In this document: positions 1-23,140 of the stretch, piece by piece
Layout of the letters: every line of letters begins with the position of its first letter
Position numbering within the stretch: position 1 is the stretch's first letter
Source: a virus
Taxonomy: Duplodnaviria; Heunggongvirae; Uroviricota; Caudoviricetes
Direction: 5' to 3' (one strand)
Length of the DNA stretch: 23,140 nucleotides
Virus record (IMG/VR): IMGVR_UViG_2869924733_000002
Program-made: the position numbers and the translations under genes
The notes under the pieces: model-generated
What the model saw: only the letters and a program-made list of their open reading frames with translations
What the model was told of the DNA's origin: nothing
Databases searched by the model: none

Positions 1-819
1 ATGTGTCAGGTATTTGGTGTATCCAGGAGCGGTTATTACAACTGGGTACAGCATGAACCCTCAGACAGAAAACAAAGTGATGAGCGGCTAAAACTGGAGA
101 TTAAGGTGGCACATATCCGCACTCGCGAAACATATGGAACCCGGCGGCTCCAGACGGAGCTGGCAGAGAATGGCATCATCGTTGGTCGTGACCGACAGGC
201 ACGTCTTCGTAAGGAGCTAAGGCTACGCTGTAAGCAGAAACGCAAGTTCAGAGCGACTACGAACCCGAACCACAATCTGCCAGTTGCGCCAAATCTGCTG
301 AACCAGACGTTCGCTCCTACAGCACCAAATCAGGTCTGGGTGGCGGACCTGACGTATGTTGCCACACAGGAGGGATGGTTGTACCTCGCTGGCATCAAAG
401 ATGTTTATACGTGCGAAATTGTCGGCTACGCCATGGGAGAGCGCATGACAAAAGAGCTGACAGGTAAAGCCCTGTTTATGGCGCTCAGGAGCCAGCGCCC
501 ACCTGCCGGGCTAATCCACCACTCTGATCGAGGTTCACAGTACTGCGCATACGATTACCGGGTCATACAGGAGCAGTCTGGTCTGAAAACATCAATGTCG
601 CGTAAAGGTAACAGTTACGACAACGCTCCGATGGAAAGCTTCTGGGGAACGCTGAAAAATGAGAGCCTGAGCCACTATCGTTTTAATAACCGGGATGAAG
701 CCATCTCAGTAATACGGGAATACATTGAGATTTTCTACAATCGTCAGCGTCGTCACTCTCGTCTGGGGAATATCTCCCCGGCAGCCTTCAGGGAAAAATA
801 TCATCAGATGGCTGCTTAA
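1..819 (+). CDS. IS3-family transposase OrfB (IS600-like); may continue upstream of the window
   Basis: 272-aa ORF from position 1 with IS3-family DDE/RNaseH-fold motifs (NQVWVADLTY, HSDRGSQY, YDNAPMESFW, YNRQRRHS). Confidence 0.9.
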   Translation: MCQVFGVSRSGYYNWVQHEPSDRKQSDERLKLEIKVAHIRTRETYGTRRLQTELAENGIIVGRDRQARLRKELRLRCKQKRKFRATTNPNHNLPVAPNLLNQTFAPTAPNQVWVADLTYVATQEGWLYLAGIKDVYTCEIVGYAMGERMTKELTGKALFMALRSQRPPAGLIHHSDRGSQYCAYDYRVIQEQSGLKTSMSRKGNSYDNAPMESFWGTLKNESLSHYRFNNRDEAISVIREYIEIFYNRQRRHSRLGNISPAAFREKYHQMAA

Positions 820-862
820 AAAAAGAACAAATGGTAGTGTCCGCTATTGCCAGTACACCTCA
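1..862 (+). mobile_element. IS3-family insertion sequence (IS600-like), right part; left end is off-window
   Basis: The reverse complement of 826-862 reads TGAGGTGTACTGGCAATAGCGGACAC..., an IS3-type terminal inverted repeat. The element ends ...CA at 861-862, 43 bp after the OrfB stop. Confidence 0.6.
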
Positions 863-1002
863 CACGCCATAACGGACTATATCGTTGGATATTACAGCGC
901 ACTAAGACCGCACGAATATAACGGTGGGTTACCCCCAAACGAATCGGAAAATCGATACTGGAAAAACTCTAACTCGGTGGCCAGTTTTTGTTGACCACTT
1001 CA
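863..1002 (+). mobile_element. IS911-type right-end remnant (OrfB C-terminus plus IRR), interrupted upstream by the IS600-like element
   Basis: Encodes ...[41 protein letters not shown], which I recall as the IS911 OrfB C-terminus. 978-1002 is the reverse complement of TGAAGTGGTCAACAAAAACTGGCCA (IS911 IRR from memory). Ends ...CA at 1002. Confidence 0.65.
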
Positions 1003-1512
1003 ATATGCAACGCCGGGTGGCATGGATAAACCCGGAAGAGAGTAAATCAAACCGCGCAATCGGCGTTGCGCTGAATGATACTGCATGTCGCGTTTTGAAA
1101 AAACAAATCGGGAATCATCACCGTTGGGTATTTGTGTACAAGGAAAGCTGTACCAAACCAGACGGAACGAAAGCGCCAACAGTAAGGAAGATGCGGTATG
1201 ACGCAAACAGTAAGGAAGATGCGGTATGACGCAAACACAGCCTGGAAAGCGGCGCTGAGACGAGCTGGTATTGATGATTTCAGATTTCACGACTTGAGAC
1301 ACACCTGGGCAAGTTGGCTGGTTCAAGCCGGAGTCCCGTTGTCAGGGTTACAGGAAATGGGTGGCTGGGAGTCTATCGAAATGATTCGTCGATATGCTCA
1401 CCTCGCGCCTAATCACCTTACCGAACACGCACGGCAAATAGACTCGATTCTGAACCCATCGGTCCCAAATTTGTCCCAGTCAAAAAATAAGGAAGGTACT
1501 AATGATGTGTAA
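1003..1512 (+). pseudogene. int: Lambdoid tyrosine integrase, 3' fragment: N-terminus removed by the IS, and frameshifted by a 28-bp duplication
   Basis: Catalytic C-terminal motifs are present ([37 protein letters not shown]). Reading starts directly at the IS end. The two ORF pieces (924-1229, 1198-1512) are offset by +1, which is exactly the shift a 28-bp duplication produces. Confidence 0.85.
1181..1236. repeat. Perfect 28-bp tandem duplication (agtaaggaagatgcggtatgacgcaaac x2)
   Basis: 1181-1208 and 1209-1236 are identical. Removing one copy restores ...[26 protein letters not shown]... Confidence 0.95.
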
Positions 1513-1650
1513 CTTATTGATTTTTGGGATAATAGGAACAATACACATAGGCGATAAGCTTTGTTTTTGTTGCCTTTTTTATTGTTCATTTTTTATAGAT
1601 ACCCCCAAAAGTACCCCCATATCTTTTTCCGCCCCTGAAATTTGGTTGTT
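1513..1650. other. Possible attachment-site/arm region 3' of the integrase fragment
   Basis: AT-rich and ORF-free, directly downstream of int. TACCCCCA occurs as a direct repeat at 1600-1607 and 1612-1619. No partner att copy is available in the window. Confidence 0.2.
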
Positions 1651-1738
1651 ATTCATACAGCATATCAGGCGGTAACGCTCTCCCTTTAACCCACTTATTG
1701 TATGATAGTGCTATCCCACAATAAGGAATCAGCCAGCC

Positions 1739-2098
1739 ATGAGAATGACCAGTCGCAAAAAAGAGATACTTAGCTACTTTGAACCGGATAACCTCGAATG
1801 GGTGACTGGTGAGATTGGTGCGCCGCCGTTCGATGTGTCGGGTGTGGCCTACCTGCTTCATGGCATGGTGTCGTTCGATAAGCGTCACCAGCTCGAATCA
1901 ACCCGGCGCACACTGGAAAGCATGGTTGCTGGTGGACTGCTTGAGCGGGTGACAGTGTATGAATCGCGCCAGATACGGCGCGGCGGTGATACTAACGCAA
2001 CGGTCGTGCGCTACGGTTTACCCGGTCAGTGCGCTGTTATGCGCGATACTGGCGGCGCTGACAACGCAATATCAGGTGAATACATGCGGGTCAGTTAA
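1739..2098 (+). CDS. Hypothetical protein, 119 aa
   Basis: ORF with AAGGAA upstream of the start. Its 3' end overlaps the convergent neighbouring gene by 8 nt. No family recognised. Confidence 0.5.
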   Translation: MRMTSRKKEILSYFEPDNLEWVTGEIGAPPFDVSGVAYLLHGMVSFDKRHQLESTRRTLESMVAGGLLERVTVYESRQIRRGGDTNATVVRYGLPGQCAVMRDTGGADNAISGEYMRVS

Positions 2099-2633
2099 TA
2101 GCCTGCAATCTGTCGTTGATGCGGCTCAGGTCGTAAACCCGGCGTTCAATATCCAGCATCAGGAAATTGTGGATCTCGGCCTGCTCAGGATTATCAGACT
2201 CTCTGGCCTGTAATAGCAATTCATTGTAACCATGCAAGCCGCCTGAGTTTTCCGCCGGGGTGGTGCCTTTCCCACGCAGGCAGCTAATGGGCTGATTACT
2301 CGTATCGTGTGTTTGCTTCTCCAGCACAATGACGCAATCCCACCAGTCGCCAAAGTCATACGTGTAAACCAGCTTGTCACCCTCATTCTGGAGCGCCGCC
2401 CATAGTGGCGTGATTGCCGCGTTACCCATGCTTTCATCCTCACCCCATACGCGATACTCGCTACCTGGATCACCTTTACGCCCTTTCTCGAACATATACA
2501 GGTGTTCGTCATTCCAGCCAAAAGCTAACTGGATCACGGCATGAAGTTTACTAAAGGGGATTTGCTCTGGAACCAGCACACGCCGCCATATAGGTGGTTT
2601 GCTGTCTCGGATGGTTATCTTTAGCTGGTACAT
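2091..2633 (-). CDS. Plasmid pRiA4b ORF-3 family protein (PF07929-like)
   Basis: The N-terminus MYQLKITIRDSKPPIWRRVLVP...FSKLHAVIQLAFGWNDEHLYMF is the signature of this family as I recall it. Confidence 0.8.
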   Translation of the reverse strand: MYQLKITIRDSKPPIWRRVLVPEQIPFSKLHAVIQLAFGWNDEHLYMFEKGRKGDPGSEYRVWGEDESMGNAAITPLWAALQNEGDKLVYTYDFGDWWDCVIVLEKQTHDTSNQPISCLRGKGTTPAENSGGLHGYNELLLQARESDNPEQAEIHNFLMLDIERRVYDLSRINDRLQAIN

Positions 2634-2753
2634 GCAAATCCTGAATAAATGCGAATCGGAAGGATAACGATACTGACGTACTCACAATTCTGTAAAGGTG
2701 AATAAAGGAAATTTGCTTAATACGCATAAGTTACATGTGGAATAATCCCATAT

Positions 2754-2939
2754 CTACCTGCGCGGCGCTGGCTTCTTCCACTGGTAGGCAGGTGCTCGCA
2801 TCATTTCGCGGAACCTGTCGCGCCGGGCTATATCGGCATTAACTGATCGTTCTATCTCCCGTTGATCTGCCTGTGTAAGCTGGTGGCCTCCGTGCTCAAG
2901 TTTGGCGATGGTCAATAAGGCTATTTCGCGTGGTGTCAT
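2754..2939 (-). CDS. Small conserved hypothetical protein (61 aa), paralogue of 3750-3941
   Basis: 20 of the first 21 residues match the paralogue (MTPREIxLLTIAKLEHGGHQL) and both share a C-terminal REMM..PAY.W.KPAP. The nucleotide differences in the conserved part are mostly synonymous. Confidence 0.65.
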   Translation of the reverse strand: MTPREIALLTIAKLEHGGHQLTQADQREIERSVNADIARRDRFREMMRAPAYQWKKPAPRR

Positions 2940-3165
2940 ACGTCATACCCTCTGGAAGGATGAAACACGCCCGGATTAAATTTCATTTTTCGCGGGTATA
3001 AAAAAACGATGGGGCGGGCAGTCCCGGATAGTCAGGGCTGTAGAGATTTGACTACCCCCTCCCCACTGGATTCAGGTTACTGCTATTCCGTTAAGCGCTG
3101 CTTACGGGGATAGCTGCGTTGTGATTTTGACCATTCAGGTCGCCGCTATTTCCTCACCGATTGGG

Positions 3166-3200
3166 TGCTACGCGCGCGCGTACTTGTCCCGAAATACCAG
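3166..3200 (+). repeat. CG-palindrome motif, copy 1 (tgctaCGCGCGCGCGTACTTGTCcCGAAATaccag)
   Basis: One of three same-orientation copies. Contains the 14-bp palindrome TACGCGCGCGCGTA. Confidence 0.8.
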
Positions 3201-3236
3201 AAACCGCCAGCCAGAGGATGATTTCCCTCTGGTGGT

Positions 3237-3518
3237 CTACCTTTGCCTCTTGCCGCCATTTAACCGGAAGGCGTTACCGTTCGGTTGCGCTATCCCCATG
3301 CGGTGTTGCGTTTCGGTAACAGCTTTATGCAGGTCGCCAAATTCCTCAACCTTCACGGGCGGGCGCTTCACGTTCTCCAGACACGTTTCACGGCGGCGCT
3401 TTATCCATTCCCGATCATCGTCCTCGGTGCATAACAGCATGACTTCCATCCATCGTGCGGCAGCTCTCCGGTATAGCCCTTTTGACTCCAGCTCTTCAGC
3501 TTTCCTGTCCCTTATCAT
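3237..3518 (-). CDS. PerC-family transcriptional activator
   Basis: AEELESKGLYRRAAARWMEVM...DDDREWIKRRRETC matches the PerC-family core as I recall it (GLxRRAAxRW...REWIxxRR..C). Confidence 0.75.
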   Translation of the reverse strand: MIRDRKAEELESKGLYRRAAARWMEVMLLCTEDDDREWIKRRRETCLENVKRPPVKVEEFGDLHKAVTETQHRMGIAQPNGNAFRLNGGKRQR

Positions 3519-3547
3519 TTCTGCCTCTCAGATTATATAGATAAGCA

Positions 3548-3678
3548 AAAAGGTGTTGGTTCAGTTGGTTCAGTTGGTTCAATTTGTAAAGAGTATTGTT
3601 TTTAAAAGAATTATTCGCAAAAAGTGAACCAACACACCCCATTTTTGAACCAACAAAAAGAGGCCGTGAACCAACACG
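3548..3678. repeat. Iteron/origin-like block L: 3 tandem GTTGGTTCA, an AT-rich spacer, then 3 inverted TGAACCAAC
   Basis: GTTGGTTCA x3 at about 3555-3581. (G/T)TGAACCAACA at 3624, 3646 and 3667, spaced 21-22 bp. An AT-rich stretch lies between the two sets. Confidence 0.8.
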
Positions 3679-3749
3679 CCGTTTAAAAACCGCTAATTAT
3701 GAGGGACATCCACCAGCACAGGGCTTGTCTAGTGCTGGTTAGGTGCTGC

Positions 3750-3941
3750 TCACCGCGCACGGAGCGGCGCTGGTTTGCTCCAGCGATATGCGGGGCTGGT
3801 CATCATTTCGCGGTACCGCCTGGCTATTACAGGGCCCTCTGCCAGCTGGCGCCTTAATTCCCGCAGTTCTGCCGGGCTGAGCTGGTGGCCGCCATGCTCC
3901 AGCTTGGCAATGGTCAGCAGCTCGATTTCTCGTGGTGTCAT
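3750..3941 (-). CDS. Small conserved hypothetical protein (63 aa), paralogue of 2754-2939
   Basis: Start chosen at MTPREIELL..., which has GAGGGG 5 nt upstream. Paralogy is described under 2754-2939. Confidence 0.65.
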   Translation of the reverse strand: MTPREIELLTIAKLEHGGHQLSPAELRELRRQLAEGPVIARRYREMMTSPAYRWSKPAPLRAR

Positions 3942-4086
3942 GGATTCCCCTCTGATGGTGATCGGCATTATATTGCTAGCCAGGGTGATTCTTCACTGGC
4001 CAGAGCCGTTGTGCGTGAAGTCTATGCGTGAACTCCATATGCTATGTGTTAAGTTACAGCTCAAAATGTCCTGTTCCGGTGGTAAC

Positions 4087-4143
4087 TTTTTGGTAAACAG
4101 CGTTTTGGTGGATACCAACATGGATACCTCGCTTTTGGATACC
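4087..4143 (+). promoter_or_regulatory. Direct-repeat array upstream of alpA (TTTTGG / TGGATACC motifs)
   Basis: GGATACC at 4110-4116, 4122-4128 and 4137-4143, and TTTTGGT at 4087 and 4103. The array lies in the divergent intergenic region between the 63-aa gene and alpA. Confidence 0.3.
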
Positions 4144-4192
4144 ACCCAAAGCCAGATTGTCACTATGCTTAATCTAAAGCAGAGGAGCCTCT

Positions 4193-4378
4193 ATGCGCCT
4201 TATCAAATTAAGCGAAGTCATGCTCAGAACGGGCTTCAAGAAAACGGCAATCTACTCATGGGTTAAGACGGGCACGTTTCCACAGCCAGTTAAAATTGGT
4301 AGATCAGCTAGATGGTCGCTTGAGGAGGTTGAAGCTTGGATCCAGAACAAACTTGATTCGCGGGCTGGCAACCAATGA
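4193..4378 (+). CDS. alpA: AlpA-family (prophage CP4-57-type) MerR-like DNA-binding regulator
   Basis: MRLIKLSEVMLRTGFKKTAIYSWVKTGTFPQPVKIGRSARWSLEEVEAWI is the AlpA/phage transcriptional regulator pattern. A GAGGAG RBS is present. Confidence 0.85.
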   Translation: MRLIKLSEVMLRTGFKKTAIYSWVKTGTFPQPVKIGRSARWSLEEVEAWIQNKLDSRAGNQ

Positions 4379-4910
4379 TTAGCTTTAATATCGAGTGGTG
4401 GATAGTCCATGGACAAGCTGATGGGCGCACTCGACGAAAACGATGCGCCAGGCGGACTGTGTCGCTCATAAACCGGGAGTTGGCCAGAGGACTTAGTTGT
4501 CCTTTGCAATTCTGCAGGTTCGCACGTGAAAGTAGCCAAAACCCTGCGAACCTGAGTGCAAACCTGCAACTGCGAACCACTGAGGTGGCCTCTCATAGCT
4601 GGTGGTCATACTGGATATTAATCAGGCCTGCCACAACCATAACAATCCATAACAGACGCATCGCACCAACAATTACTAATAGGTCCGCTCGCAACACTAA
4701 TTTTGACTAAGCCTGAACGCAATGCTCAGAAAGAACGAAGAATGGAATGAATCGTACCATCATGTTGCTCCATGATTTTTACGTTCAAGACAGTTGCTTA
4801 ATCTCGCCTCGCAATTCAGCCCCCTTGCCGTTATCGAGAAGTCTTTCTCCTTACGGTTAATGCTATCGGTCTTCATATTACCAGCAGCATACGCCATCCG
4901 ATTATTTCGA

Positions 4911-4943
4911 TGCTACGCGCGCGTACTTGTCGCAAAATACCAG
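4911..4943 (+). repeat. CG-palindrome motif, copy 2
   Basis: tgctaCGCGCGCGTACTTGTCgCaAAATaccag. It also shares ccgatt...tgcta in the left flank with copy 1. Confidence 0.8.
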
Positions 4944-5011
4944 GCAAAGGCCAGATTCAGAACGTCGTGATAACCACCAGTACAACATGAGAGGTCATGT
5001 AACGCGATTTA

Positions 5012-5383
5012 TCACACCAGATACATGTGATTGGTGTACCCGCATAAAACATCGTCATAGCGCGTCCTGTGCGCATATACGCCGATAATCAACACATCAC
5101 CACCACTCTGTCTCATGTAGAGAACAGTTTTATGGTATCCCCCCGCCATCGTGTGCATACTGGTCGGACGTAGTTGCAAAATTTTTTGCAACTGATACCC
5201 CTCGCGCGCGTACTTGTCTCGAAATTGGTGTTTTGCTGTGGCAGTGATATCAGAAAAATCTTCCTGTTTCACATAAAGCGGATATGCGCGTACTGTAACG
5301 GCCCCATCAACGGGGATCGGATTTGAAATCCCGACCCAAGCTATGTACCAAATGCCATGTCTTGGATATATGATGATTGCCAT
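5012..5383 (-). CDS. Doubtful hypothetical ORF
   Basis: The open frame has no RBS. It contains CG-motif copy 3 and a perfect 20-bp palindrome (5173-5192), so this DNA may be regulatory rather than coding. Confidence 0.25.
   Translation of the reverse strand: MAIIIYPRHGIWYIAWVGISNPIPVDGAVTVRAYPLYVKQEDFSDITATAKHQFRDKYAREGYQLQKILQLRPTSMHTMAGGYHKTVLYMRQSGGDVLIIGVYAHRTRYDDVLCGYTNHMYLV
5201..5225 (+). repeat. CG-palindrome motif, copy 3
   Basis: ctCGCGCGCGTACTTGTCtCGAAAT, in the same orientation as copies 1 and 2. Confidence 0.75.
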
Positions 5384-5411
5384 TCTAAACAAAGCTAAAG
5401 GGAGGGTTGGT

Positions 5412-5762
5412 GTGAATGCTCAGGCTGTCATCATGGTTTTCCTTGGTCTGATTGTCGCAAAACTATATCCAGACTGGTGGAAAGGGGCATTAGCAACTGT
5501 CGCCATCTATTTGCTTTTATCCGTCGTTAAGCGATCGTTCGTTAAGACCGTAAATCAAGCAAAACGTTTCTCATTTAAGAATTTAATAAACTATATTACT
5601 GGGCTTATTTTTTGCCTTTCAATTTTGATCGCCTCAGCTTTTTTGCCCGTATCAATAGCTAATTTTTTTGGCGCACCATATGAGGTAGGTTATCTATTCT
5701 CTGTTTTTTGTCTTGTTCTTTCCCTTCTTTACCTATGGATGAGAGCAAAGAACAAAAATTAG
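5412..5762 (+). CDS. Small polytopic membrane protein (about 116 aa from the GTG start), AT-rich moron-like gene
   Basis: AAAGGGAGGG lies 5 nt before the in-frame GTG at 5412. There are three to four hydrophobic segments. The gene is visibly AT-rich and converges on the gp16-like gene. Confidence 0.55.
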   Translation: MNAQAVIMVFLGLIVAKLYPDWWKGALATVAIYLLLSVVKRSFVKTVNQAKRFSFKNLINYITGLIFCLSILIASAFLPVSIANFFGAPYEVGYLFSVFCLVLSLLYLWMRAKNKN

Positions 5763-5780
5763 CCATCCATGGCTAACCAG

Positions 5781-7879
5781 TTATTGAGCTTCTTTTTGTG
5801 ATGCCTGTGCGACTCTGGTGAGCGATTGTGTGACCGTACTGATCGCTCTGTCATATGCTGTGCTACCTTTTGGCGTATTTGCCAGACGTAACAAGGCATT
5901 TCGTATAACAGGGCTTTCGTATGCCTTCGCTGCTCCGCCTACGGCACCAGCAGCAGGAACAACAAACGCAGCCGTTTTTAGCATCCCCGCTAATACTGCT
6001 GCGTTTATGATGCCACCACCAACTAACAATCCATAAAGCTGCTGACCATTTAAGTTTTGAACGTTCGCTTTTGCCGCGTGTCTTGTATCGTTGAGGTATT
6101 TAATAACGCCGTCCAGTTCCTTTCCATGTACGCCTTTAAAGAAAGTTGCTGATTGCTTCCTGTTCCGGTGTAACGCATTAATAAACTTCTCAACACTGAT
6201 ATTTCCAGACGGATCAGTCGCCTTATCTACAGCATTCTGAACTATGGCTGCTCGTGCGTTTTGCCTACCATTGTCATCCAGAAGCCTGTAAAGCTGAGAA
6301 CGTTCTGATGGGCTTTGGCTAAAAACGAGTTTTGTTACATCCTCAGGCGTGGCCTTGCCGCTGGCTATTGCCTTTTGAACGCGCGTTCTTCCCATCATGT
6401 CATTGAATTTAGACCATGAGCGATCAACCCTTGCCATATTAATGGCTTCGTCTGCTCCAAGATTTTTGGCTACGGCTTTTTTCATATCCGCCGTATATGC
6501 CTTGTAGATAATATCGCTGGCTTTCTGGAGCGTATCTTTATCAACAGTGTCAGATGACGCCATAAATCGCTTTCGAAGATCGGTTCTGTTTTCCCTCGCC
6601 AGACGCAGGTCATTTGGTCCGCTGGTGATATCGTCTTTAAATTGCTGCAAGACTTTTACCGCGGCTCTATCCTGAGATTTGCCCGGGCGGCTTAACACGG
6701 CAATCTGATTGTCGATAGCTTTTACCGTGTTTGAGAGATCGACAGGGGTATCCCCCATAGCGTCAATTATGCGGTTATATCGCTTTCCTGCTGCCTCAAT
6801 GAATTTTTGTTGCCCTTTAGTCGCAGATTCATAAAGCTGTTTATCAGAAATGCCACCCAGACCATCGCTAAATGTTCTGACTAAATTTTCTCGTGCTTGT
6901 TGTTGATTCAGCCGATTCTTACCGGTTCCAAAAAAAGGAACTCTTTCGCCTAATGTCTGAGCCTGACTCTGCATAAAGGTTTTATCTTTCAGCATGTCAC
7001 TGGTCATTAACGGCAGATTTCTTTCCGATGCAAAGTCGACAGCAGCCTTTGCTTCAGGCGACATATCACCACGAACAGCCCTCGAAACCGCACTCGCTGT
7101 ATTTTCCAGCCCCTTACCAATACCACCAATGCCAGCAGAAATTACCGTTTGTAACGGATCAATATCTTCTCCACCAGCAAGGCTGGTGGCTCCCTGTAGT
7201 GCTAAATCTGTAGCTGCTGATTTTCCTATAGCACCAAGCACCGTTCCAGCCCTGCCCACTGGTGTAAACGCCAACGCATTAGCAAGAAACGAAGTCAGGT
7301 CTTGCGGTGATAAACCCGGCTTGTTCAGGGCATAATCACCTGATGGCAGAGAAACGATAGTATTCCCCTTCTCATCCTGCCTTAATGTCGCCCCCATTCC
7401 CTGAAGAATCTTTTCCTGAGACGCGTCAGAGCCGAAAAGTTGAGACCATCCAGCCTTTAGGGCATCCATGCTTAGTGAGTTCAATTCTGGGGCAGAGGTG
7501 ACATTTTGCAGTCTCTCCATCTCTGGAGTCATTCGGCTTTCGCCTGTTATAGCATCGCGCATCGCAGCCCCAAGACTGGCTCCCTGTTCTGCTGAACGCT
7601 CAAGCCCCTCTCTTTGCTGAGTAGCTAACTTTGCATACCCTGACGCAAGAGAATTATCAGATGATGTATGTTGAATATTTTGAGTTGCTGATTGGGATCG
7701 GTCTATTTCATTCGTTGATGGTAGTGGATAGGCAGCATAAAAAGCCTGCTTAGCCTGCTCTACACTTTCTCCGGCTTGCGGGGCAACGACTTCATTGAAG
7801 TATTGCTCCTGAGCCTGCGCTTTTTGTTCTGGTGCTAACGCCTGATACTGTGGAGAGGCGATAACATCTTTCCATGCTT
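5781..7879 (-). pseudogene. P22 gp16-type DNA-transfer (ejection) protein; its first 7 nt (8798-8804) are separated by an IS
   Basis: Third and largest gene of the gp7/gp20/gp16-order cassette. Joining 8804..8798 to 7879..5781 gives a 701-codon frame beginning MAKAWKDVIASPQYQALAPEQKAQAQEQYF... The start overlaps the gp20-like stop (TAATG). Confidence 0.7.
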
Positions 7880-7881
7880 TA

Positions 7882-8797
7882 GGCTGTGTCCCTTAATCAT
7901 CTGAGCTATAGTAACTGTCTGTTTACACAACATATTGAACTATGGCTCGCTACGACCTTCCCGATGAGGCATGGACCATCATCAAGCCCCTGTTACCTCC
8001 TGAACCCGCCACACCACGGGCCGGACGCCCATGGGCTGAGCACCGTAAAATCATCAATGGCATGTTCTGGGTGTTATGTTCCGGTGCACCATGGCGCGAT
8101 TTACCCGAACGATATGGGTCATGGAAAACTGTTTATAACCGCTTTAACCGATGGTCAAAGTCAGGCGTGATTAATATTATTTTCAACAGGTTGCTTTCGC
8201 TACTTGATGCAAACGGCTTTATTGACTGGTCTGCCACCGCGCTGGATGGCAGTAATATCCGGGCGCTGAAATGTGCCGCCGGTGCTCAAAAAAACATCCC
8301 GATATCGACGGAGATAATGGGCCGGGTCGCTCTCGCGGCGGTTTTGGCACCAAAATCCATCTGGCAACAGACGGAAGTGGCCTCCCGTTAAATATCGTGC
8401 TAAGCCCCGGACAAGCTCATGAAAGCCAGTTCGCGCAACGACTTCTGGACGGGATTGGCGTTCAGCGTCAGAACGGCAGCATGAAACGCCGTGGACATGC
8501 GGTACTGGCTGATAAAGCGTATTCAGGGCGCGCATTGCGCAACGAGCTGAAAAATAACGGTATAAAGGCAGTAATCCCCCGAAAGTCAAATGAGAAAATG
8601 GCATCGGATGGACGTGCACAGCTTGATCGTGATGCGTACTGCAATCGTAATGTCGTTGAACGGTGCTTTGGGCGGCTGAAAGAATATCGCCGCATCGCCA
8701 CGCGTTACGACAAAACGGCGAGAAATTACCTGGCGATGGTGAAACTGGGCTGCATCCGACTCTTTTATCAACGCTTACGTAATTAAGGGACACAGCC
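7882..8797 (+). mobile_element. IS5-family (IS427-group-like) insertion sequence, 916 bp
   Basis: Perfect terminal inverted repeats GGCTGTGTCCCTTAAT (7882-7897 and 8782-8797). TA duplication at 7880-7881 and 8798-8799. Confidence 0.9.
7942..8786 (+). CDS. IS5-family DDE transposase made from two frames by a -1 frameshift at an A7 run
   Basis: OrfA (7942-8391) and OrfB (8271-8786) overlap. A7 lies at 8288-8294. A -1 slip gives ...GAQKKHPDIDGDNGPGRSRGGFGTKIHLATDG... Confidence 0.85.
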
Positions 8798-8803
8798 TAG
8801 CCA

Positions 8804-9887
8804 TTAATCACCCCATAGTGAAGAAAAGTTACTGCTGGCTGCTGGCTGTGATACCTGCTCAGATTGCGGCAATGTCTGCGACGAAGAAGAAGTTCCTCTG
8901 TCAACTGCTGAAATAACCCGCAAAGCATCATAAGCTCGACCAGAAGCAGCTTTCAGCGAATTGAACTGGTTTTCCATCTTCCGGCGCTTGGTATCAATGG
9001 TTTTTGTGGAGTCGCCAGGCTGAGGGAAATACATTTGATAATATTTTGACATTTCAGCAGGTGCGATAGCTGCCCCTGTTTCCTGACGGAGTATTGCCAT
9101 TATTGCGTCATTAGCATTAACAACGTATTGCTGCTCTGTTGGGCTGAGCGTTAAGTTAGCCAGCGTCCCATTACCCAAAGCATTATTAATGATCGCCACT
9201 CGCTGTGGGCTAAGCTGGTCTTTCAGTGTATCTATTGAATCAAGAGCATCCCTAACCCTGTATGCAAATCCAGCAGCTTTTTTAGCCCCTTCTGGCGACT
9301 TTTCCATGATCTTTTGGGCTGTTGGCAAAGCTATTGGACGAAACCCATCTCCAGATATTGGCTGGTTTAGTTTTCCCTGCTCTTCACTTCCGTCTGTGTA
9401 GTATTTTGTGACAGTGCCATCATCGTTTTCTCTAACACTCATTAATTTTTTGGCGTTTGTATTAATTCCAGCCGCTGCCGCAAATGCCGCCGCCCCCTCT
9501 GGATCCGCCTTTAACATTTGAGCGTACTGATTGTAATTCTGCATTGCTGCTGTTGGTGCATATGCTGACGTTAACGCATTTGCTCGGCTAATATCCTGCC
9601 CTCTCGCCTGAAGTGCTTCGCCAGCCTGATTGCTGCGGATTGTCTCTGCCAACTTGCCACGCTCAATATCCCGACCTTCCATTTGATCTTTGATATCGAA
9701 ATACTTCTCATGACCGAGAGAAAACAGTGCCATACTACCAGCAAGCCGCTGGAATCCCTGTGGATCATTAACATGCATTTCGGCAACAGACTCAGGAGAA
9801 ATTCCCAAGCGACGCATTTCATCTTCGTTATCTGCTATGAATTTTCCAAATGCCCCAGTTCCGAGCGAAGATGCGATTTGAGCACTA
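8804..9887 (-). pseudogene. P22 gp20-type DNA-transfer protein, 3' portion (split by IS630)
   Basis: Continues in frame from 11041-11380 once IS630 and one TA are removed (...HLATSAQIASSLGTGAFGKF...). The restored gene is 473 aa. I recall P22 gp20 as about 471 aa. Confidence 0.7.
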
Positions 9888-11040
9888 AATAGCTGCGCTT
9901 AATACCGCTACACTTTTGCCAGTCCATGTTTGCCTCCGGGGAATGGGCTGACGGTTTCCATAAAATGGCGAACTTTTTTCAACAGTTGCCACATTGAGCG
10001 GCACTGATGATTACGCGTTATTGTGTCGTGAAGTGCCTGCCATAGCCGTTCAACATGATTCACCCATGGCGAGTAAACCGGCTGATAAATGACCCTGAAC
10101 TTCGGGTTCTCCTTCAGCCAGCTCTGTGTTTCCCGGCTTTTGTGGATAATGTAGTTGTCCACGATCAGCGTGATGGTTTTCGCCCGACGGTATGTCGCTT
10201 TAAGCCGCTTCAGCAGGCTGATGAACAGCGCCGAACTTTTGCTGTTGCCGCCCACATAGCTGACTTTACCTGTCCCGCTGTGCAGCGCTCCGGCCAGATA
10301 ATATTTTTCATTCTGTCCCGGCGTGACCACCCGTTTTTGCTGTCCGCGCAGTTGCCAGTCCGCACCGATTTTGGGATGAAGATGGATATCCACTTCATCT
10401 TCATAAAAGACCGGATGCTCTGCGCTGCATTCGTCCAGTGCTTTATGGATTGCTGCCATCTTTTCATCTTTATGCGGGTCACGGATACGCAGAGTTGGCG
10501 CAGCCCTTCGCCACACAATCCCCGCAGACGGCAACCAGCGGCGAACGGTTCCGGCATTTAACTGGCAACCGGTTATCTCATTGATTTTTATTGCCAGCAG
10601 TTCTGTACTCCAGCGTGAACGCTGGTAGCCAAAGTCGCCGGGAGAATGTTTTACCAGCTCACGTAACAGTGTGCAGATATGCTCAAACGGCCAGCGACGG
10701 GCACGCCCGGCAGGTAATGATTTCAGTCCCTCAACACCCGACTGCGTGAACCAGTTAATCCAGCGTCCAACAGAGGAACGGGCGCAGCAGAGCGTTCTGG
10801 CAACGTCGCTGACACGGTCGCCCCGGTGCAGCATCAGCATGGCAGTCAGTCTGCGGGCATAATTTTTATCGTGTGTTTTATGGATGGCTTTCTGCATCAG
10901 GCGTCGTTCGTCACGGGAAATTGGTGCTATGATCGGCATTGCTCAGTCCGGTTGGTGATTTGTTTTGATTTGGCGATTGATCAGATCGCACAATCCGGGC
11001 TAAGTTCCCTCAAAATGATCTACTATTCCGCGCAGCTATT
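9888..11040 (-). mobile_element. IS630, 1153 bp
   Basis: Imperfect terminal IRs beginning AATAGCTGCGC at both ends. TA duplication at 9886-9887 and 11041-11042, which restores a CTAG target. The 1153-bp length matches my recollection of IS630. Confidence 0.9.
9908..10939 (-). CDS. IS630 transposase (343 aa)
   Basis: Full-length ORF MPIIAPISRDERRLMQKAIHKTHDKNYARRL... recognised as the IS630 (Tc1/mariner-like DDE) transposase. Confidence 0.95.
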   Translation of the reverse strand: MPIIAPISRDERRLMQKAIHKTHDKNYARRLTAMLMLHRGDRVSDVARTLCCARSSVGRWINWFTQSGVEGLKSLPAGRARRWPFEHICTLLRELVKHSPGDFGYQRSRWSTELLAIKINEITGCQLNAGTVRRWLPSAGIVWRRAAPTLRIRDPHKDEKMAAIHKALDECSAEHPVFYEDEVDIHLHPKIGADWQLRGQQKRVVTPGQNEKYYLAGALHSGTGKVSYVGGNSKSSALFISLLKRLKATYRRAKTITLIVDNYIIHKSRETQSWLKENPKFRVIYQPVYSPWVNHVERLWQALHDTITRNHQCRSMWQLLKKVRHFMETVSPFPGGKHGLAKV

Positions 11041-11380
11041 TAGTCGCAAGATGACCAATAGAATTTCTCTGGTCGTCATCAATAAAGCCCATCCCTTTCT
11101 GAACGCTTTCAAATTCTTCTGGATACTCAGAAATAAGACTGCGCATTTTGTTTCTGTCTCCAGACTCAAAAGCCCCGGCATATGCTTTCTGAAACTCTGC
11201 TTTACGCTGTTGTTGACGTGCCTGCTGATTAATCTCAGCAACGCCTCTTAGCCCCTGTAGCGCCATTAAACCTACGTTTGGGTGCTGCTGATACTGCACA
11301 GGCTGAGGAACGGAAGAACGAGGAGCATTATCATTTTGCGGTGCCATGCTAGGCAGCCCGCCAAGTTGCCATGTCGCCAT
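11041..11380 (-). pseudogene. P22 gp20-type DNA-transfer protein, 5' portion
   Basis: The start overlaps the gp7-like stop (TAATG). The apparent stop at 11036-11038 lies inside the IS630 end. Confidence 0.7.
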
Positions 11381-12057
11381 TAGAATCCAAGCCCCCCAAC
11401 AAGACCAATAAGCCCACCACCAATAGCCCCGGCGACATTACCTATACCCGGAACAACGGAACCAAGTTGCGCACCCGCTAAAGCGCCTGATGCCGCCCCA
11501 CCAATACCACGCGCAAGACTGGATGGCTGCTGCGCCTGACCTGCACGAATAGCGCCAAGCCCCTGCAAGAGTTGCCCGGTATTATTGGCGTAGTTTTGCC
11601 CTGCTGTTGCCTGCCCTGATGCCGCATTCATCCCGACATTTAGCAGGTTTCCATAATTTTGCATTTGCCCACTGAGCCAATTGTTATAAAGCATGGGCGC
11701 AATGGAAGATAACTGGTTACTGGTAGCTGTTGAGCCAAGCCCCCCGGTAGCTTCTGCTGAGACAAGGTTCTGATAACGGGCCTGATCTGCCTGTGTTTTA
11801 TATAAACCAGAACCAAAGAAATCATTCGCGGCTTTATTCTGCCCTTCCAGAGTCATCAGTCCTTGCAGTTGTTGTAAAGCAGGCAATCCGACTTCTGCAT
11901 ACGGCTTGAGATTATTCATCACCGTATTCCACTGCTCGCGCTGCAAATCAATTGCCTGCTGCTGGGCCTTCGCCTGAGCTTTAGAGGCACCACCATCACC
12001 GCCTTTTTCGTATACGGCACGATTGAGATGTTTATGAGCTATATGGGTAATTAACAT
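11380..12057 (-). CDS. P22 gp7-type DNA-transfer (ejection) protein, 225 aa
   Basis: Size and position match gp7 (about 229 aa as recalled). It has a Gln/Asn-rich body and a Gly-rich hydrophobic tail, and is translationally coupled on both sides. Confidence 0.7.
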   Translation of the reverse strand: MLITHIAHKHLNRAVYEKGGDGGASKAQAKAQQQAIDLQREQWNTVMNNLKPYAEVGLPALQQLQGLMTLEGQNKAANDFFGSGLYKTQADQARYQNLVSAEATGGLGSTATSNQLSSIAPMLYNNWLSGQMQNYGNLLNVGMNAASGQATAGQNYANNTGQLLQGLGAIRAGQAQQPSSLARGIGGAASGALAGAQLGSVVPGIGNVAGAIGGGLIGLVGGLGF

Positions 12058-12512
12058 TCGCTGAATTCCTTATATTGTTGCCGAGTTAACTGATAAAGCG
12101 TTACGCCGACGGGTTTACCACATCTGATATAAGCATCATCAAGGTGACCAACACGGGTAGCGCCAAGCAAACGGATAATTGCCCGTCCATATTTCGTGGT
12201 GTCAGGAACCATAGTGATGCTGTTAAGGAATGGTGAGTTTTCGAGAAGCCATTTGCAGAATAATCGATGCCCTTGCAGTGCATATTCACCACGGAATCCG
12301 GGGTCGTACACCGCATGGCATTCAACAACGCTATGCCAGAAGTTACGCACTTCATGAACGCCAGCCAGCACTAATCCTTCGTAGATGCCGAGATATACCG
12401 CATCAGGCTTGATGTAGTACGTGTGCCCCGGCTCAACAATATTTTCGGTATTGCCTGGCTCGTTAAGAAAGGCCTGTAATCGCACAGGGTTATCAATAAA
12501 TTTTAGTTCCAT
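12051..12512 (-). CDS. gp14-position protein (DUF2824/GNAT-fold-like), 153 aa
   Basis: Sits directly upstream of the gp7-like gene, as gene 14 does in P22-like phages. YDPGFRGEYALQGHRLFCKWLL resembles a degenerate GNAT motif A. The family name is from memory. Confidence 0.55.
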   Translation of the reverse strand: MELKFIDNPVRLQAFLNEPGNTENIVEPGHTYYIKPDAVYLGIYEGLVLAGVHEVRNFWHSVVECHAVYDPGFRGEYALQGHRLFCKWLLENSPFLNSITMVPDTTKYGRAIIRLLGATRVGHLDDAYIRCGKPVGVTLYQLTRQQYKEFSEC

Positions 12513-12528
12513 GCGATGCCATCCATTT

Positions 12529-12690
12529 TCACATACAGCCTGCCAGCGCCTTATCTATTAACCCTCGTGCAATTTCATGCAGAGTTGGCGCTACTCCAAT
12601 TCCTGATTTTTTACGCTGCTCTTCCTGAATTTTCTTTATCGCTTCCATTTGCTTCTCACTTATCAATACCGGCTTTACTGAAATAGCCAT
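12529..12690 (-). CDS. Ribbon-helix-helix (Arc/Mnt-like) protein, 53 aa (below the ORF-track cutoff)
   Basis: My own translation gives MAISVKPVLISEKQMEAIKKIQEEQRKKSGIGVAPTLHEIARGLIDKALAGCM. The pattern is beta strand, helix, G-x-x, helix. RBS AAGGGGG lies 5 nt before the ATG. Confidence 0.55.
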   Translation of the reverse strand: MAISVKPVLISEKQMEAIKKIQEEQRKKSGIGVAPTLHEIARGLIDKALAGCM

Positions 12691-12702
12691 AACGCCCCCT
12701 TA

Positions 12703-12729
12703 TAACTGTATAAAACAACAGTTATTATA
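12703..12729 (-). promoter_or_regulatory. LexA (SOS) box overlapping a perfect TATAAT -10
   Basis: TAACTGTATAAAACAACAGTTA at 12703-12724 is CTGT-N8-ACAG with 7-bp palindromic arms. TATAAT (minus strand, 12729-12724) abuts it, about 34 nt upstream of the RHH start. Confidence 0.6.
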
Positions 12730-12784
12730 GTTTCACAAATCGCAATATTCATCATCGTAATTGCAGAATATGAAACAAATAGCA

Positions 12785-12816
12785 CAAAAAAATGCCACCG
12801 CTCAGTAGCTGGTGGC
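12785..12816 (-). terminator. Rho-independent terminator (minus strand)
   Basis: GCCACC-N11-GGTGGC followed by A+T7 on the minus strand. It lies between the primase/ori region and the SOS promoter. Confidence 0.5.
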
Positions 12817-13011
12817 GTCGTTCTGTGTGTCAGGTTTTGACAGGTTTTTTATGGACTCTAAAAACTATATTTATGGTGTCGCATTACTCTTCACGGCAGG
12901 CGCTTTTCAGTTCTGCCCTTGCTTCTGGCTCCATTGGTAATTTGATTCGCGATCAGCTATGCGGATGGTTTGCTGAACAGGCATAACAACTTCTCAGAGG
13001 CTGTTTTTTGA

Positions 13012-13086
13012 ACTACGAAAATTTCGTAGTGCTCACTTTCAAAAACGTCACGCCCTTGTACACAGGATTTTACGAAAGTCTCGTAA
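13012..13086. promoter_or_regulatory. Two operator-like palindromes sharing a TACGAAA half-site
   Basis: ACTACGAAA-a-TTTCGTAGT at 13012-13030 and TTTACGA-aagtc-TCGTAAA at 13068-13086. Confidence 0.3.
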
Positions 13087-13136
13087 AACACTCTCTGATG
13101 CCAGCCAGGTGTTGTGCGCATCAATTCAGTCACATT

Positions 13137-13256
13137 GTGTTGGTTCAAAATACCGTGTTGTTGGTTCAGTGTTGGTTCAATAAAAAGAATAAAATCCTTA
13201 TAAAACAATACCATTTACAAATTGAACCAACTGAACCAACTGAACCAACACCTTTT
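13137..13256. repeat. Iteron/origin-like block R, immediately 3' of the primase-helicase gene
   Basis: TGAACCAAC x3 in tandem at 13223-13249, an AT-rich spacer, then three GTTGGTTCA-type repeats at 13137-13180. This is the mirror image of block L. Confidence 0.8.
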
Positions 13257-13274
13257 CTACGCACATGAAGAAGC

Positions 13275-16034
13275 TCATTCTTCAGATGAGTTATAATCTC
13301 CTGGCTGGTAATTGAGTACATAAACGTTTATTTGTCGTCCCTGAATACGTGGTGATTTTCTTTGGTATCCACGACCGCTGTTTGGTGGGGTTAGCATCCC
13401 GGCTTTTTTCAACACTTCAGCAAACTGTTTTGCGTTGAAACCACATGCGATCTCCTTTTCAAATGTGGCCGGGAATGTGTAGAAAATCATTGGGCTTTCG
13501 TCATGTTCTCCACGCTGACGGTATCCGGCTAAATCTTTGATGGGCAAATCTGCCGGGCTGTATGGAAATGGTGCAAAACGGCTAAGCCCATAGGCATTAA
13601 GAAATGCCTCCGTTTGTTCAATAATCTGCTGATGTTCTTTGTTACCTGTGCCGAACTCGCGCAACCATGCGTTATAGCTGTGCTGTATCGCATCACGGCA
13701 TGTCTGAGCATCCCAGCCTGTTACAACCTCGCCTAACAGCAATGCGGCCTCCAGAATGGCAAATCGCGCGGCTACACGGTGAACCTGCTCACCATAATCG
13801 GATGGGATCAGGTTTCTCCATCTGCTTTCGCAATCACGAACGGTTTTAATAGCCTGTTGCTGGTGGTCTGCCAGCCATTTAATCCACTCACGCCCGGCTG
13901 CGCCGTGGTGATGCTGGTAAGCGTCTTTCAGTGCGTCTGCGTGCTGTTTTCCGTTCTGGTAATCGTGAAAGCGTACTGCTTTACTCAACGGAATATTCAG
14001 CAGTCGCACCAGTTGCCCGGCTTTGGTTTTTCGCCCGGAAGTAGCGATAAATGTTTCTAAATCCATTTCTCCGGTGCTGATTGCCACTGTACGCCAGCGT
14101 TTTAGATCCCGGTTTCCACCATCTTTAGCGCCTTGCAGTTTCCCTACACCGTTAAATAACGCATAGGCAGACTGTGAAACGCTGACAGGATCAGCGCCCT
14201 GACCAACTTCATCAAGCGGCATTAGTCCGTCATTGTGGGCGGCGGCCTCATTTGCCAGCCCCAGCGCGGTTCCGTACCACGTCAGCCGCAGTAAATCAGG
14301 GTTGCCGTATAAGCTGCTCGCCACGTTTGCCGTGGTGGTCTTACCTGCGCTCGACTGCTCATAGAAATGAATGCCGAACCCGTCAGCGCCCACCAGCCCA
14401 ATCAATGGCGCTGCCAGTGCTGCGCCGATCCCGGTCATCATTGAATAGTTACCAAAGGCCAGACGCGCCACGTTATCACGCCAGCTTTTCGCGCTCCCTG
14501 AGACGGTATATCCGGCTGCGGCTGAGCTTCTCCCGCTGAACAGCACAGGATTTTCAGGTGTTCCGATGATTTCCCCATCAGGCATGATGTACGCTCCGCA
14601 TTGCCAGCCAGTGGCATGAGCAACACGCCACAATTCACGAGAGCCACTGCGTTGTAGCCAGTCTGCCAGTATTGCTCTGAGGCTGCTTTTGGTCGTGACA
14701 TTTACCCCACCAGCTTTAAGTGTGCGCCATCCTTCACGTTCACCAATATCAGCCAGTGGAATGGCAGCGGTTGTCGGCGTTTCAGAACCAAACGACAGCC
14801 AGCGAAGAATGAGATACTGGTCTTTATCGTCTCTGCCAGTACCGATAACGCTTAACGGAGAACATAACCAGCTTTCGTTATTGATGATTTCTCCACTCTG
14901 GCTGTCAGCTCTCGGAGATACCCAATAAATACCATCCTCGCGGCTTTCTATTCTTGGTTTCAGTGGGTCGGTATCCATAACCTTAAAATCGCTTCCCTCA
15001 ATGGTCTGTGGCTCCTGTTTCACGCCATTACCCTGTGGTTGGTACATTGACTTATTGAACGCTTCTGTGGCGCATTTAATGCCGTGTTTTTGGTGGTAAT
15101 CATTCCAGTCTGCTTTGTGATCTGTCGGGGGTAATGCCACCCATCCAGAAACAGATAAAGCTGCTTTTTCTGCTGCTATTCTCCCCGTGTTTTGTCTTCC
15201 TTCGCTGTGGTCGTTATCCGCAGCAATGATGATTTGTGCTGAAGGAAATTTATCCCGCAGTACCTGGGCGACATATAACAGGTTCCCGGCATCAATCGCC
15301 GCCACTGTCAGCGCCTCTGGACGAATTAAATGGGCAGATAATGCCGTTGCCAGCCCTTCTGCGATTAAGATGCTCTGTGTTGTTTCTGGCGCGTTTATGG
15401 CGTGATATGCCCCCCGCTTTGCTGAACCTGTCAGGAGTCTTTTTTCACCATGTGATGTAATAGTCTGTGCTGCTGTGACTGCGCCGGATTTATCCACCAG
15501 CGCCAGCAACAGAGATCCATCGGGCAACACGGGGAATGTAAAATCACCTACCCCTTTCGCAACCAGATAATCAGATTTGCCGTTTACAGCCTTTCTGCGC
15601 ATGTCATCAAACTGACGGGAAAACGTATCCCGTCTTTGTTGTTCGTCCTTCTCTGCCCTTTTCAGGCGCTCCTGTTCGCGTCGCTGGCGCTCGGTTTCCA
15701 GTTGTTCCCGTTTCTGGCTGGTGGCTTCTGGTGTTTCCGTTGTCCGGTAATCAATACCCAGAACATCAGCGGCAAGAAGCGCCGCCTCTGTTGTGTCGCA
15801 GTTATTTACGCGTTTAATTAAATCCAGCCCATCACCAGCGCCGCACTGATTACAGATGAAGCTACCGCGCCCGTTGTCATCGAACCGGAATCGATCTTTG
15901 CCCCCACATGCAGGGCAGGGAGCATGACGGCGCGGAGAGTCAGGGACATTTATGTTCAGGCAGCCCAGCACATGAGGCCAGTTGTTTTCAGACGCACTGA
16001 TAACCTGACGGATAAGATCAATGTTTCGCATCAC
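13275..16034 (-). CDS. P4 alpha-like primase-helicase (zinc ribbon + TOPRIM + DUF927/SF3-type P-loop), 919 aa
   Basis: CPACGGKDRFRFDD...FICNQCGAGDGLDLI zinc ribbon, a TOPRIM-like ILIAEGLATA...IIAADND, and Walker A in YEQSSAGKTTTANV. The start is GTG 16034 or ATG 16031. Confidence 0.9.
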   Translation of the reverse strand: MMRNIDLIRQVISASENNWPHVLGCLNINVPDSPRRHAPCPACGGKDRFRFDDNGRGSFICNQCGAGDGLDLIKRVNNCDTTEAALLAADVLGIDYRTTETPEATSQKREQLETERQRREQERLKRAEKDEQQRRDTFSRQFDDMRRKAVNGKSDYLVAKGVGDFTFPVLPDGSLLLALVDKSGAVTAAQTITSHGEKRLLTGSAKRGAYHAINAPETTQSILIAEGLATALSAHLIRPEALTVAAIDAGNLLYVAQVLRDKFPSAQIIIAADNDHSEGRQNTGRIAAEKAALSVSGWVALPPTDHKADWNDYHQKHGIKCATEAFNKSMYQPQGNGVKQEPQTIEGSDFKVMDTDPLKPRIESREDGIYWVSPRADSQSGEIINNESWLCSPLSVIGTGRDDKDQYLILRWLSFGSETPTTAAIPLADIGEREGWRTLKAGGVNVTTKSSLRAILADWLQRSGSRELWRVAHATGWQCGAYIMPDGEIIGTPENPVLFSGRSSAAAGYTVSGSAKSWRDNVARLAFGNYSMMTGIGAALAAPLIGLVGADGFGIHFYEQSSAGKTTTANVASSLYGNPDLLRLTWYGTALGLANEAAAHNDGLMPLDEVGQGADPVSVSQSAYALFNGVGKLQGAKDGGNRDLKRWRTVAISTGEMDLETFIATSGRKTKAGQLVRLLNIPLSKAVRFHDYQNGKQHADALKDAYQHHHGAAGREWIKWLADHQQQAIKTVRDCESRWRNLIPSDYGEQVHRVAARFAILEAALLLGEVVTGWDAQTCRDAIQHSYNAWLREFGTGNKEHQQIIEQTEAFLNAYGLSRFAPFPYSPADLPIKDLAGYRQRGEHDESPMIFYTFPATFEKEIACGFNAKQFAEVLKKAGMLTPPNSGRGYQRKSPRIQGRQINVYVLNYQPGDYNSSEE

Positions 16035-16389
16035 CGTACCCCACGTGGTCTATAGCGTTTGCGATATGGCTAACCAGCATCTGCCACTTGGTTATTCCGT
16101 AATCAGTCAGCATGCCATCATTGTTTAGCCACATATCAAATTCAGCGGTTGTCGCAAGTTTCCACTTATCGCCGTGGACAGTCCTCATTGCTGGGTACAT
16201 GAATGCGCAAATCAGATCACAAACATCTGACGGCTTCAGAGATGTAGTAATGGTGCGTCCCTCTGGCGTCTGAATTGCCATTTTCTCTTCACCAGTAGAA
16301 TGAAGGTTATGAATCCACACAGCACCAGCAATCTTTGCCACCTGCTCTCCGATTGCGGAGCTAAGCGCCATTTCTGCATTTTCACGCAT
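16018..16389 (-). CDS. Hypothetical protein, 123 aa (family member 3 of 3)
   Basis: Start overlaps the upstream stop by 8 nt and follows GGGAGG. Shares YP...TV and DG.LTD.G..WQ..V motifs with its neighbour. Confidence 0.6.
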   Translation of the reverse strand: MRENAEMALSSAIGEQVAKIAGAVWIHNLHSTGEEKMAIQTPEGRTITTSLKPSDVCDLICAFMYPAMRTVHGDKWKLATTAEFDMWLNNDGMLTDYGITKWQMLVSHIANAIDHVGYGDAKH

Positions 16390-16723
16390 GAGAACCTCCC
16401 GCTACAGTTGCGCCCATGTCATTAACCATGCTTTGCCATATCTCACGCCCGACGTCAGTCAATCCGTCCTTAGTGACGCAACGCTCAAGAAGCTCGATCC
16501 CCACGGTTTCCCACTGCGGGTAGAACACTTTCATGGCTGCCAGTGTGTAGCTATCGATCAGGCTGCGAACGCCTTTTACTCCATTAACGATTTCCACACG
16601 TACGGCCTCGCCGTCCGCATCAACCATGAAATAGTCCCCGCCGCTGGTGGAGGTAATGTGGTTATACAGTGCCGACGCATACTTATTTGCCAGCGCATTC
16701 AGTCGGAAATTTTTAGTAATCAT
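16382..16723 (-). CDS. Hypothetical protein, 113 aa (family member 2 of 3)
   Basis: RBS GAGGATGGAG. Shares motifs with 16018-16389. Confidence 0.6.
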   Translation of the reverse strand: MITKNFRLNALANKYASALYNHITSTSGGDYFMVDADGEAVRVEIVNGVKGVRSLIDSYTLAAMKVFYPQWETVGIELLERCVTKDGLTDVGREIWQSMVNDMGATVAGGSHA

Positions 16724-16733
16724 GGCTCCATCC

Positions 16734-17336
16734 TCAGTGCGTCACTGGTTCCGCTGGCATGCCGTTTTCATTCAGTTCAGCTATAAAGCTGTTGTGAAGT
16801 TCAGCAAGCGTTTCACGACCAAATGGAGTCAGTGCTCCTTGTTCCACATCCATCATGGCTCTGTAGAAAATGATGGCGCGTTCTGTGCCAGACTCGATGC
16901 CAAAACGTTCTATCATCGCTCCCTCAATGTTGTTTGCCATAGCGAGGCGCTCTGCTACTGGATACAGCGGCATGGCGACGATGCCGTTGGAATAAACAGC
17001 CACTTCGGAAGGATTGCCAGTATCATCAATGATGCTGACAGTGCCGTTTTCCTCTCTCATTTCCAGCATGAATACTGTTGCGATCAGCCATCTCCACATA
17101 ATGACGTTATGCTGTGATGTGTAATCGAAATATCCCTGGTTGCCGCCATCGGCAATAGCGAGATGTATTGACATACCTTCATCTGGTTTATCGTCATAAT
17201 CCCCGGCATCCAGACGATTTACGGCATCAATATATGAGACGGCCTCAACGCGTTCTGTCATGCCATCGTTGCTGCGGTACATGATGTTTACGCCGTCAGG
17301 CGTTGCTTCTGTATGGAAAGTTAAGAAATTATTCAT
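16734..17336 (-). CDS. Hypothetical protein, 200 aa (start at MNNFLTF)
   Basis: The ATG overlaps the upstream stop (CATGAATAA). The C-terminus FYRAMMDVEQGALTPFGRETLAEL resembles the motif in the two downstream genes. Confidence 0.6.
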   Translation of the reverse strand: MNNFLTFHTEATPDGVNIMYRSNDGMTERVEAVSYIDAVNRLDAGDYDDKPDEGMSIHLAIADGGNQGYFDYTSQHNVIMWRWLIATVFMLEMREENGTVSIIDDTGNPSEVAVYSNGIVAMPLYPVAERLAMANNIEGAMIERFGIESGTERAIIFYRAMMDVEQGALTPFGRETLAELHNSFIAELNENGMPAEPVTH

Positions 17337-17550
17337 GTTTCGCCTCGCCTGAATGATTCTGTAACTCATATTTGCCCAACAATTCGTCCGCTTCCTGAAT
17401 AGCTTCTGGTACGCCATTGAGCAGTGACATAACCGCGCCAATCATTAACTTGTCTCTGTTGCTGGGGCTGGCCCCTTCAAGCCAGAACCCTAAAACAGTC
17501 TGAACCTGTTCGATGCGACATTGCGCTTCAATGAGCTGGATGTTGGTCAT
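17329..17550 (-). CDS. Small hypothetical protein, 73 aa
   Basis: Shares a 4-nt ATGA overlap with the upstream gene. Predicted helical. Confidence 0.55.
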   Translation of the reverse strand: MTNIQLIEAQCRIEQVQTVLGFWLEGASPSNRDKLMIGAVMSLLNGVPEAIQEADELLGKYELQNHSGEAKHE

Positions 17551-17810
17551 TTCGCACTCTCCACATCGATTAAACCGATATCTATCAGGGAGGTAACTTT
17601 TTGTAGCCAGCTATTGATTACTGTCGCCTGTTCCCCGCCCACCGAGGGAACAATCTCATTCATCACATGAACCAGACCTGTGCGCGCTCTGGTAAGCCGT
17701 TCAGTCGCGCAATCTGCGGGAGTGAATGTGTCTGGATATGGCTCTTCACGCCCCAGCAATGATTCAATTTCCAGCTCACACGGATGACGATAAATTAAGT
17801 TGATATTCAT
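17547..17810 (-). CDS. Small hypothetical protein, 87 aa
   Basis: Shares a 4-nt ATGA overlap with the upstream gene. Confidence 0.55.
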   Translation of the reverse strand: MNINLIYRHPCELEIESLLGREEPYPDTFTPADCATERLTRARTGLVHVMNEIVPSVGGEQATVINSWLQKVTSLIDIGLIDVESAK

Positions 17811-18001
17811 TTTTCACCCCCAAGAATTACCAGCTCGGCACGGGCATCGTTAACCAAAGATGAGCACGCTTTAATCGCATCCACGACATCAGTAGCGTCC
17901 ATTTCTTCAGCCGAAAGACTGACAGCAACCAGGACAGCCGCTGCTTGCTCGATTAATTGAAGTGCGGACGTAAGGCGAGGGGTATTAATTGAGTTATTCA
18001 T
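17807..18001 (-). CDS. Small hypothetical protein, 64 aa (start at MNNSINT)
   Basis: The ATG overlaps the upstream stop (CCAATGAATAA). Confidence 0.5.
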   Translation of the reverse strand: MNNSINTPRLTSALQLIEQAAAVLVAVSLSAEEMDATDVVDAIKACSSLVNDARAELVILGGEK

Positions 18002-18212
18002 TGGTTGCCCCCGTTTTTCCTGGCATTTCGCCACCTTCCAGCAGGAAATGAACGTCACGAACGGCGAGATCCAATATCGCGAGTAACGCCTTCAGTCTTT
18101 CGTCTCGTGAGGGAGAGTTGCTCACCAGAATGTCGTTAATCACTTCTGTCAGTGTGATGATCTGGCTTGTGCGTTCGAGGGGATCCATATGCACATCGTA
18201 GGTTTTAATCAT
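17994..18212 (-). CDS. Small hypothetical protein, 72 aa (start at MIKTYDV)
   Basis: The ATG overlaps the Icd-like stop (ACATGATTAA) and follows GGAGGTGG. It occupies the same frame as the 355-codon ORF. Confidence 0.5.
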   Translation of the reverse strand: MIKTYDVHMDPLERTSQIITLTEVINDILVSNSPSRDERLKALLAILDLAVRDVHFLLEGGEMPGKTGATNE

Positions 18213-19061
18213 GTGCCACCTCCATGCGGATACGACCAGCAAAAAAGCAGATGTGATCGCGCACCAGAGAACGGCGAGCATCGCGTTCAGACTCGGCAGC
18301 AATATGATGAATTTTGGCGGTAATTGTCGGGCAATCGCGGCGAACTGCGGCGATAATCCAGATAAATTGCGGTTTTTGGGTAGTGGTAGTAGCCAGCATG
18401 TGGCAGCCTCCTTGTACTGGGAGTTCTTCCCACCACCGGAGCTGCGAAACTCGCTGGTGGTGGACTGAACAGAGTTCGCAGTACCGGCGTACAAGGAAAC
18501 CGGCCAGCCTTTCGGCTGCCCTGTCCAGCCCACCATAATTTTGCAAGCGACGCGGATTATAACCGCATCACTGAAAAAAGTGTGAGTCTGGCTAACGGCA
18601 CAAAAAAAGACGCTCGGCGCGTCATGTGTCGCCTCGTACATTTCCGGGCTGCGAAACCCGGCACCCGTTTTATGAGGTGCCTTATAACCATAAACCGTGT
18701 TGCCGCATAACGGCAAGCTCTTTTTTATGGACTCCGAAAACTCACTATTGGAAGCACCAGATGCACAATACATCGCGCTCATTTCGTTAACGTCGCGCGT
18801 GTGGACGAAGGTTTTTGTGGAGTCACTACGCGAGCAGAGAAAGCCATCTACGACCAGAAATTCTCTGGCGCAGCCGCCGACCTTCTCAACGCTAACACCA
18901 TCGACCGTAATTTCTGACATAGTTAAGGCATCCGCTCCCACCACCAGAAAATGATAAACTTTGCTTGTATCTGCTGTATTAATGCCAGACTTTGCTGTCA
19001 TATTGCTGGATTTTGGCGACATACCAGCCAGTGAAAATATCTTCTTCTGGACGGTTAGCAT
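17994..19061 (-). CDS. 355-codon open frame, probably composite; only the 5' part (about 18546-19061) is likely to be an independent gene
   Basis: The start is strongly coupled (GGAGGTTAACAAATG overlapping the upstream stop). The frame then runs through the Ash/RNA region, across the Icd-like gene in another frame, and into the 72-aa gene. Confidence 0.35.
18205..18399 (-). CDS. Host cell division inhibitor Icd-like protein, 64 aa
   Basis: [21 protein letters not shown]...[10 protein letters not shown]...FFAGRI matches the P4 Icd-like pattern from memory. AAGGAGG lies 7 nt upstream. Confidence 0.65.
   Translation of the reverse strand: MLATTTTQKPQFIWIIAAVRRDCPTITAKIHHIAAESERDARRSLVRDHICFFAGRIRMEVAHD
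18400..18545 (-). ncRNA. Candidate P4 CI / P1 C4-type immunity RNA region (the stretch usually annotated as 'Ash family protein')
   Basis: Translates as [34 protein letters not shown] (Ash-like). It holds a GNRA hairpin (CAGCC-GAAA-GGCTG) and a CCACCACC/GGTGGTGG stem. The position upstream of icd matches P4. Confidence 0.3.
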
Positions 19062-19237
19062 TTGTTAACCTCCGCGAACTCCTTCATGAAGCGCGCCAGC
19101 GGTTGTACGCATGGCGATTGATACCCGTCGCGATAAAACGTCACTCGGTTGTGAGACACGCTTTCGACAGTAACGAGTGCTCCGTGGGCATCCTTGTAGC
19201 GTTTTTGAGGTTGTGGTGTTCCTGTCGGCTTAAACAT
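19055..19237 (-). CDS. DUF4222-like small protein, 60 aa (start at MFKPTG)
   Basis: GGAGGTGG RBS. The ATG overlaps the upstream stop by 8 nt. The motif ...HGALVTVESVSHNRVTFYRDGY..CVQPL..F..EF is recalled as DUF4222. Confidence 0.55.
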   Translation of the reverse strand: MFKPTGTPQPQKRYKDAHGALVTVESVSHNRVTFYRDGYQSPCVQPLARFMKEFAEVNKC

Positions 19238-20063
19238 GGACCACCTCCAGACGCTTAGCGAGCCAGCGTTGCGACAGGCGGGTGAGTTCTCCTTTGCGCT
19301 GCTCATATTCCATGCCCATATCAATTAACGTGATATTGGTGCTTTCGAGATATGAGAGGTGCTCAAGTTGTTCTGCGTTCATATGGTCGCGAGGTTCGCC
19401 AGAATAGCCATTTATCCGCGCCCACTGCTTAGCAGTTAGCCCACCAAGAACGATACGAGAAATCATATTGCTCTCGTTTGTGTAGTGGTGTTGCTGCGTC
19501 GTTTTCCCCTGCTCGGCACGGGCCATATTCAGCGCATCGCACATTGGCTTAAAGTTGTTTGCGGCACTGATACGGGCTTTTAGCTGGCGACGATAGCGGG
19601 CGGCGATTTCAGGAACGCTACGCTGTAATTCTTCCTCGCACTGGATGAAATAACGGCGGATAGCGCGACCCTGATCATTGCGTTCGATCATTGCCAGTTC
19701 TTTCGCCATTCCGACACTTAACAGATAGTCTTTGCCGGGTCTGCCAGACTGCTTAATCTTTCTGTAAGCCGCGCCATTCGGGCTTTTCCCCAAATTTGGG
19801 GAAATAGTTTTATGGACTGAGTAATCGTGCCCAATGGTGAAGTCATATTCAGAGATGCGATCAGTGATCCATGTAGAGAAGTCTTTTCCCACGCCCAACG
19901 CTTTGTGTAACGCTTTTGCGCTAACAATATTGGTTTCACGCCCACCGATATGACCAGGAATAACCGGGACAATTGCGGCAAATTCATTACCGTTAATTGT
20001 GCTCAGAGAGGCGTTCAGATGAGGGGCGGCCTCAGAAATTAATCTGCTTTTTTCGATGTTCAT
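19230..20063 (-). CDS. Phage antirepressor-like protein (AntA/AntB-type N-terminal domain), 277 aa
   Basis: VSAKALHKALGVGKDFSTWITDRI...DYLLSVGMAKELAMIERNDQGRAIRRYFIQCEEEL is the antirepressor/Bro-type pattern. Confidence 0.75.
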   Translation of the reverse strand: MNIEKSRLISEAAPHLNASLSTINGNEFAAIVPVIPGHIGGRETNIVSAKALHKALGVGKDFSTWITDRISEYDFTIGHDYSVHKTISPNLGKSPNGAAYRKIKQSGRPGKDYLLSVGMAKELAMIERNDQGRAIRRYFIQCEEELQRSVPEIAARYRRQLKARISAANNFKPMCDALNMARAEQGKTTQQHHYTNESNMISRIVLGGLTAKQWARINGYSGEPRDHMNAEQLEHLSYLESTNITLIDMGMEYEQRKGELTRLSQRWLAKRLEVVHV

Positions 20064-20075
20064 TTTCAGTCTCCG

Positions 20076-20507
20076 TTAAGCGGCGTTAAACGCGTCCGGG
20101 TAGAGTTTCAGAATGTCGGCAATTTCCTGCTGAGAAAGTCCGTTGTGATCATTTATGTTCGCAAGATGGTTAATATGAGTGATCACTTTCAGAACATCAC
20201 CACGGCAGGAGAAACGGTAGCGAAGGTGTGTTCCGATACCATCAGGATTCTTTTCGTCGATACGCTCCAGAGTGATTCCAAGCTGGCGTTCTAACTCTGT
20301 TGCATAGTTACGACCAGAAGACAGACGGCAGTAGCGAAGAATGTCATTTTCTGTCCATCCCTCTATACCAGTACGCAGCATATAGACTCTGGCACGATGC
20401 TTTTTCGGTGTGCGCTTTGGTGCTTGAAGGGATTTTGTAAGGGGCGTAACATCAGATACGCGAATATCTGAATTAGCCGCCTGTAATGGGCGGTTTTTCT
20501 TATTCAT
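20076..20507 (-). CDS. Hypothetical protein, 143 aa, with a basic N-terminus
   Basis: The start overlaps the alpA stop (TAATG). No family recognised. Confidence 0.6.
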   Translation of the reverse strand: MNKKNRPLQAANSDIRVSDVTPLTKSLQAPKRTPKKHRARVYMLRTGIEGWTENDILRYCRLSSGRNYATELERQLGITLERIDEKNPDGIGTHLRYRFSCRGDVLKVITHINHLANINDHNGLSQQEIADILKLYPDAFNAA

Positions 20508-20704
20508 TACGCTACCTCGCCACGCGACTCAGCGATGCGCTGATTAATCCATTCTTCAATTTCACTTTCAATAAACGCAATTGATCGGCTTCCAATCTTT
20601 ACAGATTGAGGGAATCGCTGTTCTTTGATGAGCCGATAAATCCACGCTTTGCTGTAACCAGTACGGCGTTGAACCTCAGAAAGACGAATAAATGATTGAG
20701 ACAT
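20507..20704 (-). CDS. alpA: AlpA-family regulator
   Basis: MSQSFIRLSEVQRRTGYSKAWIYRLIKEQRFPQSVKIGSRSIAFIESEIEEWI. AGGAG RBS. Confidence 0.85.
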   Translation of the reverse strand: MSQSFIRLSEVQRRTGYSKAWIYRLIKEQRFPQSVKIGSRSIAFIESEIEEWINQRIAESRGEVA

Positions 20705-20786
20705 GTTTACTCCTATATTCTGTCATCTTCTTTAATGGACATCAGTAGACAGAAAGGAGATTAAACAAACCGGTGAATGGGTGATA

Positions 20787-20857
20787 GCGGATAAAAATAA
20801 AATATTTTTTTGAGAAGATTATCCGCTTTGAAATACACAGTAGCGTATTCAAAGCGG
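20787..20857 (-). terminator. Two overlapping hairpins between the 293-aa gene and alpA (terminator or attenuator-like)
   Basis: CCGCTTTGAA(A)TAC / GTATTCAAAGCGG at 20823-20857 and GCGGATAA / TTATCCGC at 20787-20826 share the CCGC/GCGG segment. There is no clean U-tract. Confidence 0.3.
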
Positions 20858-20901
20858 AAATCGCGAAATTTACTTAAAACGTTTACGTAGGATTTTGCTT
20901 G

Positions 20902-21783
20902 CTATAAATCTCTACTCATTAAATCAGATATTTTTATCAAGCTCATTTCTCTGTCTTTGTTTACATAAAGCTGAAGCAAGCGGGTGTATCTCTCGCTTAT
21001 AGATTCAAGTGCAAAAGGCTTTATTGATTCCTTAATAGCCTGCGTATCTTTCGGATCATCACTAAAAACCAAGGCAGAAATCATCGGATTGCTCACTTCC
21101 TTACCTGACTTCTCACCCCAAATCAGCAGATCAACAATAGGTATCACTCTATTAGATATCAACTTCTGAAGGGTCTTTAATCCAATCCTTTTCTGAGCGA
21201 CATGCTCTCTCTCTGGTACTTTTAACTCTTTTCGCCATAGAGGTAGAAGGTGAGTCAGGCTGGTAATAATTTCGTCATCAGTGGCGTCATCTAAATCTAT
21301 AGAAACGAGTATGATGTTAGGGGAACAATTACTTAGGTTTCCAGTAACACTCGCAAGCATAGCGTTTGCCTTGAGGTAGCAATCCTCTTCGTCTCTTTTA
21401 AAAAAGCCTTGATCTATCGATGAGAAAGAGTACATGGCCAGCTCTGAAAATGTTACTGGACTAACCCCCATAGCTGAAGATAATGAGGGAAGATCATCGT
21501 ACTCATTTCTTAATGATGGGGCTTCATCATTTACTTTGCGAATAAATTCTTCGACCTCTTCCTCTTCTTCATTGAGAATGGTTAGGTTAGGATCGCCCGA
21601 AAAAATCCTTTCATATTTTATATCGTACTCTTCTTTGAATATAGCAGTGTCATCTTTTGCATGACGCAATAAAAAATCGCGCCACTCTAATTCTTGAATC
21701 AAGTCCGGCAAGGTTAAATCATTTAAAAATTCATAATTACTAATATCAAACCATGCTAAATCTTGTTTTTTGGCTCTCACCAT
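20902..21783 (-). CDS. AT-rich orphan protein, 293 aa, adjacent to the integrase (possibly DUF6387-like; uncertain)
   Basis: Long ORF with a plausible RBS. GC looks like roughly the mid-30s percent by eye, against about 50% in the flanks. It has an acidic EEEEEVEE tract and no motif I recognise. Confidence 0.7.
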   Translation of the reverse strand: MVRAKKQDLAWFDISNYEFLNDLTLPDLIQELEWRDFLLRHAKDDTAIFKEEYDIKYERIFSGDPNLTILNEEEEEVEEFIRKVNDEAPSLRNEYDDLPSLSSAMGVSPVTFSELAMYSFSSIDQGFFKRDEEDCYLKANAMLASVTGNLSNCSPNIILVSIDLDDATDDEIITSLTHLLPLWRKELKVPEREHVAQKRIGLKTLQKLISNRVIPIVDLLIWGEKSGKEVSNPMISALVFSDDPKDTQAIKESIKPFALESISERYTRLLQLYVNKDREMSLIKISDLMSRDL

Positions 21784-21925
21784 ACGCCACCCCGCGCCCC
21801 TAATTCTGACGGCTATGCCAGCCCGTAGGGGTGTACGGGTTTTCGGGGATCAGCCTAGACATAGCCTATTCTTTGTTCGTCTACATAAGTCTACTACCAT
21901 TGCTTAACACGGTCTATTCATACAG

Positions 21926-23140
21926 TTAAGCTCGTTTCCCAAACGAACCATGAACAACGTTCTCCTCCTTCTCCAGCGCATCCATATAGTCGGCATACCA
22001 TTGAAGCATCTCCCGCCTTCCATCCAGATATTGCGCATGGTTGTATGTGCCACGAATTGAGTTCTTATCAACGTGAGCGAGCTGCGTTTCTATCCACGCG
22101 GTGTTATAGCCCTGCTCATGCAAAATCGTGCTCATAGTGTGCCGGAACCCATGACCAGTTACACGTCCAGCGTAGCCAATGCGCTTAAACACTTGGTTTA
22201 TGCTGGCCTCACTCATTGTTTTCCTTGGATCATTGCGCCCGGGAAACATAAGAGGGTAATTGCCTGTTATTTCTCTAATCTTCCCAATAAGCGAAAGAGC
22301 CTGATCAGACAATGGCACAATATGAGGCCGCCGCATTTTCATACGTGAAGCGGGTATCTCCCAGATAGCCTTGTTGAAATCAATTTCATCCCATAATGCG
22401 CCACGTAGTTCGCCAGTCCGCAAGCCGGTGATAATCAGTAGACGAGCCGCCATAACAACCAATGCGCTTCCTGAGTAACTGGACAATGCCTTGAAAAAAT
22501 CAGGTAATTCTTTAGCTGTAAGGAAAGGGTAATGATTAGATTCATGGCCTTGCATCGCGCTAGTAAGGTCTGGTGCAGGGTTATACTCTGCGCGACCAGT
22601 GACTATTGCATAGCGGAAAACTTCCCCGCACCGCTGCCTCACTTTTTTGGCTTTTTCTGTAGCACCGCGCCCCTCGATGCGCCGCAGCACATTCAGAAGT
22701 TCAAGTGGTTTGATTTCGGCGATTGGTTTTTTGCCAATGTAAGGGAACACATCTTTGTTGAAGGCTTCGAGGATGTCTGAAGCATAACCAGCAGACCATT
22801 TTTTTAATTTGCTGCTGTGCCACTCAAGGGCAATATCTTTGAAGGTGTTGTTTAACTGCGTTTCCCGGGCAATCTTTTCCTCTCGTTTCGCTTCCATCGG
22901 ATCGATACCACCAGCGATACCTCTTTTCGCATCTTCACGTTTTGCCCGAGCATCGGCTAGAGTAACCTCAGGATACACACCTAGTGCCAATAGCTTCTCT
23001 TTACCAGCTACACGATATTTAAGTCGCCAGTATTTACCTCCATTAGGTTTTACCAAGAGATACAAACCGCCACCATCGGCCAGCTTGTAAGCCTTCTCTT
23101 TTGGCTTGGCTGTGTCTATTTGACGGGCATTGAGTTTCAC
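21926..23140 (-). CDS. int: P4-type tyrosine integrase (DUF4102 N-terminal domain); start at or beyond the window edge
   Basis: N-terminal ...AKPKEKAYKLADGGGLYLLVKPNGGKYWRLKYRVAGKEKLLALGVYPEVTLADAR. C-terminal HGFRHTMSTILHEQGYN..WIETQLAH..........Y catalytic region. Confidence 0.9.
   Translation of the reverse strand: MKLNARQIDTAKPKEKAYKLADGGGLYLLVKPNGGKYWRLKYRVAGKEKLLALGVYPEVTLADARAKREDAKRGIAGGIDPMEAKREEKIARETQLNNTFKDIALEWHSSKLKKWSAGYASDILEAFNKDVFPYIGKKPIAEIKPLELLNVLRRIEGRGATEKAKKVRQRCGEVFRYAIVTGRAEYNPAPDLTSAMQGHESNHYPFLTAKELPDFFKALSSYSGSALVVMAARLLIITGLRTGELRGALWDEIDFNKAIWEIPASRMKMRRPHIVPLSDQALSLIGKIREITGNYPLMFPGRNDPRKTMSEASINQVFKRIGYAGRVTGHGFRHTMSTILHEQGYNTAWIETQLAHVDKNSIRGTYNHAQYLDGRREMLQWYADYMDALEKEENVVHGSFGKRA

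Follow-up and report, generated by a model that had tools for sequence, protein, structure and literature searches.

On the evidence of DNA identity and translation, the motif repeated in the window (by which we mean the whole stretch analysed, 23,140 nt) is a short internal piece, ~23-50 nt long, of the small-terminase gene terS of Sf6/HK620-type phages. An earlier, sequence-only reading had described it as a CG palindrome with a Z-DNA core, but this core is the Ala-Arg-Ala-Arg codon string of the small-terminase gene, the (CG)4-5 tract corresponding to the codons GCG CGC GCG CG(T). Our main result is therefore the removal of a false lead: the "Z-DNA palindrome" consists of terminase codons, present as stumps in a prophage junkyard. 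As to how the stumps came to be there, we lean towards viewing the copies as non-coding terS relics left at rearrangement joints, an ordinary recombination scar. The copies and their surroundings in the window are as follows.

3170..3218, minus strand: c1, a terS-derived fragment with the sense sequence TCCTCTGGCTGGC-N11-TTTCGGGACAAGTACGCGCGCGCGT
3237..3518, minus strand: perC, the gene directly upstream (in the sense direction) of c1
4911..4955, minus strand: c2, sense CTGGTATTTTGCGACAAGTACGCGCGCGTAGCA, within a 28-codon ORF, MLYWWLSRRSESGLCLVFCDKYARVASK*
5012..5383, minus strand: ORF123, which spans c3 and c3′ and is annotated as WP_001444474 in some RefSeq genomes
5146..5167, minus strand: c3′, degenerate, sense GACCAGTATGCACACGATGG, a direct repeat of c3 at a distance of 53 nt
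5173..5192, no strand assigned: a perfect 20-bp palindrome, GTTGCAAAATTTTTTGCAAC, between c3 and c3′
5203..5237, minus strand: c3, sense GCAAAACACCAATTTCGAGACAAGTACGCGCGCG, translation AKHQFRDKYAR (compare HK620 TerS, AKHEDFRDKYAK)
5781..12512, minus strand: a decayed fragment of a P22-like late operon, with gp14/DUF2824, gp7, gp20/Inj_translocase and a gp16-like gene

The repeat itself is as real as had been claimed. The sequence GCGCGCGTACTTGTCNCRAAAT occurs three times on the plus strand, at 3173-3195 and 5203-5225 without mismatches and at 4916-4938 with one, against an expected count of 0 in the window and no match in any dinucleotide-preserving shuffle; a repeat search clusters the three copies as a 28-nt family (D2), and the window holds no minus-strand copies with three or fewer mismatches. 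Two features had been overlooked. The minus strand is the sense strand of the surrounding genes, and on it the motif reads ATTTCGNGACAAGTACGCGCGCG. Moreover, a fourth, degenerate copy (c3′) is found at 5146-5167 in plus-strand coordinates, downstream of c3 on the sense strand, so that the 20-bp palindrome is flanked by two direct repeats. We confirm that this palindrome is perfect and stands beside the third copy, 10 nt from the CG run of c3; its A/T centre is variable among loci (AAAAAATTTT, AAAATTTTTT, AAAAAGTTTT). The longer similarity proposed between c1 and c2 also holds, with ~47 nt alignable across three small indels (score 50, shuffle maximum 33), whereas c1 and c3 have only 23 nt in common. 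The CG units of c1 and c2 differ by one, (CG)5 versus (CG)4. The suggestion that such a tract is uncommon agrees with what we find, as CGCGCGCG occurs in the window only within the copies and not once in ~20 kb of flanking chromosomal backbone, although this sample is small.

The statement that the copies are conserved at the DNA level only was misleading, because one minus-strand frame gives F(R/C)DKYAR in all three copies originally reported. Over the codons F-R-D-K-Y-A-R-A(-R), the motif matches terS (Pfam PF20901) of Sf6/HK620-type P22-like phages; the whole piece spans (F)RWLA...FRDKYARA(R), at terS codons ~47-64. In E. coli phage HK620 the terS sequence TTTCGCGACAAGTACGCG agrees with it at 18 of 18 bases. 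Among the matches listed by a degenerate scan of viral sequences, many are Sf6-type terS genes (PF20901 / phrog_1482) that read EFRDQYARAREAQA in the same frame and vary at third positions among phages of 43-65% GC, and about half are chance or unrelated codings of RD(Q/K)YAR, such as that in a P2 gpA-like replication protein. An HMM search against 471 six-frame fragments placed motif frames in seven of the top eight positions, all at HMM positions 44-61; this result is partly circular, since the model was built from nine TerS proteins themselves found via the motif pattern, and the individual E-values are 0.08-0.5. Nevertheless, the c2 alignment takes in WWL opposite RWL, which lies outside the search pattern, and the translated copies align to the RWL...FRDxYARA segment of the family profile.

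Significant homology beyond the core is confined to c1, which lies 19 nt 3′ of the perC stop codon, in the perC frame, and is translated as LVFRDKYARA*. Its upstream block, TCCTCTGGCTGGC, matches terS TCCGCTGGCTGGC at 12 of 13 bases (p=0.0045), with a spacing of 11 nt as compared with 13 nt in terS. Alleles of terS that encode YARAR (TACGCGCGCGCGCGT) reproduce the (CG)5 tract of c1 except for one CG unit, and low-GC alleles (TTCGTGACAAGTACGCGCGCGC) are identical to c1 at 22 of 23 positions. The full 22-nt motif is present in no sequenced terS: CGCG following TACGCG is common to all copies, whereas E. coli terS alleles continue after TAC with GCGAAGG and not GCGCGCG. Nor is any copy an intact Sf6-type terS with its HTH domain, oligomerisation helix and C-terminal barrel, as the homology extends over 23-50 nt only; unlike the genes they resemble, the stumps in the window have no start codon, HTH or oligomerisation domain and occur in contexts other than terS. 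The remnant of a decayed gene, an outcome that the sequence-only reading had itself set against its proposal, is thus essentially what was found, except that the piece is internal to terS and not its 3′ end.

Within terS, the motif is found where two differently evolving parts of the gene meet. Nucleotide diversity among 55 terS alleles falls from ~0.1 to ~0.01 at codons 57-60, and because the collapse occurs exactly at the codons of the motif, the motif lies on the mosaic joint between an exchangeable DNA-binding module and the conserved rest of terS. Horizontal exchange of the segment encoding the terS DNA-binding domain is attributed to Leavitt et al. 2013 in PMC4669245. The copies show concretely that the joint of this module in P22-like phages leaves traces outside terS.

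These traces occur in several settings. In the window, c3, c3′ and c2 lie directly downstream, in the sense direction, of the late-operon fragment, just after gene 16; this fragment is broken by two insertion sequences, with gp20 and gp16 both split. In one metagenomic contig, an Sf6-type terS is followed by portal, coat, gp7, gp20 and gp16, and then, in the same orientation, by c3 and c2 at 0.55-0.86 kb past gp16. Four P4-like elements, which have no packaging genes in the regions examined, hold a related copy (L011-type) ~150 nt upstream of isrK/C4; the flanks of this copy are unrelated to those of the others, and no regulator gene was identified beside it in the DNA examined. At another locus (L047), a diverged copy follows perC and shows conservative replacements (R to H, D to E, K to Q). 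Every copy has one orientation relative to the neighbouring genes. As had been proposed, the repeat is specific to these elements, c1 being found in 253 of 5426 E. coli genomes, once per genome and with no dispersed chromosomal copies. A host-wide repeat of the REP/BIME/ERIC kind is rejected on this point, as 185,579 species representatives yielded only five matches, all in unrelated MAGs and consistent with chance, and none in enterobacterial representatives. The c2-c3 block has no match among 50,697 sequenced phages. ORF123 was also considered as a genuine motif-bearing gene and rejected: it has no Pfam or PHROG match and only 41 relatives, all from E. coli or Salmonella, many of which are frameshifted such that the motif is read in other frames.

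If the copies are relics, a plausible history begins with illegitimate recombination that disrupted a terS gene at its (CG)n tract or immediately beside it; the stump left over would have moved into the accessory DNA that follows gene 16 in a P22-like prophage, as well as into neighbouring P4-like island DNA. Local duplication would then have given the pairs c1/c2 and c3/c3′, and the stump would now be decaying as non-coding sequence. The repeats would still act mechanically, as short direct repeats with a slippage-prone CG tract; deletions have taken place between copies (c3 with c3′), and other rearrangements have their ends next to them. The terS homology, its place at the joint, the genomic settings, the lack of added conservation and the single-copy c3/c3′ variant are observed; how the events followed one another, and that the copies now have no sequence-specific role, we infer.

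The behaviour of the copies among genomes is largely in keeping with such a history. Across 10 aligned loci, the columns flanking the motif show no variation, whereas the motif itself does (at the N position, AAG/CAG, and C to T), and its core is no better conserved than the flanks. The c3′ copy is decaying through changes of CG to TG/CA, and GTGCGCG variants of c1 occur. Some loci have a single c3/c3′ hybrid copy from which the intervening segment is gone, and the 53-nt interval between c3 and c3′ is missing from one of the loci compared (L241). The low-coordinate flank of c2 varies among genomes, with breakpoints at 4907, 4871 and 4851; independent deletions halt just short of the motif, that at L047 ending 6 nt upstream of it. 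The CG run marks the end of homology between copies and is also where rearrangement endpoints are concentrated. The earlier idea that the copies mark recombination sites is compatible with this clustering, while its companion, that they are regulator sites, fares poorly (see below). In a 1989 study by Freund, Bichara and Fuchs, (CG)n tracts prone to form Z-DNA were reportedly deletion and slippage hot spots in E. coli. The present copies resemble such tracts in differing by one CG unit and in the position at which homology and rearrangement endpoints stop; unlike them, the tract here is short and arose as Ala-Arg codons, and would be a candidate for fragility or Z-DNA formation.

The decayed setting, with its IS-split gp20 and gp16 and the frameshift-rich ORF123 family, likewise supports the view that the copies are terS relics. 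However, several observations count against it. At least four contexts hold the same terS sub-segment: behind perC, behind gene 16, ~150 nt upstream of isrK/C4 and, in diverged form, behind perC in L047. None of them has any other part of terS. The retention of this sub-segment, together with deletions that halt short of the motif, is not predicted by simple neutral decay, but would be predicted by selection. The single orientation of all copies and the absence of the full motif from sequenced terS genes are also unfavourable, as are the restriction of significant homology beyond the core to c1 and the partial circularity of the HMM result.

It is conceivable, although we regard it as doubtful, that the retained segment might be recognised by the small terminase of an Sf6/HK620-type phage, in which case this helper would package and transduce the DNA of terminase-less P4-like or P22-remnant islands. 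Adjacent chromosome could be packaged as well, starting from the copies, and their single orientation would set the direction of packaging. P22-like phages have their pac site inside the terS gene, and recognition of a specific pac site is documented for Sf6 TerS (PMC8022706; PMC7672466); in P22, pac is a 22-bp asymmetric sequence inside gene 3/terS (PMC9611059; PMC8022706). The copies resemble P22 pac in being short, asymmetric, single-orientation sequences derived from terS coding DNA of a P22-like phage, a correspondence of homology and orientation only, and differ from it in lying outside terS; moreover, P22 TerS is of another family and its pac sequence is unrelated. The Sf6 site is said to have been located by Leavitt et al. 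in 2013 in the part of terS encoding the DNA-binding domain.

Packaging by a helper would account for one terS segment being kept in several non-homologous contexts, always in one orientation to the local genes, and for the survival of at least one copy after deletions. It also fits the constant position of the copy near isrK/C4 in P4-like elements without packaging genes in the regions examined, the P22-like virion genes adjoining the island, and an HK620-type terS prophage that coexists with the island in one genome. Against it, E. coli terS alleles have GCGAAGG where the copies have GCGCGCG, conservation of the core does not exceed that of its flanks, and c3′ shows decay. A weaker argument is that the conserved core (GACAAGTACGCGCGCG) is mostly on the conserved side of the joint, whereas pac reportedly moves together with the exchanged DNA-binding module. 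Satellites and islands equipped with a helper's packaging site are familiar, for example P4 with the cos of P2, and EcCICFT073 and SaPIbov5 with cos sites. The likeness, if the copies do serve in packaging, is that an element without terminase genes borrows the recognition site of its helper; the difference is that those sites are cos sites for which packaging has been demonstrated. We know of no pac-type mimic built from a terS fragment. Should such an arrangement exist here, it would be the pac-phage counterpart of the cos-carrying satellites, would show how terminase-less islands of E. coli and Salmonella are packaged by headful (pac) phages, and would give a lead to the pac sequence that terminases of the Sf6/HK620 type use.

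Action on a helper phage through RNA or peptide seems improbable. Transcription running rightward out of the alpA operon and across c2 and c3 could yield an antisense RNA against helper terS mRNA, given that alpA-orf111 (4193-4710, plus strand) points towards these copies and that their plus strand is antisense to terS; alternatively, peptides such as the product of the 28-codon c2 ORF, which starts with ATG and has WWL...DKYAR in frame, might mimic TerS helices 3-4, and the conservative changes in the L047 copy would suit this. However, an IS110 end fragment separates orf111 from c2, promoter and terminator predictions give no support, and the c1 and L011-type copies are missing a start codon. 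When loci are compared, non-synonymous changes outnumber synonymous ones in the c2 ORF (~5 to 2). Rfam yields nothing at E<=1 in 2500-6000, and across the whole window finds C4 and isrK only, at 18453-18680, and nothing at the motif. Folding of four copies on both strands gave z-scores from -2.3 to +2.1 and no structure that was stable or common to the copies, apart from a weak hairpin, GUAUUU-N6-AAGUAC. A target of P1/P4-type immunity was also rejected, as the motif has no complementarity to the C4 loops of either L011 or the window.

Least credible of all is the original proposal that the copies are operators or recognition sites for PerC, AlpA or the 61/63-aa proteins, whether through the CG palindrome or through an imperfect dyad, GTACTT-N6-AAATAC: this short dyad is present in c1, c2 and the L011-type copy, c1 adjoins perC and a perfect palindrome stands beside c3, but the dyad is broken in c3, the terS coding accounts for the sequence, and c1 lies 3′ of perC with the other copies 3′ of or inside ORF123, none of these being promoter-like positions (scans predicted neither promoters nor terminators in the vicinity of the copies). 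The motif tracks with neither PerC nor AlpA. Thus c2 and c3 occur with very different PerC alleles (51-54% identity) and after gene 16 in the P22-like prophage operon, c1 is absent beside PerC relatives of 77% and of 51-54% identity, the 77% locus has no copy whatsoever, and the L011-type copy, with its unrelated flanks, has no regulator gene identified next to it in the DNA examined.

Several other origins were tried and rejected. Derivation from the 203-aa gene that stands in place of the c1 segment at one locus (L040) is discounted by a lack of similarity, and a DUF4222 remnant, prompted by a chimeric protein (P0029), by an hhalign probability of 0.4%, hmmsearch E>5 and DNA local alignments with p=0.02-0.96. 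The terminal repeat of an IS or MITE is excluded by unrelated copy flanks and the absence of an inverted partner copy with three or fewer mismatches. The flank of the L011-type copy, GTAAGCGT..AAACTGAC, merely resembles an IS66 inverted repeat, probably by chance. The flank of c1 has a 25-nt inverted match (88%) inside the primase gene (15713-15737), which does not continue into the motif. In one locus (L005), an IS66-family element abuts c3′ as a plain insertion.

The three plus-strand copies of CGCGCGCGTACTTGTCNCGAAAT described in the sequence-only reading are present at 3173-3195, 4916-4938 (one mismatch) and 5203-5225 (copies 1, 2 and 3), and the string was matched in none of 100 dinucleotide-preserving shuffles of the window. 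A repeat search of the window places all three in a single 28-nt family. By pairwise local alignment, copies 1 and 2 have about 47 nt in common, with small indels; what either has in common with copy 3 is the 23-nt core alone. Within the window, CGCGCGCG is confined to the motif copies, and it had no match in about 20 kb of adjoining chromosomal backbone. We also found a degenerate fourth copy (copy 3′) at 5146-5167 on the plus strand, a direct repeat of copy 3 at a distance of 53 nt; the 20-bp palindrome at 5173-5192, likewise present as described, lies between the two. Its A/T centre varies between loci (the window and related loci L005, L027, L029 and L041): the centres AAAAAATTTT and AAAATTTTTT are mutual reverse complements, and other variants carry a 1-nt deletion or an A to G change, differences that may reflect a small inversion or simple mutation. 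About 25 nt downstream of copy 1, in the sense direction, stands GCGGCGACCT (3137-3146, minus strand), identical to 10 bases of the 12-base lambda cohesive end; chance alone predicts about 0.04 matches of this kind per window, and the resemblance is probably coincidence.

The window represents the thrW-proximal island region of E. coli, adjoining paoD and a LysR pseudogene, and from about 1.7 kb to 23.1 kb almost all genes lie on the minus strand:

21926-23140, minus strand: integrase gene
21798-21865, minus strand: int-alpA RNA (RF02996, 46.7 bits), directly downstream of the integrase gene
AntA/B and DUF4222 genes, the DUF4222 gene at 19055-19237
17994-19061, minus strand: ORF of 355 aa annotated as 'ash family protein'
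18453-18540 and 18603-18680, inside the 'ash' ORF: strong Rfam matches, C4 antisense RNA at 81 bits and isrK at 69 bits
13275-16034: Toprim/DUF927 primase gene
P22-like block: gp14/DUF2824, gp7, gp20 and gp16
7880-8799 and 9908-10939: two insertion sequences in the P22-like ejection genes
8804-9817: C-terminal part of gp20 (Inj_translocase)
Between the P22-like block and alpA-orf111: unannotated stretch with copies 3, 3′ and 2
alpA-orf111, plus strand
Past alpA-orf111, in this order: 63-aa gene, perC, copy 1, 61-aa paralogue and pRiA4b-ORF3 gene

On one strand of a Logan contig (L047), primase, truncated gp20, copy 3, copy 3′, copy 2, Abi_2, PerC and a diverged sequence resembling copy 1 follow in the same order, and the minus strand of the window is therefore the sense strand. 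Decay is evident in the P22-like part of the window, where gp20 is split by a DDE_3 transposase (DDE_3/HTH, 343 aa) and gp16 by an IS5-family element that has 27-nt inverted repeats and carries DUF4096 and DDE_Tnp_1 ORFs. The 'ash' ORF itself is in fact isrK plus C4 antisense RNA. A Pfam Phage_ASH match overlays the same RNAs in the related locus L011, and the 'Ash' protein family may largely be a translated RNA immunity locus.

Read on the sense strand, the motif is ATTTCGNGACAAGTACGCGCGCG, and one frame gives LVFRDKYARA* in copy 1, LVFCDKYARVASK* in copy 2 and HQFRDKYAREG in copy 3. When this coding string was sought in IMG/VR by a degenerate scan, many genes among the matches listed were found to read ...TVFRWLxxxxEFRDQYARAREAQAD... 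in the motif frame, with third codon positions that vary across phages of 43-65% GC. These genes are Sf6-type small terminases, terS (PF20901, E=1e-36 to 1e-43; phrog_1482). HK620, a P22-like phage of E. coli, has a terS of this type, which contains TTTCGCGACAAGTACGCG, identical at 18 of 18 motif positions and coding AKHEDFRDKYAK; copy 3 codes AKHQFRDKYAR. Copy 1 keeps a second block, TCCTCTGGCTGGC versus TCCGCTGGCTGGC (FRWLA) in terS (p=0.0045 against shuffles), at a spacing of 11 nt versus 13 nt. The similarity of every copy to terS ends within or directly after the CG run. When 471 fragments from six-frame translation of the region were searched with an HMM built from nine TerS proteins, seven of the eight best hits were motif frames, and these all aligned to profile positions 44-61. 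The E-values are marginal and the test is circular in part, since the motif itself had led to the TerS set. The alignment of copy 2 starts at its WWL, the equivalent of RWL. Derivation of the motif from terS is thus well supported by these comparisons and very probable. Since terS alleles encoding YARAR read TACGCGCGCGCGCGT (copy 1 is one CG unit shorter), the (CG)4-5 tract that had been taken as Z-DNA-prone is instead the codon series Ala-Arg-Ala-Arg, and it looks like a CG palindrome only because of these codons.

Among 55 distinct terS alleles from HK620-like prophages (L161-L240), nucleotide diversity is 0.07-0.15 over codons 1-56 and drops to 0.006-0.03 from codons 57-60 (FRDKYA) on; the alleles vary as far as TTT(CGC/AGA) and are identical from GACAAGTACGCG. 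Together, the drop and this identity place the motif on the mosaic joint between the exchangeable DNA-binding module and the conserved remainder of terS. Horizontal exchange of this DNA-binding-domain segment was reported by Leavitt et al. (2013; cited in PMC4669245). The DNA-binding half falls into three or more divergent groups of alleles (AKHED, SEH(D/E)E and AAHED), all joined to a near-identical remainder.

With one genome per species, the exact motif had only five matches among 185,579 species, all in unrelated MAGs and about the number expected by chance; it is therefore not a host-wide repeat, an alternative that the earlier reading had raised. In IMG/VR it occurs at 19 loci, which show the three contexts already described and one more (L011), in which neither flank is related to those of the other copies. 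This fourth context is shared by four P4-like elements, in each of which the motif precedes isrK/C4 by about 150 nt in constant orientation. At these isrK-associated copies (L011:143-165, L084, L131 and L149), which have no IS, the CG run gives way to G(G/A)GTAAGCGTTCGGAAAC, resembling the IS66-family terminal repeat GTAAGCGTAAACTGAC (L005, L046) with a 4-nt insertion. Of 5,426 complete E. coli genomes, 253 contain copy 1 and 329 the block of copies 2 and 3 (coverage at least 80%); the block was found in none of 50,697 sequenced phages. On the metagenomic contig IMGVR 3300045988_004969, an HK620-type terS (99%), P22 portal, scaffold, coat, gp10, Sf6-type needle, gp14, gp7, gp20, gp16, copy 3 and copy 2 follow one another in one orientation, the two copies lying 0.55-0.86 kb past gp16. 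This position assigns the block to the accessory region that closes a P22-like late operon.

On balance we lean towards the copies being non-coding relics. A terS gene would have been broken at the module joint or CG tract, the piece carried into accessory DNA and then duplicated locally, and the relics would now be decaying, their sole present 'activity' being as substrates for deletion and slippage. In a ten-locus alignment the sense-upstream side of copy 3 is invariant and the motif itself variable (the N position, AAG/CAG, and C to T in copy 2), with no sign, at this shallow depth, of special purifying selection on the motif. Copy 3′ is eroding via CG to TG/CA changes, and copy 1 shows GTGCGCG variants. 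The feature is real and its meaning ordinary, gene fragments at prophage mosaic joints being a known kind of thing.

The main rival, which we consider unlikely, is that the copies are a pac-like recognition sequence through which an Sf6/HK620-type terminase would package island DNA. Published accounts place pac of P22-like phages within terS (PMC8022706; PMC9611059) and describe a specific site recognised by Sf6 TerS (PMC7672466); moreover, the same terS sub-segment recurs in four contexts, in a single orientation. However, pac would be expected to move together with the DNA-binding module, yet most of the conserved core falls on the joint's conserved side; in addition, E. coli terS alleles have GCGAAGG, not GCGCGCG. 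An antisense RNA or a peptide mimic of TerS finds little support and is very improbable; the motif matched no Rfam family, and no fold is common to the copies.

Also very improbable, again with little support, is an operator for a regulator, as had been proposed: the copies lie 3′ of perC, 3′ of ORF123 (minus strand, 5012..5383) and inside ORF123, a scan found no promoter- or terminator-like site near any copy, and the motif does not track with PerC, since PerC loci of 51-54% identity keep copies 2 and 3 without copy 1. At a PerC locus of 77% identity, a 1.3-kb segment with a 203-aa gene replaces the 285-nt segment of copy 1. ORF123 was rejected as a conserved gene; its 41 relatives all come from E. 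coli or Salmonella, and in many of them the motif is translated in a different frame.

The proposed role in recombination is compatible with the data. The low-coordinate flank of copy 2 switches at 4907, 4871 or 4851, depending on the genome; gp20 is joined 6 nt upstream of copy 3 in L047; and an IS66-family insertion directly follows copy 3′ in L005. L241, a variant from metagenomic data, carries one hybrid copy and lacks the 53-nt interval, the arrangement that unequal exchange between copies 3 and 3′ would produce. That several rearrangements end beside copies could reflect endpoints supplied by short direct repeats and a slippage-prone CG tract; it could also reflect selection to keep a copy.

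Other repeats and joints were seen in the island. About 80 nt between orf111 and copy 2 (4720-4800, plus strand) form an isolated end fragment, 94-97% identical to the transposase 3′ end and right end of an IS110-family (RNA-guided) element; this end occurs in about 2,400 E. coli genomes. Iteron-like GGTTCA/TGAACC arrays at 3548-3680 and 13135-13256 could be an origin or operator, and a 65-nt stretch of the perC upstream region recurs inverted, at 91% identity, directly downstream of the primase gene. The 61-aa (2754-2939, minus strand) and 63-aa (3750-3941, minus strand) genes are paralogues exactly 1002 nt apart, with 72-77% DNA identity over 54 and 83 nt and a weak phrog_7271 match, and each adjoins a different neighbour. 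Relatives of the DUF4222 gene product (database proteins P0029, P0053, P0077, P0084 and P0096) have a common DUF4222 N-terminus followed by unrelated sequence, with differing switch points; this small gene, which lies upstream of isrK, is often a recombination joint in its own right. Finally, the LysR-remnant region by paoD holds a 28-nt tandem duplication in perfect register, 96% identical (1174-1229, plus strand).

Follow-up and report, generated by a model that had tools for sequence, protein, structure and literature searches.

Virulence and defence genes are spread by PICIs, whose success in transfer depends on replication after induction by a helper. In SaPIs and PICIs, the iterons lie immediately 3' of the gene of the primase-helicase initiator, as two opposed sets around an A+T-rich centre (Ubeda et al. 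2007, 2012; Fillol-Salom et al. 2018, PMC6092414). For Gram-negative PICIs, origins 3' of pri-rep with two iteron sets flanking an A+T-rich region have been reported (Fillol-Salom et al. 2018, PMC6092414). SaPI Reps bind 6–12 iterons directly downstream of rep via a C-terminal winged-helix domain (PMC9371898). EcCIMP1, the PICI of E. coli MP1, is mobilised by the P22-like phage Kapi1 and excises as one 19,963-bp unit; excision and transfer have been demonstrated for EcCIMP1 itself only, in a paper that does not mention the origin (PMC11773190). The present analysis pinpoints the likely, so far undescribed, origin of this transducible element.

The window is a 23,140-nt stretch of DNA from a Caudoviricetes virus (IMG/VR record IMGVR_UViG_2869924733_000002). 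It holds one island, whose aligned regions are 98–99% identical to EcCIMP1 and which contains both of the iteron blocks described below. The island carries an integrase, an AlpA-type regulator, a primase and a specific att site and is devoid of capsid and lysis genes, as is characteristic of EcCIMP1-type PICIs. It shares with EcCIMP1 the thrW site, the att core, the primase, the PerC protein and the two blocks; the att core TCCTATTATC also flanks EcCIMP1 in L149. The PerC genes of EcCIMP1 and L001 are annotated as one protein (WP_000617443.1). The PerC product of the window scored 31.1 bits against the ANR family, just under the curated cutoff of 32. The PerC DNA of the window is identical to that of EcCIMP1 over the 330 nt compared ahead of the tandem iterons, of which about 285 nt belong to the 282-nt gene, and so is block 2. 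The island copy in the window differs from EcCIMP1 in the two IS elements in the ejection cassette, in another allele of the injection protein and in an IS3-type element beyond its left end. The inverted iterons of block 1 are phased at 21/21 in EcCIMP1, owing to a 21-bp duplication, as compared with 11/21 in the window. The island also encodes a P4-like C4/CI-type RNA, isrK and an int-alpA RNA.

An earlier note on this DNA described an exact 43-bp inverted repeat. Its coordinates hold: aaaaggtgttggttcagttggttcagttggttcaatttgtaaa at 3548–3590 is the exact reverse complement of 13214–13256, and the repeat even extends to 65 nt at 91% identity (3548–3612 and 13192–13256). The iteron GTTGGTTCA is present in 12 exact copies, all within the two blocks, while shuffled sequences gave a chance expectation of 0.10 copies per window. 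Both blocks consist of three tandem 9-bp iterons, a 43-bp A+T-rich spacer and three inverted, phased iterons. The phasing is 21/21 in the left block (block 2) and 11/21 in the right block (block 1). The continuations beyond the perfect repeat had been called similar but diverged, each with an A+T-rich spacer and three opposite repeats. Our comparison agreed, yielding a homology of ~130 nt between left and right; in the diverged half, the iterons are kept, whereas the DNA between them is not. The blocks were correctly placed next to the primase stop codon and the PerC start: block 1 begins 18 nt past the former, and block 2 begins 29 nt upstream of the PerC ATG. Single-stranded DNA folding gave strong hairpins for each block (z = −5.3 and −6.1). 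These only restate the inverted iterons and are not evidence for a cruciform. A full-text literature search for the iteron sequence returned unrelated papers only. The IMG/VR matches L007, L018, L022, L025, L043, L044, L046 and L053 were discarded as unrelated tandem repeats, having 3–7 tandem copies and no island genes.

Table 1. Positions of the island features in the window.
Feature	Position	Strand	Remarks
Distal att core TCCTATTATC, EcCIMP1-type	1528–1537	-	Left island boundary
PerC/ANR-family small regulator	3237–3518	-	PF06069, E 3.7e-30
Block 2, distal half (left block)	3548–3680	+	Inverted relative to block 1; tandem iterons 3555–3581 (GTTGGTTCA starts 3555, 3564, 3573, +); inverted iterons 3625, 3646, 3667 (-)
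Spacer of block 2	3582–3624		43 nt, 79% A+T
Variable cargo between the origin halves	3681–13129		P22-type DNA-ejection genes, small HTH and hypothetical genes
Injection protein	5781–7882		In cargo interval
IS element, 915 bp	7883–8797		DUF4096 and DDE_Tnp_1, 27-bp terminal inverted repeats, 3-bp target duplication; at the gp20/injection-protein junction
gp20-like gene	8804–9817 and 11041–11380		In cargo interval; split by the IS630-family element
IS630-family element, 1153 bp	9888–11040		DDE_3 transposase, TA target duplication; in the gp20-like gene
gp7-like gene	11380–12057		In cargo interval
DUF2824/gp14-like gene	12051–12512		In cargo interval
Block 1, primase-proximal half (right block)	13130–13256	-	Tandem iterons 13223–13249 (GTTGGTTCA starts 13223, 13232, 13241, -); inverted iterons 13171, 13160, 13139 (+)
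Spacer of block 1	13180–13222		43 nt, 84% A+T
Fused primase-helicase (Pri-Rep)	13275–16034	-	Zinc ribbon, TOPRIM, DUF927 helicase (Pfam)
Island integrase	21926–23140	-	Adjoins thrW in related genomes

Pri-Rep is the putative iteron-binding initiator. Initiators of the SaPI Rep type are self-loading helicases that bind iterons through a C-terminal domain. For the helicase part of Pri-Rep, homology was detected to a protein of a staphylococcal pathogenicity island (PDB 8tch_A, 'Pathogenicity island protein', E = 4e-12), together with a weak match to 5dgk_A ('Active helicase', E = 0.01). The same GTTGGTTCA block also comes after diverged primases (62–81% amino acid identity) from other islands and genera; counterparts of block 1 were found 3' of diverged primase genes in L004, L014, L016 and many species. 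The C-terminal residues 801–919 displayed the greatest contrast in identity between same-iteron and different-iteron proteins, a contrast that is modest and confounded by phylogeny. No residue proved to be strictly confined to the GTTGGTTCA-group primases, and the single-sequence AlphaFold model of the primase C-terminus had a pLDDT of 39.

Both blocks fit the SaPI/PICI scheme of two opposed iteron sets around an A+T-rich centre. The position 3' of pri-rep applies to block 1; block 2 is 9.6 kb off here, yet it lies within 300 bp of block 1 in compact relatives. Unlike the SaPI/PICI origin, the origin of this family is bipartite and made up of two such modules in facing orientation, and the second module of this island is found 7.5–9.6 kb away, past the cargo cassette. 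No description of a bipartite or split layout was found in the literature searched. The split origin is a modestly novel variation on an established type of origin and introduces no new replication principle.

Approximately 35 of the ~60 classifiable species-level relatives of the TOPRIM/DUF927 primase-helicase have the compact form, in which the blocks are adjacent directly after the gene, the two halves facing each other in one unit of 250–300 bp. The second half and outer flank of the compact origins in L008, L011, L039 and L117 are homologous to the left block of the window. In L117, the unsplit origin is followed by the same distal genes as in the window (orf61-PRiA4-orf119). Besides this island, 8 other species have the split form (genera Rosenbergiella, Chimaeribacter, Pantoea, Serratia, Leclercia, Cedecea and Lonsdalea). 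The inverted arrangement never varies, and 5–9 kb of variable cargo separates the halves. Cargo has lodged there repeatedly. In ~12 relatives for which the downstream sequence spanned at least 9 kb, block 1 was the only block, which suggests that the second half is not obligatory in every island. The iteron sequence varies among the relatives (at least 7 variants), and both halves of the compact origins change together: GTTGTCTCA, GTCGGTTCA, GTTGTACCA, AGTGTGTCA, CGTGGTTCA, ACGGGTTAY and GGTCGGTTT were each identical in the two halves. The iteron code of this bipartite origin thus shifts in both halves at once. In one compact subtype, the spacer of the second half is G+C-rich instead of A+T-rich.

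We conclude that a single EcCIMP1-like PICI at thrW probably carries a bipartite replication origin of which the two blocks are the halves. The view of the earlier note that they are origin-like iteron arrays linked to the primase is upheld by the architecture of the blocks, by a location 3' of the primase-helicase gene and by the iteron changes shared by both halves in relatives. Together with the common iteron code of the halves and the repeated lodging of cargo between them, this assignment gives experiments on replication and copy number a concrete starting point. It also helps to annotate origins and cargo limits in satellites of this family and provides a testable model for cargo-module exchange.

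P4 is another system with a comparable pair, and its ori and crr are reportedly the subject of work by Flensburg and Calendar in 1987 and by Ziegelin et al. in 1993. As in our island, P4 has two clusters of one short iteron kilobases apart (~4.7 kb), one of which (crr) directly follows the primase-helicase stop codon, and the crr unit combines tandem and inverted iterons (NC_001609). However, the P4 clusters flank the alpha operon, whereas both blocks here are downstream of the primase, and crr comprises two 120-bp direct repeats, whereas we found two inverted modules (NC_001609). The iterons are unrelated in sequence (8 bp in P4, 9 bp here). The helicase family also differs, being DUF927 (SaPI Rep/SCCmec Cch-like) in our case, as judged by domains; a domain search found no alpha-type domain (D5/DUF5906) in Pri-Rep. 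In P4, replication needs both regions in cis, a requirement that the single-block relatives suggest is not universal here. An ori/crr analogue stretched by insertions had been suggested for this locus. The stretching is supported, as the origin halves are adjacent in relatives and are separated here by ~7.5 kb of cargo and two IS elements. The equation with the P4 pair is not, in view of the DUF927 helicase, the location of both blocks on the same side of the primase and the inverted repeats.

A mechanism can be proposed on these grounds. Each half would constitute a complete SaPI/PICI-type origin module, comprising a potentially meltable 43-bp A+T-rich stretch and inverted iterons phased at one or two helical turns. 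The C-terminal region of Pri-Rep would provide recognition of GTTGGTTCA, and the protein, loaded at the inverted iterons, would melt the A+T-rich DNA. A variable cargo module lies between the halves in this lineage, as it does, independently, in several other genera. In our island, this module is the P22-type ejection-protein cassette, enlarged by the two IS insertions, so that one half stays at the primase stop codon and the other ends beside PerC. Our preferred reading is that the distal half acts as a second initiator-loading site, working with or alongside block 1. It could equally be a site of copy-number control or an operator; functionally, a second origin, an enhancer and a control site are all conceivable for the distal block.

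The content of the interval differs in the other split islands, which carry tape-measure proteins, SLT-domain proteins, Fic or a Beta-family protein. A tentative extension, to which we give less than even chances, is that the interval is a dedicated cargo slot, and that the almost invariant iteron cores are portable recombination anchors for swapping helper-matched DNA-delivery modules (ejection, tape-measure and SLT-domain proteins) among PICIs with different replicases, the distal half being a functional second initiator-loading site. If this were true, the excised circle would fire from two nearly opposite origins, or would rely on ori–ori looping as in P4 ori/crr. Block 2 exists in two alleles, which are ~70% identical over the spacer-and-iteron half and 57–59% identical in the adjoining inner flank. 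Around a 111-bp core of 97–100% identity, each of the four possible pairings of a PerC allele with an inner-half allele (4/4) was observed. On this sequence evidence, the highly conserved tandem-iteron core appears also to serve as a recombination junction for module shuffling.

The opposite possibility is that block 2 is a non-functional remnant or passenger, i.e., half of an ancestral origin which has stayed intact since the modules spread recently by recombination. Block 2 with 6/6 intact iterons was indeed found in four islands without a cognate primase. The replicase of L002 is of the DUF5906 type, and its iterons have another sequence (GGTACAGGT). In L003, a truncated dinD island, no primase homologue was detectable. 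L067 lacks the primase region through loss, and L068 has no replicase whatever. These orphan copies indicate that block 2 can travel as a passenger of the PerC/cargo module; the single-block islands and the location of block 2 at a mosaic junction point in the same direction. Against a dead remnant, the two block-2 alleles, despite their divergence, have retained all six iterons at identical positions, with the same phasing (9/9 and 21/21) and the same length of spacer (43 bp). Furthermore, both halves of the compact origins co-vary in iteron sequence over at least 7 specificities, and the split form is maintained in 8 other species. We consider a non-functional block 2 unlikely.

Separate control iteron arrays are established in the P1 and F plasmids (P1 incA, F incC). 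By analogy, block 2 could be a regulatory iteron array, either a copy-number or handcuffing locus of this type or a primase-controlled perC operator. As in P1 incA and F incC, a second array of initiator sites stands apart from the origin here. The PerC ATG is close to the block, a perfect TATAAT was seen by eye between the tandem iterons and this ATG, and, in several genera, the tandem iterons lead into a conserved TTGCTTATCTATA-like motif. However, the sigma-70 promoter scan of 3400–4000 and around both blocks gave no promoter-like site, so that a perC promoter in block 2 rests only on the TATAAT. In compact relatives, the next gene is SSB or another gene, and PerC is 0.5–2.8 kb off or on the other side. 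Unlike P1 incA and F incC, which act as negative control elements and have no A+T-rich centre, block 2 possesses the full origin layout with such a centre, which a control array does not need. Taken together, a purely regulatory array seems rather improbable to us.

As one of its options, the earlier note named the 9.6-kb segment as a possible inversion substrate. In this reading, for which the perfect 43-bp inverted repeat speaks, repeats of 43–65 bp would drive inversion of the cargo and give two orientations in the population. Chimeric junction queries were compared with 656 matching E. coli genomes at a coverage of at least 80%. The inverted junction was present in 0/656, and the native junction in 102. 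In all related loci examined, the cargo genes run in the same direction as the primase. No invertase or recombinase families other than the IS transposases were detected in the scanned interior ORFs, a result that does not exclude small unknown ORFs. The STEC genome L067 has its PerC region inverted relative to int, but the breakpoints are away from the blocks, the ends show deletions and IS1203 is located at one end of the rearranged region; we therefore rejected it as a block-mediated inversion. A 9.6-kb switch is thus very improbable.

The least probable reading, a negligible one in our estimate, builds on the two related satellites of the earlier note and takes the blocks for the origins of two satellites inserted head to head, the left one degraded, as the plus-strand integrase fragments at 924–1512 might suggest; the att core leaves these fragments outside the island, EcCIMP1 excises with both blocks in its single unit, the compact island L117 shows the same distal genes after an unsplit origin, and strain 789, with one integrase, has the order thrW-int...primase-block1-cassette-block2-PerC followed by a chromosomal gene.

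The sequence at 13214-13256 is the exact reverse complement of 3548-3590, as the earlier note had claimed, and the repeat finder extended this inverted pair to 65 nt at 91%. By chance, 0.10 exact copies of the 9-mer GTTGGTTCA would be expected in the 23-kb window; 12 are present, and all 12 lie inside the right, primase-proximal block (block 1) and the left, distal block (block 2). Each block contains three contiguous head-to-tail copies, a 43-nt A+T-rich spacer (79% A+T in block 2 and 84% in block 1), and three copies in the opposite orientation. The blocks could be aligned across ~130 nt, which bears out the similar but diverged continuations described earlier: in the half farther from the tandem copies, the blocks share their iterons and differ in the inter-iteron sequences. 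The inverted iterons are phased at 21/21 in block 2 and at 11/21 in block 1. The right block starts 18 nt past the stop codon of the primase, a 919-aa protein with zinc-ribbon, TOPRIM, and DUF927 domains, and the left block starts 29 nt upstream of the PerC-family start codon (ATG), so both adjacencies noted earlier hold. On sequence grounds, the iteron-block feature is real and functionally meaningful.

For Gram-negative PICIs and SaPIs, the origin is located directly 3' of pri-rep, and it is made up of an A+T-rich region between two iteron sets (PMC6092414). SaPI Reps are self-loading helicases, and the iterons are read by their C-terminal winged-helix domain (PMC9371898). The helicase part of the window protein matched PDB 8tch_A ('Pathogenicity island protein') with an E value of 4e-12; a weak match to 5dgk_A ('Active helicase') had an E value of 0.01. 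Diverged primase homologues from other islands and other genera, with 62-81% identity at the amino acid level, have the same block on their 3' side, and 11/21 phasing was seen by eye in the related loci L004, L037, L052, L008, L011, and L039. Because the block follows diverged primases in the known origin layout, block 1 is, as judged by these comparisons, an ordinary PICI-type origin and GTTGGTTCA the cognate iteron of the primase lineage of the window, which upholds the origin-like character first proposed for the blocks.

IMG/VR was scanned for the triple iteron, one genome per species was scanned for primase relatives, and the locus-specific iterons were mapped in each match from both scans. 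In ~35 of ~60 classifiable species-level loci, a compact origin spanning 250-300 bp immediately follows the primase gene. It consists of a block-1-like module followed by a second, inverted module, the usual iteron patterns being ++----+++--- or +++-----+---. The second module of L008, L011, L039, and L117 displayed visible homology to the left block of the window, sharing the 21/21 phasing, 'ctttacaaat' beside the tandem set, and '...tttttgcttatctata...' in the outer flank. In L117 (Lonsdalea), the unsplit origin is followed by the orf61-PRiA4-orf119 genes, as found after PerC in the window. The split arrangement, with cargo between both modules, was present in 8 further species-level loci, from the genera Lonsdalea, Rosenbergiella, Chimaeribacter, Pantoea, Serratia, Leclercia, and Cedecea, and also in two IMG/VR contigs. 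The second module lay 4.8-10.4 kb downstream in these split loci and was inverted in all of them. Their cargo, unlike that of the window, included tape-measure and SLT-domain proteins, Fic, and a protein of the Beta family. Block 1 stood alone in ~12 loci having at least 9 kb of downstream sequence. These comparisons show that the two blocks of the window are paralogous, that both are origin modules belonging to a single PICI, and that each is homologous to one half of a family-wide bipartite origin, the cargo lying in between. The PICI/SaPI origin and the island were already known; the bipartite layout, here split, is not described in the papers searched. Separately, in L100 (Yersinia pekkanenii), a bipartite origin unit lies at the end of the tblastn match, and at least two more complete units lie upstream of it, at distances of ~1 kb and 5.7 kb. 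This match covered ~3.9 kb relative to the usual ~2.7 kb, which suggests that the replication module is present in tandem or otherwise repeated.

At least seven other iterons were found among the primase relatives (GTTGTCTCA, GTCGGTTCA, GTTGTACCA, AGTGTGTCA, CGTGGTTCA, ACGGGTTAY, and GGTCGGTTT). Both halves carry the same variant in every compact origin, as expected if the cognate primase-helicase alone recognises both. The best separator of same- and different-iteron homologues was the primase C-terminal segment 801-919, with a mean identity difference of +0.16 to +0.23 as compared with at most +0.13 elsewhere, values that are confounded by phylogeny. For the close pair L072/L077, the helicase core was 94-100% identical and the C-terminus 53-82%. 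These values are suggestive of the 801-919 segment tracking the iteron type, under the same phylogenetic confounding. We infer with good support that both blocks are putative binding arrays for the primase-helicase of the island. By analogy with SaPI Rep, hexamers would load on the inverted iteron sets, and the loaded hexamers would open the A+T-rich spacer.

The inner half of block 2 occurs as two alleles in E. coli, which have ~70% identity in the spacer-and-iteron half and 57-59% in the adjoining inner flank. Both alleles keep the same three iterons, the 21/21 phasing, and the 43-bp spacer length. A 111-bp core surrounds the tandem iterons and takes in the first ~45 nt of perC, its leader, the iteron triplet, and 9 nt beyond. 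Identity among all copies of this core is 97-100%, compared with ~66% for the PerC body and ~70% for the inner half. All four combinations of PerC and inner-half alleles are present (window, L148, L005, and L002), indicating recombination within the core. Block 2 with all six iterons intact was also found in islands without the cognate primase: the dinD/yicC island of E. coli ECONIH1 (L002), which has a DUF5906 replicase and its own origin-like region with GGTACAGGT; a truncated dinD/yicC island having no detectable primase homologue (L003); a dinD/yicC island copy that lost the replicase (L068); and a rearranged thrW island (L067). The PerC/cargo module can therefore take block 2 along when it moves. 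These orphan copies are the main argument for regarding block 2 as a passenger moving with that module, a reading we consider unlikely. As an origin module, block 2 could act as a second origin, a looping enhancer of block 1, a copy-number limiter, or a regulator of perC.

In L002, the GGTACAGGT iteron-like repeats (16580-16680) lie just upstream of the ejection cassette shared with the window; '...gttttacgagact...', corresponding to ~13085 in the window, marks the cassette boundary. L067 (thrW locus of E. coli 2013C-4361) lost the primase and the cassette and acquired IS1203 and a Dcm/HNH pair; its PerC-block 2 segment is inverted relative to int, and the adjacent chromosomal region is also deleted. 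The promoter scan detected no sigma-70-like promoter in or near block 2; a perfect TATAAT is found between the iterons and the perC ATG. The PerC-family protein matched NCBIfam ANR, the anti-virulence regulator family, with an E value of 1.6e-7 and 31.1 bits, just under the curated cutoff of 32. This near-cutoff match agrees with the published repression, rather than activation, of LEE1 by the PerC homologue of EcCIMP1, a 19,963-bp PICI of E. coli MP1 (PMC11773190).

The blocks had also been likened to a stretched analogue of ori and crr of P4, in which crr enhances by looping. In the P4 record, alpha is followed immediately by crr, a pair of 120-bp direct repeats, and ori is situated 4.7 kb from crr, beyond the alpha operon. 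P4 and the window island both have a single iteron type in two separated clusters. The island is unlike P4 in helicase family, cluster positions, and repeat orientation, and membership in the ori/crr type was rejected on these grounds. Rfam gathering-level matches to the C4, isrK, and int-alpA RNAs are P4-like, C4 being the P4 CI-type immunity RNA family; the PICI in the window therefore has P4-like regulatory RNAs.

The genes of the window form a satellite-type island on the minus strand. It runs from the integrase through DUF6387, an AlpA/excisionase-like HTH protein, AntA, Ash, several small ORFs, and the primase-helicase to block 1, then through a P22-type ejection cassette (DUF2824/gp14, gp7, gp20, and injection protein), small HTH and hypothetical genes, block 2, PerC, a 61-aa ORF, PRiA4_ORF3, and a 119-aa ORF. 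A version lacking the two IS elements, with 99.9% identity, adjoins paoABCD/yagU in several E. coli genomes. In strain 789, the island has a single integrase, contains both blocks, and is cleanly bounded by tRNA-Thr (thrW) and a truncated LysR gene. EcCIMP1 is excised and transduced only upon induction of the P22-like helper Kapi1, and its att core is TCCTATTATC; the same paper does not describe its origin (PMC11773190). The EcCIMP1 locus in MP1 (L149) has the same layout and both iteron blocks, and the window aligned with it at 98-99%. The window has a single copy of the att core; therefore, the island spans from there to past the right end, and the integrase fragments are outside it. The att core, EcCIMP1, and strain 789 place both blocks in one island, which rules out two satellites head to head and, with them, the earlier suggestion of a footprint of two related satellites. 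The 28-bp duplication may be the cause of the integrase frame break; at the same site, E. coli SWHEFF_68 has a shorter integrase fragment and MP1 an Arm-domain fragment.

Features located in the window
Feature	Coordinates (strand)	Remarks
IS3-family transposase ORF	1-819	just outside island att core
Integrase pseudogene fragments	924-1512	just outside island att core
28-bp tandem duplication	1174-1201 / 1202-1229	in integrase fragments
att core	1528-1537	
Paralogous small ORFs	2754-2939 (-), 3750-3968 (-)	61 and 72 aa
28-mer copies	3173-3200, 4916-4943, 5203-5230	82-93% identity
PerC-family gene	3237-3518 (-)	
Block 2	3548-3680	
DNA-delivery genes	5781-12512	
IS, DUF4096/DDE_Tnp_1	7883-8797	915 bp; 27-bp terminal repeats, 3-bp duplication
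IS630-family element	9888-11040	1153 bp; TA duplication
Block 1	13130-13256	
Primase-helicase	13275-16034 (-)	
C4 antisense RNA, isrK Hfq-binding RNA, int-alpA RNA	18453-18540 (-), 18603-18680 (-), 21798-21865 (-)	inside/near Ash ORF, and between int and next gene

The proposal that the blocks are a substrate for inverting the 9.6-kb cargo segment was rejected: a chimeric query for the junction that inversion between the repeats would create had no full-length match among 656 genomes with partial matches, compared with 102 genomes containing the native junction at full length, and in all related loci the cargo points the same way as the primase.

In islands with primases of this family, DNA-delivery proteins of helper type are encoded 3' of the origin (the window, L087, L137, L141, L086, and L004). 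These are homologues of P22 gp14, gp7, gp20, and injection protein in the window, and tape-measure or large SLT-domain proteins in other genera. The ejection cassette is interrupted by two IS insertions, and the island copy in the window has probably lost whatever function the cassette serves. The inter-block distance minus both elements is ~7.5 kb, as in L001. The paralogous small ORFs, 1002 bp apart with 72-77% nt identity, flank the block 2-PerC unit, and neither had a family match. A 28-mer resembling CGCGCGCGTACTTGTC(C/G/T)CGAAATACCAG is present in three copies.

Follow-up and report, generated by a model that had tools for sequence, protein, structure and literature searches.

EcCIMP1 is a phage-inducible chromosomal island (PICI) of E. 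coli MP1 (our locus L004, CP139039 3565708-3585670; Pick, Stadel & Raivio, ISME J 2025, PMC11773190). It is excised in the presence of Kapi1, the P22-like helper that induces it, and is transduced by that phage inefficiently. The island leaves Kapi1 titres from induced lysogens unaffected, and its alpA gene is reported to answer to the helper and not to DNA damage as such (PMC11773190). Gram-negative PICIs have already been described as having a "late zone" into which late genes of the helper are captured (NAR Genom Bioinform 2023; PMC10111431). Among other satellites, the PLEs of Vibrio cholerae encode their own tape-measure protein, which is built into PLE virions (Nature 2026; PMC12987554). 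The premise of the preliminary description, that satellites are not known to carry ejection proteins of their own, is outdated, as the describers of EcCIMP1 had already marked its post-primase genes as DNA-transfer/DUF2824 homologues common to Kapi1 (PMC11773190).

We analyzed a 23,140-nt stretch of viral DNA (IMG/VR record IMGVR_UViG_2869924733_000002), referred to as the window. The window is an IS-broken copy of the previously described EcCIMP1-type phage satellite of E. coli and Shigella. From position 1509, where left-end similarity to IS-free islands begins, to 23140, it is 99.8-100% identical to the IS-free island of E. coli 6409. The element is best explained as a satellite whose helpers are P22-like podoviruses and which is inserted at tRNA-Thr (thrW) of an IS-rich, Shigella-style genome. 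With moderate confidence, we read the region under study as the PICI's late module, by which an EcCIMP1-type satellite makes its own ejection proteins for genome delivery. Four coupled minus-strand genes in this region are clear homologues of P22 gp14, gp7, gp20 and gp16, in the same order. The iteron block adjoins the end of the TOPRIM/DUF927 primase gene, and neither a terS nor a pac function was recognized in the island.

EcCIMP1 and the window share the thrW site between proA and yagU, an identical att core and their gene order; PerC and a pRiA4b-ORF3 gene lie at the far end of both. Both carry int, AlpA, AntA, DUF4222, Ash with C4/isrK RNAs, and the primase (100% identical). The 53-aa protein encoded ahead of the cassette is identical, as is gp7 (100%), and gp14 is 98% identical. 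In contrast, EcCIMP1 gp20 has 439 aa (473 aa in the window), with 48% identity over the first 188 aa, and its 906-aa gp16 carries a lytic transglycosylase domain and is unalignable to the window's 701-aa protein. A 232-aa lipoprotein follows gp16 in EcCIMP1, whereas a four-helix membrane protein does so in the window, which also has a DUF6387 gene and two IS that inactivate the cassette.

The ejection-protein cassette and its operon

The P22-type order, sizes and coupling given in the preliminary description held at every coordinate and size, with overlaps of 7 nt (gp14/gp7), 1 nt (gp7/gp20) and 1 nt (gp20/gp16). Four P22-type E proteins, the identity that it had proposed for checking, are supported by Pfam and PHROG matches and by comparison with P22 and Kapi1. 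Identity to the P22 proteins is 56% for gp7, 38% for gp20 over the N-terminal half, 30% for gp16 over 478 aa, and 24% for gp14. The cassette gp14 is 84% identical to that of Kapi1. Satellite gp20 and gp16 either reach only ~24-26% identity to the Kapi1 proteins or cannot be aligned with them. The best phage match of the 701-aa gp16 allele, among 50,697 phage records, is 66%, and short patches of the cassette have 90-93% nucleotide identity to P22-like phages. No portal, coat, tail-needle, tailspike or terminase family matched among the window ORFs scanned, in agreement with the absence reported earlier.

The cassette in the window is no longer functional, as one IS interrupts gp20 and another gp16. 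Both insertions had been described as precise, and the IS-free E. coli 6409 allele is indeed 100% identical across both empty sites. The 6409 copy has a frameshift in gp16. IS600, IS630 and the ISSfl1-like element all lie within one window.

Features of the window and their coordinates
Feature	Position	Strand	Details
att core TCCTATTATC	1528..1537	-	island left end; identical to EcCIMP1 att core (PMC11773190)
Convergent 139-aa protein gene	5343..5762	+	four predicted membrane helices (hydropathy)
Terminator-like hairpin	5757..5778	-	directly 3' of gp16 stop codon; common to convergent gene
gp16-like gene, remainder	5781..7879	-	phrog_770 "DNA transfer protein", E=9e-155; restored 701 aa
ISSfl1/ISSfl7-like IS5-family element, 915 bp	7883..8797	+	3-bp duplication; after codon 2 of gp16
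gp16-like gene, first 7 nt	8798..8804	-	ATG and gp20 stop codon overlap by one base
gp20-like gene, 3' part	8804..9885	-	PF16928, phrog_917; restored protein 473 aa
IS630 in gp20, 1153 bp	9888..11040	-	TA target duplication; DDE_3 and HTH transposase domains
gp20-like gene, 5' part, codons 1-113	11041..11380	-	PF16928, phrog_917; join verified
gp7-like ejection protein gene, 225 aa	11380..12057	-	PF25688 P22_gp7, E=1.9e-72; phrog_598
gp14-like gene, 153 aa	12051..12512	-	Pfam DUF2824, E=1.5e-61; phrog_651
Conserved 53-aa gene, first of operon	12529..12690	-	WP_001018524.1
Cassette promoter	12706..12729	-	perfect -10 TATAAT 12729-12724; CTGT-N8-ACAG 12721-12706
Candidate regulator-binding sites, two copies	12731..12775	-	conserved ~15 bp, TTTCA-N5/6-TGCAA type; upstream of -10 box
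Intrinsic-terminator-like hairpin and T-run	12794..12809	-	stem 12809-12794, ATTTTTTTGT tail
Iteron block, putative island origin	13137..13251	.	GTTGGTTCA, three direct and three inverted copies
P4-alpha-like primase-helicase, 919 aa	13275..16034	-	Zn ribbon, TOPRIM, DUF927
Integration zone	20507..23140	-	tyrosine integrase, int-alpA RNA, DUF6387 gene, AlpA
AlpA gene	20507-20704	-	
DUF6387 gene	20902-21783	-	
int-alpA RNA	21798-21865	-	
Tyrosine integrase	21926-23140	-	

The cassette forms its own operon, bounded by terminators and headed by the conserved 53-aa gene; the upstream hairpin divides it from the primase/ori unit. The palindrome CTGT-N8-ACAG starts 2 nt after the -10 box and occurs once in the window (expected 0.28). 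The exact TATAAT-NN-CTGT-N8-ACAG arrangement is kept in all fetched E. coli islands, in a Leclercia island (L034) and in two tape-measure-type islands (L015 and L024). By pattern match, the palindrome is LexA-box-like. Ubeda et al. 2007 are said to have placed the packaging operon of a staphylococcal island (SaPI) under LexA control. The ~15-bp sites farther upstream are candidate regulator-binding sites, read by eye, with no computed alignment, from the 110 nt upstream of the 53-aa gene starts in about 30 related islands.

Identical copies of the 53-aa protein are annotated in E. coli islands under the same accession, and in 31 fetched loci a homologue (43-87% identity) is encoded downstream of the primase. 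The gene is part of the island backbone, not of the phage-derived block; its earlier label as an RHH protein was not confirmed. The separate operon, with its terminator, TATAAT box, LexA-box-like palindrome and 53-aa leader gene, is new here.

The convergent 139-aa gene sits where sieA stands after gene 16 in P22, and its product had no sequence match in phages, PHROGs, Pfam or PADLOC. Other islands fill this slot differently. One (L002) has a SieA homologue, 30% identical to P22 SieA (E=1e-6), another (L085) a 204-aa protein that we assume to be such a homologue too, and a third (L003) a signal-peptide protein.

Recurrence of the junction and cargo of related islands

Of 5,426 complete E. coli genomes, 240 have the primase-cassette junction and 181 the whole cassette. 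Its chromosomal sites number two or more, among them thrW and yicC-dinD, where the integrases differ, and in Leclercia the cassette is joined to a primase that is only 68% identical. The same junction, proposed earlier as a native linkage to be sought by synteny, recurs IS-free across hundreds of E. coli genomes, at two or more sites and in another genus; it is not confined to one strain. A P22-like prophage surrounded the cassette in none of the inspected cassette-bearing loci, and flanking P22 virion genes were absent from every locus inspected. The breakpoint relative to other cargo types is the 3' end of the 53-aa gene. Collectively, these results show that the gp14-gp7-gp20-gp16 cassette is a native, widely conserved part of the EcCIMP1-type island family.

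The cassette was intact in 9 of the 12 cassette-bearing loci inspected. Its dN/dS of 0.07-0.37, with dS of 1-1.9 between the E. coli and Leclercia islands, is well below 1 and indicates purifying selection, part of which could date from residence of the alleles in phages.

Among 24 related islands of other species, 21 have conduit-type cargo behind the 53-aa gene, and one PICI backbone is common to all the cargo-varied islands. This cargo comprises tape-measure proteins, tape-measure-like proteins with a lytic transglycosylase domain, podovirus internal virion protein sets and P22 E-proteins; where a tape-measure gene is present, it is not followed by further tail genes. The same functional class, channel/penetration proteins, has been acquired repeatedly from three phage morphotypes. 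The finding of tape-measure or podovirus internal virion proteins behind the 53-aa gene in islands of other species is new here. Some E. coli islands retain only gp20 and gp16, the pair that is the target of P22 SieA-escape mutations and that cannot be swapped singly (PMC10883804).

Proposed function and alternatives

We propose that the cassette serves the satellite as a genome-delivery module of its own. Once repression is lifted, by the SOS response or by induction of the helper, the satellite would make its own ejection proteins, which, like the helper's, would be built into helper procapsids. At the next infection they would form an envelope-spanning channel that admits the packaged island DNA. 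Such a module would be the podovirus counterpart of the PLE tape-measure proteins that substitute for the helper's. The likely benefit would be that the satellite itself determines how its DNA enters the cell, for instance by a route that SieA-type exclusion in helper lysogens does not affect.

The cassette and the envelope protein behind it might instead act in the island-bearing cell and not in the virion, blocking DNA entry of superinfecting P22-like phages. EcCIMP1, in which no known defence system was found, raises superinfection immunity to Kapi1 (PMC11773190), our PADLOC search gave no match, and every variant holds an envelope protein in the sieA position, be it a SieA homologue, a lipoprotein or a four-helix membrane protein. 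However, the E-proteins lack export signals and belong to the virion in all phages that have been studied, and the adjacent membrane protein alone would suffice, like SieA in P22 (PMC10883804). The LexA-box-like promoter further suggests that the E-protein genes are silent when uninduced, and the parallel cargo of relatives consists of structural proteins; we consider such exclusion rather unlikely. It is quite improbable that the satellite E-proteins serve to reduce helper spread, competing for procapsids so that particles with mismatched gp16/gp20 cannot inject. P22 with Sf6 gene 16 alone or gene 20 alone does assemble non-infectious particles (PMC10883804), and the divergence of satellite gp20/gp16 from Kapi1's fits this idea, but Kapi1 titres are unchanged by EcCIMP1 (PMC11773190), and mixed particles would equally cripple the satellite's own transfer.

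Passive capture of helper late genes that are functionless for the satellite has a similarly low probability. Such clusters are documented in PICI late zones (PMC10111431), and both the short patches of 90-93% nucleotide identity to P22-like phages and the decay in the window and strain 6409 fit this account; the low dN/dS between the diverged E. coli and Leclercia islands, the mostly intact copies, the dedicated conserved promoter and leader gene, and the repeated acquisition of one protein class argue against it. The describers of EcCIMP1 suggested a packaging role for EcCIMP1_017-019 (PMC11773190), by which the post-primase genes would redirect helper packaging to the island. In other PICIs, packaging genes stand at the corresponding place (PMC11773190), but the products of the cassette are homologous specifically to gp14/7/20/16 and not to terminase, Rpp or capsid-size factors, and we regard this role as very improbable. 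The preliminary description had offered prophage debris, a P22-like remnant fused to the satellite by rearrangement, as its alternative. The three types of IS in one window and the tandem elements at thrW in other strains could be taken to favor it. However, the junction itself is without IS, recurs identically and IS-free at other sites and in Leclercia, lies at a breakpoint shared with other cargo types, and was never found within a P22-like prophage or beside P22 virion genes at the inspected loci. Therefore, we reject prophage debris, which is hardly credible.

Comparison with known systems

The cassette resembles the P22 late segment 14-7-20-16-sieA (BK000583) in its four families, their order and tight coupling, and in the convergent membrane-protein gene after gene 16, where variant islands carry a real SieA homologue. 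It differs in protein identity (only 24-56%) and has neither the tail-needle gene 26 upstream nor mnt/arc/ant or tailspike downstream. A promoter and leader gene of its own serve the cassette, whereas the 14-7-20-16 genes of P22 lie inside the late operon. Satellite P4 and the window have in common the P4-alpha-like primase-helicase, AlpA, immunity RNAs of the C4/isrK type and a P4-type integrase that carries an Arm-binding domain. The window ORFs scanned included no homologue of psu, delta or sid, and the helper of P4 is a P2-like myovirus, in contrast to the demonstrated P22-like podovirus helper of the EcCIMP1 family.

The window follows the Gram-negative PICI layout of four zones (integration, Bro/AntA with immunity RNAs, replication, late), with late helper genes captured after the replication module (PMC10111431). 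Text searches of that paper found no mention of tape-measure or ejection genes, and the 53-aa leader, LexA-box promoter and conduit/penetration-only cargo are absent from its description. The PLE satellites, which encode a tape-measure protein, chaperone and baseplate hub of their own (PMC12987554), are an unrelated element family with a myovirus helper and tape-measure proteins in place of podovirus E-proteins. Nevertheless, a satellite that swaps in the central DNA-conduit protein and forms chimeric virions, as shown for PLE, is what we infer here. In PLE11, the tape-measure protein is accompanied by Rta, which inhibits the helper's version; here, an exclusion-type envelope gene adjoins the cassette.

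Ejection-protein genes and their satellite setting

Pfam and PHROG searches matched minus-strand genes of the window to gp14, gp7, gp20, and gp16 of P22, and direct BLASTP against the proteins of P22 and of the P22-like phage Kapi1 detected homology to the same ejection (E) proteins. The preliminary description had proposed such a cassette from gene sizes, order, and coupling, and had noted two precise IS insertions and the lack of accompanying portal, coat, tail-needle, tailspike, or terminase genes. The gene matches, restored reading frames, overlaps, and absent virion genes confirm that description in every particular. The gp20-like ORF fragments correspond to the N-terminal and C-terminal parts of the P22 gp20 family. 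Comparison with an IS-free island in Escherichia coli 6409 located both IS elements, and the flanks of each are 100% identical to the empty sites of that strain. Removing the two elements in silico yielded a 473-aa gp20 homolog and a 701-aa gp16 homolog. The genes follow the order 14-7-20-16 with successive overlaps of 7, 1, and 1 nt, and a convergent membrane protein gene of the sieA type comes next. In strain 6409, gp16 is frameshifted at about position 13430 of the strain's own locus (L001), at the point where the window reads GERVPFF; this is either a true mutation or an assembly error. Searches by sequence returned no solved structures of gp14, gp7, gp20, or gp16 relatives, and PADLOC matched no known defense systems in the cassette or accessory region.

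Features of the satellite island and its left flank in the window
Feature	Position	Strand	Evidence or remark
IS600 (IS3-family) transposase gene	1-819		
Tyrosine integrase, 3' fragment	1198-1512		
att core TCCTATTATC	1528-1537		
Repeat resembling Kapi1 terS, three copies	3177-3194, 4920-4937, 5207-5224	minus	
Inverted second copy of iteron-end sequence	3548-3612		~94% over 65 bp
139-aa membrane protein gene	5343-5762	plus	four helices predicted; convergent with gp16
Terminator	5778-5757		
gp16-like ORF, 593 aa	5781-7562	minus	phrog_770 "DNA transfer protein", E=9e-155
IS5-family ISSfl1/ISSfl7-like element, 915 bp	7883-8797		3-bp duplication
gp20-like ORF fragments	11036-11380 and 8804-9817	minus	PF16928 "Inj_translocase", E=1e-21 and 6e-24 (two halves); phrog_917
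IS630	9888-11040		TA duplication
gp7-like gene, 225 aa	11380-12057	minus	P22_gp7 family, PF25688, E=1.9e-72
gp14-like gene, 153 aa	12051-12512	minus	DUF2824, Pfam E=1.5e-61; phrog_651
53-aa leader gene	12529-12690	minus	
TATAAT box	12729-12724	minus	perfect
Terminator-like hairpin	12809-12794	minus	between iterons and cassette operon
Iteron block GTTGGTTCA	13137-13251		direct and inverted copies
Primase-helicase gene	13275-16034	minus	Zn-ribbon/TOPRIM/DUF927; upstream of cassette
C4 antisense RNA	18453-18540	minus	Rfam, above gathering score
isrK (P4-type RNA immunity)	18603-18680	minus	Rfam, above gathering score
int-alpA RNA	21798-21865	minus	Rfam, above gathering score

Among the window ORFs scanned, no family match was found to portal, coat, needle, tailspike, or terminase proteins. 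The cassette does not occupy the setting of a P22-like late operon, where it would follow tail-needle gene 26 in the company of portal, coat, and terminase genes; on its 5' side lie instead a terminator, a promoter, the leader gene, the iterons, and the primase gene. Further upstream come, in order, hypothetical genes, an Ash-family ORF, DUF4222, AntA, AlpA, a DUF6387 gene, the int-alpA RNA, and a P4-type integrase whose end coincides exactly with the window edge. The C4 and isrK RNAs lie inside the Ash-family ORF, and the int-alpA RNA lies between the integrase and DUF6387 genes. After gp16 come a terminator, the convergent 139-aa membrane protein gene, a PerC-family gene, a pRiA4b-ORF3 gene, and the att core. 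This accessory region also holds an inverted second copy of the iteron-end sequence of the origin-primase region. Left of the att core, positions 1-1512 contain a tyrosine integrase fragment and an IS600 transposase gene. Together, IS600, IS630, and the ISSfl1-like element indicate a Shigella-type genome.

The island has the layout of a phage-inducible chromosomal island (PICI): co-oriented integrase and AlpA genes, a Bro/AntA zone, a primase-helicase gene with an origin, and a late/accessory zone, in about 20 kb. As expected of a PICI, the window ORFs scanned include no capsid, terminase, or lysis genes, and none of them gave a Pfam or PHROG match to the P4-type capsid-size and decoration genes psu, delta, and sid. 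Layout, thrW-side context (paoABCD, yagU), and att core all match those of EcCIMP1; the right-hand att site and tRNA-Thr lie past the window end. Without the two IS elements, the part of the island inside the window measures 19,564 bp. EcCIMP1, a PICI of 19,963 bp in its entirety in E. coli MP1, excises in the presence of Kapi1, and this phage transduces it specifically (PMC11773190). It shares with the window an identical 53-aa protein, a primase and a gp7 at 100% identity, and a gp14 at 98%. The two islands carry different alleles of gp20 and gp16; the EcCIMP1 products have 439 aa and 906 aa, respectively, the latter including a lytic transglycosylase domain. The window therefore carries an allelic form of a satellite already described, and IS elements typical of Shigella have inactivated it. 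The authors who described EcCIMP1 regarded the post-primase genes as "DNA transfer" and DUF2824 homologs common with Kapi1, guessed at a packaging role, and did not call them ejection proteins (PMC11773190).

Linkage and regulation of the cassette

The preliminary description left open whether the cassette was native to the island or prophage debris joined by rearrangement, and the recurrence of the junction decides between the two. Of 5,426 complete E. coli genomes, 240 contain the 1.4-kb segment running from the primase end through the iterons and 53-aa gene to gp14 (97.7-99.9% identity), and 181 carry the whole 4.9-kb cassette in the allele type of the window. The linked cassette occurs at thrW and, with a different integrase, between yicC and dinD (loci L002, L003, and L086). 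In L002 it is joined to a different replication module; in L003 and many other genomes, the 53-aa gene is followed by gp20 and gp16 alone. Using the primase as a query in one genome per species, we also found a Leclercia island (primase 68% identical) with the 53-aa gene (85%), gp14 (84%), gp7 (83%), and gp20 and gp16 of the EcCIMP1 type. In a Pectobacterium island (L035, 15130-19407), gp20-like and gp16-like regions are fused in a single 1,425-aa protein. The primase-iteron-leader-gp14 adjacency thus recurs without the two IS copies and well beyond a single strain, and none of the cassette-bearing loci inspected has a P22-like prophage around the cassette; the single apparent exception (H114) proved to be two islands in tandem. 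Given this distribution of the IS-free junction, at a second site and in Leclercia as well, we reject prophage debris. The linkage of the cassette to the primase and iterons is native.

A tandem array at thrW in E. coli B18271 (L090, 12029-26860) places a complete related PICI beside a remnant. The complete PICI has a 57-aa leader gene followed by a gene for a 223-aa hypothetical protein; in the remnant, gp20 is truncated and gp16 is intact.

The cassette was intact in 9 of the 12 cassette-bearing loci inspected, the damaged ones being the window, strain 6409 (gp16 frameshift), and the tandem remnant. Comparisons from island to island gave dN/dS values of 0.07-0.08 between E. coli and Leclercia (dS 1.0-1.9) and of 0.14-0.37 within E. 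coli. None of 50,697 phage records contains a relative of the 701-aa gp16 allele at more than 66% identity. Such divergence from sampled phages fits a long residence in satellites, and an unsampled prophage could also be its source.

The cassette is a separate operon, flanked on both sides by terminator-like hairpins, and it appears to be regulated from a predicted LexA site. The palindrome CTGTTGTTTTATACAG begins 2 nt after the TATAAT box and overlaps the promoter, as in LexA operons. No other CTGT-N8-ACAG occurs in the 23-kb window, where 0.28 would be expected by chance, and the pattern matches the core of the LexA box. All E. coli islands fetched retain the exact arrangement TATAAT-NN-CTGT-N8-ACAG, as do the Leclercia island and two relatives that carry tape-measure cargo; most other relatives have CTG-N9/10-CAG at the same place together with two upstream TTTCA-N5-TGCAA sites. 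Given this conservation and the match to the LexA box, we think that this palindrome serves as an SOS operator, not as a binding site for the 53-aa protein. A satellite morphogenesis operon under LexA control is already known from the staphylococcal islands (SaPIs), namely operon I. Both the -10 box and the LexA box were read straight from the sequence; a simple sigma-70 scan did not flag the promoter, owing to its weak -35 box.

The 53-aa protein, labeled RHH in the preliminary description, gave no credible Pfam or PDB sequence match, even with a 23-sequence profile. Its AlphaFold2 monomer, an extended N-terminus followed by two helices, is compatible with a ribbon-helix-helix (Arc/MetJ/CopG) fold, and Foldseek found no match to the model.

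Variable cargo behind the leader gene

BLAST breakpoints place the 53-aa gene in the island backbone, with the cargo diverging from its 3' end onward. Among the matches listed, 39 loci of other species combined a primase relative of full length with 6 kb or more of downstream sequence. Of these 39, 24 had the 53-aa gene, and in 21 of the 24 it was followed by one of four kinds of cargo; these islands have an int/AlpA/AntA/Ash/primase backbone in common. A tape-measure protein, usually after a protein of about 108 aa, was encoded at 11 loci (e.g., phrog_1107, E=0; phrog_1538, E=1.5e-152), and a shorter tape-measure-like protein with a lytic transglycosylase domain at 6 (phrog_2013, E=7e-139 for L006). 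Weaker tape-measure-like members were assigned by tblastn to exemplars. Three loci had a four-gene set of podovirus internal virion proteins (phrog_418, 1044, 3003, and 684), and one, the Leclercia island (L034), had P22 E-proteins. At these loci the slot thus repeatedly takes a protein that forms or opens a DNA channel, drawn from three virion morphotypes; the pattern is computational and comes from a single scan of up to 80 loci rather than a full census. Next to a Serratia primase relative (L037, 13002-15021), tail-fiber and baseplate-hub genes follow the primase instead.

A PICI embedded in its helper, with a late gene contributed by the surrounding prophage (PMC10111431), was rejected as an account of these loci. 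The ORFs for tape-measure proteins and E-proteins are complete, with the 53-aa gene of the island itself in front of them, and no further tail genes were found after them, including after the tape-measure gene in tape-measure-type islands.

The accessory region contains three copies of a motif of about 22 nt, ATTT[CT]G[ACG]GACAAGTACGCGCGCG, that matches a stretch within the Kapi1 terS gene (MT813197, 18875-18892) at 17 of 18 positions. Mimicry of a pac site by this 18-nt repeat was considered and dropped: the core motif is also found in islands of other species that carry tape-measure cargo, where it lies upstream of the primase and for the most part outside long ORFs, and is therefore not specific to a helper type. 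A permissive Rfam scan of 3000-5800 gave no match.

The slot after gp16 appears always to encode an envelope protein, which differs by island variant. It holds a true SieA homolog, 30% identical to P22 SieA, in L002 (7401-8015), a 204-aa protein in L085, a signal-peptide protein in L003 (7939-8337), and a 232-aa lipoprotein (WP_000594596.1) in EcCIMP1 (L004, 11749-12447). The 906-aa gp16 allele is always followed by this lipoprotein, and the 670- and 701-aa alleles by one of several small convergent proteins. The 139-aa protein of the window resembles SieA in position and topology only, and its identification as a SieA homolog was rejected: it has no match in PHROGs, Pfam, or the 50,697 phage records, and BLASTP gave no match to P22 SieA. 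EcCIMP1-dependent superinfection immunity has been reported (PMC11773190), and these envelope proteins may be candidates to explain it.

Possible functions and comparison with known satellites

P22 virions carry the E-proteins gp7, gp20, and gp16, which exit before the DNA and are all required for entry; escape from SieA exclusion acts through gp16 and gp20, which cannot be exchanged singly between phages, whereas gp7 can (PMC10883804). The PLE satellites of Vibrio cholerae encode their own tape-measure proteins and build them into PLE particles (PMC12987554). We consider it reasonably likely that the island works in a comparable way: upon SOS or helper induction it would express its own E-proteins, which would be incorporated into helper procapsids and later make up the channel through which island DNA enters. 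Islands that retain only gp20 and gp16 are compatible with a module centered on the specificity-determining pair. Plausibly, the satellite would benefit by gaining access to helper lysogens in which helper-type E-proteins are excluded; a lysogen of this kind would be of no use to the phage and ideal for the satellite. More tentatively, and with considerable doubt, this could extend across the Enterobacterales PICI clade as a swappable "genome-delivery module" behind a LexA-box-controlled leader, matched to the helper morphotype and giving chimeric virions, satellite-set DNA entry, and SieA-type exclusion escape into helper lysogens.

The main rival is that the cassette acts in the resident cell to exclude incoming phages. 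The envelope protein in the post-gp16 slot and the superinfection immunity reported for EcCIMP1 keep this explanation in play, and we regard it as unlikely. If the cassette instead served to interfere with the helper, Kapi1 would be expected to suffer, but its titers are unchanged with EcCIMP1, and we therefore disfavor interference. Neutral capture of late genes is likewise disfavored, since the cassette is under purifying selection and has dedicated regulation, and since the same class of cargo recurs.

Incorporation of island E-proteins into particles, if it occurs in EcCIMP1, would make the "ejectosome" a third virion function reprogrammed by satellites. Part of the allele diversity seen in the E-proteins of P22-like phages might then stem from exchange with a reservoir in satellites, and SieA and other exclusion systems would face a new class of proteins that they target or that evade them. 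Podovirus satellites are poorly studied; EcCIMP1 is an experimentally tractable example, and the hypothesis can be addressed in the existing EcCIMP1/Kapi1 system.

The hijacking of capsid size and of packaging by satellites is well known; that a satellite can also control DNA entry is a very recent finding, made in a single Vibrio satellite family. The capture of late genes by PICIs has been published, as have tape-measure proteins encoded by satellites. Of interest here are the recognition that the cassette amounts to a full set of P22 ejection proteins, with a minimal form of gp20 and gp16; its conserved leader gene and predicted SOS-box promoter; and the apparent exchange, at a single locus throughout a PICI clade, of E-proteins for internal virion proteins or tape-measure proteins.

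Follow-up and report, generated by a model that had tools for sequence, protein, structure and literature searches.

Can DNA damage directly switch on virion-protein genes carried by a phage satellite? The question is raised by a stretch of viral DNA of 23,140 nucleotides (IMG/VR record IMGVR_UViG_2869924733_000002; this whole stretch is referred to as the window), in which a minus-strand promoter with a LexA-like palindrome precedes a gene for a 53-aa protein and homologues of P22 ejection-protein genes. A preliminary description of the locus had proposed direct SOS sensing, an interpretation that is partly supported by our analysis. According to the best reading of the data, to which we assign a probability of roughly 0.6, the promoter is autoregulated by a ribbon-helix-helix (RHH) protein and is under LexA control in particular lineages.

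Promoter anatomy and the SOS box

The minus-strand sequence quoted in the preliminary description was recovered exactly by direct reading of the window. Between 12830 and 12680 this strand comprises, in order, a GC-rich hairpin followed by U7, an AT-rich stretch, TATAAT, AACTGTTGTTTTATACAGTT, AAGGGGG and the ATG of the small ORF (Table 1). The perfect -10 hexamer joined to a CTGT-N8-ACAG palindrome with AT-rich spacer, which had been pointed out there, indeed occupies 12729-12704, and the ribosome-binding site and 53-aa ORF lie, as described, at 12701-12695 and 12690-12529, respectively. The upstream terminator, placed at 12785-12816 in that description, was found at 12786-12816. Its stem (12794-12816) plus U7 has a dG of -18.4 kcal/mol (z -4.5), a stability equalled in none of 200 shuffles, and a terminator occurs at the same place in most homologous loci.

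Because the best -35, ATGAAT, matches at only three of six positions, a consensus promoter scan reported nothing at TATAAT (12729-12724). The SOS box begins a single nucleotide 3´ of the perfect -10 and should therefore cover the +1 position.

Table 1. Promoter elements and genes of the module in the window.
Feature	Position	Strand	Basis or remark
Intrinsic terminator at end of primase operon; GCCACC...GGUGGC stem, then A-U7	12786-12816	-	folding and shuffles
R1, distal inverted repeat TTTCATATTCTGCAA	12761-12775	-	exact match to TTTCA-N5-TG[AC]AA
Weak -35-like hexamer ATGAAT	12747-12752	-	3/6 matches, 17-nt spacer
R2, proximal inverted repeat TTGCGATTTGTGAAA	12731-12745	-	30 nt from R1; fills -35/-10 spacer and abuts -10
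Perfect -10 hexamer TATAAT	12724-12729	-	direct reading
LexA-type SOS box AACTGTTGTTTTATACAGTT	12704-12723	-	HI 5.14; predicted to lie over transcription start
Shine-Dalgarno AAGGGGG	12695-12701	-	4 nt 5´ of ATG
53-aa ORF (WP_001018524.1), ATG at 12690	12529-12690	-	orphan family, RHH fold (structure model)
P22 gp14 homologue (DUF2824)	12051-12512	-	Pfam, E 1.5e-61
P22 gp7 ejection protein homologue	11380-12057	-	Pfam P22_gp7, E 1.9e-72
P22 gp20, N-terminal part, cut off by IS	11036-11380	-	Pfam Inj_translocase positions 38-118
IS630-family transposase (DDE_3 + HTH) inside gp20	9908-10939	-	domain match
gp20, C-terminal part	8804-9817	-	Pfam Inj_translocase positions 141-217
Second IS, between gp20 and gp16-like gene	7886-8786		transposase ORFs, DDE_Tnp_1
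gp16-like injection protein, 593-aa ORF	5781-7562	-	98-99% identity to 'injection protein' genes in L001 and L003

Between the primase gene and the terminator lies an 85-aa ORF (12957-13214) which is absent from the RefSeq annotation. It has no Pfam or PADLOC match; tblastn matches of 41-57% over 30-40 aa were obtained at the same position in islands of Cedecea, Chimaeribacter, Lonsdalea and Pantoea.

In form, AACTGTTGTTTTATACAGTT is a LexA operator, with CTGT at 12721-12718, ACAG at 12709-12706 and a symmetry that reaches out to ATAACTGT/ACAGTTAT. It might nevertheless be a mere chance match in AT-rich promoter DNA: the bare core CTGT-N8-ACAG, present once in the window, appears at least once in 25 of 100 shuffles, so that the core alone is weak evidence. 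The complete box was scored with a LexA matrix derived from 18 published E. coli sites (Table 4 of PMC3009722), using a heterology index (HI) of the Berg-von Hippel/Lewis type; the matrix differs from the original one of Lewis 1994. With an HI of 5.14, AACTGTTGTTTTATACAGTT ranks first among the 20-mers of the window; the second-ranked one has 8.0. In a leave-one-out test, recA, lexA, sulA and yebG score 5.2-7.4, and all 18 sites span 0.6-12.8; on the matrix check suggested for it, the box thus falls within the range of published sites. The exact probability of an HI of 5.14 or less is 2e-8 per position and strand, which corresponds to an expectation of 0.001-0.004 such sites per window. This argues against chance, as do conservation of the box across sub-lineages despite variable spacers and its precise position at +1. 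A chance match is disfavoured, and we regard it as very improbable.

As a positive control, dinD was removed from the matrix and the 18.4-kb locus L004 was scanned. Only two sites with an HI of at most 9 were found, namely the present box and the true operator of dinD, 63 nt upstream of that gene. In another study (PMC12527982), the low-HI mode was ~7.3 for K-12 LexA-binding sequences and ~17.9 for SOS-independent prophages, values which come from another matrix and are indicative only when set beside 5.14.

Compared with chromosomal SOS operators, the box shares its AACTGT...ACAGTT ends with dinD, its left spacer is T-rich as in uvrB, and its HI lies in a range like that of dinD, yebG and uvrB. 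Unlike these three it is situated on a satellite, and its spacer TGTTTTAT is absent from the 18 reference sites. Judged from its sequence, the box would probably be bound by LexA in vitro.

Two further LexA-like sequences were considered and set aside. The second-best site of the window, CCCTGTATGCAAATCCAGCA (9256-9275, HI 8.0), falls within the coding part of gp20; only near-identical copies retain it, homologues of 72% identity having lost it, so it is probably a chance match. CACGGTCTATTCATACAGTT (21908-21927, HI 9.9), placed between the integrase gene and a DUF6387 gene, is unlikely to be functional, since one of its halves lacks CTG.

The island and its ejection-protein cargo

Upstream of the promoter, the window contains genes for a TOPRIM-DUF927 primase, Ash/Icd-like proteins, AntA/AntB, an AlpA-family protein (PF05930, E 9e-20) and a tyrosine integrase. 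Integrase, AlpA and primase are thus combined, as in Gram-negative PICIs, on an island of ~20 kb at a tRNA, without genes for capsid, terminase or lysis. Of 5426 complete E. coli genomes, about 500 carry the island (e.g. ETEC H10407). In complete genomes it sits at tRNA-Thr between proA and yagU; tRNA-Thr adjoins int in the loci L001 and L152. This is identical to the integration site of EcCIMP1 of strain MP1, and the gene order is shared as well: int, AlpA, antirepressor, Ash/Icd, DUF927 primase and small ORF, followed by DUF2824, gp7, gp20, gp16 and PerC. The small protein (WP_001018524.1) and the SOS box are both identical between the two islands, which display 98.4% identity over 9.5 kb and six differences in 180 nt of promoter. 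Unlike EcCIMP1, the copy in the window is interrupted in its ejection module by two IS elements and has other gp20/gp16 alleles. The cassette, which had been described as lying next to a satellite, is accordingly found in a satellite context, but as part of the satellite itself, an EcCIMP1-family PICI at thrW.

According to PMC11773190, EcCIMP1 excises, circularises and is transduced only with the P22-like helper vB_EcoP_Kapi1, and mitomycin C alone does not activate its alpA promoter, which responds to the helper. The island contributes to superinfection immunity by a mechanism left unexplained in that paper, and its PerC homologue represses LEE expression. 'DNA transfer' and DUF2824 genes are noted there downstream of the primase; the words 'LexA' and 'ejection' do not occur in the text, and neither this promoter nor the RHH fold is described.

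The alternative in which the virion genes would be fragments of a helper prophage that had been interrupted, as in a 'helper-embedded satellite' (PMC10111431), was rejected because the islands occupy tRNA or chromosomal sites without surrounding prophage.

At its far end, the island has an rve-type transposase gene (1-819), clipped by the edge of the window, and genes for a protein of the pRiA4b ORF-3 family and a regulator of the PerC family (2091-2633 and 3237-3518). About 120 nt upstream of alpA, an inverted repeat with 10-bp arms (CCGCTTTGAA...TTCAAAGCGG, 20823-20857) encloses TACTGT; as far as its sequence tells, the master-regulator promoter may have an operator or a terminator here.

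The gp14 homologue begins 16 nt past the stop codon of the RHH gene and is probably co-transcribed with it. It shows ~91% nucleotide identity with the gene of the helper Kapi1; in this phage the corresponding four genes are placed behind the tail-needle gene (gp14 directly) within the late operon, with neither a separate promoter nor a small ORF. Both the promoter and the small ORF are absent from every phage record searched, and on this ground their inheritance from a P22-like prophage was rejected. While gp20 is intact in L001, L003 and MP1, the IS630 element within it and the second IS disrupt the module in the window, which may no longer be under selection there.

Promoter variation among related loci

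We compared 148 loci in which 130 nt or more were available upstream of the ORF, from genomes of at least 12 Enterobacterales genera, IMG/VR and metagenomes; they collapse to 82 distinct promoter sequences. In all of them the promoter and RHH gene stand at the head of virion-protein genes. Conserved throughout the family are the upstream terminator, the R1/R2 pair, TATAAT, which is nearly invariant, and a CTGTAT element just 3´ of the -10. The full LexA geometry is limited to certain lineages.

Promoters with LexA geometry (CTGT-N8-ACAG, HI 5.1-8.6) have one of four spacers, TGTTTTAT, ATCGTTAT, ATAAAATA or ATAAATAA. A larger class, to which 40 of 88 distinct promoters belong, carries CTGTATAAATATCAGG, a CTG-N9-CAG element whose spacing is one base shorter than that of LexA sites and whose CAG is merged with the Shine-Dalgarno sequence (HI 12.7-17). 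A few lineages have decayed boxes. At N9 loci (e.g. L009:7950-7990), TATAAT-nn-CTGTATAAATATCAGG(A/G)GG is conserved like the -10 itself, with a left half-site perfect for LexA; the N9 element could represent a relic, serve as the site of another protein or reflect a constraint on the leader. Since this element is as conserved here as the -10, something besides LexA must constrain CTGTAT in them.

The geometry of the box follows the type of cargo. LexA spacing was found in 20 of the 21 distinct promoters preceding P22-type ejection genes and in three of nine preceding tape-measure genes, and in none of those preceding T7-like internal virion proteins (0/17), p605 (0/12) or the baseplate hub (0/7). 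On the weakly resolved tree of the small protein, boxes with LexA spacing are found at three or more positions. The box is kept in the Escherichia-type clade and two other lineages, and the N9 form or loss prevails in most others. The association of cargo and box lies largely within one clade and so reflects few independent events.

Within the Escherichia-type clade, picked by protein sequence alone (32 distinct promoters from 55 loci), variation affects two of the eight CTGT/ACAG columns, compared with 73 out of 102 other columns of non-coding sequence (P=0.012). Five of the eight spacer positions vary, and none of the six in the -10. Both changes in the core belong to a single lineage (L006/L107), in which the P22-type cargo has been swapped for a T7-type one.

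The cargo always consists of virion proteins ejected with the DNA (loci L005-L151, e.g. L006:8529-15988, L011:8159-11908 and L013:8153-9247; 5781-12512 in the window). Its kinds include P22 gp14/7/20/16, T7_gp14-like proteins with SLT internal virion proteins, SLT 'lytic tail' proteins, tape-measure proteins with a 108-aa partner, and a baseplate hub. The P22 set occurs in Escherichia, the T7-gp14-like and SLT set in Klebsiella, Leclercia and Pectobacterium, tape-measure genes in Pantoea, Serratia, Lonsdalea and Chimaeribacter, and the baseplate hub in Rahnella. No description of satellites with such an ejection or tape-measure module was found in the searchable literature.

The small protein and control of the module

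The AlphaFold monomer of the 53-aa protein (pLDDT 77, from a shallow alignment) has an extended N-terminus and two helices, that is, the strand-helix-helix topology of ~45 residues characteristic of RHH proteins. Structure comparison of this model supports an RHH fold, as had been surmised from the layout of the ORF, although sequence profiles do not place the protein in a curated RHH family. It has no match in Pfam, PHROG, PADLOC or PDB sequences, a Foldseek search with the model returned no significant match, and for 15 members of the small-protein family and 10 distant representatives Pfam gave no match even at E<=10. The family is tiny: an exhaustive HMMER search among 1.84 billion proteins yielded 55 representatives (at 50% identity).

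In P22, Arc and Mnt are likewise small RHH proteins of ~53 aa which act on a promoter with overlapping operators and are encoded, in P22-type genomes, near the gp14-7-20-16 genes. No sequence relationship with Arc was detected (hhalign probability 0.3%), and the gene in the island lies upstream of gp14, whereas the P22 genes lie downstream of gp16.

The R1/R2 motif, TTTCA-N5-TG[AC]AA in two copies 30 nt apart, is conserved throughout the family (88 distinct promoters). In four loci designated class D (L012, L062, L063 and L147), the RHH gene is third in an unrelated operon with an HExxH peptidase-like gene, and the promoter of this operon has the same repeat pair 30 nt apart, but no CTGTAT element. 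Since R1/R2 travel with the RHH gene into this operon, they are most likely its operators. The arm centres of R1/R2 are 10 bp apart, which is the spacing expected for an RHH dimer of dimers. Taken together, R1/R2 are likely candidate operators of the RHH protein, and the protein is a probable autoregulator of its own operon. R1/R2 were also considered as AlpA sites, which was rejected because the alpA promoter has no R-like motif.

Class D operons (e.g. L012:7256-9066) consist of a 183-aa ORF, a 64-aa ORF, the RHH gene and genes for a 186-aa protein with an HEAGH motif (weak Peptidase_M50B/M41 matches) and a 114-aa putative lipoprotein. The integrase lies upstream and the primase downstream of them.

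RHH repressors commonly autoregulate via palindromic operators, and the palindrome at +1 might itself be mainly an operator of an island regulator, RHH or other, its likeness to LexA sites being a by-product without physiological role. The conservation of CTGTAT after the -10 throughout the family, including 40 distinct N9 promoters unfit for LexA, indicates a constraint independent of LexA and speaks for this explanation. Yet AACTGTTGTTTTATACAGTT fits LexA beyond CTG/CAG, having a T after CTG, an A before CAG, an AT-rich 8-nt spacer and LexA-like 10-nt spacing (overall p 2e-8), and the N10 variants alter the spacer while retaining exactly the bases critical for LexA. Moreover, class D operons keep R1/R2 without CTGTAT, which argues that R1/R2, not the palindrome, are the RHH operator. 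We consider this explanation distinctly unlikely.

It is also conceivable that LexA can bind, but as a minor or relic input to a promoter governed by the helper, AlpA or the RHH protein, damage alone being insufficient. The weak -35, together with R2 lying over the spacer, suggests a need for another factor; many lineages have lost or shortened the box yet kept the module; and excision and alpA expression of EcCIMP1 require the helper, not DNA damage alone (PMC11773190). On the other hand, the box core in the Escherichia-type clade is as conserved as the -10, the terminator separates the unit from AlpA-driven upstream transcription, and, as noted, nothing like R1/R2 was found at the alpA promoter. 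A minor role of LexA therefore appears to us unlikely.

We thus favour an RHH-autoregulated promoter with lineage-specific LexA control, although the LexA geometry is not family-wide and the -35 is poor. Under this reading, the terminator would insulate the injection-module unit from the primase operon, and the first product, the 53-aa RHH protein, would bind R1/R2 and autoregulate the operon. Escherichia-type lineages with P22-type cargo would have, in addition, a LexA operator right after the -10 and over the predicted start, at which LexA would block initiation in undamaged cells. DNA damage, which also induces the P22-like helper prophage, would lead to LexA cleavage and thereby to transcription of the RHH gene and gp14-gp7-gp20-gp16, and the RHH protein would afterwards limit expression. 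The arrangement suggests that the module is switched on directly by DNA damage, and physiologically meaningful SOS control of the promoter seems to us rather probable. SOS alone does not run the island, as alpA of EcCIMP1 is not induced by mitomycin C without helper and excision is helper-dependent.

In mobile elements, a host LexA operator before a small regulatory gene is familiar from 186 Tum, Gifsy-type antirepressors and AntC of N15, whose products bind and inactivate phage repressors. The preliminary description had likened the 53-aa gene to the first two, a comparison which does not suit a DNA-binding product. Unlike those antirepressors, the protein has an RHH fold according to its model, its own promoter contains probable operators, and its gene is followed by structural genes. 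It shows no similarity to known antirepressor families, and the AntA/AntB and Ash genes of the island belong to another operon.

The nearest precedent is operon I of SaPIbov1 and SaPI1, by functional analogy rather than homology. As presented in PMC3152322 after Ubeda et al. 2007, it is a satellite morphogenesis or transfer operon directly under the host SOS repressor, and its LexA control is separate from the helper-dependent master switch. Operon I differs in having a Gram-positive LexA motif, terS and capsid-size genes instead of ejection proteins, and no RHH first gene. The cargo in the window comprises P22 gp14/gp7/gp20/gp16 in place of terS and capsid-remodelling genes. With its LexA box and RHH gene, the promoter varies a known regulatory theme in a way that has not been described.

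In the prevailing view, satellites detect their helper via helper proteins. A LexA operator on the injection operon would give a Gram-negative PICI a second, helper-independent input, comparable to that of SaPI operon I. We infer the purpose of the cargo as follows. Helper particles would be fitted by the satellite with its own ejectosome or tape measure, whereby satellite DNA could enter cells that exclude the helper; the same proteins could underlie the superinfection immunity conferred by EcCIMP1. Exchange of a satellite's own ejection or tape-measure proteins according to helper type could explain entry of the islands into new hosts. The wider scheme, a swappable, helper-matched injection module behind an RHH-autoregulated promoter that has repeatedly been wired to LexA where the helpers are SOS-inducible and P22-like, is tentative, and we place it below even odds.

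SOS boxes were also observed at another position in this island family. In some Klebsiella-type islands (L071, ~6030-7689; also L116 and L131), two strong boxes 22 nt apart (HI 2.4-3.5 and 5.7-8.1) are followed by PADLOC PDC-M18A/B, a candidate defence system of two genes situated between the primase gene and the RHH promoter. This unit is predicted to be another LexA-wired accessory module of the same islands.

Follow-up and report, generated by a model that had tools for sequence, protein, structure and literature searches.

The systems described so far that are closest to the locus analysed here are the PLE-seqA-cI-seqC-kil region of phage P4, the immI region of phages P1/P7, and the isrK-orf45-anrP locus of Gifsy-1 in Salmonella. 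For P4, the comparison draws on the coordinates of seqA, seqB, and seqC, of t1, t4, and timm, and of kil and eta. P4 also has a translated eta frame, as reported by Forti et al. 1999. The C4 scheme of P1/P7 goes back to Citron and Schuster 1990, and is taken here in the form in which PMC7313666 and PMC12197685 cite it. IsrK, the leader RNA of Gifsy-1, has been equated with the seqA RNA of P4 (Barquist 2013, PMC3632133; Hershko-Shalev 2016, PMC4825925). The compensatory mutants G28A/C162U and G31A/C159U of Gifsy-1 prove that the leader pairs with an orf45 sequence downstream of isrK (PMC4825925).

The analysed DNA, referred to as “the window”, is a viral stretch of 23,140 nt. Its minus strand carries at 18716-18205 what is very probably the region by which a P4-like integrative element controls RNA-based immunity and its early operon. 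By sequence, the region is homologous to the PLE-seqA-cI-seqC-kil region of P4 and to the immI c4-icd module of P1/P7. This explanation is based on homology, on the fold, and on the co-variation of every contact. Processing, termination, and the immunity phenotype would follow P4, P1, and Gifsy-1, from which we infer them; the use of the promoter, the processing by RNase P, and the mature ends of C4 are likewise predicted. A sequence-only reading had placed a C4/CI-type antisense RNA just upstream of an Icd-like gene, and both the Rfam C4 covariance model (81.1 bits, gathering threshold 45) and the alignment with P4, which is collinear from PLE through the leader, cI, and seqC to kil, bear this out. 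The system is an already described P4-type RNA immunity switch, and is in this sense known and ordinary. The coordinates of its features are collected in Table 1.

Table 1. Features of the immunity region and of its surroundings, with positions in the window
Feature	Position	Strand	Basis or remark
355-codon stop-free frame, “ash family protein”	17994..19061	-	ORF list
Upstream “seqA” candidate CUGGUGGUGGG	18937..18947	-	probably does not belong to the module
PLE-like sigma-70 promoter of the immunity leader	18687..18716	-	alignment with P4; putative function
IsrK-like leader RNA, equivalent to the P4 “seqA” RNA	18603..18680	-	Rfam RF01394
Leader hairpin 1	18680-18661	-	
Leader hairpin 2, with target b1 in its loop	18660-18645	-	
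Target b1 UUCGCAG, complement of junction b'	18655-18649	-	
Target a1 UGUACGAGG, complement of loop a'	18640-18632	-	
Leader intrinsic terminator, equivalent to P4 t1	hairpin 18623-18609, then U-run	-	terminator scan
C4/CI antisense RNA	18453..18540	-	Rfam RF01695
C4 closing stem, 16 bp, enclosing two hairpins	18534-18519 with 18474-18459	-	
C4 hairpin 1, GAAA loop, CAGCC-GAAA-GGCUG	18518-18505	-	
C4 hairpin 2	18504-18483	-	
Hairpin-2 loop a'	18499-18488	-	
Single-stranded junction b' CUGCGAA	18481-18475	-	
C4 3' ACC tail	18458-18456	-	
Trailer target b2 UUCGCAG, complement of b'	18442..18448	-	co-variation
Trailer element x2 CCGGUGGUGGG, complement of the C4 3' end x'	18429..18439	-	co-variation
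Trailer target a2 GUACAAGGAGG, complement of loop a'	18407..18417	-	co-variation
icd/kil-like ORF, 64 aa, first translated gene after the immunity RNAs	18205..18399	-	NCBIfam NF033153

The element is inserted, as a P4-like element in E. coli, beside proA/thrW. Its integrase, AlpA, int-alpA RNA, and DUF927/Toprim primase-helicase are all present, and AntA/B antirepressor and DUF4222 genes are the upstream neighbours of the module. None of the capsid-size and late-control genes of a P4-like satellite sensu stricto, i.e. sid, psu, and delta, was found among the window ORFs scanned. Roughly one in five complete E. coli genomes has a relative of the locus, and 479 of 5426 contain most of it.

The antisense RNA matches RF01695 over model positions 1-87 (E=9e-15), and P4 itself scores lower with 74.9 bits. 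A P1-like phage, APSE-3, an Stx2 phage, and the E. coli relatives carry the tandem of C4 and isrK as well. The mature RNA is predicted to have 79 nt (18534-18456); its ends were set by alignment to P4 CI, which presumably spans 8501-8423. The minimum-energy fold has −45.8 kcal/mol (z=−4.9), and the GNRA-capped hairpin CAGCC-GAAA-GGCTG, noticed earlier just 5′ of the middle element discussed below, is its hairpin 1. In 89 distinct homologous modules, which underlie all helix pairing values and double-change counts given here, the closing stem is 99.9% paired and both sides are changed in 10 of its 16 pairs; hairpin 1 was fixed by the search pattern. An RCC tail follows the closing stem in 88 of the 89 modules. 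The acceptor-like stem, the AU|GG 5′ junction, and the RCC 3′ tail are compatible with cleavage of a longer transcript by RNase P at the 5′ end, to a product of ~77-79 nt as expected of C4 RNAs. In the predicted 79-nt fold, the mean unpaired probability is 0.71 for the a' loop and 0.62 for a junction stretch scored at 18479-18473, two bases offset from b'; the whole junction 18482-18475, including b', is unpaired in the minimum-energy fold.

Upstream of C4, the putative leader promoter consists of a −35 element TTGCCG (18716-18711), an 18-nt spacer, and a −10 element TATGGT (18692-18687), and is aligned with TTGCCT-18-TATAGT in P4. As it agrees with the consensus at only 8 of 12 bases, it escaped a simple promoter scan. 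Transcription would start near G18680, which is also position 1 of the Rfam isrK model, and 18760-18661 is almost invariant across nine E. coli relatives with variable flanks. The isrK match scores 69 bits (gathering threshold 50; 60.8 bits for P4 itself), and the c4-a1b1 model (RF03163) gives a sub-threshold match at 18693-18641 (22.5 versus 46.7 bits). The isrK-like leader, 110-170 nt upstream, is the upstream target (“seqA”). A possible C4 promoter of its own, TATAAT at 18561-18556, was dismissed as a conserved feature, being missing in P4 and deleted in two related loci (L132 and L133).

The sequence-only reading had described one middle element complementary to an element on either side, and had taken this element, CCACCACCAG, as the equivalent of seqB. 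The sequence comparison assigns co-varying partners on both sides to loop a' of hairpin 2 and to junction b', two stronger complementarities that had been missed. The loop pairs with a1 over 9 nt including a G.U and with a2 over 11 nt (nine Watson-Crick pairs and two G.U, −18.6 kcal/mol), and the junction pairs with b1 and b2 over 7 nt each. In the trailer, b2 is a perfect 7-bp complement to b' in 102 of 107 loci, and it appears to correspond to seqC of P4. Within the a2 target lies the Shine-Dalgarno (AAGGAGG, 18413-18407) of the icd/kil-like gene; this gene scores 70.4 bits with NF033153 (phage_ICD_like), is annotated by PGAP in strain UTME-6, and is homologous by position and sequence to the 65-codon ORF after cI in P4.

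Pairing amounts to 92-99.9% in each helix, as against 23-57% for slid controls, and most pairs have changes on both sides. The values are 99.7% for b'-b1 and 98.4% for a'-a1, both with compensatory changes, 97.6% for b'-b2 (double changes in six of seven pairs), and 92.3% for a'-a2 (six of nine pairs). The lengths of the complements also exceed those of cross-locus controls in 107 distinct loci, and each contact is represented by 25-56 distinct co-varying sequence pairs (25 for b'/b2 and 56 for a'/a2). The layout, with C4 positions 44-53, 60-66, and 77-85 versus leader positions 41-51 and 26-32 and trailer positions 35-49, 5-11, and 16-24, is identical in the window, P4, RCS47, APSE-3, and Stx2. 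By mapping of positions, the G28/C162 and G31/C159 contact of Gifsy-1 is b1-b'. Whole-molecule co-folding of C4 with its targets by minimum free energy gave no net gain (ddG ~0), because kissing (loop-loop) contacts cannot be represented by this method. With duplexfold, C4 versus the leader was no better than shuffles, of which 87 of 300 scored as low. The pairing was judged by segment duplexes and co-variation.

The middle element itself, x', comprises the end of the C4 closing stem, on its 3′ side, and the tail that follows. The positions given for it (UCCACCACCAG, 18464-18454) and for its two proposed partners on the minus strand were confirmed. Its complementarity to the element 15 nt downstream, x2, is real, while its standing as seqB is not, as x' has a co-varying partner only in x2. 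In the window, x'-x2 comprises nine contiguous pairs (segment duplex −17.7 kcal/mol). Across modules the complement has a median length of 9 bp and a constant distance of 18 nt to the 3′ end of C4, and the helix is 96.8% paired with double changes in seven of nine pairs, versus 23-33% for slid controls; the pairing exceeds chance. The two sides co-vary in the E. coli relatives, e.g. CCGCC with GGCGG, and also in P4-like, P1-like, APSE, and Stx-phage modules. The acceptor-like 3′ end of C4/CI, i.e. the last 6 nt of the stem and the free RCC tail, is complementary to a trailer site between the two classical targets, and x'-x2 may be a contact that is not known to belong to the a'/b' (seqA/B/C) scheme. 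The trailer sites follow one another as b2, x2, and a2, an order that does not match that of a', b', and x' on C4, and the three helices therefore cannot form one continuous duplex. That x'-x2 is a third specificity contact and that, in addition, eta-type anti-termination is general and not restricted to P4 is a tentative proposal, which we regard as rather unlikely.

The following mechanism is proposed by analogy. Transcription from a constitutive promoter would produce the leader, and most transcripts would stop at the intrinsic terminator, yielding a 78-nt IsrK-like RNA. Read-through transcripts would carry the tRNA-like C4/CI RNA of ~79 nt, which is presumably released by RNase P and trimmed at its 3′ end. 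This RNA would expose loop a' of hairpin 2 and the adjoining junction b' as its two specificity segments. These would pair with a2 and b2 in the trailer of nascent transcripts and cover the Shine-Dalgarno of the icd/kil-like gene; the untranslated RNA would then be terminated, and the downstream genes, including the primase-helicase (16034-13275), would remain silent. In this role C4 would be a trans-acting immunity factor that acts by a translation block and premature termination, as the literature on P4, P1, and Gifsy-1 suggests. The same segments would also pair with a1 and b1 in the leader, a pairing that in P4 raises termination at the leader terminator and in Gifsy-1 allows the short leader RNA to counteract repression. 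The x'-x2 helix might lock the complex via the free ACC toehold, or act during processing. E. coli relatives have flanks that are more than 90% identical, but their a, b, and x cassettes are swapped; such exchange of a', b', and x' cassettes between near-identical elements would diversify the immunity specificity.

The upstream partner proposed for x', CUGGUGGUGGG 480 nt upstream, deserves a separate assessment. If the model were right as first written, CCACCACCAG would act as seqB, with functional partners in GGTGGTGGG at 18947 and in the element 15 nt downstream, an arrangement that we consider very improbable. The site offers 11 nt of complementarity (ten Watson-Crick pairs and one G.U) and the strongest single segment duplex (−20.5 kcal/mol). 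Its core CTGGTGGT is kept in all 24 relatives that share the flank, and in 15 of these base 18939 fits x', e.g. as G with C (window type) and as A with U (L126 type). In this model, the site could be a target on e.g. transcripts that enter from the ant-DUF4222 operon. However, the site falls outside the conserved module; it precedes the leader promoter by ~260 nt and is therefore absent from a PLE-type transcript. The codons of the site in the 355-codon frame are CTG GTG GTG GGA, and its one variable base, 18939, occupies a third codon position at which the changes are synonymous. Nine recombinants (L141, L134, L130, L131, L133, L136, L149, L160, and L132) break the complementarity to x' without compensation; where x' is changed to CCGCC, x2 is changed to GGCGG, but the 18947 site stays GGTGG. 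Moreover, x' is buried in the 16-bp closing stem (mean unpaired probability 0.33, only the ACC tail being free). Complements of x' are not enriched far upstream in 100 related loci (mean 8.05 versus 7.79 for controls), nor is a partner enriched in the leader (6.25 versus 6.50). GGTGGTGG occurs five times in the window, compared with 0.49 expected from shuffles, and shuffles understate the background, as the minus strand has two further, unrelated complements of 10 nt or more, at 11423-11413 and at 6022-6013, which reflect a CTG-GTG/Chi-like bias. With eight complementary sites of at least 8 nt outside the module and 16 Chi sites (GCTGGTGG) in 23 kb, one such site within 500 nt upstream is expected by chance at ~0.07-0.17. 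A pattern scan of contigs for the flank of the site yielded only chance matches in unrelated MAGs, and a metagenome scan gave 23 loci, about half of them usable. The sequence at 18947 is a common CTG-GTG/Chi-like coding motif.

The middle element lies, as had been observed, in an Ash-like stretch, which could in principle be read as mainly protein-coding, with its conservation reflecting an “Ash” protein (PF10554). The Phage_ASH match exceeds the gathering score (99.2 bits), 355-aa “ash family proteins” are annotated by PGAP in several genomes, the ATG of the frame overlaps the stop of DUF4222 (ATGCTAA) and comes after GGAGG, and 77 of 97 relatives, versus 16 of 111 shuffles, retain a frame without stops over the module. 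Yet the Pfam match, at residues 124-232, corresponds exactly to isrK, C4, and the trailer (18692-18366); it is a translation of the DNA of these elements, and family membership therefore says little about protein function. The compensatory substitutions pair distant RNA segments, a pattern that coding does not predict. The N-terminal 123 codons are near-neutral (12 synonymous-only versus 35 amino-acid-changing variable codons, without stops, in 21 close variants) and lie antisense to a terminase-small-subunit fragment; relative to icd, the frame is out of register in the window but in register in 62 relatives; and the CDS is flagged as partial or pseudo in many PGAP annotations. A mainly protein-coding region thus appears scarcely credible. 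Nevertheless, the earlier suggestion that the RNA is mis-annotated as a protein holds only in part: the Pfam domain coincides with the RNA genes, but the stop-free frame is kept. Over the whole frame, variable columns fall on codon positions 1/2/3 in the numbers 22/14/25, with zero stops where a rough estimate predicts ~3. A stop-free frame through the RNAs fits the translated eta frame of P4, and the 355-codon frame is possibly its counterpart. The most plausible reconciliation, on the precedent of P4, would be an eta-like frame of which the translation, not the product, matters, and conservation of a stop-free frame across the family would suggest that eta-type translational anti-termination is general and not P4-specific. 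The element may also be a decayed island, in which the module could be present but idle. P22-like ejection-gene remnants and IS transposases are found downstream of the primase, and in strain UTME-6 the primase is broken up by IS1203. A non-functional relic is nonetheless improbable in view of intact RNA elements with scores above those of P4 itself, perfect pairings, a primase-helicase ORF that is intact here (919 aa), and a locus shared by 325 E. coli records at an identity of 99% or more. The reading as an RNA-based immunity and early-operon control region accounts best for these observations.

For the specialist, nothing here alters the picture of how P4-type immunity works. The practical gain is in annotation, as RefSeq has an “ash family protein”, often a pseudogene, where two regulatory RNAs sit. 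The comparison set is a ready collection of natural compensatory variants for P4- and P1-type antisense control. If x'-x2 is indeed a third specificity contact, it could be the toehold by which kissing loops become a locked complex, or it could act as a switch linking RNase P processing to target recognition.

Compared with P4, the order of the promoter, the leader with its intrinsic terminator, the 87-nt C4-model match, the trailer targets, the Shine-Dalgarno GGAGGCUGCC, and the 64/65-codon icd/kil gene is the same. The mean column identity is 75%, including the promoter, the terminator, the C4 core, and the Shine-Dalgarno, and the three complementarities are at the same positions. In contrast, all specificity sequences differ, i.e. 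a' (UCCUUGUAC in the window versus UCCUGUGAA in P4), b' (CUGCGAA versus UUCUCAC), and x' (UCCACCACC versus GCUAUCGCC), which implies that the immunity types are different. Leader terminator and C4 are separated by 62 nt in the window and by 107 nt in P4, the long frame that traverses the RNAs shares its register with kil in P4 but not with icd in the window, and the upstream neighbours in P4 are orf88/vis instead of the antirepressor and DUF4222 genes.

The immI region of P1/P7 (c4, icd, ant; RF01695/RF03163) shares the fold and the pairing of a'/b' with a1/b1 upstream and with a2/b2 at the icd ribosome-binding site. However, the antirepressor-family gene is downstream of icd in P1/P7 and upstream of the module here, and the genes under control here are the replication genes of a P4-like element. 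The Gifsy-1 locus has, as the window does, an IsrK leader with its own terminator, which is followed there by a processed RNA of ~80 nt (STnc1160). It differs in that the short leader RNA activates the translation of orf45-anrP (PMC4825925), and in that the C4-like part overlaps a 45-codon ORF, whereas a complete C4 model match followed by an Icd-like gene is present here.

The C4 antisense RNA and the isrK RNA were both identified with Rfam models (Table). The C4 match, the check put forward with the sequence-only reading, covers the whole model and lies above the gathering score. With the same models, P4 yields 74.9 bits for C4 and 60.8 bits for isrK, and the isrK-C4 tandem is also present in the P1-like phage RCS47, APSE-3, an Stx2 phage, and E. 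coli relatives. The predicted C4 fold (-45.8 kcal/mol, z=-4.9) has a closing stem of 16-17 bp around two hairpins, the first capped by GAAA and the second by a 10-nt loop; the GNRA hairpin noticed earlier is hairpin 1 of this predicted fold. A perfect TATAAT is located at 18561-18556 (-), ~16-22 nt ahead of the 5′ end predicted for C4. It could serve as a second C4 promoter but is not conserved, being absent from P4 and deleted in two of the E. coli relatives (L132 and L133).

Features of the region, and pairing of the helices in 89 distinct modules
Feature	Coordinates	Strand	Remarks
Integrase gene	23140-21926		
int-alpA RNA (Rfam RF02996)	21865-21798	minus	46.7 bits, gathering score 35.8; between the integrase gene and the DUF6387/AlpA genes
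isrK (Rfam RF01394)	18680-18603	minus	69 bits
b1 UUCGCAG	18655-18649	minus	in isrK hairpin 2 loop; complementary to b′
a1 UGUACGAGG	18640-18632	minus	in leader; complementary to a′
C4 (Rfam RF01695)	18540-18453	minus	81.1 bits, gathering score 45
a′ (hairpin-2 loop)	18499-18488	minus	pairs with a2 and a1
b′ (junction) CUGCGAA	18481-18475	minus	pairs with b2 and b1
b2 UUCGCAG	18448-18442	minus	complementary to b′
x2	18439-18429	minus	sole partner of x′ (C4 3′ end)
a2 GUACAAGGAGG	18417-18407	minus	covers Shine-Dalgarno; 11 nt with a′, -18.6 kcal/mol
Helix b′-b1			99.7% of cells paired; 6/7 pairs changed on both sides
Helix b′-b2			97.6% of cells paired; 6/7 pairs changed on both sides
Helix a′-a1			98.4% of cells paired; 7/8 pairs changed on both sides
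Helix a′-a2			92.3% of cells paired; 6/9 pairs changed on both sides
Helix x′-x2			96.8% of cells paired; 7/9 pairs changed on both sides
C4 closing stem			99.9% of cells paired; 10/16 pairs changed on both sides

From 120 IMG/VR loci with a conserved hairpin-1/hairpin-2 core, and with P4 added, 107 distinct modules were obtained. In these modules three C4 segments, i.e. a′, b′ and x′ (the labels a′ and b′ are taken from the APSE-3 annotation, PMC7313666), have complementary partners at fixed positions. For the analysis of co-variation, 89 distinct modules were aligned; controls in which the partner was slid by 1-2 columns were 23-57% paired. The pairing proposed earlier between the middle element and the element 15 nt downstream is x′-x2, and it is borne out by its co-variation. 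In Gifsy-1, compensatory mutants of IsrK (G28, G31) and the downstream orf45 (C162, C159) demonstrate leader-downstream pairing experimentally (PMC4825925); by our mapping of the mutated positions, this contact corresponds to b1-b′. The Rfam family of upstream targets, c4-a1b1 (RF03163), has a sub-threshold match at 18693-18641.

Between x2 and a2 a small hairpin is found at 18438-18420 (-), UGGGA-AGAAC-UCCCA, with AUAGC-GUUAUUU-GCUAU at the same position in P4 and hairpins there in other loci too. Since the 5′ arm of this hairpin and the variable end of x2 share bases, x2 may alternate between folding into the hairpin and binding the 3′ end of C4. The E. coli relatives L126-L133 are >90% identical to the window in the flanks, including a nearly invariant promoter region (18760-18661), and differ from it entirely in the a, b, and x specificity cassettes. 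This pattern indicates cassette exchange by recombination inside the immunity region.

The three motifs of the sequence-only reading are all at their correct minus-strand positions. The middle element (UCCACCACCAG, 18464-18454) forms nine contiguous pairs with 18437-18429, and 10 Watson-Crick pairs and one G.U are possible with 18947-18937. The string CCACCACCAG takes in the final six bases on the 3′ side of the closing stem, the ACC tail (three bases), and the next two bases. For the element, the unpaired probability averages 0.33, the ACC tail being its sole free part in the predicted fold; 88 of 89 relatives have an RCC tail. GGTGGTGG is enriched, with five observed versus 0.49 expected from shuffles, a null that is too generous. 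The same strand has two unrelated sites, at 11423 and 6022, that are likewise complementary to the middle element over at least 10 nt, the 23 kb window contains 16 Chi sites (GCTGGTGG; 10 on the plus and six on the minus strand), and E. coli favours CTG-GTG as a Leu-Val codon pair. A lone upstream match within 500 nt is therefore unremarkable. One Chi site, at 18453-18460 (+), complements the 3′ end of C4 (CCACCAGC) exactly.

The upstream site, claimed as the second target, precedes the leader promoter by ~260 nt. Complements of x′ are not enriched between -650 and -176 in 100 loci (8.05 versus 7.79 in controls), nor in the leader (6.25 versus 6.50). Relatives that share the flank of the upstream site (nine E. 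coli genomes, eight IMG/VR loci, and 23 metagenome loci; 24 distinct usable sequences) are informative because the immunity cassette is swapped in them. All of a′, a1, a2, b′, b1, b2, x′, and x2 change together, while the upstream site keeps CTGGTGGT; for example, a change of x′ to CCGCC goes with x2 GGCGG, and the upstream site remains GGTGG. Only its base 18939 varies (G, A or C), synonymously, as the third base of a Val codon; the fit of this base to x′ in 15 of 24 sequences is expected from linkage alone. Thus, the motif positions and the downstream pairing stand, the site at 18947 is most likely incidental, and the isrK-like leader is the true upstream target.

The Pfam Phage_ASH match comprises residues 124-232 of a 355-codon frame (19061-17994 (-)), i.e. 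18692-18366, which is exactly isrK, C4 and trailer. "Ash family" is therefore a translation of RNA genes, as had been suspected; nevertheless, an open frame through the RNAs is conserved. A stop-free frame across leader, C4, and trailer exists in 77 of 97 distinct relatives versus 16 of 111 shuffles, and 62 of those relatives have it in the register of the kil/icd start codon. The 355-codon frame of the window does not share the icd register, and its ATG and the stop of DUF4222 overlap (ATGCTAA). Forti et al. 1999 are said to have found that the P4 eta frame is translated from an upstream late promoter, and that this translation prevents immunity-dependent termination. The conserved frame fits this precedent, and translation in the window is hypothetical. 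In the 355-codon frame, codons 1-123 show near-neutral evolution and lie antisense to a terminase small-subunit gene fragment. Other E. coli prophages have terminase small-subunit/"DNA-packaging protein" genes with 86-88% identity to the 107 nt at 18913-18807, in the orientation opposite to the "ash" frame; this stretch appears to be part of a gene lodged between DUF4222 and the immunity promoter.

The window is part of an E. coli chromosomal island. Region 18150-19100 has 325 complete E. coli records with ≥99% identity, and 1091 of 5426 genomes carry relatives of it. In UTME-6 the island adjoins proA and a tRNA-Thr gene, and the annotated order is integrase, DUF6387, AlpA, hypothetical protein, AntA/B antirepressor, DUF4222, "ash family protein" (pseudo), "host cell division inhibitor Icd-like protein", small ORFs, and primase-helicase. 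Pfam confirmed the integrase, AntA domain, DUF4222, and Toprim/DUF927 primase-helicase in the window. Past the primase-helicase (12512-8804 (-), 1-819, 9908-10939) are P22-type ejection-protein genes or remnants (DUF2824, gp7, the C-terminal part of an injectosome translocase), two transposases (IS630-type DDE_3 and IS3-type rve), and a PRiA4_ORF3-like gene; this content marks the island as a mosaic.

In the mechanism we propose, a promoter at 18716-18687 would drive leader transcription, with partial termination at 18609-18602. Read-through RNA would be processed to a C4 of ~79 nt, whose b′ and a′ would pair with the trailer and occlude the icd Shine-Dalgarno; premature termination would then shut off the replication genes. 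Pairing of C4 with the leader would provide feedback, and we suggest that x′-x2 is a toehold or locking step.

Window 18730-18370 and P4 8745-8350 have a mean column identity of 75%. They share a promoter (TTGCCG-18-TATGGT and TTGCCT-18-TATAGT, respectively), a leader with an almost identical intrinsic terminator (GACGCGCC..GCGUC, then a U-run), C4 core and trailer, the Shine-Dalgarno motif GGAGGCUGCC, and a 64/65-codon ORF, which in the window matches NCBIfam phage_ICD_like with 70 bits. In P4 both sides of the contacts are swapped: a′ UCCUGUGAA is paired with UUCACAGGA, b′ UUCUCAC with GUGAGAA, and x′ GCUAUCGCC with GGCGAUAGC. We take P4 seqB, seqA, and seqC to be b′, b1, and b2, respectively. 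The isrK/P4 seqA link was made by Barquist et al. 2013 (PMC3632133) and likewise by Hershko-Shalev et al. 2016 (PMC4825925). Taken with the Rfam matches and the P4 alignment, this link shows that the general reading as P4-style RNA immunity was right as to the type of system, with the leader instead of 18947 as upstream target; this kind of system has already been described.

What the first reader, a model, noticed from the sequence alone, without database searches (positions are those of the whole stretch)
20902..21783. AT-rich 293-aa orphan in the integrase-proximal slot of the satellite
The gene is clearly lower in GC than its neighbours (roughly mid-30s percent by eye). It sits between the integrase and the alpA regulatory region, contains an acidic EEEEEVEE tract, and shows no enzymatic motif I can recognise. 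Integrase-adjacent positions in P4-like satellites are known hotspots for anti-phage cargo. A single-gene defence, anti-defence or abortive-infection factor is plausible but unproven.
Basis: inference. Interest (0 to 1): 0.5.

Follow-up and report, generated by a model that had tools for sequence, protein, structure and literature searches.

The report
Satellite cargo gene behind RNA leader
The gene is real but is not an orphan: it belongs to a widespread uncharacterised family (DUF6387) that fills an exchangeable slot between the integrase and the master regulator of phage-parasitic islands, and a conserved RNA structure in front of it looks able to hide its ribosome-binding site.

Summary
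The 293-aa ORF at 20902-21783(-) exists. It is the most AT-rich stretch of the window (38.0% GC against 48.3%), carries EEEEEVEE, and lies between a P4-type integrase and alpA.

It is not an orphan. It is a full-length Pfam DUF6387 protein (132 bits), and the family has 508 clusters at 50% identity. With a deep alignment AlphaFold gives a confident all-alpha model (pLDDT 93). That model has no relative in the PDB or BFVD. PADLOC and NCBIfam give no match.

The island is an EcCIMP1-like PICI at thrW. EcCIMP1 itself, shown experimentally to be functional, lacks this gene, so the gene is accessory.

The slot is exchangeable. At least 9 unrelated cargo families of about 1 kb occupy it, and none matches Pfam or PADLOC apart from DUF6387.

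Every cargo ORF starts right after the Rfam 'int-alpA' RNA (21798-21865). A hairpin loop of that RNA co-varies with two downstream boxes, one of which is the cargo's Shine-Dalgarno sequence. This implies a cis-acting translational gate, not the trans sRNA that Rfam lists.

DUF6387 stays next to alpA down to about 22% identity. Its function is unproven. My best guess is a non-enzymatic factor made in response to phage, acting either in phage conflict or as a regulator of AlpA.

The parts
20902..21783 (-). DUF6387-family protein gene: 293 aa, pI 4.6, all-alpha, no transmembrane segment. It is the cargo ORF of the int-alpA slot.
   Evidence: ORF. Pfam PF19924 at 132 bits. Homologues. AlphaFold2 pLDDT 93.2. 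No fold relatives.
21547..21570 (-). Acidic tract EEEEEVEE (residues 72-79), within a predicted helix. It is only partly conserved.
21798..21865 (-). Rfam RF02996 'int-alpA' RNA, a three-way junction. P1 is 21858-21865 with 21812-21819. P2 is 21854-21855 with 21845-21846. P3 is 21835-21839 with 21822-21826.
   Evidence: cmscan 46.7 bits against a gathering score of 35.8. On 53 distinct leaders, 98.5% of cells are paired and 10 of 15 pairs show changes on both sides.
21827..21834 (-). P3 hairpin loop ACACCCCU. It mimics an anti-Shine-Dalgarno sequence and is complementary to box 1 and to the SD.
21797..21801 (-). Box 1 (AGGGG), the first partner of the P3 loop and a decoy for the SD.
   Evidence: It co-varies with the loop across 19 loop types.
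21788..21793 (-). Box 2 (GGGGUG), the Shine-Dalgarno sequence of the DUF6387 ORF, 4 nt before the ATG. It is the second, mutually exclusive partner of the P3 loop.
   Evidence: Duplex energy -13.1 kcal/mol.
21888..21916 (-). Candidate sigma-70 promoter for the leader and cargo: TAGACC, 17 nt, TAGACT. It lies in the conserved 57 nt between the integrase stop codon and the RNA. This is inference only.
   Evidence: The conserved (A/G)TAGAC hexamers are seen. The consensus scan did not flag the site.
20823..20857 (-). Strong inverted repeat about 45 nt after the DUF6387 stop codon (-24.9 kcal/mol as RNA). It could be a terminator, attenuator or operator ahead of alpA.
   Evidence: The terminator scan did not flag it.
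20705..20901 (-). The 197-bp AT-rich spacer (34% GC) between the cargo and alpA. It is swapped together with the cargo relative to EcCIMP1-type islands. The replaced block is 20696-21949.
20507..20704 (-). alpA (65 aa), the master activator / recombination directionality factor of the island and the constant downstream neighbour of DUF6387.
   Evidence: Pfam PF05930. Contexts. Role of AlpA in EcCIMP1: PMC11773190.
21926..23140 (-). P4-type tyrosine integrase (404 aa), integrating at thrW. It is the upstream neighbour.

Best explanation
What it is. The ORF is a DUF6387-family protein. It is the commonest and most ancient occupant of an exchangeable, single-ORF cargo slot of about 1 kb. The slot lies between the integrase and the master regulator alpA of an EcCIMP1-like phage-inducible chromosomal island (PICI) at thrW.

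Shown:
- The gene is accessory. A functional PICI lacks it.
- The slot is filled by at least 9 unrelated protein families, or is empty.
- Each cargo ORF begins exactly at the end of a conserved leader, which contains the Rfam int-alpA RNA.
- The P3 hairpin loop of that RNA co-varies with two downstream boxes, one of which is the cargo's Shine-Dalgarno sequence.

Inferred:
- The leader is a cis-acting translational gate with two mutually exclusive pseudoknots. Loop with SD would be off. Loop with box 1 would be on.
- DUF6387 is therefore made only under a particular condition, most plausibly phage infection or helper induction.
- The protein is a soluble, acidic, all-alpha protein with no sign of enzymatic activity. 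It most likely works by binding a partner.
- My preferred reading is a phage-conflict factor: interference with, or exclusion of, helper or competing phages, in the spirit of satellite hotspot cargo.
- A role as a modulator of AlpA-driven induction is almost as likely.
For: Family and fold:
- Pfam DUF6387.
- 508 clusters at 50% identity, all about 260-330 aa with a single architecture.
- Confident novel all-alpha model with no PDB or BFVD relatives.
- The family-wide conserved residues are aromatic and Arg/Asp, not a catalytic set.

Accessory status:
- 97 genomes carry it, against 506 with the integrase and 347 with alpA.
- EcCIMP1 of strain MP1 is syntenic, lacks both the gene and the RNA, and is experimentally inducible, excisable and transducible (PMC11773190).

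Slot variability:
-.
- The cargo interval is confined to +846 to +1275 nt before alpA in 36 loci.
- All cargo tested is AT-rich, at 38-42% GC.

Leader:
- Rfam hits lie immediately 5' of the cargo ORFs.
- The leader is conserved up to the start codon in front of unrelated ORFs.
- Helices are supported: 98.5% of cells paired, against 32-49% in the slid controls.
- Loop/box co-variation: 19 loop types; the mean cognate Watson-Crick helix is 4.74 against 3.54+-0.22 for the SD and 4.42 against 3.12+-0.17 for box 1; 0 of 20000 permutations reach either value.
- The same Rfam family precedes HNH endonuclease ORFs in phage contigs. These are selfish genes whose expression is usually tightly limited.

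Mobile-element restriction:
- Absent from genuine phage genomes and rare on plasmids.
- Always found in integrative islands.

EcCIMP1 gives unexplained superinfection immunity with no known defence system (PMC11773190). This shows that such islands carry uncharacterised anti-phage functions, although that island lacks DUF6387.
Against: - There is no experimental phenotype for any DUF6387 protein. Only two papers mention the name, both in gene tables.
- PADLOC gives no hit for it or for any alternative cargo. A generic defence hotspot would be expected to hold some known systems and cargo of very different sizes.
- In this island family the recognisable defence gene (Avs2) lies between att and int, not in this slot.
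- DUF6387 stays directly upstream of alpA over very deep divergence. It does so even in ROD21-like islands where the integrase is at the far end. That fits a functional tie to AlpA better than free cargo.
- The direction of the RNA switch, and what triggers it, are unknown.
- The single-sequence minimum-free-energy fold of the window leader is not the consensus fold and is no more stable than shuffles (z=-0.06).
- The permutation test ignores relatedness of the sequences.
Confidence: 0.4

Rival explanations
1. DUF6387 regulates or senses for the island's own life cycle. It would act on AlpA or on the alpA promoter, for example as an anti-activator, a co-factor, or a helper-phage sensor analogous to SaPI Stl in position and diversity. 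The variable families in the slot would then be alternative sensors with different helper specificities.
For: - DUF6387 followed by alpA, co-directional with a 130-200-nt spacer, in every context sampled from 100% down to about 22% identity, with one exception.
- The pairing also holds at the attR end of ROD21-like islands and in a Serratia island.
- The block swapped relative to EcCIMP1 includes alpA's whole upstream region and its first 9 nt.
- Cargo sizes are uniform.
- There are no enzymatic motifs.
- The position matches that of stl in SaPIs (own knowledge).
Against: - EcCIMP1 is induced, excised and transferred without any slot gene.
- No DNA-binding domain was detected.
- The gene is co-directional with alpA, not divergent as stl is.
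- One distant member (P0057) has no AlpA-family gene downstream.
Confidence: 0.3
2. DUF6387 is an anti-defence or establishment factor made early after the island enters a new cell, for example an acidic mimic or inhibitor of host restriction or defence proteins.
For: - The protein is acidic (pI 4.6, net charge -20), and most other cargo families are acidic too.
- It sits next to the integrase with its own conserved putative promoter.
- The cargo is diverse, small and non-enzymatic.
Against: - The charge density is modest compared with known DNA mimics (own knowledge).
- Some cargo families are basic.
- No similarity to any solved anti-restriction fold.
- An SD-sequestering gate is unexpected for a protein needed immediately on entry.
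Confidence: 0.1
3. The int-alpA RNA is an independent trans-acting small RNA, as Rfam lists it, and its position in front of the ORF is incidental. The ORF would be ordinary unregulated cargo.
For: - Rfam type is 'Gene; sRNA'.
- The promoter/terminator scan finds nothing that defines the transcript.
Against: - The motif ends 13-16 nt before the start codon of unrelated ORFs in many loci.
- The conserved sequence runs through the SD to the ATG.
- The loop co-varies with the SD.
- There is no terminator between the RNA and the ORF.
Confidence: 0.08
4. DUF6387 is a core excision/integration factor of these islands, an accessory recombination directionality protein.
For: It is adjacent to the integrase and to the AlpA-family recombination directionality factor in many island types. 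In ROD21-like islands it is the terminal gene beside attR.
Against: - It is absent from a functional, excising PICI.
- It is absent from about four fifths of E. coli islands that have the same integrase.
- Unrelated proteins can replace it.
Confidence: 0.05

Closest known systems
Pfam PF19924 (DUF6387); RefSeq 'DUF6387 family protein', e.g. ORF 28 of ICEKp258.2 (KPNJ2_RS09320) next to the AlpA-family recombination directionality factor
   Same: Full-length match above the curated cut-off. Same length class. Same position directly upstream of an AlpA-family gene.
   Different: Nothing is known about function for any member. In ICEKp258.2 and ROD21-like islands the pair sits at the attR end, far from the integrase. 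Here it follows the integrase.
PICI EcCIMP1 of E. coli MP1 (helper phage Kapi1; PMC11773190)
   Same: Same attachment site (thrW beside proA) and the same gene order: int, alpA, 143-aa ORF, antA, DUF4222, ash, primase, DUF2824 and ejection-protein genes, perC.
   Different: EcCIMP1 has a 427-bp unrelated spacer between int and alpA, in which the authors annotated a small ORF, EcCIMP1_002. It has no DUF6387 and no int-alpA RNA.
Defence hotspots of P4-like satellites and P2 phages (Rousset et al. 2022, PMC9122126; PMC13586616)
   Same: An integrase-proximal slot in a satellite, with presence/absence and replacement polymorphism of AT-rich cargo between conserved flanks.
   Different: - Here the cargo is always a single ORF of about 1 kb (or a split pair).
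- None of the 9 families matches PADLOC.
- A structured RNA leader defines the 5' boundary at the start codon.
- psu/delta/sid are absent, so the island is not P4-like in the strict sense.
Rfam RF02996 int-alpA RNA (Weinberg et al. 2017, PMC5737381)
   Same: Scores above the gathering threshold, with the same three helices.
   Different: - Rfam lists it as an sRNA gene.
- Here it behaves as the 5' leader of the next ORF, with loop-SD and loop-box 1 co-variation that is not in the Rfam structure line.
- It is also found without an integrase upstream (L274) and before HNH genes in phage contigs.
Ribosome-binding-site-sequestering leaders of free-standing homing endonuclease genes in T4-like phages (own knowledge)
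   Same: A structured 5' leader occludes the SD of a selfish or possibly costly gene. Rfam int-alpA members precede HNH ORFs in phage contigs.
   Different: Different structure: a three-way junction with two alternative pseudoknot partners. The T4 cases are simple hairpins relieved by late promoters. No such timing information exists here.
SaPI Stl repressors (own knowledge)
   Same: Highly diverse proteins without recognisable family, encoded between the integrase and the island's regulatory/excision genes. Their diversity is tied to helper specificity.
   Different: stl is divergently transcribed, essential for repression and carries a helix-turn-helix domain. DUF6387 is co-directional with alpA, dispensable for a working PICI and has no detectable DNA-binding domain.

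Membership tests
Pfam DUF6387 (PF19924) | Whole-protein HMM score above the gathering cut-off, over the full profile length | tested here: met
   132 bits against 28.9; residues 5-269 match profile positions 6-256 of 258.
Known anti-phage defence systems (PADLOC-DB 2.0) | Match to any model of a defence or candidate-defence protein | tested here: not met
   0 families at E<=1 for the ORF. 0 relevant hits for 14 alternative cargo proteins.
Known anti-phage defence systems | Protection against phage when expressed | not testable with these tools
   Needs cloning and phage challenge.
Rfam int-alpA RNA (RF02996) | Covariance-model score above the gathering threshold | tested here: met
   46.7 bits against 35.8 at 21798-21865(-).
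Rfam int-alpA RNA (RF02996) | Three helices supported by compensatory changes | tested here: met
   98.5% of cells paired. 10 of 15 pairs have changes on both sides. Slid controls give 32-49% paired. The alignment was fitted to the model.
Rfam int-alpA RNA (RF02996) | Acts in trans as a small RNA (the Rfam type) | tested here: inconclusive
   The position, the conservation up to the ATG and the loop-SD co-variation argue for a cis role. Transcript ends are unknown.
Cis-acting translational leader that sequesters the SD | An element complementary to the SD that co-varies with it | tested here: met
   19 loop types. Cognate helices are longer than permuted ones; 0 of 20000 permutations reach the observed value.
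Cis-acting translational leader that sequesters the SD | A measured effect on translation, and a trigger | not testable with these tools
   Needs reporter fusions and structure probing.
Gram-negative PICI | int and alpA co-directional at one end, a primase/replication gene, about 10-20 kb, integrated at a tRNA gene, and no full set of virion or lysis genes | tested here: met
   Annotations of syntenic records. Synteny with EcCIMP1.
Gram-negative PICI | Induction and packaging by a helper phage | not testable with these tools
   Shown for the syntenic EcCIMP1 only (PMC11773190).
P4-like satellite (SatelliteFinder core: int, psu, delta, sid, alpA, ash, alpha) | Presence of the psu-delta-sid helper-subversion operon | tested here: not met
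   No such genes are annotated in the syntenic 20-kb island. int, alpA, ash and an alpha-like primase are present. I did not search the island with dedicated Psu/Delta/Sid profiles.
Type III toxin-antitoxin (ToxIN-like) | A tandem-repeat RNA antitoxin upstream of the toxin gene | tested here: not met
   The leader is a single-copy three-way junction, not a repeat array.

The most novel reading that the evidence does not exclude
The int-alpA RNA is a phage-responsive translational switch. It gates a set of interchangeable cargo ORFs of about 1 kb, with DUF6387 as the archetype. These proteins would be the missing helper-phage sensors or modulators that control AlpA-driven induction of Gram-negative PICIs and excision of ROD21-like islands. 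They would be a functional counterpart of SaPI Stl, built from unrelated folds. The same RNA device would time expression of HNH homing endonucleases in phages.
Probability: 0.15. Interest if true: 0.8.

Novelty: new variant of a known kind. Interest (0 to 1): 0.6.

Why it matters
- How helper phages switch on alpA in Gram-negative PICIs is an open question, and satellites are a rich source of new phage-conflict genes.
- This locus gives a compact, sequence-defined handle. The int-alpA leader marks the 5' edge of a cargo slot, and in my small sample that slot already yields at least 9 protein families with no Pfam or PADLOC match.
- DUF6387 heads that list. It has a confidently predicted fold with no solved relative.
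- The work also re-reads an orphan Rfam motif as a probable cis-acting gate on the ribosome-binding site, with two alternative pseudoknots. Reporter fusions and compensatory mutations can test this directly.
- If the cargo proves to be defence or helper-sensing proteins, scanning for the leader would be a cheap way to mine more.

Tried and rejected
- Single-sequence AlphaFold2 failed (pLDDT 33). Only the 145-sequence alignment gave a usable model.
- NCBIfam gave nothing. PHROGs gave only an unknown-function family, phrog_23422.
- The consensus promoter/terminator scan flagged nothing useful at the gene's ends.
- The GTAGAC hexamers are not enriched over the whole window (5 found, 5.45 expected). 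Their local conservation rests on alignments only.
- I considered a hammerhead or other self-cleaving ribozyme for the CUGAU...GAAA junction. I rejected it because CUGAU lies in the variable P2 loop and is replaced by GUCGCU in other members.
- I considered the alternative slot proteins as remote DUF6387 relatives. hhalign gave probability 0.1% and BLAST found no link.
- I considered a type III toxin-antitoxin system. There is no repeat array.
- The metagenome pattern scan was mostly chance matches: 7 true leaders among 120 loci.
- The supplement of Weinberg 2017 and the EARL gene-conservation table are not held. I could not check what the discoverers wrote about int-alpA, nor how often DUF6387 occurs in EARL islands.
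- No paper gives a function for SEN1999, the terminal ROD21 gene beside the recombination directionality factor. Its identity with DUF6387 is inferred from ICEKp258.2 only.
Full report
THE OBSERVATION

The ORF 20902-21783 on the minus strand is there. It starts with ATG and encodes 293 aa. Its GC content is 38.0%. The whole window is 48.3%, the integrase gene 47.6%, and the genes further into the island 43-49%. Only 0.5% of all 882-nt windows are as AT-rich, and all of those overlap this locus. The tract EEEEEVEE is at residues 72-79.

The gene lies between a P4-type tyrosine integrase (21926-23140) and a 65-aa AlpA-family gene (20507-20704). All three are co-directional. The protein is acidic (pI 4.6) and has no long hydrophobic stretch.

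It is a real gene. Full-length homologues of 42-92% identity occur in Escherichia, Salmonella, Klebsiella, Yersinia, Pantoea, Providencia, Morganella and others.

NOT AN ORPHAN

The protein matches Pfam PF19924 (DUF6387) over its whole length: 132 bits against a cut-off of 28.9. RefSeq already names it 'DUF6387 family protein', WP_000251023.1. A profile search of 1.84 billion representative proteins finds 508 clusters at 50% identity with E<=0.001. Nearly all are 260-330 aa.

PADLOC and NCBIfam give nothing. PHROGs gives only an unknown-function family. Only two papers in the library contain the name, both in gene tables of genomic islands. In both, the gene is beside an AlpA-family gene.

STRUCTURE

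Single-sequence AlphaFold2 failed. With a 145-sequence alignment the model is confident (pLDDT 93.2, pTM 0.87) and almost entirely helical. It has no meaningful relative by any search I could run:
- Foldseek against the PDB: E>=1.9.
- Foldseek against BFVD: E>=1.
- Profile against PDB sequences: E>=0.4.

Across the diverse family the nearly invariant residues are W11, F12, Y17, R35, L180, R184, D218 and W222. This is not a recognisable catalytic set, and it suggests a binding protein.

THE ELEMENT

The window is an island at the thrW tRNA-Thr gene beside proA. It occurs in E. coli O111 and other lineages. Its gene order is int, DUF6387, alpA, a 143-aa ORF, antA, DUF4222, ash (overlapping C4 and isrK RNAs), small ORFs, a TOPRIM/DUF927 primase, DUF2824 plus P22-type ejection-protein genes, and perC.

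Apart from the slot gene, this is the order of EcCIMP1 of strain MP1. EcCIMP1 has been shown experimentally to be induced, excised, circularised and transduced by the P22-like helper Kapi1, with alpA as master regulator (PMC11773190). No psu/delta/sid genes are annotated. 'PICI' is therefore the better label than 'P4-like'.

THE SLOT IS VARIABLE

- The gene's DNA is in 97 of 5426 complete E. coli genomes. The same integrase covers at least 80% of its length in 506 genomes, and alpA+orf143 in 347.
- STEC383, ECOL-18 and MP1 carry the same integrase (98-99% identity) and alpA (92%), but an unrelated, gene-less spacer of 427-466 bp. The replaced block in the window is 20696-21949, which includes everything upstream of alpA.
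- Other E. coli islands carry unrelated ORFs of 239, 253 and 265 aa, or a 106+147-aa pair. hhalign finds no relation between the 253-aa protein and DUF6387.
The gene is accessory.

A CONSERVED RNA LEADER

The 142 nt between the integrase stop codon and the DUF6387 start codon are far better conserved than the protein. This holds between E. coli, Klebsiella, Dickeya and Xenorhabdus, where the proteins share 25-65% identity.

Rfam places RF02996 'int-alpA RNA' at 21798-21865(-), at 46.7 bits against a gathering score of 35.8. It ends 14 nt before the ATG.

The same motif sits 13-16 nt before:
- DUF6387 genes in Yersinia, Providencia, Shimwellia, Gilliamella, Xenorhabdus and Dickeya;
- three DUF6387 genes of only about 22-25% identity, one of them with no integrase upstream;
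- the unrelated slot ORFs.

Islands with an empty slot lack the motif.

To widen the sample I built a covariance model of the leader through the start codon. It found 54 leaders in loci gathered from IMG/VR and metagenomes. The ORFs that start at the end of the leader give 50 distinct proteins in at least 9 unrelated families. DUF6387 is the largest, with 14. None of the other families matches Pfam or PADLOC. In the main class, alpA starts 846-1275 nt after the cargo start codon. The cargo is therefore always about 1 kb.

A PROBABLE TRANSLATIONAL GATE

The three helices are well supported. 98.5% of cells are paired, 10 of 15 pairs show changes on both sides, and the slid controls give 32-49%.

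Beyond the Rfam structure, the loop of the third hairpin is complementary to two downstream boxes:
- box 1, about 13-19 nt before the start codon;
- box 2, which is the Shine-Dalgarno sequence.

Both boxes change together with the loop:

| Leader | P3 loop | Box 1 | Box 2 (SD) |
|---|---|---|---|
| most leaders | ACACCUCU | AGAGG | GAGGUG |
| this window | ACACCCCU | AGGGG | GGGGUG |
| L183 | UUCCCUUG | CAAGGGA | AAGGGA |
| L229 | AUUCCGUGA | UCACGG | ACGGA |
| L248 | UCCCGA | UCGGG | UCGGGA |
| L187 | UUUUCUCGG | CCGAGA | CGAGAGG |

Over 19 loop types, the mean cognate Watson-Crick helix is 4.74 against 3.54+-0.22 for permuted pairs in the SD window. For box 1 it is 4.42 against 3.12+-0.17. 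No permutation out of 20000 reaches either value. The permutation ignores relatedness of the sequences.

The two pairings use overlapping loop bases, so they exclude each other. I read this as a cis-acting switch on the cargo's ribosome-binding site. Which state is the default, and what flips it, is unknown. The single-sequence MFE fold of the window leader is a different, nested conformer and is no more stable than shuffles. Rfam lists the family as 'Gene; sRNA'. The discoverers' supplement is not held, so I cannot say whether they noted the pseudoknots.

Diverged but bona fide Rfam members (42-52 bits) lie in phage contigs in front of HNH endonuclease ORFs. The device is therefore not specific to the int-alpA context, and it accompanies genes whose expression is typically restrained.

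LINK TO AlpA

In every context sampled but one, DUF6387 is followed after 130-200 nt by an AlpA-family gene. The sample runs from identical copies to about 22% identity. This also holds in ROD21-like mobilisable islands (ICEKp258.2), where the pair sits at the attR end and the integrase at the other end, and in a Serratia island. The family is absent from genuine phage genomes and rare on plasmids.

This persistence is the main argument that the protein may act with AlpA rather than being free cargo. Against that, EcCIMP1 works without it.

VERDICT

High confidence:
- This is a DUF6387 accessory gene in an exchangeable int-alpA slot of an EcCIMP1-like PICI.
- It is preceded by the int-alpA RNA, whose loop co-varies with the gene's SD.

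Inferred:
- Translation is gated.
- The protein is a non-enzymatic binder made in response to phage.

My estimates for what it does:

| Reading | Probability |
|---|---|
| phage-conflict factor | about 0.4 |
| modulator or sensor of AlpA-driven induction | about 0.3 |
| anti-defence or establishment factor | about 0.1 |

The remaining readings, scored under rival explanations, are a trans-acting sRNA (0.08) and a core excision factor (0.05).

The 'orphan' label is wrong.

Noticed in passing
window 18453-18540(-) and 18603-18680(-): A C4 antisense RNA (81 bits) and an isrK RNA (69 bits), plus a weak c4-a1b1 target match. This is a P4/P1-type RNA immunity region. All lie inside the 355-aa ORF that RefSeq calls 'ash family protein' (17994-19061), so much of that ORF is probably not coding. 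In related islands the same stretch is annotated as a truncated ash pseudogene plus an Icd-like gene.
   Followed up: partly
L248, L156, L245, L187 (IMG/VR phage contigs): Bona fide Rfam int-alpA RNAs (42-52 bits in L248, L245 and L187; L156 was detected only with my own leader model) lie directly in front of HNH/HNH_3 endonuclease ORFs among phage structural genes. The family is therefore not confined to int-alpA intervals, and its name is misleading.
   Followed up: partly
L226:3672-3758 and L229:6784-6873: The same RNA, with a very different loop (AUUCCGUGA) and matching boxes, precedes a 111-112-aa ORF that has no Pfam match. The ORF lies just after several small ORFs that look like virion structural genes, judged by eye only.
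   Followed up: no
window 19230-20063(-): The AntA/AntB-family antirepressor (277 aa) also matches the PADLOC candidate family PDC-S22 in its C-terminal half (E=1e-10, residues 165-266).
   Followed up: no
L004:5786-9191 and L002:24198-27449: In related islands, the side of the integrase facing the attachment site carries large genes. One is an Avs2 (AVAST type 2) gene. In strain 6409, which holds this exact DUF6387 island, it is a 1083-aa hypothetical protein followed by an integrase fragment. The recognisable defence cargo of this island family sits there, outside the present window.
   Followed up: no
many related loci (e.g. L217, L024, L225, L161), 40 nt upstream of alpA: alpA itself is often preceded by a conserved hairpin, CUCGUAA-(ACCGCAAUAGACG)-UUACGAGGU, whose 3' arm contains the alpA Shine-Dalgarno sequence. 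This is a second, different ribosome-binding-site-occluding structure. The window's alpA lacks it and has GTCTAC-TGAT-GTCCAT instead.
   Followed up: no
L001 (E. coli O111 strain E2855) 17179-18392: In O111 strains the island is cut off by an IS1203 right after antA. The replication and packaging genes are missing, so int, DUF6387, alpA, orf143 and antA survive as a remnant.
   Followed up: no
window 1-1508: The first 1.5 kb of the window is not matched by the best-matching complete genomes, whose alignments start at 1501-1528. The junction there (insertion sequence or different flank) was not examined.
   Followed up: no
window 8804-12512(-): A DUF2824 gene and P22-type DNA-ejection/injection protein genes lie inside a satellite. 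In the syntenic record, strain 6409, the injection gene is annotated as frameshifted. The EcCIMP1 authors suspect these genes act in packaging.
   Followed up: no
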